DNA from: Eledone cirrhosa
Lineage: Eukaryota
NCBI GenBank assembly: GCA_964016885.1
Contig: OZ024741.1
Location: 287,122,001 to 287,186,000 of the forward strand
DNA: 64,000 nt
Direction: 5' to 3'
Shown one piece after another: positions 1 through 64,000 of the stretch. Every line of letters starts with the position of its first letter. Within the stretch, counting starts at the first letter, position 1. A model generated the notes under the pieces. It saw only the letters and a list, made by a program, of their open reading frames with translations. It was not told the DNA's origin and did no database searches. The translations under genes were made by a program, and so were the position numbers.

Positions 1-110
1 CACACATTAATCATATATCACACTATATCATTTATATCTCTCTATATCACTCTATATCACACTATATCATTTATTATTTATATCACACTATATCACACTA
101 TATCATTTTC
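1..110. repeat. Degenerate short tandem repeat (CACACTATAT-like units)
   Basis: Repeated cacactatatca(ttt) motifs with variants. Confidence 0.6.
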
Positions 111-709
111 CACTGTTAATTTACTGCTCAACGCATTCATTTCCAAACAATCAAATCTCTTAACCGTCCCCACATACGTTCCGCCATTGTCAGCCATTCT
201 AATTTTATAACATTAACAGTTTCCTTCTTCAAATGAATTTTGTCTTCTTCTCCACCTATAAATCCTGACAAAGGAGAAATATTAGGAAACGCCGATCTCT
301 CATTTTATAAGTTTACTTCATAGGACATTTCTTCTTTATTGTTTTTATGTTTTTTCTCATACATTGCTTTTTCTATGTATGTTCTTCTGGTTTTATAATT
401 TCACAAATTTTTCCCAATAGAGAGAGAGTCGGTTTCTAATATAGACACAAGACGCTTTCATTGGAATTTACACAACATCAACTAGGTAGATTATGTATGC
501 ATGCATGTGTAGATATGGATGTTATTGTATGTGTGGATGTGGATTTTTCAGTTGTATGTGTGCATGTGTATATGCTTTGTATCTGTACATATGTATATGC
601 AGTTATTAGATGCAAAACTTTTGGAATGTTTTACATATTTTTACTGTTCCATTAATGGATTGTACTTGTAATTTCCTAACTAGTTGTGTTCTTTCTGTTC
701 CTGTGAAGC

Positions 710-3700
710 CTAGCTTCTCAAGATTTGTATTGAGGCAGTTACTAACATATCCCAGTGCCCCATAAGCACAGGCATAAATCTGAAGGTGTAATCAGGGTGG
801 AGTATCTGCAGATTTCTCATCAGTTCTGCATAAATAATCTCCTTTTTGCTAATCTTTGATATTATATTGGCATCTGCTGGGCAGCTAATTTCCACTACTG
901 TGCATGCTTTCTTTTTCCTGTCCCATATCATAATATCTGGTCGGTTATGCCTGCATTTTATTGGGTTTTTTACTGGAACATTCCACCAGTACTCTTTCAT
1001 ATTATGTACATGGATGTCTTCCACATTGCTGTAGCTTTTAATGTGATTATTATCGGGGCTATCTTTTTTACGAACTGCATTGTACAGTGTTTTGGCCACA
1101 ACATCATGCCTCATAGGTAGATAGTACCGCGATGACATCTTTGGACAGCTGCTGATGACATGGGTGATATCCTCGATGTTAGTTCTGCAGAGTCTGCACT
1201 TGTTATCACATCTAGGTGTTTTGCCTGCATCTCTATCTCTTTTGTGAATCAGGTATTTCGTATTAATCTCCCGTTCTTGGATTGCAAAAGCGTATCCTTC
1301 AAAGTGGGAGCCAATATAGCGATTGTTGGTCCAAGATAGACTTCTTTCCTTATCTATATTACTCTCACTCTGGAGCTTCCTGGCAACATATCCATGCATG
1401 ATTTTTTGCTGATAAGCATGCAGTTTTCATCCATGGATTCACTGCGATACTGCTGAGCGACATCCCTGGGTGTGAGTTTTTGATTATCATACAGGGAATA
1501 TCTCTCGAGGAGTTCCTTCCCATCTCTCCTGATCTTATCAGGTAGACTTGCTCGAGAGACTGACTCCTACGCTTCGAGGTTCGTAGATGTCGGAGAGATA
1601 TGATACGACATTCAAATGCTGTCTGGACTGATGTTAAGCCTCTGCCTCCCTGCTTACGTTTCAAGTAAAGGCGGTCTATGATACTGTTGATGTGGAAGTT
1701 TCCGGTGTTGTTTAGTATTTTTCGAGTTCCAACATCAACTGCTCGGATTTCGTATATCGTCCAATTGATTCCAAACGATGGTGTTAGGACAGGCACCTCA
1801 AACACATTGTGAGTCACTGTTTTGTTTTGCGCAGAGAATTTCGATGACGAAATATTTCTTAATCGGGTGTAGTATTCCCTGGTTACGTATTCCTTACTAC
1901 AGATACCATTATAGGATATGTTCTCATCTAACGCCGGGTATCTGTAGCAGTCCTCATCAGATATCGGTGAAAGAGTTAGGCCATTGATGACAATGTTGCT
2001 AGATTGGGTTGTTGTTTTTCCCCGCTTTACACTCATGTATGAGCATTTATCTTGGCCAAACTCCATTCCTATATCCTTTGAGAACGTTGTAACCAGGTCA
2101 AGATTTTTCTTCATCCCATCCATATTCTTGGCATAGAGTTTCAGATCGTCCACAAAGAAATTATGGATTAGGTTCGTATTTCTGTCCTCCTGTGAGCCAA
2201 TGATGTATCCCAAATGTTTCTTGAGGAGAAAGGACAAGGGGCTTAATGACAAGATGAATAATATCACAGAGAGACTGTCTCCCTGAAATATACCCCTGCA
2301 ATATCTTATTTTATCAGTGAAAATAGAGTCCTCCCTCTATGTCTTTAACCTTAGGATAGTATCCCAAGAAGAAGACAGCCTCTCTATGGCTCTGACAATA
2401 ATGTCTGGGACTTTACCAAGTTGGAAGGCCTCTATCATCCAAGAGTGGGGAACAGAATCGAAAGCTTTCCTGTAGTCCAGCCAGACTGTAGTCATATTCC
2501 TCCTAAGTTGTTCCACCTCCGACATCGCAGTTTTGTTGATTAGGAGTTGTTCAGCACATCCCCAAACCCCTTTCTTTCCAACTGCTTGTTCATCTGTGAT
2601 GATGTTATTATTTTCACAGTGATCTTGGAGGAATAGGTTCAGGCAGGCTGTATACATCTTATACATCAGGTTCTGGCATGCAATGGGTCGGTAGTTTTTT
2701 GCCAAGTGGGTGTCTTTGTTCTTGGGGACCAGTAATGTTTGTGCTAATGTCAACCATTCTGGTATAAGTGTATTTCCCTTAAGAACTTGTTGGTAGAGGT
2801 CAGTAAGATACCTCCGATAGAATATCAGTTTTTTGTACCAGTAGCCGACAATCATGTCTCTTCCTGGTGTTTTCTTCTTCGAGTTTTTCTATCACAGTCT
2901 CAAGGGTACCCTCACTTATTTCGTATGTTTTTGTTGTAGTGTAGGAGCAATAGTTCTTTCGGATTTCTCTTAGCCACACTGCATCTTGGTTGAAATTCTT
3001 CTTTTTATCCCATATTTTGCTCCAAAAGGAATCTATGTCTTTCTGTGACACTTATTATTTTGTTCTTCATATCTCTATAGACTGATGTTTGGTTTCGTTT
3101 GAATCTTTTATTAAGCACTTTTCTCTCATCTACCTTCTTCAGGTATCGGCGTTTTTCGCTAACAGCTCTCAATTCTTGTTTGAGATTGATCAGCTTATAT
3201 TGAAGGGTTCTGGTTCTACTGTTACCAAACATTGTCTCTATTTTATTTTTCACTCTTTGTTGGTGAGGAGTGAGGTTTTTTTGTGTTTGTTTGCATGTAA
3301 GGAGCATTGTCACATGTCCTATGGTTTTTTGTAGGTCAGCAGTCTTTTTTTCTATTTTAGTTATATATGACGGTATCACTAAGATAATGCTTCACTGTCG
3401 TTGCTAAGGCATATAAACAGGCGTTGATTTGCCAAAATGTTGGGGTTTTTATCCGTCGTAAATATTTATCCCCTATTTCGTCAATAACACGTAACATTTT
3501 ATTATTTGGTTTTTTATTCACCATTGTTATTTTAACACGTTCAGCAAGAGAGATATTTATACATGAATAAATTTCTCTCTGGAAGATTTCGTTGAGGGAA
3601 ATTTTCAATTGTTTATAATTTTGATTATTATCATTATCGATAATATTTTCCACAACAGTCGAGGTAGACTCGGATGGTATACGTGGTGTCAAATTTCTTC

Positions 3701-4199
3701 GATTATTATTATTATTTCTTCGATTATTATTATTCGAGGTAGACTTATATGCTACAGGTGGTGTCAAGTTTCTTACAGGCATAGTTGTTTCAAGGCGCTG
3801 TTCGACCTTGCTGCTAGGAAGTCTAGTAACATGGCGACCTGTAGCACGTGTTGTTGATCCCATGTTTGTTGTGGGGGACTTATAATTAATACTATTTATC
3901 TTATTTTTACGTTCAACAAACATCGCTTGTTGGCGTAATTGTTTCGCTGTGAAATAATTTAGCTCTGGGTGCATTTCGTCCCAGTGTAGCTTCGTTCTGT
4001 TCATATAGTCAACGGAGGGATTGTTTTTTGCCATTTTATAACAATTAAATAAATTATTATTAAGTTCGCAACTCCAAGAGAAATGCGATTTATAATTTCG
4101 GTTTCTTCTGTAGCTACAACTGAATAAAATTTGTTTACCTCTCTTGTTGTTTGTCTTCGCTCCTTCCTTAAATTTGTTGTTGATGTTGTGTTCAGCCAT
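710..4199 (-). mobile_element. Frameshifted R4/Dong-clade-like non-LTR retrotransposon (RT + CCHC + restriction-like endonuclease)
   Basis: Collinear minus-strand ORF pieces 3357-4199, 3005-3379, 2800-3051, 2337-2855, 1365-2267, 710-1399. Motifs: NYRPIAC, WLDYRKAFDSVPH, FFVDDLKLY, RLYLKRKQGGRGL, CRLC..EDITHVISSC, RHDVVAK, RPDIMIWD..VVEISCP. Confidence 0.9.
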
Positions 4200-4424
4200 G
4201 CTGTTTGTAGAAAATCCTTGTAAAATGAATTATGTATTTAGTCGGATATCTCTACGAATTCGAATAAAAGGTGTCTTCAGAAGATATAGTTAGAAGAATA
4301 ACCAGTTATTCAAGCTGACTGTAGTTGTGGCATTACTGTCGGAGATAGTATTCATCTTAAATTTAATAAATAGTCTCCCACGCCAAAATATGCGACTGAT
4401 CGCGTTGACTGTATAGTATGCATG

Positions 4425-4661
4425 TATTGTATGTATGTTGACTGTAGAGTATGTATGTGTGTATGTATGTATATATATATATGTATGCATGTATGTACTT
4501 ATGTATATATGCATGTACGTACGTATCTATGTATACACCCCCCCCACACACATATATATATATATATATATATTAGAGTTTCTACTTTGGGCAGCGATTA
4601 CCTCAGTGCATCACTGGTACTTTATTTTTATGTATAGGAGTATACATATGTATATATATAA

Positions 4662-4722
<61 letters not shown>
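4425..4722. repeat. Mixed (TA)n/(TG)n microsatellites
   Basis: Direct reading. Confidence 0.9.
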
Positions 4723-4725
<3 letters not shown>

Positions 4726-4797
4726 AAGTTATATTTAAAATTGTTGGGTTACAACTAGTAAATATTTATAACTGATATAAAAGCACTCGACAAATAT

Positions 4798-6432
4798 TTG
4801 CCAGTGAGATTGATCGCACCTTCAAAATCGGACCTGGGAAAATTAAGTGAAAGCATTCTTGACAGGGTGATACTGCAAATTAAGAACTTGGATTGTGTAT
4901 CTAACCTGAGCTTGTGGAAGGGAACTGGAGAGGTTGTTGAGTGGTTTAGGCAAATTAAATATGACAATAATAATAGGTTTATTCAACTTGATATAGCTAA
5001 CTATTATTCTTCTATTACCCCTAGTCTACTAAATAGGGCACTAAATTACGCATTCAAACATACGGACCTAACTAGCAAAGAAATGCATATTATATTATCG
5101 GCTAGGAAAACTCTGATAGAATTTAATGACAAATTATGGACTAGAGCAGATAGAGATAGCAATTTTGACATAACTATGGGATCTTCCGACTCAGCTCAGG
5201 TAACTGACCTTGTGGGCTTATTTTTAATCAATTCGCTACATAGGAAAATACCTGGTACTACCGGAGGTTTATATAGGGATGACATGCTTTTACTTATTAA
5301 TAATAATAACCCTGAACTAAATAGAAAATGTAAACAAATTACAAAATTTTTTAATTACTTTAACCTTAAAATAGAAATTGAGAACAACCATAGAATAGTC
5401 AATTTCCTAGATATAACATTAAATCTCAACACATGTCTCCACTATCCTTTTCACAAGTTGAATGAAAACTTAAACTATGTCAACTTTAACTCTAACCACC
5501 CCAGATCTGTCAAAAACACTATAGTAAACTCAGTCCAAAAACGTATCTCTAGGATCTCGTCGAATAAAAAGATTTTTGACGAAAAGGCCCAATACTATAA
5601 TGATGCACTAGCTAGGGCAGGGTATGCTGATAAGATTGTATACATAGATAATGATAGACAAACTAAACAAAGTAACAACTTTTTTAATTACGGCAACAAC
5701 ATTAACAACTATAATAGAAAGCATTACAATAATTCCAAAGGACAAAAAAGAAATAGAACTAGGAACATAATTTGGTTTGCCCCCCCTTTCTCACTAAACA
5801 TTAAAACCCACATCGCTAAATTATTTTTCAAAGCTCTTGATAATCGCTTCCCTAGAACACATAGGTATCACTCAATCTTCAATAGGCATACAATTAAATT
5901 AACCTACTCATCCACCAAAAATTTAGCACAAAATATTAATAGAATAAATAATAGGAACTTAAAACCTACTGATAATAGCATAAATAATATACAAGTTAAC
6001 AAATGTAACTGTAGAGATAGATCTAAATGTCCGTTAAATAACAACTGCTTAGTTAAAAATATAGTATACAATTGTAATGTTAATACTGACTCTAATTCTT
6101 TTAACTACGTCGGTTCCACATCGACGGAATTTAAACTTCGCTATAATAACCACAAGAATTCTTTCACAGACCCAAATAAAAAATCTTTAACGGCACTATC
6201 AGGGGTACTCTGGCAACTTAAGCTAGATAACGTTAGATATTCGACGGCTTGGAATATAGTCTCAAGAGGGATTCCTTTTAATTCATCCTCTGAGACATGT
6301 GACCTCTGTGCAGAGAAGATATTCTTTATACTAAAATCTAAAAACTCCCTTAACCTACGGACAAATTTATTCAGTTGTTGCAAACATAGATTAAACTCAA
6401 CGTTTAAATATAAATTTAAATTTAAAATGTAG
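4798..6432 (+). mobile_element. Penelope-like element family A, 5'-truncated, open RT + C-terminal GIY-YIG ORF
   Basis: FIQLDIANYYSSI, FDITMGS, GLYRDD, VNFLDITL, SNHP, CNC..CPL..C linker, NIVY..YVGST..FKLRYNNH (GIY-YIG), CDLC..LN.R..CCKH. Begins just after a TA run. Confidence 0.9.
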
Positions 6433-6619
6433 TATATTTAGTTTGATTTATATTTATATGAGAACTAGCCGATAAATCTTTTGATTCCTAAATCTTTGAT
6501 TCCCTCGTTTTACTCTTTTTATTGTTTATTTTATTTTATTTATTTTTATTTTTATCTAAACATTCCTCATGAAAAATTAAGCTACCCTAAAAGCCGATGC
6601 TCCAAATTTTTTGAATTAA

Positions 6620-6819
6620 NNNNNNNNNNNNNNNNNNNNNNNNNNNNNNNNNNNNNNNNNNNNNNNNNNNNNNNNNNNNNNNNNNNNNNNNNNNNNNNNN
6701 NNNNNNNNNNNNNNNNNNNNNNNNNNNNNNNNNNNNNNNNNNNNNNNNNNNNNNNNNNNNNNNNNNNNNNNNNNNNNNNNNNNNNNNNNNNNNNNNNNNN
6801 NNNNNNNNNNNNNNNNNNN
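6620..6819. other. Assembly gap (200 N)
   Basis: Run of n. Confidence 1.
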
Positions 6820-9742
6820 GTGCCGTATTGTTGTTATGAGTTGCGATTTAGATTTTTGAATGGGACGGATAGCACGGGGCCCAAGCCTTGGGTGTATCTT
6901 GAAGGCGATGCCAACATCATTTGGGCAGTGATGATGGAACATTTTCCACATCATGCAGATAATATAACGCTCACGGCGACGTTGGAGTGAGTAAAGTTTC
7001 AGGTTTTCTAATCGACCCCAGTAGTCAAGGTCTGACATGCCATCTATCTTTTTCGTGATTGCCCTTTGAGGAGCTTCAAGTTTCATGATACTTTGTTTCG
7101 TGTGGGGAGACCACAGTGGACAACAGTATTCAAGGTGTGGTCGGGCGAAAGTAGAGAAGAGAAGGATAATGGTGCGGGAATCTCTCGACTGGAAGGTTCT
7201 GAGGATCCAGGAACACATTCTGCGGGCCATGTCAACTTTGCTGCTTATATGCGTGGTCCAGCTTATGTTGCTGTCCACGGTTACTCCCAAGTCTCTGATG
7301 TTGTTAGATGCCACGAGAGTTTCCCCGGAGGGAAGGGAGTACGGGAGTTTCAGAGCATCCTCTTTTCCAAAGTGGATCAGTTCGAATTTGTCTTCGTTCA
7401 GTAACATGTTGTTCTTTTCTGCCCATTGGGTAACAGCCAGTAGGTCTGACTGAAGGCTTATCCGGTCATCCACGCCATTGATGACCTTTTGGAGCTTGGA
7501 ATCATCAGCGAAAATTTTAATGTTGCTGTGTTTGATGATGTCAGTGATGTCATTAATATAGATGATGAAGAGAAGTGGGCCCAACACAGTGCCTTGTGGG
7601 ACCCCACTACTGACTTTGGCTGGGCTTGATTTGACTCCCTCAACAACAACATGTTGGGTTCTGTTTGACAGGAAGCTCTTGATCCACTGCAGCAGCTTTC
7701 CAGTGACACCAATATTGGACAGCTTTCTCAGTAGAATGTTATAATCAACCCTGTCAAAGGCCTTGCTGAAATCAAGGTAGATAACATCAGTGTTGGAACC
7801 CTCTCCCAAGGCTCTCAAAATGTCATCAAAGTGATGCAGTAGCTGCGTCAGGCAATCCCTTCCATTACGGAATCCATGCTGGTTGGAGTTCAGCATATTG
7901 TTACTCTCAAGGAAGTGGGTCATTCGCGATCTCACCACTCGCTCAAATACCTTAATGATATGAGAGGTGAGTGAGATTGGACGGTAATTCACGGCAAGGG
8001 ATTTGTTTCCCTTTTTGAAAACTGGGACAACAGACTGGGATAGAAGGTTTTCTGGCACATATCCAGCATCCAGTGAGTTCCGCCATAGATTGGCAAGAGG
8101 AGATGCAAGTTGGTGTTGACACGCCTTCAAGACACAAGCAGGGAACCTATCGGGACCTACTGCTGAATTATGCTTGATTTCCTTTATTGCCGCCAAGACA
8201 TCAGGGGCGCCAAACGTTATGTCCGATAAGGTGTAATGGGGAGTAACATCGCCGATACAGCCCAGATCGGCCATATCAGGATTGCTGAAAACAGCAGTAT
8301 TGTTTCTGCAGTATCTCACCCATGGTTTTAGCATTGTCTTGAAGAGTGCCATTTTCATCAATTAGAGGGCCAACAGTAGAGCCAGTGATTTTGTGTTTTT
8401 TTGCAAATGAAAAGAACACTTTGGGATTGAGTTTGATCTTCTCAATGGCCCAGGCCTCTTCAGCTCTTCTCTGATTGTTGATGAGGGACATTATGTTGTT
8501 TTGGAGGTTATGTTTTTTAATCTCTAGTGATGAAATGGCAGTCAAGTTGATGTGTTGCTGCTGACAGTATTTCAGCTTGTTGATTTTTTTGTTCGTTCTC
8601 TTAATTTTTCTGATGAGCGTTTTTCTATTTCTAGGGATTCTGCTCTTAGATTTGTTTATAGTTCTTAATGGGGTGTGTTTAGCACATATGTTTGTAACAG
8701 TGTCCACAAATGTCTGCCAGGACTTTTTGATGTTAGTGGGTGTATGAGTGTGCGTGAAGGACCAGTCGACATGTGCAAGATCATGACTGATCGCTTCCCA
8801 GTTTGCATTGTGGAAATCCATAGCGTCAAACGGATGGACAGGAGAGATGACATTGGGTTTGTATATTGGACGGTGGAATCTCAGATCACAGAGAACCATG
8901 TCATGATCAGAGAGTAGAGTTTTCTCCACTGCAATATTGTGGATATTGTCAGTGTGATTGCTGAAAATTAAGTCTAGGACGTTTTTGTGGCACCTCGTTG
9001 GTTCGAGCACCAGTTGGGATAGGAAGAAATCATCCATGAAGTCAAGAAGCGATTCCACAGCTTCCCTGTCAGAGGTTGAGGCAGAAGAACCTGGTGGCAG
9101 GCTGTTTGTGGACCAGTCAACTCCGGGGAGGTTGAAGTCCCCCATCATTAAGATGTTGTCAGGGTGACACTCTTGGATGAAACACTTTATGCTGTTGAGG
9201 CATTCCTTGAAGCATGGTACAGGCGTTTGGGGTGGCCTATAGAGCCCAACTACTAATAGGTTGTTGGTTTGACTGAATACAGTGACTGCTTCACAGTATC
9301 CATTAGTGAATATGTTCATAGCCTCTGTTGAGAAAGAATTATGGACATAAATGGCAGTTCCGCCCTTTCTTCTGCCAGCGCGATCAGCACGGATGGCTTT
9401 GAAATTTTTCACTTTCACCTCGGCTTCCAAGTGGAGGTTACTGAGATGGGTTTCAGTGAGGACGAAGAAAGGGATGTGGTTTGGATGGACATCAATCCAG
9501 TCCTCCAAGAATTTGATCTTCCATTTTTGAGTATTGGTGGAAGGGCTGATGCCTTGGGCGTTAAGCAAAAATGTAGAGGCGAGAGTGGATGGTTTTAATT
9601 GTTTTGGTGTGTTGTTAATTTGTTTGTTTGTTAATGGCAGCAATGGGAGTTTGTGCAGTGGGGTGATAGTGGAGGGTAGTGCTGGGTGATAGCTCGAATG
9701 TTTTTTTCCAGTTCTTTTGCCAGATTCATTATGGCTAAACAA
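6820..9742 (-). mobile_element. CR1-group LINE ORF2 (APE endonuclease + RT), one frameshift near 8280-8360, 3' end lost in the gap
   Basis: EN: LLNAQGI, LTETHL, GDFNLP, LDLIF, SDHDMV. RT: NYRPISLTS, QHGFR, YLDFSKAFDRV, SGVPQGTVLGP, FADDSKL, LEYCCPLWSPH, LYSLQRRRER. Confidence 0.9.
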
Positions 9743-10632
9743 GAGGAAGAAGTTTCCTGTTTAGAAGACTGTTGGTGACTGTGGTAGTGGTTATTTTTAT
9801 GTAGGTTATGGTTTTTGTTTTTGCTTTTATTTTTAATTTTATTTTCATTTGTCCGACGGGTCCTCGGGAGATGGGTAAAGGGACAATCCCGGTCTAAACA
9901 CAATCTGTCTCGCAGGGAAAAACGGCAGATTTGTGGATTCCTTGTTTGAGTTATTGGTGGTTGTGTTGGTGTTAAATTAGAGTATGTATTATGGTGGTGG
10001 CTGTTTGTGGGGATAGATCGTTTTGTCCTAGGTAAATGGGTGAATTTGCAGCCACTATCCGTACATATTCTATAGCGTAGAGAGTAGCGGCAAATGATGG
10101 GGTTTCGAGTGGGTGGGTATGTGGGTGTGTGTGTTGTGAGAGGTGTAGATGATGGTTTGGGTAGGATTTGACGACCTTTGTGGACTGTGGGAGGGAGAGT
10201 TCTTGTACTGGTATTAGAAGGTAAATTCCTTGACATAGCAGTAGACAAAAATGTTGTAGTAGTAGTAGTAGGCAGAGATGTTGGCAGTGGTGATGATTGG
10301 ACTGCTGGGCCAGAGAAAGGATGTGGCGTTTCATGCTGTGAGACAGAGGCTACTGGGGGGTCAATAGTTTCATTTAGTAGATCGGCCATTGTTGATGAAT
10401 CAAGGAGTGGTTCACACTGTTGTTGTCGTTGTTGTTGCTGTTGTTGATGTTGTTGTTGTAGCTGTTGTTGTTGTTGCTGTTGTAGCTGCTGTTGTTGTTG
10501 TTGCTGCTGCTGCTGGACAGCATTCGAAGAGAAAACACACCGTAGTTTATCCAAATGTTTATTGATTAATTTAAAAGCAATTTCGATTTGCTTTAATTTA
10601 TTTTGAATCTGTTGTTCAGATCGAGTTTTCAA
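9631..10632 (-). CDS. ORF1 of the same LINE: coiled-coil/polyQ region and two CCCH zinc fingers
   Basis: Upstream of and overlapping ORF2. CRYSLRYRICTDSGCKFTH and CRFSLRDRLCLDRDCPFTH (Cx8Cx4Cx3H). True start codon uncertain. Confidence 0.7.
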   Translation of the reverse strand: MKTRSEQQIQNKLKQIEIAFKLINKHLDKLRCVFSSNAVQQQQQQQQQQLQQQQQQQLQQQHQQQQQQRQQQCEPLLDSSTMADLLNETIDPPVASVSQHETPHPFSGPAVQSSPLPTSLPTTTTTTFLSTAMSRNLPSNTSTRTLPPTVHKGRQILPKPSSTPLTTHTPTYPPTRNPIICRYSLRYRICTDSGCKFTHLPRTKRSIPTNSHHHNTYSNLTPTQPPITQTRNPQICRFSLRDRLCLDRDCPFTHLPRTRRTNENKIKNKSKNKNHNLHKNNHYHSHQQSSKQETSSSCLAIMNLAKELEKNIRAITQHYPPLSPHCTNSHCCH

Positions 10633-10807
10633 AAATTGAACTGTACGTTTAGCAATGTCGTTCAGAGATGAAGCATCTATATCTTCTGTTTGGGAAAGGC
10701 AATGCCATGTGTTTATTAGAATGTATATGTATATATATATATATATAGCGGCGATGAATTAGTTTTGCGAGGTTTTTTATATGAAATCGTGTGTCGAAAC
10801 AGATATT

Positions 10808-12707
10808 GTTATATTTGGGGAGGGTCATATTTGCGTAATATTGCCAGAATTAATAACAGAACACACTCACTGTTTGGTTGGTTTTCGCTTCTCGCTGTCT
10901 TTTATATATATATATCTGCGATCTAACTTACTCGGTCCTCAATGTTGCCATTGACTGACCGGCGGTCAAAAATAATACAGATACAATATAGACAAACACA
11001 TATATATATAGTTTACATAAATCTTTCGTTGCACATCTGCAACATCGTCAGTGGTGTTATATTCATTGTTCCTCCTGTTGTGTTGTATGTCTACGCCATT
11101 TTTTTTGTTCAGTCTGTCTATATATTTATTTATTTATTTGCTTGTTTGTTTATCTTATTTTATTTTGTCTTCTTTGCGCATGCGTTTGCGTGTGTGTATA
11201 GTGTTATGTGTGATGTGTGACTAGTGTGTATAGTGTTGTGTCTGCTGGGTGACTAGTGTGTGTTTATGTGCTTGTGTATGTATTTATTTATCTTATTTTA
11301 TTTAATTTAATTTACTTATTTATTTATACTTCTCTTAGGTCAGTGTTGTTTGTTTGGGTGTTGTTGTTGTTCCACTCATTCTTTCTGTTTAGCTTTGGTC
11401 TTCTAATTTCTATTTCACTGGCCTCTCTGATTTGCCTATCTGCTGGGTCATTCCTATGTTTAGATATTATTCTAATTTCTATGTTGTCTATGTTACCGTC
11501 ATGATGTTGTCTAGCATGTTCGTATAGTACTGACCCGTTTTTTCGTCCTTTTAGTTCCCCCCAGTGTTGGTCTATCCTTTCACCTATGCTACGAGCTGTC
11601 TCACCTATGTATGTTGTTGTCGTGTTTCTGCAAGTACCCTCTGTACATCTTATGCTATAGACTACGTTTCTAGTTTTACAGTTTATCCGGGGGTTCACCT
11701 TACATATGATACATTTCCTATTGGTACAGTGGGTTTTCTTAAAAGGGTAGGTTTTGCTGATCAGGGATTTTATGGTGGTTCCTGGCTTTTCTACCACCTT
11801 TATTTTTAAGTGGGTCTTTCTCAGGGCCTTTCTACACTGGTTAGCTAATTTCCCTCCAGGGGTGGCGTCCACAAACATGACACTCTGATATCTCTGGTTG
11901 TCGTACCATGATGTGGCCTTCCCTATCTTATGTCTAGCCCTATCTAAGCTATTCCATGATTTGCTCCTGTATAGTGGGCAAATTCCTTTCATGTCCAGTT
12001 CTATGAGGGTCTTATACTTTTCCATGGCTCCTTCGTATACTCTGACTCTGTCTCTTTGGTTGTAGCCAGAGAACTGCATGCGGTTGATGAAGTGTTGGAT
12101 GTGTCCTTCCATTTCTGTTGGGTCGCACATGCTGGACACATTCTTCATCACTCGTACCAAATCTGCGATCAGAATATTAAACTTAGCACTACTGGACATT
12201 GCTGAGTTTTTGAGTATCAGGTATTTGGAGGCCATGGGTTTAGCATAGTGTGAGTGGAGAATTTGGGCTCTCTCGTCTATAGTGTTAATCCAGAGTTCTG
12301 TGTCTAATACAGGTAGTCTATTGTTAGGGTGTTTGGAAGGGAAGTCTATAGTTACAGTTATACTCTGGTGTATGGAATTAGCTATCTGCTGGATGCTTTC
12401 CATCGTGCTACGTTCTAAATCAAACTTGTTAGTGCTCTCTAGTGGGGGTGTTCTTATAACTATATTGATATCGTCTACATAACGAGAGTACATGATGAGG
12501 TCTATGGAGCTTTCATTAAGGAGATCTTTAAGTCTCCTTTCCCACCATACCATGAAAAGGTTGGCAACATCGCCAGCTATGCTGACGCCGATGGCTGCTC
12601 CCTCATTTTGGGTGTAGATTTTCTCATTGAACTTAAATATGTGGCCCTTTAGGGTAGTTTTGATACTAGCCCCTATAGCATGTGCGACCATTTTTCTTAC
12701 CTGATCA
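10808..12707 (-). mobile_element. Penelope-like element family B, inverted 5'-truncated copy (ORF 11324-12691)
   Basis: Reverse complement of 12964-14863 (paired coordinates sum to 25671 wherever checked, no indel seen). GAAIG, YSRYVDD, VVY..YIGETARS..ER..QH. Confidence 0.93.
11006..11062 (-). ncRNA. Minimal type I hammerhead motif in PLE-B 3' UTR/pLTR
   Basis: Mirror image of 14609-14665. Confidence 0.55.
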
Positions 12708-14863
12708 TTGATTTTGCTGTGAAAAGATGTGTGGAGATGATCATTGAGAGTGAGGTGGAGTTCTGCGACGTCGACACAGACGAACTGGGCCTCCTACTTA
12801 GACTTACCTACGACACTGACTACCTAGACAGCCATGACCTTAGATGTTTCTGCCCTAGTAGACCTATAAGAGGTAGACCCCCCACCATAACCTCAATGGC
12901 TAAAAAGACTCCCATAGGAAGGTGGATTGGGTGGACCAAAGCTATACGGACCCCCCAAAACACTGATCAGGTAAGAAAAATGGTCGCACATGCAATAGGG
13001 GCTAGTATCAAAACTACCCTAAAGGGCCACATATTTAAGTTCAATGAGAAAATCTACACCCAAAATGAGGGAGCAGCCATCGGCATCAGCATAGCTGGCG
13101 ATGTTGCCAACCTTTTCATGGTATGGTGGGAAAGGAGACTTAAAGATCTCCTTAATGAAAGCTCCATAGACTTCATCATGTACTCTCGTTATGTAGACGA
13201 TATCAATATAGTTATAAGAACACCCCCACTAGAGAGCACTAACAAGTTTGATTTAGAACGTAGCACGATGGAAAGCATCCAGCAGATAGCTAATTCCATA
13301 CACCAGAGTATAACTGTAACTATAGACTTCCCTTCCAAACACCCTAACAATAGACTACCTGTATTAGACACAGAACTCTGGATTAACACTATAGACGAGA
13401 GAGCCCAAATTCTCCACTCACACTATGCTAAACCCATGGCCTCCAAATACCTGATACTCAAAAACTCAGCAATGTCCAGTAGTGCTAAGTTTAATATTCT
13501 GATCGCAGATTTGGTACGAGTGATGAAGAATGTGTCCAGCATGTGCGACCCAACAGAAATGGAAGGACACATCCAACACTTCATCAACCGCATGCAGTTC
13601 TCTGGCTACAACCAAAGAGACAGAGTCAGAGTATACGAAGGAGCCATGGAAAAGTATAAGACCCTCATAGAACTGGACATGAAAGGAATTTGCCCACTAT
13701 ACAGGAGCAAATCATGGAATAGCTTAGATAGGGCTAGACATAAGATAGGGAAGGCCACATCATGGTACGACAACCAGAGATATCAGAGTGTCATGTTTGT
13801 GGACGCCACCCCTGGAGGGAAATTAGCTAACCAGTGTAGAAAGGCCCTGAGAAAGACCCACTTAAAAATAAAGGTGGTAGAAAAGCCAGGAACCACCATA
13901 AAATCCCTGATCAGCAAAACCTACCCTTTTAAGAAAACCCACTGTACCAATAGGAAATGTATCATATGTAAGGTGAACCCCCGGATAAACTGTAAAACTA
14001 GAAACGTAGTCTATAGCATAAGATGTACAGAGGGTACTTGCAGAAACACGACAACAACATACATAGGTGAGACAGCTCGTAGCATAGGTGAAAGGATAGA
14101 CCAACACTGGGGGGAACTAAAAGGACGAAAAAACGGGTCAGTACTATACGAACATGCTAGACAACATCATGACGGTAACATAGACAACATAGAAATTAGA
14201 ATAATATCTAAACATAGGAATGACCCAGCAGATAGGCAAATCAGAGAGGCCAGTGAAATAGAAATTAGAAGACCAAAGCTAAACAGAAAGAATGAGTGGA
14301 ACAACAACAACACCCAAACAAACAACACTGACCTAAGAGAAGTATAAATAAATAAGTAAATAAAATAAAATAAAATAAGATAAATAAATACATACACAAG
14401 CACATAAACACACACTAGTCACCCAGCAGACACAACACTATACACACTAGTCACACATCACACATAACACTATACACACACGCAAACGCATGCGCAAAGA
14501 AGACAAAATAAAATAAGATAAACAAACAAGCAAATAAATAAATAAATATATAGACAGACTGAACAAAAAAAATGGCGTAGACATACAACACAACAGGAGG
14601 AACAATGAATATAACACCACTGACGATGTTGCAGATGTGCAACGAAAGATTTATGTAAACTATATATGTATGTGTTTGTCTATATTGTATCTGTATTATT
14701 TTTGACCGCCGGTCAGTCAATGGCAACATTGAGGACCGAGTAAGTTAGATCGCAGATATATATATATAAAAGACAGCGAGAAGCGAAAACCAACCAAACA
14801 GTGAGTGTGTTCTGTTATTAATTCTGGCAATATTACGCAAATATGACCCTCCCCAAATATAAC
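12706..14863 (+). mobile_element. Penelope-like element family B, forward 5'-truncated copy (open frame to 14347, then ~515-nt 3' UTR/pLTR)
   Basis: RT motifs B' (QNEGAAIG) and C (RYVDD), PVLDTELW, Cys-rich linker CTNRKCIIC, GIY-YIG VVYSIRC..YIGET, LNRKNEW end. Abuts a (TA)n array. Confidence 0.93.
14609..14665 (+). ncRNA. Minimal type I hammerhead motif in PLE-B 3' UTR/pLTR
   Basis: CUGACGA (14620-26), extra U, stem II GUUGCA/UGCAAC, GAAA, GAUU loop, UA. Stem I is weak (CA/UG, internal loop, AUAUA/UAUAU). Confidence 0.55.
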
Positions 14864-20092
<5,229 letters not shown>

Positions 20093-21033
20093 GTTATATT
20101 TGGGGAGGGTCATATTTGCGTAATATTGCCAGAATTATTAACAGAACACACTCACTGTTTGGTTGGTTTTCGCTTCTCGCTGTCTTTTATATATATATAT
20201 CTGCGATCTAACTTACTCGGTCCTCAATGTTGCCATTGACTGACCGGCGGTCAAAAATAATACAGATACAATATAGACACAAACACATATATATAGTTTA
20301 CATAATTTACATAAATCTTTTGTTGCACATCTGCAACATCGTCAGTGGTGTTATATTCATTGTTCCTCCTGTTGTGTTGTATGTCTACGCCATTTTTTTT
20401 GTTGAGTCTGTCTATATATTTATTTATTTATTTGCTTGTTTGTTTATCTTATTTTATTTTGTCTTCTTTGCGCATGCGTTTGCGTGTGTGTATAGTGTTA
20501 TGTGTGATGTGTGACTAGTGTGTATAGTGTTGTGTCTGCTGGGTGACTAGTGTGTGTTTATGTGCTTGTGTATGTATTTATTTATCTTATTTTATTTAAT
20601 TTTATTTACTTATTTATACTTCTCTTAGGTCAGTGTTGTTTGTTTGGGTGTTGTTGTTGTTCCACTCATTCTTTCTGTTTAGCTTTGGTCTTCTAATTTC
20701 TATTTCACTGGCCTCTCTGATTTGCCTATCTGCTGGGTCATTCCTATGTTTAGATATTATTCTAATTTCTATGTTGTCTATGTTACCGTCATGTTGTTGT
20801 CTAGCATGTTCGTATAGTACTGATCCGTTTTTTCGTCCTTTTAGTTCCCCCCAGTGTTGGTCTATCCTTTCACCTATGCTACGAGCTGTCTCACCTATGT
20901 ATGTTGTTGTCATGTTTCTGCAAGTACCCTCTGTACATCTTATGCTATAGACTACGTTTCTAGTTTTACAGTTTATCCGGGGGTTCACCTTACATATGAT
21001 ACATTTCCTATTGGTACAGTGGGTTTTCTTAAA
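20093..21033 (-). mobile_element. PLE-B third copy, 3' portion only (Cys linker, GIY-YIG, 3' UTR)
   Basis: Near-identical to 10808-~11743. Its hammerhead G12 is mutated (20321) and there is an adjacent 9-bp duplication. Confidence 0.92.
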
Positions 21034-21221
21034 TATATATATATGGATGTATATATAATGTATTTTGCAATACACTTTATATATTGCTATTTCAGAGCCC
21101 CAATTCTAATTTTTAATTTCTGCCTGACCAACAACCGCTCTGCATAATCAGCTCCTGATTATTTACTAGATTTCTATAAGAATATAACATCAATGATCTC
21201 AGCAAACAGGTGGGGTAGTTG

Positions 21222-21263
21222 GCCTTGATAAGCTTCAACCAAAGCGAAACAAGTCTTGTCGGC
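21222..21263 (+). ncRNA. Type I hammerhead ribozyme, U3-A8 variant, predicted cleavage after 21260
   Basis: GCC-UUGAUAA-GCUU(CAACCA)AAGC-GAAA-CAA(GUC)UUG-UC-GGC. Stem I extends to 21194/21288. Confidence 0.8.
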
Positions 21264-21537
21264 TTATCTCCCCTGTTTGCTGAGATCAAAGTGAGTGAAT
21301 TTGTCACTACTTTAAAACAATAGCTTACGGTCTTCAAAATGCTTTTAATTAAGCATAAAGTGTATTGCAAAATACATTATATATACATCCATATATATAT
21401 TGCTATTTCAGAGCCCCAATTCTAATTTTTAATTTCTGCCTGACCAACAACCGCTCTGCATAATCAGCTCCTGATTATTTACTAGATTTCTATAAGAATA
21501 TAACATCAATGATCTCAGCAAACAGGTGGGGTAGTTG

Positions 21538-21579
21538 GCCTTGATAAGCTTCAACCAAAGCGAAACAAGTCTTGTCGGC
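21538..21579 (+). ncRNA. Type I hammerhead ribozyme, unit 2, predicted cleavage after 21576
   Basis: Identical to 21222-21263. Confidence 0.8.
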
Positions 21580-21853
21580 TTATCTCCCCTGTTTGCTGAG
21601 ATCAAAGTGAGTGAATTTGTCACTACTTTAAAACAATAGCTTACGGTCTTCAAAATGCTTTTAATTAAGCATAAAGTGTATTGCAAAATACATTATATAT
21701 ACATCCATATATATATTGCTATTTCAGAGCCCCAATTCTAATTTTTAATTTCTGCCTGACCAACAACCGCTCTGCATAATCAGCTCCTGATTATTTACTA
21801 GATTTCTATAAGAATATAACATCAATGATCTCAGCAAACAGGTGGGGTAGTTG

Positions 21854-21895
21854 GCCTTGATAAGCTTCAACCAAAGCGAAACAAGTCTTGTCGGC
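21854..21895 (+). ncRNA. Type I hammerhead ribozyme, unit 3, predicted cleavage after 21892
   Basis: Identical to 21222-21263. Confidence 0.8.
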
Positions 21896-22148
21896 TTATC
21901 TCCCCTGTTTGCTGAGATCAAAGTGAGTGAATTTGTCACTACTTTAAAACAATAGCTTACGGTCTTCAAAATGCTTTTAATTTAGCATAAAGTGTATTGC
22001 AAAATACATTATATATACATCCATATATATATTGCTATTTCAGAGCTACAATTCTAATTTTTAATTTCTGCCTGACCAACAACCGTTCTGCATAATCAGC
22101 TCCTGATTATTTACTAGATTTCTATAAGAATATAACATCAATGATCTC

Positions 22149-22250
22149 ATTACACAAATATGACCCTCCCCAAGTATAACAATATTGTTATACTTGGGGA
22201 GGGTCATATTTGTGTAATAATATTACCAGAATTAATAACAGAACACACTC
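22149..22250. mobile_element. PLE-B terminal module variant forming a 70-bp perfect palindrome (22149-22218)
   Basis: attacacaaatatgaccctccccaagtataacaat|attgttatacttggggagggtcatatttgtgtaat. Confidence 0.85.
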
Positions 22251-22492
22251 AGCAAAATCAGTGAGTGCAACAAAAACAGGAACCTATCCAACTGCATAAT
22301 AGGCAGTATGGATGTGGTATCACTGTACCCAACCATTAACATTGATTTTGCTGTGGAAAAATGTGTGGAGATGATTATTGAGAGTGAGGTGGAGTTCTGC
22401 GACGTCGACACAGACGAACTGGGCCTCCTACTTAGATTTACCTACGACACTGACTACCTAGACAGCCATGACCTTAGACGTTTCTGCCCCAG
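22251..22492 (+). mobile_element. PLE-B internal fragment containing RT motif A
   Basis: IIGSMDVVSLYPTINIDFAVEKCVEMIIESE..FCPS. Overlaps 12706-12860 and extends it upstream. Confidence 0.88.
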
Positions 22493-23774
22493 TATACATA
22501 TATATATATATATCATAAATCATGTGCTTAGAATTATTAGATAAAATATATACCATTTCCTCTCCCAATTAGCATAATTAACCATATAAAAAATCAATTA
22601 GACCAAGCTATAAGAAGAAAGGCTCTTATGAAGAAATTTCCGACAAATAACCGAAAGTGGCCTCTTCGCGGTGGCCCCAATAGAGTATTTATCCAACATT
22701 TCGACAGCATGTAGAAACTGACTAAATATACCATCAACCATACACAATTTGGTGTAAAATTAAACTTATATATATATATATATATATATACATATATCGT
22801 AGGTTTTTGTAGTTATATTTGTCGAGCGAACAACATGAGATAAGCCGAAGAATTTATTGTTCCAATACACCATTATCATAACATCGCCTATCCGAATATT
22901 GCACTCGAATTTGTACAAAATATATGTAGCATGCTTCGACAGCCTGGATATGTACTCACTTCAGCAGATGCTGTTCATATACAAGAAGTTAATATTTTTT
23001 CATTTGTAAGTAAATAATATATTTATCTTCCAAATGTATCCCCTTTAGCAAATATAAAATCAATCAGTAGTAACATTTTTATCGGTGAACAAATAAGGTA
23101 CAAGAAAGATGACAAGATCGATATATAAAGCTAATGCTTCTGCACAGACATTGAAAACATTGGTTTCAATACAGTAACACCACAATTATAAAATATCTGT
23201 AAGTAGTAAATTAAGTGGAATCTATTTCAGTTAACGACAGAGCCGTAAAAGATAAGAGTAATTCCGTCGAAATTTGAATTAAGAAAAGGAAGGTTTGCAA
23301 TAAATGTCTTTACTGTTTTTAAACAACCACACTAGTGTTTTAATTGTGATTACTTTCACCTTAATCAGGCTATGATGTTGACTTCTTATTTAGGCACAAG
23401 ATAAACAAATTTGAGGAAAGGCAAAGTTTGGACTTGAACTCAGAATGTAAATATCCAGAACGAATACCACAATGGCATTTCATCTAACACTCTACCTCCC
23501 TTTAATTAGGCTATAAACAAAGGGAGAATTATAGCAGCTAGGGGAAATTCCACTCCACTGTTGTTTACATAATTCTTCGTAATGGAGTGAAGGGATGAGA
23601 AATTGCTAGTACAGTGATCGATCGATTGATAAATGCTATGATGCCCCAGATGTGAGTGACTAACGATGTGGAACGACGACGCCAAACAAGGATGTTGTGA
23701 AATCAGTGTAATGAAATCAAATTTTAAAATAAAGTAAACTGAACTGTCAATGGAAGCCATTGGGTTTCACATTG

Positions 23775-23777
<3 letters not shown>

Positions 23778-23814
<37 letters not shown>

Positions 23815-23909
23815 TAGAGATGGTTAGATAGATTGATAGATTGATAAATGAATATATACTGTATATATATATAGGGAGATAGAGAGAGAGGGGTTAGAGA
23901 TAGAGAAAT

Positions 23910-23967
<58 letters not shown>

Positions 23968-24290
23968 GGAGGAAATGGAGATAAAAGGAAAAGGGGGAGA
24001 AGAAAGAAAAGAGGAGAGAGCGAGAGAGAGAGAGAAAAGAATGGAAACAGAAACAGGAGAAAGAGGGAAAGAAAAGAAGGGAGAAGAAAGAGGGAGAGGA
24101 GAGAAAAGAAGGAAAAGAGAGAGAGGAAGATAAAAGAATGGAGAAGAAAGAGAGAGAGGGGGAGAGGAAAAAGAGAGAGGAAGATAAAAGAATGGAGAAG
24201 AAAGAGAGAGAGAGGGAGAGGAAAGAGAGAAGGAGAGGGGAGAGAAAAGAAGGGAAAGGAAAGAGAGAAAATAAGCGAGAGGAAAGAGAG
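23778..24290. repeat. (GA)n / purine-rich low-complexity tract
   Basis: Direct reading, with an internal ~50-bp duplication. Confidence 0.9.
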
Positions 24291-24345
24291 CCGTGTGAGT
24301 TTAAAGGCGAATTATTAATTTATTTTAATTATTATATAATTAGAT

Positions 24346-24511
24346 AGGCGCAGGTATGTCTGTAGTTAAGAAGTTTGATTCTCTTTCAATTACACGATTT
24401 CTATTTGGATACACTGCGTGGTACTGTAAGCAAGTGTCTTCTACTAAAGCCTCACGTCGATCAAAGCCACGTGAGGGAAATTTGGTAGAAGGAAACTGTG
24501 TGGAAGCCCGT
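24346..24511 (+). mobile_element. Degenerate tRNA-derived SINE
   Basis: aggcgcagg..cactgcgtgg..gcaagtgtcttctact..ggaaactg..gaagcccg pattern, recalled from octopus SINEs and not verified by search. Confidence 0.55.
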
Positions 24512-24789
24512 GGGTGGGTCCGTTCTTGCCCGTGGATGGGTCTATTGGTAGATTTAATTCATTGCTCAGTTCTTGGATATCTTTAGCATAACTACATATA
24601 TATCTGAGACAATGTATTTTGCTGCCTGAAACATAAATGCCTCAGATCACTTCCACAAGGAGGCCATTAGGCAGGTTGGGAAATACTCATTTGAAAATAT
24701 GTTACATTAACTAGCTCAAACCTAGTTTTTCACCTCACCTATTTTACACCGCAACTACTACATTCTCTCTCTACTAAAGTCTGTCTCGA

Positions 24790-25040
24790 GCCCGGAGGCT
24801 CATTAGGCCGATGCTTATCCCGATTTCCGTGGCGTGAAGCGACTGAGAGTACAAGACTCCCCCTGGAGAGGACACTAGTACATTGCAGGGAAAAAAACCC
24901 AGCTATTGCTGGTACTCATTTTCAGCTGAGTATACTGGAGCAATGTGAAATGAAGTGTTTTGCTCAGCAACACAACACGCAACCCTGTCTAGAAATCGAA
25001 CCTACGATATTAAGATCGTAATTTCAACACCCTTACCACC
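24790..25040 (-). mobile_element. Degenerate tRNA-derived SINE
   Basis: Minus-strand A-box/B-box-like head (gtggtaag...ggttcgatttc). Body related to 37955-38073. Confidence 0.6.
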
Positions 25041-26378
25041 ATCTTCACACTCTCTCCTAACGTAATTAGCTATAAAATACTTGTTTCTCCTCCATTCCTC
25101 ATTTTTACTATATTTCTCTTCCCGAACATTTTTCCCAACCTTTCTTGTAAGAACCATCTAGAACTCATTTCCAATTTGGTTTATGTATTTTTTTTATGCA
25201 TGTCCTTCAGGCAAAAATCTATTTTAACAAGTGTTGTACAGACCAATGTCTGCTCTGATCAGGCAGGTTCATTGTATGCAAGGACCCTTTTAAACGACTA
25301 GTGAACTACGTGTCTAAATTACATATATTTAATATCCCCGCCTAATGAAGGACTGCAATTGTTAATTGTATGTAGTGAAATGTGACAGAGCAGACATGTA
25401 ATCTCGCCATTGTAAAAGCAATTCGTTATGTCTTTAGGGGAACTAGTAGAAAAAAACATTCTAACATATGTAGTGTGCGTATTGATATTATATGCAAATA
25501 TATATGCATGTAGATATGATACATCAAATAAAATCGTAATTGACTATATGCACAGAAATTGAAGAGAGACTGTGTTACACTCTTTTCTGTAATCAGTAAA
25601 GTAATCCATGATACATTTAAAAAAGACGATATTACATATAAACTGCATTACGGTGAAATGTAATCAAAACGAAAAAGAAGAAAATTAGCGACAGTAATAT
25701 AAACGTTATGATATAACGACGCAAATATATGAACGTGTCCGTTATATCATAACCGGAAGTATTGACATTTGAAAGTTTTAAAAGAAGTGAATATTGAAAT
25801 AAGCAATCATTATATATAAGAATATTTATGTTTAATCAACAGCTACGAAATTTAGTACATAAATTATGTAATATTCATTCATTATTTATTCAAAGTAATC
25901 CAAGTTATTTTACTAATGGGATAACAAAATATATTCAGGACACATTCCCGCACTCCTCCTTTATTATATTCTGATTGCCTATTTTGCAGCAATTCATGTC
26001 AACTCCGACTGGAGGAATAGGACAGTATTCGAATTTAATAAATTAATCCAGGATATAGAAAGTCGTAACTAAATAGTGCGACGGATTTTTAGGACACTCT
26101 AGCGATACGGCCAATCTACCATCTTAAAATAGATGGTAATATATTAAAAACATAGCAACATTGTTTAAGACTCTTACAAGCATTCAAGCCAGTTCTTCGG
26201 TCTTAGAGGTTGCATTCTTATTGCAGCAACCCACGAGTCGGGTTTTCGTCCCCCATACTCTGCTAATGTTATCTTTGAGATCCTGCAAAGGCTATAGACT
26301 CGGACCTCACTATTCTGAACTAGGCATCAAACGAACCATAGCATAATAACGTGGTTGAAAATATCACTACGTACTTAC

Positions 26379-26532
26379 CCCAGCCAATAAGTAAGAAATG
26401 CCAGAGATGCATCTTGTCTGCCGAATAAGTCCAAACAACGATGATATGGAGATATAGTCCTTCAGCAAACATCCAGTAGAAGTGTGTTGATTGAAAATAG
26501 CTGAATGCTATCACAAAACCTTGGCACACCCA
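26379..26532 (-). CDS. Class B1 GPCR (CRF/DH44-receptor-like) internal exon, TM3-ICL2-start of TM4
   Basis: tttcag|WVCQGFVIAFSYFQSTHFYWMFAEGLYLHIIVVWTYSADKMHLWHFLLIGW-G|gtaagt. 154 nt, phase 0 to 1. FxWMxxEGxYLH and IGWG signatures. Confidence 0.93.
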
Positions 26533-27659
26533 CTGAAAGCAATAAAAACAGATCATATGTTGATTATAATTTAAAAATAAAACAAATGCTTTGAATTATT
26601 TCAAATTCTCTGACAAAATTCCGATCTATGAGCTCCATTCATCAAATACACATCCTTAACGTAGTTAAAGATGAGCTTTTTCTTTAGAACAAGAAAATAT
26701 TTCATCATCCTTCCAACAATTTCTCACTCTCTACAAAACTCAGGTAATATCACAGGGAAATACTACTCACACAAGAAGTCGATTCCCCCTCACATATTCA
26801 TTCTTTCACTCTCTATCCTTCTCTGGAAGAAATCGGTTGTATTCGGATCAGGAGAGGAGATGGGCTCCACCAGGTTTAAAAAGGTGCCCTAGAAACGCCT
26901 TATGTCCATTCGGCGCCCCAACGATCCCTTTGAAAGTCACGGGAATATGCATGCATGCAAAGTGTGATTTCAGGAACATTTGACTGCATTTTCTAATGGT
27001 CAAGCCACAACATAGTCACTAATTCGAAACAGCTGTTGTGGTACCAGCTGTTGGATATTGATTATTCTTCAATATAACATGTTATTGCTCTTCATAATAT
27101 TCTTCTTCCTGGTTCTTCAGTATTTTCCTTTGTTTACTTACTGCTCAACCATGCATTATATCACACCCTTCCCTTCAACATTACATCTAGTAACGAAGTC
27201 AATAAGTTACATCGTTAACGAAAGTCCACTGTCAGTTGTGATATATATGTGAGTGTCTGTGTGTGCGTCAGAGAATAAGTGTGTATGTTATGTATGTGTG
27301 TGTGTGTATGAGTGTATTTGTTGCGTGTAAGTATGTGTGTGAGTATATGCGAGTGAATGTGTATGTGTATAGGTGTATTTGTGTGAGTATGTAAGTGTGT
27401 ATGTGTGTATGTGCGTATGTGACTGTGGACGTGTAAGTATGTGTGTGTGTTGTGTGTTAGTTTTGATCTATGATATATTATTAATTACTATCAGGAACAT
27501 CATGCATGTGTGAACAAAGATAGAATAAATCATGGCAGCGAAAAACTAGGGTGCGGAATATTAGGAAACACGGCAGCAGACAGTGTGGAAGATAAATTAA
27601 TACACACACAGACACAGCCACACACACACACACATGCAAATACACTTTTGCATATATAT

Positions 27660-27694
<35 letters not shown>

Positions 27695-27830
27695 GAAATT
27701 GACAATACCACTGAAAATATATTTAAGGGCCTGTTTTATCCTTTCTTTGATTCGTCAAAGTGGCATTATTGAAAAAATGAGAGGGACAATTCTTTTAAAA
27801 AAAGACTTTTATAATGTATATAAAGTATAT

Positions 27831-27882
27831 CAAATATTACCGGTTTCGATGTTTTAGTAAAATTTATCTTATCAAATGTTGA
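27831..27882 (-). ncRNA. Partly decayed minimal hammerhead (UUGAUAA core, CCGG palindromic loop)
   Basis: caacau-UUGAUAA-GAU..AUC-GAAA-CCGG-UA-auauuug. Mismatch in proximal stem I. Confidence 0.45.
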
Positions 27883-28058
27883 CTATTACAATTAAAAAGA
27901 ATTAATAAGGATTAAAAACTGAAAATTAAAGATTTAAAATTAAGTGTTGAGATAAGTTTTTCCATTTCCTGTTTGAGAAAGAGACTGGAAAATGAACTCG
28001 TGTGTATAGAGAGAGCGGTGGCAGTAGCAGCAGCAGCGTTGGTAGTTGTGTGTCTGTG

Positions 28059-28145
<87 letters not shown>

Positions 28146-28226
28146 GGTAAACAGAAATAACAACACAATCGGTATAGTATATTGAAGGGATATATTAGGT
28201 TAACGCTTGATATAGCAGGAAGAGGG

Positions 28227-28262
28227 TCTTAATATTTCGGACGCTAGTCCTTCATCTGAAGA
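28227..28262 (-). ncRNA. Hammerhead-like motif with A at position 4
   Basis: UCUU-CAGAUGA-A-GGAC(UAGC)GUCC-GAAA-UA-UU-AAGA. Confidence 0.45.
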
Positions 28263-28273
28263 AAGAATGAGAA

Positions 28274-28358
28274 ATAAGATAGATTGAGGGGCCGGGCGGG
28301 ATGGAATTGGAAAAAATGTCTTTAGATAAAAATAACAGGCCCATTCATGTTGATATCT

Positions 28359-28412
<54 letters not shown>

Positions 28413-28674
28413 TGTATGTATGTATATATATGTATATATACTGCGTCTGCTATTGACACGTCAGTTCTTGTCTGACGGCCTTGTAATAAACAAGACACAC
28501 TATTTACTCCACTTTGGTGTTGAGTACTCGTTTCTCCCAGCCGTCAACTACATACGGATATATATCTATATCTACACACATATATATATATATAAGAGAT
28601 AACATAAATGGGCCTGTTATTTTCATCTAAAGACATTTTTTCCAATTCCATCCCGCCCGGCCCCCTCAATCTAT

Positions 28675-28680
<6 letters not shown>
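28274..28680. repeat. ~88-bp inverted repeat (28274-28362 / 28594-28680) bounded by TA runs
   Basis: ataagatagattgaggggccgggcgggg.. versus ..cccgcccggccccctcaatctatcttat. Confidence 0.8.
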
Positions 28681-28717
<37 letters not shown>

Positions 28718-28718
28718 G

Positions 28719-28803
<85 letters not shown>

Positions 28804-29369
28804 CTGTACAAGCCACAATTGTTTCTATGCATACTATTACCTCCATATAATTAGTGGTGACATTATGTTTATCACTATGAAATGGTAACTCGACTGTTAA
28901 CTATACATATTATGGAGTCCTCTAGTATTTTATTTCTGTAGAATGGTACCCATAACATCTTATCACTACACATATATAAATATAGATACGCCCATACAAG
29001 CCACACGCGCACACATACACGCACATCAAATTTACAAATAGATATAGACTAAGACATATATACAGATTAATTCCAATATTAAATATGACACATTACAGAC
29101 AAGAATTTTAACAATGGAAACAAGCAAGGAAATATAAAAAACCAATATCTATATACAATCTATATACAATCTATATACAATGCAAATATATGTAACATAC
29201 ATAACAGTTCAATCAACGCCAACATCATCACTACAAAAAATTATATACATACACAAATGCACGTATATGTATGTATATATGCATGCAGTCATGCATGTAT
29301 GTATGTATGTATGCAAGCATGTATATATATATGTGTCGATATTTATATATGTATGTATATAAATATATT

Positions 29370-29400
<31 letters not shown>

Positions 29401-29448
29401 GTGTCTGTACACACACACGTGATTACATACATAAATATCGTGTGTGTG

Positions 29449-29508
<60 letters not shown>

Positions 29509-29513
29509 CACAC

Positions 29514-29567
<54 letters not shown>

Positions 29568-29637
29568 TTTATGTATGTAATCACGTGTGTGTGTACAGAC
29601 ATATATATATATGTATGTAAATATATTTATATACACA

Positions 29638-29702
29638 CAGTGAGTGTGTTCTGTTATTAATTCTGGCAATATTATTACACAAATATGACCCTCCCCAAGT
29701 AT

Positions 29703-29707
<5 letters not shown>
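29638..29707 (+). mobile_element. Solo PLE-B terminal module followed by (TA)n
   Basis: cagtgagtgtgttctgttattaattctggcaatattattacacaaatatgaccctccccaagtataac, the same variant as at 22186-22250. Confidence 0.85.
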
Positions 29708-29776
<69 letters not shown>

Positions 29777-30062
29777 CAATAATCATACGTTGATAAATAA
29801 ATATACCAATACACTAAACCCAAAATCGTATATATAATTCTATATTGATTTTCCATAATAAAACTAAAAAAAATTCTATTCGTTGTTCTAAAAGATTTCC
29901 TGTTAAGGGAAAACAAAATTAAAAAAGGAAAAGGAATGAATAAGATATAAATATATAAAACAAAATAACATATTTGAAAATGTCTACAAACAAACCATCT
30001 AACAAATATATATATATATATATAAAATACATGGAACTTTTTTAACCATCTATTAATTTCTT

Positions 30063-30140
<78 letters not shown>

Positions 30141-30847
30141 CTGTGTGACTGTGTGTGTGTGTAATGTAGTTGAAAAATAAGTATGGAAGAGGAAAAATAA
30201 AAGTATGCAAGAGGAAAATCATAAATGACTGAAGAAAAAGAATAAAAAAGATTCAAAAAGAACAAACGCAATGAGAATATAATATAATTATCGGTTATTT
30301 ATTTGCCAGAAGGACAATGAGTAAGGGTGCACATTATAAAGGTGATTTACAGCGGTGGGTTGACAGAGTTGTTAGATCATGGGACAAAATGTATTGCTTA
30401 TATTTAATAATGGGCCTTTACATTTTGAGGTAAAAAACTGCCGAGGTCCATTTTGTCTTTCATTCTTTCAGGGTCGATAAAGCAATGTAGTAGTTAATTA
30501 CTAGTATCCATTTAACCCTACTCTTGTTTTGCATATAACTACATTAGTAAGACACTTTGTATTTGGCAATTACAAAGTTTTAAAAATGAAAGTTTTTACT
30601 GTAATATTGCATATTTTCACTACGATCTGTGCACTAGCAAAGATACTATATATATTTGATATATATATTAAAATATTAAGATATTTTCTGCGAAATAATT
30701 ACAGTTAAGTGTTTGTCGACAAACCCCCTACACATATATATGTATATATATATATAGTAATAATAATAAATTTGAAGACTAAAATCCAAAGAGGGCTCGA
30801 TAAGGATAAATATATAAGAACCGTAGAGCAAATATTTATTAAAATAA

Positions 30848-30921
30848 CAGATTAAAGTTTAAGCAAAGAATCGCTGCTTTCACCCTTAACGGGATCTTCT
30901 GAAACTAACAAAGTCAATCTG
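30848..30921 (-). ncRNA. Hammerhead-like motif with A at position 4
   Basis: CAGAUUGA..AGUUU-CAGAAGA-UCCC(GUUAA)GGGU-GAAA-GCAG..UUGC-UU-AAACU-UUAAUCUG. All three stems pair. Confidence 0.5.
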
Positions 30922-31055
30922 TGAACGCAGAGGTCAATATTTCAAAAAACGTTGCAACCGGAGGAAGACAGGAAGACGATACTTTGGTTCGTGGAAACGT
31001 TCCCTGGCAAAGAACGGGAAAAAAACGAATATAATACGTTATTATTTGGAGCGGT

Positions 31056-31161
31056 AAAATCCCGCCGAGGTTAACTTTGCCTTTCATCCTCACGGGGTCG
31101 ATAAAATAAAGTACCAGTAATGCACTGGGTAATTGCTAGCCTTGTGCCAAAAGTAGAAACA
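31056..31161 (+). mobile_element. 5'-truncated SINE with 15-bp target-site duplication
   Basis: attatttggagcggt at 31041-55 and 31162-76. Core gcctttcatcct..ggggtcgataaaataaagtaccag shared with many copies in the window. Confidence 0.85.
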
Positions 31162-32139
31162 ATTATTTGGAGCGGTGAAAAACAATTACACGCAAAGACA
31201 AAACCGCGTTTATGGTATAAAAGAAGTCGTAGACTAATATTCTATTAGGTGGTTCATAGAGACGTTCTCTGGCAATGAACGGAAAAAACGAAGATAATAC
31301 GTCATATGTGGAGCGAGGAGGACAATTGCACGTAAAGACAAAAACCGCGTAAATGGTATAACTGAAGTAGTAAAATAAAATTCTAACTAGGAAACCGAAT
31401 GATTCTCGGCTTCAGAGTTAAGAATAAAGTAAATAAAATACAGAGGTAATTGAAATTGAATAAATACATACACACATCCAATTACGCACATACACAAGCA
31501 TACGCTAAAACACTCTCCATAGGTATACAAATACACGCATGGACACCAAAAAGAAAAAAAGAACAAAAAAACGCCGCACGCACATACAGAACCCACGCAA
31601 GGCCTGTACCCGCACGCATACGAATGTATACATCAAATACACATAGAAATATATATTTAAAAATAATATATATATATATGTGTATGTGTGCGTGTATACA
31701 TATAATAAAATAAACGTATATAAATAAATAAATACGTATATAACAAGCGCACACACATACCTACATGTAAATACACATATATTCGGAGACGTGCGTCAAC
31801 CAAAACACAAAGTACACATATACACACACCCTACATACGTACGAACCCTCATACTCACACAGACGCAAAACTCACGTATACACATAACCAAAAGCATATG
31901 TCCCAAAATATATAATATATACGCCATAACATATACAATCAAATATACGTACGAGAAAGTATACGTACTTTCACAAAACATACAGGTAATATATATACTT
32001 ACCTATACAAATAAGTAATGGTATATACATAACATATACTTAGCTACCACATCAAGACGTAAAATATCCGCGTATAGTTCGTACTATCCGTTAGGGTATA
32101 ATGGGGGGGGGGGGGGGGGGGGGCTGTAATACAGGAAAG

Positions 32140-32850
32140 TTTTGTGCAATTTATGTTTACAAGCCGAAATTGCCTCAGATTTTTTGTTTAAGATGTGGTT
32201 TTTGGCGTAGAGTATTTCCAGGGCCTCAGCGGCGCAGAGGTCACATGGTCTTTTATTTCCGTTATACGATCTAGCCCTAGCTAGGATCTCCCAGTGTAAC
32301 TTATATTAGGCGTGGTTGTCTTTTAGACTCCAGATATAAGCTGAAAGTGACGTCATATTCCTTCTTAAAGGGTTACGAAAAGAATGGGTATGCATGTAAA
32401 GACGCTGCTTGAATCTATTGGCGGTTAACTCTATCTAGGCCCTACGGGACGTGGGTATTTCAATCTTACATTTGTAGAAAATGTTACTAGAGAGGCATTT
32501 CCCGGATAGGGGGCAGTCAATCCGATTCCTACAATTACAGTTAGTACTAACTACAGGGTTGCACGTGTTCCTACGGCTAGGTAGTTTAGCTAAATTTGAA
32601 GCTGTAATGTTATGTGCAAGGTTAGGAGTTGTAGAGTAAGAAATATTAATAGTATTTCTATTAAAAATGTTACTATATTTATGTGTAGGGGGAAAATGCT
32701 TCATAATAATGGAGAGAAAGATCTTAGCTAATGGTGTGGCCACCTCCATATTATATGGTGGGTTATACCATATAATGCGTCGGGATCTATTTCTTCTAGT
32801 TCTATTCTCGTACTCTGTATAAACTACCTTATCGACAAATCCACTCTAAC
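32140..32850 (-). mobile_element. PLE family A-related decayed 3' fragment
   Basis: KHFPPTHKYSNIFNRNTINISYS..CNCRNRIDCPLSGKC..CDLC..SACKH aligns with the C-terminus of 4798-6432. Confidence 0.85.
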
Positions 32851-32878
32851 CTGAAATTTTAATCTGTTATTTAAATAA

Positions 32879-32918
<40 letters not shown>

Positions 32919-33011
32919 TATATATATAGGAAAAGTAAATAACAACAAGGAGTACAGTTACGAAAGGTGTTAGGTATTAGGTTCACGCTTGAGAATGTGG
33001 TGTATATATAT

Positions 33012-33053
<42 letters not shown>

Positions 33054-33056
<3 letters not shown>

Positions 33057-33318
33057 AAATATTTTGTATCTCCAAAGAAATACAGTTTTAGGAAGACGTA
33101 CACAGACGAGAAAAGTATATATTCTCAGCTGTCTTCTAGTCCAGCAGTCGCAAACGGTGGGAGGGACCGTCCTGACGAAGGCCAGTTAAGCTTGAAATGC
33201 ATAGACGGTTGTCCCCCTTGCTTCTGCTGGACATCACCAGAGGGCGATAGCCCCCCGGTGTTTGTATAGCTACGAGCTTCCTAAAACCGTATTTCTTTGG
33301 AGATGCAAAATGTTTATA
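33054..33318 (+). ncRNA. 265-nt rod-like hairpin element with apical minimal hammerhead (33166-33209)
   Basis: 42-bp terminal arms plus nested helices. ACCGUC-CUGACGA-AGGC(CAGUUAA)GCUU-GAAA-UGCA-UA-GACGGU. Confidence 0.8.
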
Positions 33319-33357
33319 GATATTGTATAAAGCTATGCTTGAAGCGAAATCCTATTT

Positions 33358-33446
<89 letters not shown>

Positions 33447-33451
<5 letters not shown>

Positions 33452-33750
33452 AGAAAAAAGAGAATCAGTGTTGCGACGAATGGAATTTATTGGACATATT
33501 ACAATCGTATCTCTGGCGACCAGCTCGAGGCACGATCGATGGTGATGATCGAACCTGACTCTGAAAATCACAAGGTCCTCAGATACGTCTTGATTCTATG
33601 AAGCAGATTTTCATTCTGAGGGCTTTGCGATTTTCACAGTCAGGTTCGATCATCACATCGATCGTGCCTCGAGGTGGTCGCCAGAGAAACGATTGTAATA
33701 TGTCCAATAAATTCCAATCGTCGCAACACTGATTCTCTTTTTTCTGCGAT
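33447..33750. repeat. 304-bp foldback (arms 33447-33583 / 33615-33750), MITE-like or hairpin RNA
   Basis: Arms are reverse complements with 8 mismatches and a 1-nt bulge. TA-flanked. Confidence 0.9.
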
Positions 33751-33825
33751 ATAATACTCTGCTCCATGAGAGCATCGAGTGCTCAAACGGCCTACCGCAA
33801 ACGGACGCTTTAAGCATCCAACACC

Positions 33826-33910
<85 letters not shown>

Positions 33911-35099
33911 AAGAATTAGAAATAGAAGCCAGGTCTATCCATCATCAGTGGTCTACTAGCCATCATAGGTATTTCTTCGCATTAAAGACCATATACCTCC
34001 GGCTAGGCAATGCAATAACTAAATTAAGTTATTGGGATAAAAAGAGTTGGGTGGAGAAAGAGAGACAGGTAAACAAACACGAATGGCGAGACAACGTAAA
34101 GAGAGGAAAAAATGAGAAAATCAAAGTCAATGATTCATTTGAACATAAGAACTTGCGAATATTGACGAAAAGGCAAAAGACACATCTTGGCCGTGCGAAT
34201 ATGAGCGAGGAAAGAATTTCGTACGGTGTGGGACGATGGATGAAGTGAGAGAGAGAGTGAGTGTCAGTGTGAGGTAGAGGCTAGCCGAGGGAGGGTGACT
34301 AGCAGAGGGAGTGAGTGAAAGTAAGAGTGAGAAGGAGAGAGAATGGGGAGAGAGAAAGAGGATAGCAGTAAGGGAAGAGAAAAACACACGTCACAGCGAA
34401 GGGGAAAGCATATATACACATATATATGTGTGTGTCGCCGACCACTCAACCATGAAAAATGATGCATTGGGTTACATTGTACCAATAGCTGGCAGAGACC
34501 AGACTAAATTGGATCCCCCACCAGACCCGGGTCTGGTGAGGATGGTAAGTGGAAACCGAGCAGGTCAAAAACAAGTGCTCTCAAAGGTTAGTTTAAATAA
34601 CTTCACCAACCTACAATTGTACAATTGTACAGTCGTTGTGAGTACGGCTACACCACTTGGAGAGGTTAAAATCCATAATAATAACACAATCTTCGTAACT
34701 CTCCTGCTACCTTGCCTTATTTTATTGATTTACGAACGTTTCAATCAATACCATAGGAAAATACATTGCTGATGTATTGATTCCTTCAGAATCTCTTAAA
34801 CAACATAAATAACATAAATATTTACCAAATATGTCCGAATATCTCACTTCCGATAAATTTAATCCTGGTTATATTTATTTATATATATGCCTTGTGACAA
34901 TGTAAAACCTCTGTGATTGGAAATTTACCGATTGGATTAAATTCTTACTATACATTCTTTCTATCTTGCTGTGGGCTACAGAATCACATTTGAGCTTTGA
35001 ATTATTCCTTGCCTTTATATGATTGTGTTAACAACTTATCTATACATACATACATATATATACATACATTTACATACATAATGACTGCAAACTCTGCTA

Positions 35100-35634
35100 A
35101 GAGCAGTTCAATCGCTTGTCAGATGACAAATGGTGCACTTGTAGGCTAGGCTACGGCCAGCCACACGAACCTGTAACATATCCTGAACAAGCAATGCCTG
35201 TGCTTTGAAGGTTTTTTTAAAGTGGGAATGGCCCTGCACTCGACCAATTCCACTCTCTGAGCATCGAAAACACTACCCGAAAAGGAGAACTGGTCAACTT
35301 TATACGGATGCTTCCGAAGCCACGGGTGTTTTTCCAGAGTTTCCCTCTCCTAGAAAGGTGTTGTGACAATAACTGGCGGCCTTTCACTCCCAGGTTTAAA
35401 AAAAAGTACTATTTGGATGACCGTTGGCTCTGCTGAGTTCCTCCGCTCTTTGCGGGGTCTTGTATTTCATCCCGCAGGGTGTCCAAATATCACCCTCCTC
35501 ACCAAGCAAGCTTGGTGGGGTTGCCGGTTTAGTCGACGACGACCCGACCATGAGACAGGTTGTACTGGGTTACATGTTACCACTAGCACTCGAGAGCGAC
35601 CTGGCATACATACATACATACATACATACATACA

Positions 35635-35668
<34 letters not shown>

Positions 35669-36060
35669 CATACATACATACATACATGGTGGTGGCTGCC
35701 AACTCGTTTTCGAGTACAGCCACTACTTTATATCCATGTAGGAGAACCCCTGCCGATGCGCTGAACGAGTGTGACTTTTTAGTCCAGACAGCGACTTGAA
35801 AACTCTGGTACAAACACTACACTTGTGACAATTATTGACACATAGTGCTGGGCCCATGGTACCATGTGACGACAAGTCCAGATATAAAGCAATGCCTGTG
35901 CCGTGAAGCTTTTATAGTGAACAAAGGCACTGCACAAAGCCAGTCCCACTCTCTTAACCAAGATGATATTTACCAAAAAGAAGAACAAGTCAACATCATT
36001 GGATACCATCAGGGTTGCAGGTGTTATATCAGAGTTTTCCTTCTCCTAGAATTCTGCCTT
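35100..36060 (-). mobile_element. Two decayed fragments resembling RTE-clade 5' regions, separated by (CATA)n
   Basis: Minus-strand ctaggaga(a/g)g(g)aaaactctg-type motif near 35335-35353 and 36029-36048, recalled as an RTE 5' UTR motif and not verified. Confidence 0.35.
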
Positions 36061-36096
36061 GACAAACATACATACATACACACACACACACACACT

Positions 36097-36155
<59 letters not shown>

Positions 36156-37223
36156 AGTTTACGTGAATCATTATGTATATATATGTATACATTTTCCGTT
36201 TCCGTGAAATTAATAAGATTTTATCTATTTACACCTGCGTTTGCCTTTCAGAATCTTGAATTATACACACACACGCACACGATTACACACACACTCACAC
36301 ACACATATATATATGTACAGAGAGAGAGATTTACAGAAAAAAACGAAAGATAATGTATGTATGTATGTATGTATGTATGTATGTATGTATGTATGTATGT
36401 ATGTATGTATGTATGCATATGTATGTTTGGATGTATGGGCGTGTATTTTTGTTTAAGTGTGTATATATGTGTATTATCAGGAAAAAAATACATTTCAGAT
36501 CATCAGTAGTAAGAGTTACACACTACGTATGAACGTCAATACGATAAAAGGATGAATGAGTGGAAATGTATCTGTAACAAATAAGAAGTTTAGGTCACTT
36601 ATCATGCGTCAACAGCCGAGGTGAGTGGCAGAGGAGATTTTCTCTTGTAACTGGTTTTACGATGGCTATATCACCCCTTTTAATAGTAGTAGACTGTTCG
36701 TTGTTACCAAGATAACACACACCACTTTTACAACAACAGAACCTATCTACTTAAATCCGAAAGTGAATAATGGACTTTAAAAGGAGGAGCAATTGCAACA
36801 TACTACACCCCACATCGTACACAGACATAGATAAGAATATATTACTGGTTAATACATACCATACTACATAGAATCCCCAACCCCCAGAAAAATAGACGAT
36901 TAATATATAGAAGCATTATTCATATCATAACAAAATGTTAAAACAAACATAGACAGCTATATACACGCTATAAATTAAATAACCAAGTTATTGATGGCGT
37001 ATAAATCAAATGGATAACTCCTGATGGCAAAATCTACATAAATCTCATTCGTCTGTTATAAAATAGACCGAACAGAAGCTAACAACACTTGTCATCTTGA
37101 AGACGAGAATGTGAAATTTAGAACTGCAAAGGATTTTTATGATAATATAAAAGTACACCAATAAAACTATAAAACCTGAATTATATAAATATCATCAACA
37201 ACAATAATTATTATATATATATA

Positions 37224-37807
37224 CAATGGCGGACTGGGTCTAAAAATATCGGGGGCCAGGAGATGAAGAGGTGCACCTACATATAGAGTGCTATCATTTA
37301 ATTTTGATTTTGAAAATAGGTTTATAATTATTAATTTTCATTATACTTTTGTAGCTGTCTCGGCGGCCTAGTTGGAGGAATCATAGACGGTGGTGATCCT
37401 GGTCTGAAGTTCAATCCTAGTCGGGAGTAGGGTACCCAGTAAACCTTTACAGTTTTTATTTTACATCCCATTAAAAAAAAAATTGACCAGGATTGAACCC
37501 AAGGGTATGATCTCCACTGTCCCTAGTACCTATCGGTAGGCCACTGAGACAACAACAAAAATCTTACAAAAGTTCATCCTTATAAACCTACTTTCAAAAT
37601 TTTCAAAACAAAGTGATGTGATGTCGTTGGTCAAATGCTTTGCTTAATTGTTTAATTTATTTTTAAAAAAAAATTGTTCTTTCTCTTAGACTTCAGGTAA
37701 TTTTTGAAAGCTAAGCATTGGCCCCTAAAATGCTACAGTGGGTCCTGCAATGCTACCGTGGGCCCACTGGGGCCCTCTTGCCATTGGGCAACCTGGCCAG
37801 TCCGCCA

Positions 37808-37810
<3 letters not shown>
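37224..37810. mobile_element. hAT-like non-autonomous DNA transposon inserted in (TA)n
   Basis: 14-bp TIRs caatggcggactgg / ccagtccgccactg (1 mismatch). Flanks are compatible with an 8-bp tatatata TSD. GGGCCC-rich subtermini. Confidence 0.75.
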
Positions 37811-37866
<56 letters not shown>

Positions 37867-37954
37867 CAGTCGATCGACTTTCGTCAAATCGGACCGAGGA
37901 AACAGTGTTTCCATCGGTCTTTCCAATTGCTAATACTATCTATCGGTCGCAACT

Positions 37955-38073
37955 CCAGGTAGAACGAAATACAGTGTCTTGCTCAAGGACATAACGCATC
38001 ACCCGGTCCAGGAATCGAATTCACAACCTCAGGATTGCGAATCCAATTCTCTAACCACTCAGCCACGTGCCTT
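37955..38073 (-). mobile_element. tRNA-derived SINE head
   Basis: Minus strand: ggcacgtggctgagtggttagagaattgg..gaattcgattcc (A/B boxes). Confidence 0.7.
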
Positions 38074-38097
38074 CACACACACACATACATACATACA

Positions 38098-38152
<55 letters not shown>

Positions 38153-38156
<4 letters not shown>

Positions 38157-38314
38157 AAGTATGACCCCGACGGCAGAGTTCAAGCCGTTTCGACAGCTAT
38201 TTCTGGACTAGAGCTCTGGACGTGAGCTCTGCCGTCGGGGTAATACTTTTTCCTATTACCCACTCTACTACCCTAAGTATTGAGTACTCTGGTTCCTTAC
38301 CACAATTCCTTCGT

Positions 38315-38315
<1 letters not shown>
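38153..38315. repeat. 100-bp hairpin (38153-38252) plus tail, a dispersed TA-associated family
   Basis: gaaaaagtatgaccccgacggcagagttca / tgagctctgccgtcggggtaatactttttc. Related pieces at ~51150-51235 and ~51291-51341. Confidence 0.75.
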
Positions 38316-38345
<30 letters not shown>

Positions 38346-38437
38346 GTGTTAAACAAGATTCAATGAGTATATCAAAGAATGAGTTTTACAGTAGATTGGA
38401 AGCACTCTACGGAAAAAATAATTTTCCGGAGTTATTA

Positions 38438-39045
38438 ATATTAAAATATAAATATTAATAAAATAGATGTTCTTTTGATCAATTACATTTTATTATACAT
38501 ATTTCGGATGTACAACAGTACGTCCTCAGACAAAATATAATGATACATGACATACCCTGAGATGTTAAATGGTTAAGATTTAATCAAGGTAGTGATTAAC
38601 CCAAGAGAAAATGTTACATATATAGCCTAATTATGAGAAAATGCGAAAACGTAATAAATTCATTAGAGAATGTGTGAGTAAGAAAAAACGTTGCATACTG
38701 TAATTGTTCTAAAGGTTTTAAAATGTATGATACTACGATATATCTAGGAAAACGTCTCATGAATCATAACAGCCAGTGATAGCCACTGGAAAAAGATTCA
38801 TAAAGAGGGAAAGATAAAGGCGGGGGGGGGGGGGGCGATATATGCAGAAGGAGATTTTTTTCCGAAAGTTAAACGGTTAAATTTGAAAATATTTAATTTA
38901 TAATATTAGGGTGAAGACTCCAGATTTCAGGATTATTTGCTGGTTATTTATATATTATTTTTATAAATTCGATAAGTTGTACATCCGAAATATGTATAAT
39001 AAAATGTAATTGATCAAAAGAACATCTATTTTATTAATATTTATA

Positions 39046-39054
<9 letters not shown>
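38438..39054. repeat. 79-bp inverted repeat (38438-38516 / 38976-39054) overlapping a damaged minus-strand hammerhead (38483-38540)
   Basis: Minus strand: UUAUAUUUUGU-CUGA-[NGA missing]-GGACGUAC(UGUU)GUACAUCC-GAAA-UAUGUA-UA-AUAAAAUGUAA. Confidence 0.7.
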
Positions 39055-39105
<51 letters not shown>

Positions 39106-39485
39106 GTGTGTGTGTGTGTATAGATGGAAATAAAAGAAAGTTTAGAAAAAATACTGTCACGTTGGAAAATTGTCTAAATTAAATATTAGAAGATACAAAG
39201 GCACAATAACCGATCTTCAGCCATCCTTTCTAAGTGTGACTATCCAAGGGTATCACAGATATCAAAGGAAATTCAAATTTTTGGTATGTTATATCTGGTC
39301 ACTTCGAACAACCCGAATATACCACAGACACTGTAATTTCGAATAGCCACGGTGATAATCTTCCTAGTGGCTGGAATATATTCTGAGCGTTCATAGTTAG
39401 CATACTTAAGATACAAAAACTAAAGTACCTTTAATATCTGTGACATCCTTGGATAATCACGCTTCGAAATGATGTCTTATTACAT

Positions 39486-39566
39486 GCTGTCTGATGAGAT
39501 CACGTGGCCGGTTACTTGATTGAAAAATCACATAGCTACGATCGTGATTGAAATATGTATCACAGC
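39486..39566 (+). ncRNA. Type I hammerhead with long stem II, predicted cleavage after 39561
   Basis: GCUGU-CUGAUGA-GAUCACG..CGUGAUU-GAAA-UAUGUA-UC-ACAGC. Confidence 0.75.
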
Positions 39567-40333
39567 TTTGTTAATAAAAGACCCTTTAACATCTACACCG
39601 AGCATGGTATTTTCCTTATTCTATTATACATAATATATATATGAAGCGGGCGAGACAGGTACGAAGATGGATTGAAGTGAGAGGGAATGTAACGACAAAA
39701 AAAAATGATGGTTCTGAAACAGATGGTTGACTATTGAAGGACAACGACCGTTAAAGGCAAGGTCCTGAGCAAGCTAATGGGGGAAACACCTTCGATTGTC
39801 TAATTGTTTATTTTAAAGACTGCCTGTGTTGTACATGTACTTCAGAAACAATCACAATCCTACACAATCATATTTTCCCCATAACTCTCACACCTTGTTC
39901 TTAGTTAGAAAATCAGAATGTTTTATATACAAAAATACAACAGCAAAAAAAATCTGTGTAAAGATAGAAAACAGAAATAACACAAACAAACCACGAAAGT
40001 ATTATTAAAAGATTATAAAAAGAAGTCAGTGGCAATCTTAGGTGTGTATGCAATAATTGTCTGTGTTTATATCGTACATATTCTTTATTCCATTAATATT
40101 AATATTGAAAACGAAAATCTCCTTCAGCTAAAGAAATACTTACTAATCGATATGAATGTATGTATGTTCTAGCTTTATTATTTTATAAATTCTCACCAAT
40201 ATATAGGAAAGAGAAAGACCCAATTTCTCACATAGTAACAACTCTTTCAATGGAATTTAGACATCAACTGGGTAAATATCTATGCTTATATATATATATA
40301 TATGTGCGTGTGTGTATGTAATGTATATATATA

Positions 40334-40378
<45 letters not shown>

Positions 40379-40437
40379 TACATACACACACATATATATG
40401 TGCGTGTGTGTATGTAATGTATATATATATATATATA

Positions 40438-40504
<67 letters not shown>

Positions 40505-40534
40505 TGTGAGTGTGGCAATGACAGAAAGATGTAG

Positions 40535-40780
40535 TCGGATCTCATCTAGAGTCCAGTTAAGTAGTCCGAATGTTGGTGTCAACACATGCGCAGTAATCAC
40601 ATTGTGAGCCACTGATTTATTGTGGGTAAAGAGTTCCGAAGACCATACTTTTATAATTTGGGTGTTATATTCTCTGGTTACTCGTTTCTTGTTATAAATA
40701 CTATCCTACCCTAAGTATATCTAACAGACCTCGTTTGCAATCATGTAGGAACATTTATCCTGGCAAAAATCCTTTGTAGC
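40535..40780 (-). mobile_element. R4/Dong-like RT relic
   Basis: AHNVITAHVLTPTFGLLNWTLDEIR and QDKCSYM match the 1365-2267 translation. Confidence 0.7.
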
Positions 40781-41284
40781 GCTTATGTTCCGTGTACGAA
40801 CATAAATATATAATATATCTTTAATATCGCATGTTCTTACTGAGTGAGTGAGTGAGTGAGTGAGTGAGTGAGTGAGTGAGTGAGTGAGCGAGCGAGCGAG
40901 TGCGTGAGTGTATGTGCGTACGTGAGTTTGTGTGTGCACGTGTGTGTATGTATGTGTAAGAGAGAGTAATTATATGTATCAATGAATGCCTCATACAAAT
41001 GAATTTAGATATCTCAACCCTTCTAGATTTTTCTCTACTAATTTCATTACACCACTTACACTGTTCTGCTCTCTCTCTCTCTCTCTTTAAGTAGACGTCA
41101 ATCTCCGTCGCTCTCTAACATGGCCTCTTCCTCTGTCGTTCTCTAACACACACACACACACTCTCTCTCTCTCTCTCACTCTCTCTCTCTCTCTCGTTTC
41201 AAGAATATTTGATTTGAGACTTTTTGGAGGAATTACGCAATGCTTAAATTGATACCACAATTCAATTTACATGTCCCATTACAT

Positions 41285-41345
41285 AGAAGAAGAAGAAGAA
41301 GAAGAAGAAGAAGAAGAAGAAGAAGAAGAAGAAGAAGAAGAAGAA
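41285..41345. repeat. (GAA)n microsatellite
   Basis: Direct reading. Confidence 0.95.
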
Positions 41346-41974
41346 TATAATGAAATCCGAAAGACATTTTGCATGGACCTAAAATTGTTTCTTGGCAAAC
41401 AAGTAAAAGACAAACGATGACAACGACGACGACGACGACGACACCACAACCACCAACAACAACAACACAACAACAACAACAAACAAACAAACAAACAAAA
41501 CTAGAAACAACAACTGCTCCAAGGGCCAATATAATTGATTTATTCCGATCTCATCTAAATGGTTTCATAATAGTCTCTATGAAGACGATGTTGTTGAATT
41601 GGCGTTCCCCCTTCACGGCATACAGAAATTACATCAAACGATCAACACAACACAACAGTTGTTACAAATTATATTGTTGCTGTTGTGGTTGTGTTTGTGA
41701 TTGTCGTTGGACTTCCGTCGGCTCCGACGACGAGTGTTCCAGTTTTCATACAACAGAACAACGAACAGGTGAAATTAACGAGCAAATGGTTAAGCATTCC
41801 TTAGACACAGTGCACTCTTAACTATCACTTTCTCGTGCCCTCCTCCTCTTCTGTTCTTTCTTTCTCGTCGTCCTCCTCTACACCCCCCACCCCCCGTACC
41901 CGCTCCGCTACCTTTACCAGTACCATAGCAACCATATTATACACAGGATTATCATCATAATAATAATATTTTCC

Positions 41975-42505
41975 AATTCAGGTACAAGGCCTGCAATTTG
42001 TAGGGAAGAAAAACTCGAATGATCTTACTGGTATTTTATTCTATCGATCGCGGAAGGATGAACAGCAAAATTGACCTCGGCAGGATTTGAACTCAGTAGT
42101 AATAATCATTTCTAATTTTGGCACAAGGCCAGCAATTTGACGGGAAGGGGGAAAGTCGCTTAAATCGTTCCCAGTGCTTTACTGGTACTCCATAAGGATG
42201 AAAGGCAAAGCTAACCTCAGCGGGATTGGAACTGAGAACATAAAGGGCCGTAACTATATACCACAAATCACGTTGTCTGTCACTCAACTTATTACTGCCA
42301 ATAATGGGTTCTGATTTAGGCACAAGGCCATCAATTTTGAGGAAGGAAAAGTCGATTAAATCGATCCCTGTGCGTTACTGGTACTTTATTTTATCGACCT
42401 CGTAAGGATGAAAGGCAAAGTGTTAACCTCAGCGGGATTGGATCTCAGAACATAAAGTGCCATAACTATATACCGCAAAATACATTGTCTGACGGCGCTC
42501 TACTG
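41975..42505 (-). mobile_element. Three tandem copies of the common SINE
   Basis: Repeated gg(c/t)acaaggcc..ggatgaa..g(g)caaa..acctc..ggatt..ctca modules. Confidence 0.75.
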
Positions 42506-42750
42506 ATTACTGTCAATAATAATCATGAATATACAACCACACCATTATCACAATGATGAGTAACATCATCCCAAACACCGCCGTCACCGCTGCAGCTGCT
42601 ACTCTTGTCTCCGTCGTCATGATTCATGATAAACTACGACGTAGAAATCAGACGAAAAGATACTTTTTTTGTTTAACAAAGAAGGCGTAACTGCCAGTAA
42701 GAATGACTCAAGCCACGCCTCCTAACATTGGTGAGTGTGTGTTTATGTGC

Positions 42751-42793
<43 letters not shown>

Positions 42794-42936
42794 CGTGTCA
42801 GCGCATCCGTGCGTGTGGGTGTGTATATGTGTATGTGTGTGTGCGTGTGTGCGTGTGTGCGTGTGTGTGTACGTATGTGCGTGTGTGTGTGTGTGTGTGC
42901 ATGTGTGCGTGCGTGTCAGCGCATCCGTGCGTATAT

Positions 42937-42974
<38 letters not shown>

Positions 42975-43354
42975 GTGTGTGTGTGGCAATGACAGAAAGA
43001 TGTAGTAGTGTGTCTGTGTTCATTACACGATCGTCTGTGCTGTTGATCAAACAACTGTAACACTAATCGTTCAAACCATCGATAGTGTGTAGCAATGAGA
43101 GAATGGAGAGGAATTGTATTGTATTGTATGACAAATTAGCTACCAACACATTGATAACAGAGGTGTGAATAAAAGCACATGGTATGGTAGGTTCCCGTAA
43201 CTCCTGATGGAATCGTAGGGGCGCCATATTAACACAATGTTTCTTGGACATTTTAAAGCCTGTCGGAGCCCATCACCTCTCCAGGCCTGAGTACAGTAGA
43301 TTTCTTTCAGAGAACGAGAGAGATTGAGAAAGAGATATAGAGGAAGAAATGACT

Positions 43355-43505
43355 CCAGTATTAGGCTGGTACTTTTCTTATCGACCTTGAATGGGTGAAA
43401 GGCAAAGTAGACCTCGGCCAGATTTGAGCTCAGAGAGAAGAGAGCCGAAAAGAATACCACAAAACATTCTCTCTAACGTTCTAACGACTGTGCCATTTCG
43501 CCACC
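43355..43505 (-). mobile_element. SINE copy
   Basis: Same core as 31056-31161. Confidence 0.65.
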
Positions 43506-43734
43506 TACCTGAAAGCATATACGATCCATACATAAGTCTCACTGTGAATAGTGTAAGCTGTGATTACGTCAGAGCTACCTCAGCAGCCACGTGAGAAAAC
43601 CACATGCTAACGATGATCGATAAAAATCGTGTAACTCTAGAGGCTGTCGTTCTCATACGGTTACAAAGATAGATGTGTCAGGATCACAGCTTAAAATGAG
43701 ATTAATATATATTTATTCCAAATAAATATATCGG

Positions 43735-43945
43735 TGAATTGCCAGTATCATTAGAGCATTAGCAACATGATTTCCTGCATAGAGTTACGGCTCTTTACGT
43801 TCTGAGTTCAAATCCCACCAAGGTTAGCTTCACCTTTCATCCTTACAGGGTAGATAGAATAAAGTACCAGTAATGTACTGGGTTTAATTTAATCGACTTT
43901 CCTCTTCCCTTCAAATTACTGACCTTGTAGCAAAAGTAGAAATAA
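43735..43945 (+). mobile_element. SINE copy
   Basis: B-box gagttcaaatccc followed by the shared core. Confidence 0.75.
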
Positions 43946-44037
43946 CAATATATAAACATTGCATATGCTTTCTTATATACCTCTACCATATTACAAATAG
44001 CCGAAATTGACTGGAAGATGAACTGTGAGTAACTTAC

Positions 44038-44164
44038 CATAAGGTGCTTTTGTTTCAGGACCACTTCCTCGATGCTGTGCCTCATGGCAATCCAGATAAT
44101 GTTACGTAGTATGAATGTCAGGATCAAATTACAGTGAATGTTATTTCGCAGACAACGGAGATTC
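44038..44164 (-). CDS. Class B1 GPCR internal exon, ICL1-TM2-ECL1
   Basis: ttctctgcag|G-NLRCLRNNIHCNLILTFILRNIIWIAMRHSIEEVVLKQKHLM|gtaagt. 127 nt, ends in phase 0 and splices in frame to 26532. LRCxRNxIHxNL signature. Confidence 0.93.
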
Positions 44165-44799
44165 CTGCAGAGAAAGAATATATATATATATATGTGTGTG
44201 TGTGTGTATGCAAAAGGCAAACAGAAATAATAAAGCAAATGATATAGTATAATGAAGAAATATATTAGTTTCACGCTTGATGTATTTATTCTCTTATGTA
44301 AATCATAAATTTATTAAAATGCAAATTTCCCAGTTTGTATGATTTGTCATATATCTGGTAATCTTCGACACCAACAATTAAAATATATTCAACAGCGATT
44401 GACGTCATTATTGACGATACGAAGACACTAGTATTATATAAAAAGTGACGTGGTGGAAGTTGCAACATATATAGTTTAAGTTGACCACATGCAATGCATG
44501 TAATATTGTGTCGATCTAAATGGTCGATATTAAAATGCTGTTATGTCGGTATTTACATTTCAACAAGCAAGAACTTGTAATAGGCTATCGTTATGTCAAT
44601 CGATTTCTTTCACATAACTTTTCAAAATGGATTTTGTTATTAGAATTGATGAGAAAATATAAAAATGGAATGGAACAGAAAATCGATGATAGAATCACAG
44701 AAAAGCCTCATAACAATCGTAATCGAAATATTCTATTTTGCCATCATTGTTACTTGTCATTATCTTTAGCGTATCTTTCAAAATGCTTTCCAGTATTTT

Positions 44800-45870
44800 G
44801 TCGTGACTTTCTACCTTCTGAGTTCACACGGAGTGAAGCGGACCGCTGAGGCCCGAATACAAAATTCCTTGGGATGCGTGTGGAGACGCAAGACCCACTT
44901 CGCGCGAGGGAAAATATTTGGTATTGTTGTAGTGAAGTTTGCCACCGCGCAGGAGGTTAAATCCGAATCCCTAGCACCAATGAGGAGCAACTATTGTATG
45001 TTGGTGCCGACAGCTATAGCCATTCCTTGGTTATTATAAGCTGTCCTTGCTGACGTGGTGGGCAAATTTATCATTCTGGAGTTCTCCAGAATTAGAAAAA
45101 GAAAACTGGTCTGAAACAAGAATGGAGCTACTCATCCAAACGAACGAAGAGTACATCGATACCATCCCTGATGTAATAAGCCAAGTGATAGTACTCACCT
45201 TCCCGTGATCATCGAAGAGAGAAAGCCAAAACATCGCCTAAATGTTTTCTGCTCACAACAGACCTCGAAAGGGAAACGCCCCTCCCCCTGCCAACGCGAA
45301 ATACCCTACAGCGATCAACAACACAAGCAGCAACAACCACAATAACATCGTCAGCAACAGGAAAAACAGCAACGGCAGTAGGAAAAAAAATAGTACCAAT
45401 AACTACAACTAGGAAAACAACAACAGAAATGGCACCCCAAAACAACAGAACCATCATCAGCAATAAAGACAACAAAATCATCACCAAAACACGTGAAAGA
45501 CTTGCTCTCCTCAACTTGGCGCAGTCGAATATGGAATGAGGTGACGAGTAGGATTCGAAAACTGTCTTTCATAAAAAAAGAGAAAGAAATGTCTTTCTCA
45601 CCAACGCAATGAAAAAAGGGAACAGAAAAAGTTAAAGCCATGAGTCACACAACGCCAACACCAACAACATCCTCATAACTACCATCATCACCACCACCAA
45701 TTGAAAATTGTACAAAACTTACCCAAACCATATAAATATTAACAACGCCACGATTAAAGCAACGGTGGAGACACAGAAACCAAAATGGTAGATGATACTG
45801 ATCACGTTGAAATCTTCGTGGACTTCGTGCTGAAAGAAAATTTAGATATAATTTAGCATATGTTACATAA
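44800..45870 (+). mobile_element. Decayed L1/Tx1-like 5' region (ORF1 relic and start of endonuclease)
   Basis: At 45792, atg..MILITL(+1 nt)NLRGLRAERK resembles an APE N-terminal motif. Upstream sequence is A-rich and coding-like. Confidence 0.4.
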
Positions 45871-45889
45871 TATATCATATACACCCCCC

Positions 45890-45981
<92 letters not shown>

Positions 45982-46139
45982 CCCGGATTCAATCGGGGGT
46001 AACACAGTAAGGTACTCAATACATAACAGAGTATAAATATTTAATATAGAAATTGCTTCTACAGGACTACATTTCCTAATGATTTCTTCAACTGAAATAG
46101 TTCTCGTCCTGTAGAAGCCATTTCTCTCTCTCTCTCTCT

Positions 46140-46375
<236 letters not shown>

Positions 46376-46940
46376 CGAGCAGTTCGGCTCCTTTCTTTCG
46401 TTTGTCCAGTCTTTCCATTCTTTTCGGAGTTCCCTTTTTAAGACCTTATACATCGGACAAACAGAACTTGATTTTCCGCTTTGGATCCAGTTTCCAAAAT
46501 TAAATCACTCATCTCCCCCTACATTTTTTAAAACCTGTATTTACTCTTGCACGCATCTGTTCACACGTGCTTCTGTAAATTTAGCCACTGTCACTTGTAT
46601 ATCGTCACTGTCACACGCGCGCATACATCCACCCCTTGAGTTCACAGCTTTCTACAGACCAACACCAAACACGTACGCACCTCTACACGTATACTCATAG
46701 CTCTTTACGGACCAACAATAAACGCACACACATACACATACTCTCTTAAACGTATGCATATATATATATCTTCACAGCTTCGTATAGACAAACAACACCG
46801 CACACATATATACACACACAATTACATACTTATACACATACATACCCACCCTAAATACAAAATGCATTTTTCTTTTCAGCACGATATAGCCCTATAGTTT
46901 ATTTTCATAATTAATATATTAAATGAATTAAAAAGTTTTG

Positions 46941-46990
46941 TCAAATATTACCGGTTTCGATTGGTATGTCAATATTATTAAATATCAAAA
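46941..46990 (-). other. Decayed hammerhead (UUAAUAA core), same family as 27831-27882
   Basis: Shares caaatattaccggtttcgat with 27831. G5 is lost. Confidence 0.4.
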
Positions 46991-47922
46991 ATGTTTGTTC
47001 CCATATTCTGTTGGTAGTTAGAACATATGAGAACTCTCTTCAAAAATCTCTTCTTATATACATGTTTTTATAAAGGTGGGCTAGGGAAGGTAGAAGGGGG
47101 TTCAACAGATCTGAATTCATTTGATTCACTAGAAATTCTCTTGAGTTAAATAGAAAGTTTGTTTTCTATTCAGAATAAAGGTCGAGATAGCATTTTGTTG
47201 TTTTGTAAAGTGTGTGTGTGTGTTATGTATTTATCTGGGGCTCCATTGTGCCATGTGTTCAAGTTATTTTCATGGTTTGTAGAAATAGCTAAATATCGCT
47301 AAATGTGGATATACAGTTTTTCGTTTGTCATGCGAGTCGTGTACGAGGGTGGGCGGCGGAACTCTACTGTTTCACGATTTCAAATTTATTTTTAGGTTTT
47401 GCAGATAAAGAGAATAATAAAGGGATGTGGAGAAGTCAATAAAAATAAAATTATAGATATAAACGTGATTGAAGGGGGTCCTTTTTGTGGGGTGGGGCGT
47501 ACATTTTTCAAAGAAGATGTTTCTGAAAAATAGAAAGAAATGATTATTGTGGAAGTTTCTTTTGAGTTATGTTATTTTTTATTTTGTGGCGTGTGTATGG
47601 CTGTGTGGTTTCACATGTATCAGTTTGCTTACTGAAGTGTGGAATTGGGTTATTCTCATCTATAGATCATCAAGAAAGTACACACACACACACATACACA
47701 TATATATATATATATATATTTCGATTTCATCTTTTTCCTTTATACTTTCACTCGTGTAGGACACCGGTTATTTTTCATTTTGTAAAAAAAAATTCACTTT
47801 AATATATATATATATATATATATATAAGAAAGTATTGCATCAAGAAATTATGAATTTATTTGCTTTGACATGTTTCCGTGTCTATTATAAATTGTCTACA
47901 TATGCTGACTACAATATATATT

Positions 47923-48108
47923 TCTACTTTTTGGCACAAGGCCAGCAATTATCCCAGTGTCTCACTGGTGCTTTATTTTATAGACCCCGTAAGGATGAAA
48001 GGCAAAGTTAACCTCGGCGGGATTCGAACTCAGACCATAAAGGGCCGTAACTTTTTGCTGCAAAGCATGGCATCAGACCCCCTACCGTTACTGCCATTCC
48101 ACCGCCCT
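47923..48108 (-). mobile_element. Full-length SINE with 18-bp target-site duplication
   Basis: ctgactacaatatatatt at 47905-22 and 48109-26. B-box gagttcgaatccc on the minus strand. Confidence 0.9.
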
Positions 48109-48499
48109 CTGACTACAATATATATTGTTCAATCATATGCCATACTTAATTATTTATTACACGTCATTAGAAACCCTATAGTAGTGGAATTCAACTGTTT
48201 CAAGAGTTTCACACTATTAATCCGTGTACTTTGATGTGGAACAATTATTCTTTGACCATGGTTATAGGTGAAGGTTTTGACGTTTACCATATATAGGGGT
48301 AGAGAAGGTATAAGAAGATGGACAGAGAAAGATAAGGTAGAGATTAAGAGTAGGCTAGAGGGGGTAAGGAGGAAAGGAATTAAGAAAATGGGATTGTTTT
48401 GAATATAACTCAATCCATTGGGTGTGAAAAGTTCAAATGTCACAGAAACTGTACCAGATAGGATATAGTAAAACCTAGGCATTAGGGATCGAATCTTGT

Positions 48500-50357
<1,858 letters not shown>

Positions 50358-50950
50358 GGGGGCAAAATTAAAAGATTTATGACATTCTATTTGTCTTCCA
50401 AGTGGTTCAAAAGGAAGGAATTCAAAAGAGATATTGCGAAAGTCTTGCTCAAGCTCCATTATTAATATACAGAGATATATATTTTAGAATCTAAGCATTG
50501 ATTCGACGAATTTACCTTTACTCCTTAATTCCACTTACTCTTGTATTTTCTTAGACTTCATAAACATATAGAAAAATATAGGAAAACAAGCACTTTCATG
50601 AAAGCTGTTCAAATATTTGGATAATTCCAGGATATCTGGGAAATAACGTACTTCAAATAGCACCCACATCATTATAGTTAACTAGGTGTGAGATTTCGTG
50701 AAGTAGAGTAGAAGCTATAGAGTGAATGAAGAATATGCATCGAGTAATAAATATATATTCGAAAAAAGGAAAAGAATGACATCACTTGTATTTTAAAAAA
50801 CCTTTCCAGCGAAGTTAACAAAAGGACTTATTCGATCTACATAGCAAAATTATAAAATTATAAAATTGTAAAATAATAAAATAAAATTGTTATAGAATAC
50901 CAACTACAAGTGAAGTCACTCTTTTCCTTTTTTCGAATATACCTAACTTC

Positions 50951-51074
50951 ATCGGTCGGCGGTGATGCATATAAAATGAACCGCTCAACGACATGTATAA
51001 AGTAAAAGTCGAATTATTATAGAATACTATTATTATTAAATACTGCGAGGGGCATAGGCAGTTGTGTGTGTGTG

Positions 51075-51130
<56 letters not shown>

Positions 51131-51233
51131 AACGAGTAGGACCCCACTCCTTCCTATTACCCACTCTACTACCCTAAGTATTGAGTACTTTGGTGCGTTA
51201 TGGTCCATCTGGTTCCTTACCACATTTCCTTCG

Positions 51234-51284
<51 letters not shown>

Positions 51285-52692
51285 AACAAATATGACCACG
51301 ACGGCAGAGCTCACGCCGTTTCGACGGCTATTTCTGGACTAAATAAGAATTTTTAGCCTGGTAAATAAATAGCCGAACTTCTCAGGGGGTATTTCCTTAT
51401 TTGGGAAGATAGTAATTGTCGAGAGGATTGGTCAAAAGTTTGTTGTAAAGACAGATGAATGTATCATGGCATTTGGTTGGAGGTAGGGGTGGCTGAATTT
51501 GCCGGTAGAACAAAGAGGGAGTGGGGGAAACCCAGTCAAGCGTTGAAAGTGAAATCTATACAGCAGATTCTAAGAAGAGTGTATAAAAGGTCGAAAAAAG
51601 TGTACTGGAGAAGAGGAGGGGGGGGGGGGGTAAAAAATAGGTAAATCGAAAAGGAGTTAAAAAAACATTATAAAAATAAGGAAATAAATATATAAAAAAA
51701 CAATTTCTGGTTACTAAGCCATTTCCACAATCACCAAATTTCTCATTGGTATTACTCGGCTATAGAAAAGTTTAATAGGTGGAGAATGGGAACAATACTA
51801 AATACGAGATAGCAGTGAAAGAAATTTATAAAGCCGGCTTTACAGGGGGTCTAACACCCCTGCTATATATATTTAGTACTCAGCCAATGCTATCTTACAA
51901 TGACAGGTTAATAAGTTGAGAACAAAAATACTAAAATACTACTACAAAAATACTAATACAAAATATTAATACAAAAATACTAATACAAAAATACTAATAC
52001 AAAAATTTTAATACAAAAATACTAATACAAAAATACCACTAGGAAATTTAGAAACCACAGAAATGGAGCAGCAACCAGAAAGAAAAAAATTTACTGGGGT
52101 CTAACACATCTGCTATAAAAAGCGTAATCGGCCAATTCTATCTTAAAATTAGGAGGGAAGGGTACTGAGGCTACAGAGGACCGATGGACTGCATCGGGGT
52201 AGGCGAAAGGGGAAAAAAAGACGAGGAAGAAGATCTGGGGTGGAAGGACTAGGAAGAGATAGGGGGAAGGAGGAAACATAGAGGAAAAGATTAAAAAAAG
52301 TTACGTCTACCTTTGTAAGCAGGGGTTATCTCTTACAAAATCGGCAAGTGGGGGGTATCAGCCCTTGTCTACACCCCCACCCCCTGATCATTATGGGGTT
52401 TGAGGGCGAGGCAAGTCCTACGCAATCTGTGTTTGCATGCGGTTACTAGTTCGTCTTTCTTGTTTAGGAGTTGGTCCTTCGAAAACACCATTTGTAATGT
52501 TTCCTCCGAGCATAAGTTACACGGACGGCGTCCTCCCGTGTAAGAGTTAGCTCTGGACAGTAAGCTCCAAGTGAGATTGTAGGTTATATTATTATCTTTG
52601 AGGTTCCAGATGTGGCCTGAAAGTGTAGTGGCATGTCACCGGGCTGGGTTTCGGAAAGTATATCGGTGTTAGTAGAGCCGGGTCTTGAAGTC

Positions 52693-52736
<44 letters not shown>

Positions 52737-52748
52737 ACTGCCTATGCA

Positions 52749-52825
<77 letters not shown>

Positions 52826-52929
52826 ACTGCCTATGCCCCTCGCAGTATTTAATATTCTATAATAATTCGACTTTTACTATTTATACATGTCGTTGAGCGG
52901 TTCATTTTATATGCATCACCGCCGATCGG
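50951..52929. repeat. ~105-bp inverted repeat pair (50951-51066 / 52822-52929)
   Basis: cggcggtgatgcatataaaatgaaccgctcaacgacatgtataaa.. and its reverse complement. A short third piece lies at ~52733-52747. Confidence 0.75.
52405..52600 (-). mobile_element. PLE family A-related C-terminal relic
   Basis: YNLTWSLLSRANSY..PCNLCSEE, then (frameshift) LLNKKDELVTACKHRL. Confidence 0.65.
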
Positions 52930-52967
52930 CTAGAGTGTCGATTGCACATCCAGGGGCGAATTTTGCC

Positions 52968-53069
<102 letters not shown>

Positions 53070-53168
53070 AAGAAAGTACCCAAATGTGGAGTTTGGTCAG
53101 GGCATCTAAAATACATTTACTTCATCAATGATTAGGTGTCGTTCCATGTTTCTAATCGTGAATATCCA

Positions 53169-53240
<72 letters not shown>

Positions 53241-53241
<1 letters not shown>

Positions 53242-54088
53242 AAGTGCGACGACGTGCTCGGAGAGACGCTGGGCTTCGAAGACGTCGAGCTGACCAGTCT
53301 GTTCGGTAGGACTTTCCGCCCGGGATCTATGGACAACTTCCACAGGTCCCTGGCCTGGCAGTGCTACCGAGGAGCTCTGCCAGTAAGCGATAATATCTAC
53401 AGGCACGGGTGCCCCGGCAGGGATCCTTCAAAGGGGACGTGTCCAAGATGCGAGCGGGACATTGAAACCGTCCTGCACGCAATTGTACACTGCCCGGGCG
53501 TAACCGACCTGTGGAACTACGCAGAATAACTGCTGTCGCGTGTGGGATAAATCCAGTTGACTGCCGAGTCCATATTAAGGATCAAACCACCACCTTCATT
53601 TAAAAACGAAAGAGAGGCGGTTTTCCTCTGTATAGTGGCTATGGTGAATAAGGTTATATGGTGGACCAGGTTGAGAGGACTGAGGACAGATGCCTTTGTC
53701 TCTGGACAACAACTCATTCCCTTCTTTAGATACCACTTAAAAGGAGAATCAGAGTGGAGAAAGAGGTACTGCATCCCAGGTACCTACTGAAAGTGGATGA
53801 ATGTAGCAAAAATGGCCCGAGTGATTGGGCCTTCTCTGTATATAAACCTGTAGGTTGAAGAAGAGAGCAAAGGGAAGAAAGGAGCACTTGCACAACATGC
53901 TCCTGGAGTTGAGGGTTGTTCTATCTACGGGGTATAAAACAACCCATGTATAACGCCTCCCTCCTATTGGGGATTTCAATTGTTGAATTTGTATGGTAAC
54001 CATTTTTACACGATTGAATATAAAATCCCTGCCATGTCTTTGTATTGTCCCCTTTTCTTGTGCACCCTTGTGGCAAATAAATAAAGAA
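53241..54088 (+). mobile_element. Tx1/L1-like element copy 1 (3' fragment) between (TATC)n tracts
   Basis: CPRC..ETVLHAIVHC zinc knuckle. Ends gtggcaaataaataaagaa then (atct)n. Confidence 0.9.
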
Positions 54089-54166
<78 letters not shown>

Positions 54167-54179
54167 TTAGCTATCTATC

Positions 54180-54210
<31 letters not shown>

Positions 54211-54229
54211 CTATTTATCTATCTATCTA

Positions 54230-57200
54230 GGGGCCTGTCCCGATAGAGAGGGGTGTAATAGCCTCAAAGGGTTAATCGGTCGATTTGACCTGGCCGATAG
54301 ATATCGACTAGATTTTCCGACTGCGCCAACCTGGACTTGGGCAAATCGTAGCGGAACATCTAGGTCGTACCTAGATAGGTTCTTAGTTAGAATTAAGGAT
54401 AAGGACTTTTTAAGTTGTCCAAAAATGCGCATGGTTGGCTATTCAGACCACAAATTAGTGACCTGCATGGTCAACCTTGACAGAACTCATAGACAGGGAC
54501 CCGGTTACTGGAAGCTCAACTTGTCCTTACCGGCAAGTAAGGCTTACAGGAACCGGATTAGCACTTTAGTTAAGGAGCGGTTGACGGGCGCCATCGTCAA
54601 CAGCAGGTGGTGGGGATCTCTCAAAAGAGAGATTAGAGTAGTCTCTATAGAATTTAGTAAGGAGTTAGCCTCCAATAGAAATAGGAAGGAAAGGGAGTTG
54701 GTAGATAGTGTAGAAGAGGCAATTAGAAGCGGCGACGTGGCCAGAGTGCTAGCGTCGAGAACGGCCCTGGGCCAGTTCTTCGACGCGAAACACGAAGGCT
54801 GCATCGTCCGAAGCAAAATACGTGCTCTGGGAAACGAGGGGACCAAAGCTGTTAGCTGTGCCCGCGTGACAGAAGCCAAAAGAGGGAGCAGATCCACTAT
54901 CCGGTCTTTGCGAGACCAGGATGGACGGGTGATCCTTGAACCTAAGCAGATGTGCGAGGCTTTTCAAAAGCACTTTGCCGAATTGTTCGGAAGGGGCGGG
55001 GGGCCGGTTGGGGACGTGGACTTCGGTCCATACCTCGACGGCCTGCCGCGTCTCTCGGACAGGGAGGCGAAGTCCTGCGAGGAGCCGATTTCAGCCGCTG
55101 AGATAGAGGACGTGCTGAGCCAATGCGGCAAACGCAAATCCCCGGGTCTCGATGGTCTTCCATACGAACTATATCTAGCTATGCCGGACTTGTTCCCCGA
55201 ACTCCTCGAGGCGGTCTACTGCAACTGGCGACAGAACGGGAGAATTCCCTGTGCTGTGACCAAGGGCGTAGTCACGCTAGTGAGGAAGGACGAGAACAAG
55301 GGGGACGATATACATAATTTCAGGCCCATAACTCTGCTAAATACAGAGTTACAGATTTTGGCCAAGGTGCTAGCAAAGAGGTTGGCGCTTGTCGTGGGCA
55401 ACCTGGTGGGAGATGCGCAGACATGTGCTATCCCGTCCAGGTCCATCCACGATAACCTCCACCTCATGCGATACATCATAGAGAGGGTTGGGAACGAACC
55501 CGGCTTTGGTGGGGCCCTGATCAACTTGGATCAATCTAAGGCATTCGATAGGGTCGACCATGGTTACCTGGATGCGGTGCTAGCGGCGGCAGTCTTCGGA
55601 CCCGTTTTCAGGGGCTGGATCAATGCCATGCACAGCAGCCGCATCTGCTCTAGGGTCAAGGTGAACGGCTACCTCTCGGAGCCGTTCGAAATCGCGCGGT
55701 CCATCCGACAGGGGTGCCCTCTCTCCTCCCTTCTGTATGTAGTGACTCTAGAGCCACTGCTGCGGAAGTTGGAGTTGTTGCAGGGCATCCCGTTGGAACC
55801 GGGATTGCGGAAAGCGGTGTCAGCCTACGCCGATGACGTAACAGTAATGGTGTCGACGGCCTCGGAAATCGGGGCGATCGGCACCTTACTGGAGGAGTAC
55901 GAAAGGTTTACAGGGGCTAAGCTGAACCGGGACAAGTCGATCGGTCTGCAACTCGGCACGTGGAGGGGCAGATCGATGCCCTCCGATGGCGTCGTCGGGC
56001 GCTGGACGGAGGTCCCGGTGAAATTGCTCGGGGTCTGGTTCGGACCAGACCTCCAGGTGGAGAAGAACTGGGGTGAGGTGACGAGCAGGGTGTTTGCACT
56101 GACCCAGAAGTGGGCCGAGTGCAAACTGTCCCTGAAAGGTCGGGCGGAGGTGGAGAACACTTATATAGCGTCCGTCATCTACTACCGCCTGACCGTGGTG
56201 CCTTGCCCAAGGGAAACGCTCGCCAAAATGGAGCGCGCACTCTTCCAATTCCTTTGGAAGAAGCGGGCTCCTATGGTGAGGAGATCCATCTGCTGTCAAC
56301 ACCCTTCGAAAGGAGAGCTGGGGATGCCGTGGCTGATGATACGTAAACACGCATTAAGGCTACGGCACCTTCAGGTATTCCTCTCCGGTCAACCGGTGTG
56401 GGCCCCGTTTGTGAGGCGAGCCTTTCCCAGACTCGTCTCACTCACCGAGCTGCAATCCTGGGTCAAGCAAAGACCGAGAAAACTGGGCGCCTGGCACACC
56501 GAGTGTGCCCAGGCGCTCACGGCTCTCTGGCAGGCGGACCCGGCTGTCAGTGGAGAATCCACCTCGTCATTCTATAGAGGGCTGGTGGTTAGCAGGTGCG
56601 ACGACGCCCTCGGAGAAGCCCTAGGCATGGAGGAAGACGAACTGGCCAACCTGTTCGGTAGGACATTCAGTCCGGGACCCATGGATAACTTCCAGAGGTC
56701 CCTGGCCTGGCAATGCTACAGAAGGGCTCTGCTCGTTCGAGAAAGGCTCTACAGACACGGGCGCCCGGGTAGGGACCCATCGAAAAAGGTCTGTCCCAGA
56801 TGCGTGTGCGACGAGGAAACCGTTGCACACGCATTGGTACACTGCTCGGGCATTGCCGATCTGTGGGGCTATGTCGAACAACTGCTGTCAAGGGTGGGAC
56901 CGATCCGGTTGACCACCGAGTCTATTGTAACGATCAAGCCGCCTCCCCTCTTCAAAAACGAAGGAGAGGCGGTGTTTCTGTGCGTAATAGCCATGGCGAA
57001 AGAGGTTGTATGGTGGACGCGTCTGAAAGGACTGAGGTCAGACACCTTTCTCTCTGGCCAACAACTGGTCCGTTTCTTCCGATATCATTTCGGAAGAAGG
57101 ATCAGGATGGAGAGAGAGGTGCTGCACCCCAGCCGTTTCTATGAAAGATGGGTGAAAGTGGCGAGAATGGCCCGTGTGAATGGGCCTTCACTCTACATCA

Positions 57201-57472
57201 GACTATAGGTGAGGAAGATGAAAGACCAAGGGAGCACCCCTTCTCTGTGCTCCTGAGGAGAAGGGTTGCACACTTTTTTCGGGGGTGTGTGCGACCCCCC
57301 AAGGCGCCTCCTCTCTATTGAGGACTTTGTTATAAATTTTATTTATTGTTATATTTTATTTTATTTTTATATATTGTTATTGCCTCCTCCTTATTGAGGA
57401 CGGCTTGTTTTGTAAACTCCCCCCATTGTACTTGTCCCACTTTTGATGCCCTGGTGGCAAATAAAAGAAACA
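54230..57472 (+). mobile_element. Tx1/L1-like element copy 2, open ORF2 from mid-endonuclease to stop at 57208
   Basis: SYLDRF, YSDH, GPGYWKLN, SPGLDGLP, FRPITLLN, LDQSKAFDRVDH, RQGCPLS, AYADDV, CPRC..ETVAHALVHC. Confidence 0.95.
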
Positions 57473-57510
57473 TATCTATCTATCTATCTATCTCTCTATC
57501 TATCTATTTA

Positions 57511-59533
57511 CGCGCAATCCCGACCAGGTCCATACACGACAACCTCCACCTCATACGATACATCATAGAGAGGGTAGGGTGTAAACCCGGCTTCGGTGGG
57601 GCCCTGATCAACTTGGATCAGTCTAAGGCTTTCGATAGGGTTGACCATCCTTACCTGGATGCGGTGCTCGAGGCGGCAGGCTTCGGACCCGTGTTCAGGG
57701 GCTGGATTGCTGCAATGCACAACAGCAACATCTGCTCAAGGGTCAAGGTGAACGGCTACCTCTCGGAGCCGTTCCATATTACGCGATCCATTCGACATGG
57801 GTGCCCTCTCTCCTCCCTTCTGTACGTACTGACTCTCGAGCCACTACTGCGGAAGTTGGAGCTATTGCAGGGCATCCCTCTGGAACCGGGACTGCGGAAA
57901 GTGGCGTCGGCCTACGCCGACGACGTGACAGTAATGGTGTCGAGCGCCTCGCAAATCGAGGAAGTCGGCACGTTACTGAAGGAATACGAAAGTTTCACAG
58001 GAGCGAAGCTGAACCGGGACAAGTCCATCGGTTTGCAACGCGGATCGTGGAGAGGCAAACCGATGCCTTCCGATGCCCTCGTCGGACGCTGGACGGAAGG
58101 ACCGGTAAAGCTGGTCGGGGTCTGGTTTGGTCCGGACCTCCAGGTGGAGAAGAACTGGAACGAAGTGACGGCCAAGGTGTTTGCACTCACCCAGAAGTGG
58201 GCCGAGTGCAAACTATCCTTGAAAGGTCGAGCGGAGGTGGCGAACACTTTTATAGCGTCCGCCATCTACTACCGCTTGACCGTCGTGCCTTGTCCAGCCA
58301 AAACGCTCGCCAAAATGGAACGCGCGCTCTTCCAATTCCTTTGGAAGAGGCGGGCTCCTTTGGTGAGAAGATCCATCTGCTGCCAACACCCTTCTAACGG
58401 AGGGTTGGGGATGCCGTTGTTGACGATGCGCAAACACGCGCTCAGACTTCGGCATCTCTACGTATTCCTCACCGGACAACCGGTGTGGGCCCCGTTCGTG
58501 AGGCGAGCCTTCCCACGACTCGTCTCGCTGACCGAGCTGCAGTCCTGGGTCAAGCAAAGACCGAGGAAAATGGGCGATTGGCACATCGAATGTGCTCAGG
58601 CGCTCACAGTCGTCTGGCAGACGGACCCGGCGATCAGTGGAGACTCCACTTCGTCATTCTATAGAGGGTTGATCCGCAGCAAGTGCGACGACGCGCTCGG
58701 TGAAACTCTAGGCGTAGAGGAAGATGAACTGGCCAGTCTGTTCGGTAGGACCTTCCGCCTAGGACCGATGGACAACTTCCAAAAGTCCCTGGCCTGGCAG
58801 TGCTACCGAGGAGCTCTACCAGTTCGAGACAAGCGCTACAGACATGGGCGCCCGAGCAGGGACCCTGCAAAAAAGATCTGCCCGAGGTGCGTGCGTAACG
58901 AAGAAACCGTCGCGCACGCATTCATACACTGCCCGGACGTCACTGACCTGTAGGGCTATGTAGAACGACTATTGTCGCGGGTGGGACCAATCCGGTTGAC
59001 CACCGAGTCCATTGTCATGAACAAACCGCCACCCTCCTTCAAAAACGAAGGAGAGGCGGTTTTTCTTTGTGTGATAGCTATGGCGAAAGAGGTTGTATGC
59101 TGGACAAGGTTGAAAGGGCTGAGGTCAGACACCTTTCTCTCCGGTCAACAACTGGTTCGCTTCTTCAAATATCATTTTAGAAGAAGAATCAGAGTGGAGA
59201 GAGAGGTGCTGTACCCCAGCAAGTTTTATGAAAGGTGGCTGAAAGTGGCGAGAATGGCCCGAGTGAATGGGCCTTCTCTCTATATCAGCCTGTAGGTTGA
59301 GGAAAAGGAGGAGGAGAAGAAAGGAATACAAACTCTTCGTACTCCTGGAGTTGAGGGTTTCACATTTTTTCGGGGTATGTGTTACCCATATGAACTATCT
59401 CCCCCCATTGGGGAAAATCGACTAACTTTTTAAATTGCATTTGTGATAACATTTTACACGTTTTTATTGTATGTAAACTTCCCCCTTTGTATTTGTCCCC
59501 TTCTTTTGTGCCCCTGTGGCTAATAAAGAAACA
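57511..59533 (+). mobile_element. Tx1/L1-like element copy 3 (5'-truncated in RT, premature stop at 58953)
   Basis: Collinear with 55425-57472 and flanked by (TATC)n. Confidence 0.93.
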
Positions 59534-59589
59534 TATCTATCTATTTACCTCTCTATCTCCCTCTCGATCTCTCTATTCATCTATCCACA

Positions 59590-62124
59590 CTTCCAGTAAC
59601 CGGGGCCCTGTCTATGCGTTCTATCAAGGTTGACCATGCAGGTCACCAACTTGTGGTCTGAATAGCCAACCATGAGCATTTCTGGACAACTTAAAAAGTC
59701 CCTGTCCTTATTTCTAACTAAAAATCTATCTAGGTACGACCTAGATGATCCGCTGCGATTTGACCAAGACCAGGTTGGCACCGTCGGAAAATCTAGTCGA
59801 AATCTATCGGCCAGGTCAAATCGGCCGAGTAACCTCTTGAGGCTGTTACTCGGCCGAGTAACCCCTTGAGGCTGTTACTCGGACGATTTGACCTGGCCGA
59901 TAGATTTCGACTAGATTTTCCGACGGTGCCAACCTGGTCTTAGTCAAATCGCAGCGGATCATCTAGGTCGTACCTAGATAGATTTTTAGTTAGAAATAAG
60001 GACAGGGACTTTTTAAGTTGTCCACAAATGCTCATGGTTGGCTATTCAGACCACAAGTTGGTGACCTGCATGGTCAACCTTGATAGAACGCATAGACAGG
60101 GCCCCGGTTACTGGAAGCTCAACTTGTCCTTGCCGGCAAGTAGAGCCTACAGGGATCGGATTAGTACGTTAGTTAAGGAACGATTGACTGGAGCGATCGT
60201 CAACAGCAGGTGGTGGGTATCTCTAAAGAGAGACATTAGAGTAGTCTCGATAGAATTTAGTAAGGTTCTAGCTGCGGATAGGAATAGGAAGGAAAGGGAG
60301 CTAATAGATAGAGTAGAAGAGGCAATTAGAAGCGGCGACGTGGCCAGAGTGCTAGCGTCGAGAACGGCTTTGAGCCAGTTTTTCGACGCGAAGCACGAAG
60401 GCTGCGTTGTCCGAAGTAAAATACGTGCTCTAGGGAACGAGGGGACCAAAGCTGTTAGCTGGGCCCGCGTGACGGAGGCCAACAGTGGAACTAAATCCTT
60501 CTGTACGTACTCACTCTCGAGCCACTACTGCGGAAGTTGGAGCTATTGCAGGGCATCCCTTTGGAACCGGGACTGCGAAAAGCGGCGTCGGCCTACGCCG
60601 ACGACGTGACAGTAATGGTATCGAGCACCTCGTAAATCGGGGAGATCGGCACCTTACTGGAGGAATACGAAAGGTTCACAGGAGCGAAGCTGAACCGGGA
60701 CAAGTCCGTCGGTTTGTAACTCAGATTGTGGAGAGGCAAACCGATGCCTTCCGACGGCGTCGTCGGACGCTGGAACAAGGTGACAGCCAAGGTGTTTGCG
60801 CTCGCCCAGAAGTGGGCCGAGTGCAAATTATCCTTTAACAGTCGAGCGGAAGTGGCGAACGCTTTCATAGCATCCGTCATCTACTACCGCTTTACCGTCG
60901 TGTCTTGTCCAAGTAAAACGCTCACCAAAATGGAGCGCGCACTCTTCCAATTCCTTTGGAAGAAGCGGGTTCATTTGGTGAGAAGATCCATCTGCTGTCA
61001 ACACCCTTCAAACGCAGGGCTGGGGATTCCATGGCTGACGATGCGCAAACACGCACTCAGACTGCGACACCTCCACGCATTCCTCACCGAACAACCGGTG
61101 TGGGCTCCGTTCGTGAGGCGAACCTTCCCGCGACTCGTCACGCTGACCGAGCTGCAGTCCTGGGTCAAGCAAAGACCGAGGAAAATGGCGACTGGCACAT
61201 TGAATGTGCTCAGGCGCTCACAGTTCTCTGGCAAACGGACCCGGCGATCAGTGGAGACTCCACCTCGTCATTCTATAAAGGGTTAGTCCGCAGAAAGTGC
61301 GACGACACTCTCGGAGAAACTCTAGGCGTAGAGGAAGACGAACTGGCCAGTCTGTTCGGTAGGACATTCCGCCCGGGACCGATGGACAACTTCCAAAAGT
61401 CCCTGACCTGGCAGTGATACCAAGGAGCTCTACCCGTTCGAGACAAGCTCTACAGACACGGGCGCCCGGGCAGGGATCCCTCGAAAAAGATCTGTCCGAG
61501 ATGCGTGCGAGACGAGGAAACCGTCGCGCACGCATTCGAACACTTCCCGGGCGTTACCGACCTGTGGAGCTACGCGGGTGGGACAAATCCCGTTGACCAC
61601 CGAGTCCATTATTGCAATCAAACCGCCAGCTTCCTTCAAAAACGGAGAGGTGGTTTTCCTCTGTGTAATGGCTATGGTGAAAGAAGCTATATGGTGGACG
61701 AGACTAAAAGGGCTGAGGTCAGACACCTTTCTCTCCGGCGAACAACTGGTTCTTCAAATATCATTTTAGAAGAAGAATCAGAGTGGAGAGAGAGAGATGC
61801 TGCACCCCAGCAAATTTTACGAAAGGTGGGTGAATCTGGCAAGGATGGTCCGAGTGGTTGGGCCTTCTCTTTATATAAACCTGTAGGTTGAGGAAAAAGA
61901 GGAAGAGAGGAAAGGAGCGCTCACTCTTCGTGTTCCTGGAGATGAGGGTTGTACATTTTTTCGGAGTGTGTAGAACCCATGTGTAACGCCTCCCCCCTAT
62001 TGGGATTTCAATTGTTAATTGTTATTTGTTATTTTATTAATTCTATTTTTTTACACGCATGTATGTAAACTCCCGACTCTGTATCTGTCCCCATCTTTTT
62101 GCGCCCTTGTGGCAAATAAAGAAA
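59590..62124 (+). mobile_element. Tx1/L1-like element copy 4 (5' foldback, internal deletions, frameshifts)
   Basis: Inverted arm 59590-59833. ~0.85-kb deletion near 60490 and a smaller one near 60773. Same 3' end followed by tatc repeats. Confidence 0.9.
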
Positions 62125-62799
62125 TATATCTATTTAACTATCTATCTATCGTTCTACCTATCTATCTGTATGTGTGGGTGTTTTGTTTGAATGAGACAAA
62201 GTAACTGAATTTACTGCTTTAAAAACAGTTATTCATTATTCCCTGTACATTTCCATATTGTTTGTTTATCTTTCTAAATTTAATTACAGTTGTTTAGGAC
62301 ACGTAGTTGTCATCTAGCAATACAAGAAACAAATGGCTAAATTACTGCAAAATTTTTAAACGCGATGGGATCGTAAATTCATGCAAATAATTCTGGAAAA
62401 TAATTCCAAATTTATTTCCTTTATTCTTGCAGGCTTGTAATTATTTTGTCTCTATTCCTAATTCTGTGCCGTTTTCATTCATTTTTGTAGTTTGCTCTAT
62501 TCCCGTTTCTTTCTATATATTGCCTTGTTTCATTTTAACTGTGAATAATTTCCAGGAAGAATACCAAACGCACAAAACGTGCTTGTTCTTGAAATAGTTT
62601 TTCATTTCCTTAGAATTATTTCTGTAGAAAAACATTTTGTAATACGATCCTGGAATCAATTCCAACGCAAAATGTTAATCAGGCAAATATTTTTCAGTTC
62701 CGGTATTAGAAAATACCGTAATTATATTCGAGTTTAATGAAACGCTTCTTATATTCTGTCATAGCCGTTAAGGTGATTTCAATGATTTTCTGAAGTAAA

Positions 62800-63600
62800 T
62801 CTATCTATAATATTATAAAGCCGAGTGTCGTGTATATTATGTATGTATGTATCCTACAGACCTCCCCATAATTTATTAGCTTTACTCACTCCGTCACTCT
62901 TCCCTCTCTCTATAACAGATCATTCCCCCTCCCTATAATTGAACTGCTTTACTCTCTCTGTCACTCTTCACTCTCAAATATTATAAAGCTGAGCGTCGTC
63001 TCTATCTCTCCCTCTTTCACCCTCTCTATAATTTAACTGCTTCACTCTCTATATGACAACACTCTTTTACTTTCCGTAGAGATGAGCGTCGTATGTAAAT
63101 TCGGTCAACACGTATGTATCCTACACACCTCCCTATAGTTTCTTAGCTTTACTCTCTCCGTCGCTTTTCCCTCTCTCTATAATAGATCCTTCTCCCTCTC
63201 TATAATTTAACTGCTTTACTCTCTCTGTCGCTCTTCACTCTCTATATGACAACACCGATTTAGTTTCCGTATCTCCCTTCAATCATCTGTTGTCGATCGC
63301 ATAAGTAACACACACACACACACATACACACACACACACACACAAATACACATACTTTCACACCTGATTTCGTCAATTGCCGGATAACATCAAAACGAAA
63401 CACAGACACACACATGCACATACACAAACACACACACGCATACACAAACACACACACACATATATATACTTATAAAGCTGACGGTCGTATGTATGTATGT
63501 ATGTATGTATGTCTATAATTTAACAGCTTTACTCTCTCTGTCGCTCTTCACTCTTTATATGACAACACTGTTTTAGTTTCCGTATCTCCCTTCAATATAT
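62800..63600. repeat. Patchwork of local direct repeats, possibly Helitron-like non-autonomous termini
   Basis: ttataaagc(c/t)ga..gtcgt recurs near 62813, 62981, 63470 and tataatttaactgctttactctct recurs several times. The Helitron call is by resemblance only. Confidence 0.45.
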
Positions 63601-63609
63601 ACACACACA

Positions 63610-64000
63610 TTAGTTTACAGATTATGCATTTCTTATCTATACAGGGAGGTCTTTGAAAAGGGTATACCCTTTTCAAAGACCTCCCTGTATAGATAAGAAA
63701 TGCATAATCTGTAAACTAAGCCCTCATATTAACTGTAAAACTAGAAATGTAGTATATAGCATAAGATGTACTGAAGGACAATGTAAAGATAATAATATAG
63801 TGTACATAGGTGAGACAGCTCGTAGTATAGGAGAACGGTTAAATGAACACTGGCGAGAGCTTCAAGATAAAAAAGAATCATCAATACTCCACCAACATGC
63901 TAAAATAGAACATAAGAGCAAATTAGAGAACATAGAAATAAAGATAGAATCTACACACAGAAAAGACGCAATGTTTAGACAAATCACAGAGGCAATAAAC
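63610..64000 (+). mobile_element. PLE family B-related 3' fragment with a 110-bp perfect palindrome at its 5' junction, running off the window
   Basis: From 63665: YPFQRPPCIDKKCIICKLSPHINCKTRNVVYSIRCTEGQC..YIGETARSIGERL. Confidence 0.9.

Follow-up and report, generated by a model that had tools for sequence, protein, structure and literature searches.

Non-LTR retrozymes of animals have been described as non-coding tandem repeats of ~300 nt with low GC content and one type I hammerhead per unit, and Penelope-like elements (PLEs), which co-exist with them, have been named strong candidate mobilisers (Cervera and de la Pena 2020, PMC7229834). In that description a circular template is proposed, with tandem cDNA and, when present, larger target duplications. 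A preprint reads retrozymes as non-autonomous derivatives of PLEs, on which they would depend, from co-occurrence and pLTR homology in Xenopus; its main text mentions neither "tail" nor "template switch" (Li, Clavereau, Pollet, bioRxiv 10.64898/2026.07.22.740005). PLEs themselves (Neptune, Nematis, Naiad and Hydra) leave inverted 5′-truncated copies at (TA)n targets, often with a tail of 30-40 bp at one end, and the non-autonomous Chlamys elements generally resemble the 3′ end of their partner (Craig et al. 2021, PMC8557442). In vitro, the Poseidon element PAc cuts and extends both strands; two internal RT start sites bound its tail, the protein is predicted to be a dimer, unprocessed RNA is the main substrate, and the start sites show no strand bias and are not homologous to the target (Frangieh et al. 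2024, PMC11167929).

The published support for PLEs as mobilisers of animal retrozymes consists of co-occurrence and pLTR likeness. Here we describe a retrozyme family whose insertion scars themselves carry a PLE signature, with strict pairing of two end sites (46/46) and arms from one RNA lineage. The family matches the retrozymes of PMC7229834 in repeat size, low GC content, hammerhead and co-existing PLEs; unlike them, most of its copies have a pair of inverted arms whose ends are fixed and lie in (TA)n, one of the arms bearing a tail. Dependence on PLEs agrees with the preprint, whereas our evidence is the insertion scar, and no homology between our unit and four local PLE ends was found. 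Compared with the PLEs of PMC8557442, the retrozyme has no ORF but shares the inverted arm, the one-end tail and the (TA)n target; in contrast to the Chlamys elements reported there, it does not resemble a partner's 3′ end. Relative to PAc as characterised in PMC11167929, the two retrozyme sites are strictly paired in each insertion, each of them at TA-like sequence. Retrozymes of animals and their proposed mobilisation by PLEs have been published before; for the family-level insertion signature, a PLE-type scar of two arms and one tail, we found no precedent among retrozymes in the open-access literature. The block in which the retrozyme was noticed adds little itself and is most likely a hot-spot pile-up.

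A 316-nt tandem repeat with a predicted hammerhead

The window, a stretch of 64,000 nt from a genome of ~3.0 Gb, contains 3.4 tandem copies of a 316-nt unit, with no long ORF over the array and a regional GC content of 0.34. These values fall within those of retrozymes (tandem non-coding repeats of 150-450 nt, GC under 50%). The unit folds far better than its shuffles (z = -6.8), and a descriptor search found in it a type I hammerhead motif whose core is of the U3-A8 form, a variant described before (PMC4209133), and whose stems have 4, 4 and up to 5 pairs. The motif, with its core boxes and three stems, occurs in three copies in the array:

21221-21264, plus strand: type I hammerhead motif 1, within a long hairpin; predicted cut after 21260
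21537-21580, plus strand: type I hammerhead motif 2; predicted cut after 21576
21853-21896, plus strand: type I hammerhead motif 3; predicted cut after 21892

The predicted cut corresponds to unit position 176. Judged by eye, stems I and II keep their pairing through changed bases in older subfamilies. The lowest-energy fold of the unit does not form the catalytic core, and Rfam at the gathering score returned 0 matches over the whole window. The descriptor search matched the retrozyme hammerhead only and not PLE motifs. By motif and tandem layout we classify the unit as a non-LTR retrozyme, with self-cutting activity of its hammerhead as a prediction. Among the listed sequencing runs that match the unit, none is an RNA run; matches came from runs of four organisms in four studies (47-71% of words), and PLE-B pieces are present in four of those runs.

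Genome-wide, the young retrozyme family yielded 783-792 search candidates and carries 1.75 private substitutions per unit, while an older family at ~70% identity yielded 2887 candidates. At the 76 loci that we read, the retrozyme is a dispersed, multi-locus family without an LTR layout. These distinct loci are the top search hits and are biased toward long young copies; same-place duplicates, copies under 93% identity and a one-arm array of ~29 units (L071/L072, G000:C1:293635236-293643479; 25 whole units read, with higher-order repeats) were excluded. Rows labelled "PLED" near retrozymes are, except at L108, another repeat inside the query and were not counted as PLE.

Retrozyme insertions carry a PLE-type signature

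Two arms are present at 61/76 loci and are head-to-head in all 61, so that both outer ends are 3′ ends. The arms overlap by 1-23 nt at 48 of these loci, abut bluntly at 5 and are joined with extra bases at 8. The 3′ ends of the retrozyme occupy two fixed positions: site 1, at unit position 316, and a point 26-34 nt beyond it (the tail). From there they continue into (TA)n, the same type of target as in local PLEs. All 46 loci with two TA-joined ends combine site 1 with the tail, and 0 combine site 1 with site 1. At two nominally tail-plus-tail loci the second end runs into non-TA DNA; 13 more loci have one off-site end and 15 have a single arm. No poly(A) ends were seen in the retrozyme flanks inspected.

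The local PLE-B family behaves similarly: among 21 pairs other than the flagged one, exactly one tail occurs in 20, two tails in 1, and no pair is without a tail. A textbook two-armed PLE-B copy lies at window 10749-14868, with 1912-bp arms that are 100% complementary, a 56-nt tail on the left arm only and TA at both ends.

The retrozyme family therefore combines what marks a PLE-mobilised element, namely an inverted 5′-truncated arm, two fixed start sites with one tail, and a (TA)n target. Such scars suggest insertion by a borrowed PLE protein, and we consider it highly probable that PLE machinery mobilises the family. The original prediction had made the same proposal from the flagged block; the evidence that makes it likely comes from the other copies. 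That prediction had also anticipated permuted start points and had counted fixed ends as evidence against itself; retrozyme 3′ ends are fixed, in the manner of PLEs. Its call for a genome-wide search bore out (TA)n targets, with direct fusion to a PLE at only 2/76 loci. Local alignments of the unit with the 3′ ends of PLE families and subfamilies A, B1, B2, C and D score within the range of shuffles (at least 118 of 300 shuffles reach each score).

Both arms of a locus come from one source

The arms of a locus agree in the common allele at position 119 in 34/34 loci, at 121 in 33/34 and at 170 in 38/40. Furthermore, they share a rare substitution at 11/61 loci (shuffled mean 0.58; 0/5000 shuffles reach 11). 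The two arms of a locus come from one source. Among fixed-end arms, 82/88 extend past the predicted hammerhead cut, which points to an uncut multimer or a circle as the template.

Variation among units bears on which of these was copied. At six loci (L017, L018, L029, L086, L126 and L276) a variant common to both arms is confined to a single unit, a pattern that copying of one monomer circle cannot produce. On these sequences, the six loci appear to fit a heterogeneous multimer better than one circle; the shared unit-specific variants could also be gene conversion between arms, and later duplication of units may contribute to such patterns. In-register variants are shared between arms in 13 cases and unshared in 138, and some loci have variants in all units of their array. 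Higher-order repeats in the long arrays L107, L109 and the C1 array indicate that unit number can grow after insertion. In the array of the flagged block, units 1-3 carry a common variant that unit 4 lacks, so its 3.4 units are no evidence of the rolling copy of one circle that had been proposed for it.

These observations lead us to propose the following mechanism. A PLE protein, probably a dimer, would cut both strands of (TA)n. One cut strand would prime reverse transcription at unit position 316 and the other 26-34 nt downstream, both copying the same uncut, probably multimeric retrozyme RNA toward its 5′ end, and the two cDNAs would then be joined through short overlaps. That retrozyme copies are a genomic record of exactly this process (a PLE dimer, one cDNA per fixed site, an uncut multimeric RNA and no circle) is the reading we lean toward, with modest confidence. 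For the existing in vitro PLE assay, the retrozyme offers a substrate of 316 nt in which two start positions are predicted, and its scars provide a way to distinguish a circle from an uncut multimer.

Structure of the flagged block

The retrozyme array lies in a block at 20091-22496, next to a (TA)n-rich tract. The tract and the pieces of the block, labelled a-f from left to right, are:

14864-20089, no strand: (TA)n-rich tract of ~5 kb, the shared target
20091-21034, minus strand: piece a, 5′-truncated fragment of PLE-B subfamily B1 (end of the endonuclease domain and 3′ UTR)
21035-21080, minus strand: piece b, short retrozyme arm, exact reverse complement of unit positions 271-316
21078-22149, plus strand: piece c, long retrozyme arm, 3.4 units of 316 nt with 99% matches
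22149-22182, plus strand: piece d, last 33-34 nt of PLE-B subfamily B2, without tail
22185-22251, minus strand: piece e, PLE-B2 3′ end, short arm of a head-to-head pair with piece f
22248-22496, plus strand: piece f, PLE-B RT-domain fragment, ending in TA at ~22492-22496

The contiguous series that was first noted here (PLE-B fragment, inverted piece, 3.4 units, palindrome and RT fragment) is present throughout, with some boundaries revised. Piece a is 97.7% identical to window 10803-11743 and carries 3 private substitutions in 942 nt; its 3′ end is fixed, in TA and without a tail, and its 5′ break is at a recurrent PLE-B break site. The inverted segment, first put at 47 bp, is real and exact over 46 nt, reaching 47 only if the A at 21034, shared with the PLE, is counted. 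It ends at site 1 of the retrozyme family. It had been described as the segment preceding unit 1; strictly, it overlaps the forward arm by 3 nt, since piece c begins at unit position 310 (unit position 1 is 21085) and both arms contain unit positions 310-316. At the left junction, a short run of TA serves at once as the end of the retrozyme itself and as the target motif. The right end of piece c, at unit position 117, is away from both fixed sites and overlaps piece d by only 1 nt.

The reported palindromic PLE terminus at 22149-22218 is indeed a 100% palindrome of 70 bp, and can be refined as two B2 3′ ends lying tail to tail around a TA: piece d is an exact inverted copy of the start of piece e, and a single TA (22183-22184) separates them. 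Pieces e and f overlap by 4 nt (22248-22251). The RT fragment, piece f, is likewise real; 22340-22502 is 95% identical to window 12706-12868, and the piece carries 4 private substitutions in 247 nt. None of the contigs from five public sequencing runs bridges the block junctions, so the junctions are those of this assembly alone, and no empty-site or intermediate haplotype was seen in those contigs. Isolated short PLE-B termini within TA tracts also occur at window 15850-15963 and 29634-29710.

The block is probably a pile-up of insertions

The block was originally interpreted as one composite insertion. We regard it as probably a pile-up of separate insertions at one TA tract, because its parts recur alone and its brackets do not match. 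Piece a has a twin, L032, with the same break and TA tracts on both sides but without a retrozyme; 3/28 close PLE-B copies, and two more distant ones, break within 3 nt of the same point. Piece b starts at the normal site 1, and equally little TA lies beyond 5/87 other fixed ends. The 15 off-site retrozyme ends join varied DNA, a PLE terminus following only that of the block. The end at unit position 117 recurs adjoining non-PLE DNA (L299 and one contig of run X6), and stand-alone pairs resembling e and f occur without a retrozyme (L202 and L205). The two PLE brackets differ in subfamily, B1 on the left and B2 on the right, and neither outer end of the block has a tail, unlike 21/21 other PLE-B pairs. 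A chimera formed by template switching from a single PLE-B RNA predicts one tail and one subfamily, and the block shows neither. Piece f is also more diverged than piece a (4/247 vs. 3/942, P = 0.04, from only 7 substitutions).

Some observations run counter to a pile-up. Both retrozyme flanks are PLE-B with almost no spacer, and direct retrozyme-PLE fusion is rare, as noted above. The bare tail-to-tail palindrome is unique among 31/31 candidates, although one contig of run X2 has two PLE ends tail to tail with 7 letters between them. Piece d carries a common B2 end (18-19/124 termini), so its sequence cannot separate a fold-back from an independent insertion.

As a pile-up, the history of the block may have begun with pieces e and f as an older B2 insertion, with piece a as a stand-alone B1 fragment. 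The retrozyme would have primed at the TA end of piece a, giving piece b, while its other arm, piece c, joined DNA already present; piece d would be either what remains of a B2 copy or piece e copied by fold-back. Taken jointly, insertion of the retrozyme by a borrowed PLE protein and a block built from at least two or three insertions is a reading that we favour with reasonable confidence.

Alternatively, a PLE-B particle may have begun cDNA synthesis on its own RNA and switched, at a single junction, to a retrozyme RNA bound alongside it, either from d to c after ~34 nt or from a to b at the recurrent break, which would make B the partner. Such a partial switch accords with the missing spacer at either junction, including the 1-nt overlap of c and d, with the abundance of short PLE-B terminal arms, with the age of B1, which is about as young as the retrozyme, and with heterologous head-to-head fusions elsewhere (L113 with PLE-C, L108 with PLE-D and L089 between PLE-B and PLE-A). 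However, the start of piece b coincides exactly with the usual TA-primed site of the family, the break of a is found elsewhere without the retrozyme and the 117 end without a PLE, and piece d is B2, apparently older than the retrozyme. Neither junction was found a second time (19/19 scored; 40 scored of 613 with another query), a joint query of PLE and unit gave no other fused copy among the matches listed (40 scored of 975), and 117 loci fetched with PLE queries, some overlapping, contain 0 fused retrozymes. We consider a partial switch unlikely, and hold the same doubt about the wider proposition that the family-level record stands and the block caught a jump from PLE-B RNA to retrozyme RNA with B as partner.

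Similarity to PLEs could instead be convergent, the retrozyme having been inserted by a non-PLE enzyme such as a LINE with twin priming, or spread at the DNA level. Twin priming leaves one native 3′ end and non-overlapping arms. The start of piece c where b is primed is what twin priming gives, LINE fragments are present in the window, and the unit shows no sequence likeness to local PLE ends. Against this, the retrozyme has a 3′ end on either outer side, at two fixed sites, its arms overlap in register and the flanks inspected lack poly(A) ends, and we judge convergence improbable.

A single insertion of the whole block, in which synthesis alternated between PLE RNA and the rolling copying of a 316-nt circle, has still less to recommend it. 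Contiguity of all pieces is what it predicts, retrozyme circles are documented in other animals (PMC7229834), and a circle would allow both arms that pass the predicted cut and variants found in every unit of an array. It nevertheless needs three RNAs (B1, B2 and retrozyme) and six segments, and conflicts with the tailless outer ends, the deviating unit 4, the six loci with a between-arm variant in one unit only, and the higher-order repeats through which unit number can grow after insertion; we regard it as very improbable. Finally, assembly errors beside the 5-kb TA tract, which the unbridged junctions and an N gap at window 6620-6819 might suggest as the source of the fusions or the palindrome, are hardly credible given that all pieces and all types of junction are matched at other genomic loci and that the units differ from one another at defined positions.

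Candidate PLE partners

On the original prediction, the block would identify family B as the autonomous partner. PLE-B is plausible in this role but is not singled out, since PLE-A has the same architecture, PLE-C shares the PLE-B end motif and has a tail, and retrozyme arms abut PLE-C and PLE-D as well. Besides PLE-B, two of these families are represented in the window:

4762-6620: PLE-A, 556-aa open frame with Hydra-type motifs
63610-64000 (and L091:1-450): PLE-C, sister of PLE-B (71% at the DNA level)

PLE-B encodes a CX2-5CxxC linker and a CCHH motif (Neptune/Nematis type), and PLE-A has CxCX5C without CCHH (Hydra type). Pfam gave a weak RVT_1 match for PLE-B and none for PLE-A or piece f. 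PLE-A is young (1472 candidates, the best 40 at 98-100%) and is two-armed, head-to-head and one-tailed in 3/5 loci read. Tails measure 26-34 nt in the retrozyme, 44-56 nt in PLE-B and ~85 nt in PLE-A. The PLE-C hammerhead, placed by eye, lies ~138 nt before site 1, compared with 140 nt in the retrozyme. B1 is the leading candidate because the motifs of PLE-B are of Neptune/Nematis type and B1 is of roughly the same young age as the retrozyme, and we name it tentatively; PLE-C or an unseen relative is a possible but weaker candidate, PLE-A a doubtful one, and any other partner appears quite unlikely.

Other hammerhead-like motifs were noted in these elements: a minimal one in the PLE-C 3′ UTR and, by eye, one ~55 nt before the end of PLE-A and a PLE-B motif that looks degenerate. 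PLE-C also has a 110-bp palindrome centred near the site homologous to the recurrent break of PLE-B.

Fusions between families take several forms. At L113:907-2000 an older-family retrozyme is joined head-to-head to an arm of PLE-C, and a further inverted piece of that older family adjoins the extended tail of PLE-C. L108:1-2667 contains a young retrozyme arm whose 5′ end is fused to a decayed copy of PLE-D, a fourth PLE family with ~24% amino-acid identity to B. A PLE-B arm stands head-to-head with a PLE-A arm at L089:2174-6500, neither tailed and without a retrozyme.

Other features of the window

Two broken elements with RT-like frames, one also with an endonuclease-like frame, lie at window 710-4229 and 6820-9760; judging by their motifs we take them to be of LINE type. 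A GC-rich repeated block occupies window 53241-62167 and includes a 528-bp near-perfect palindrome at 59590-60117.
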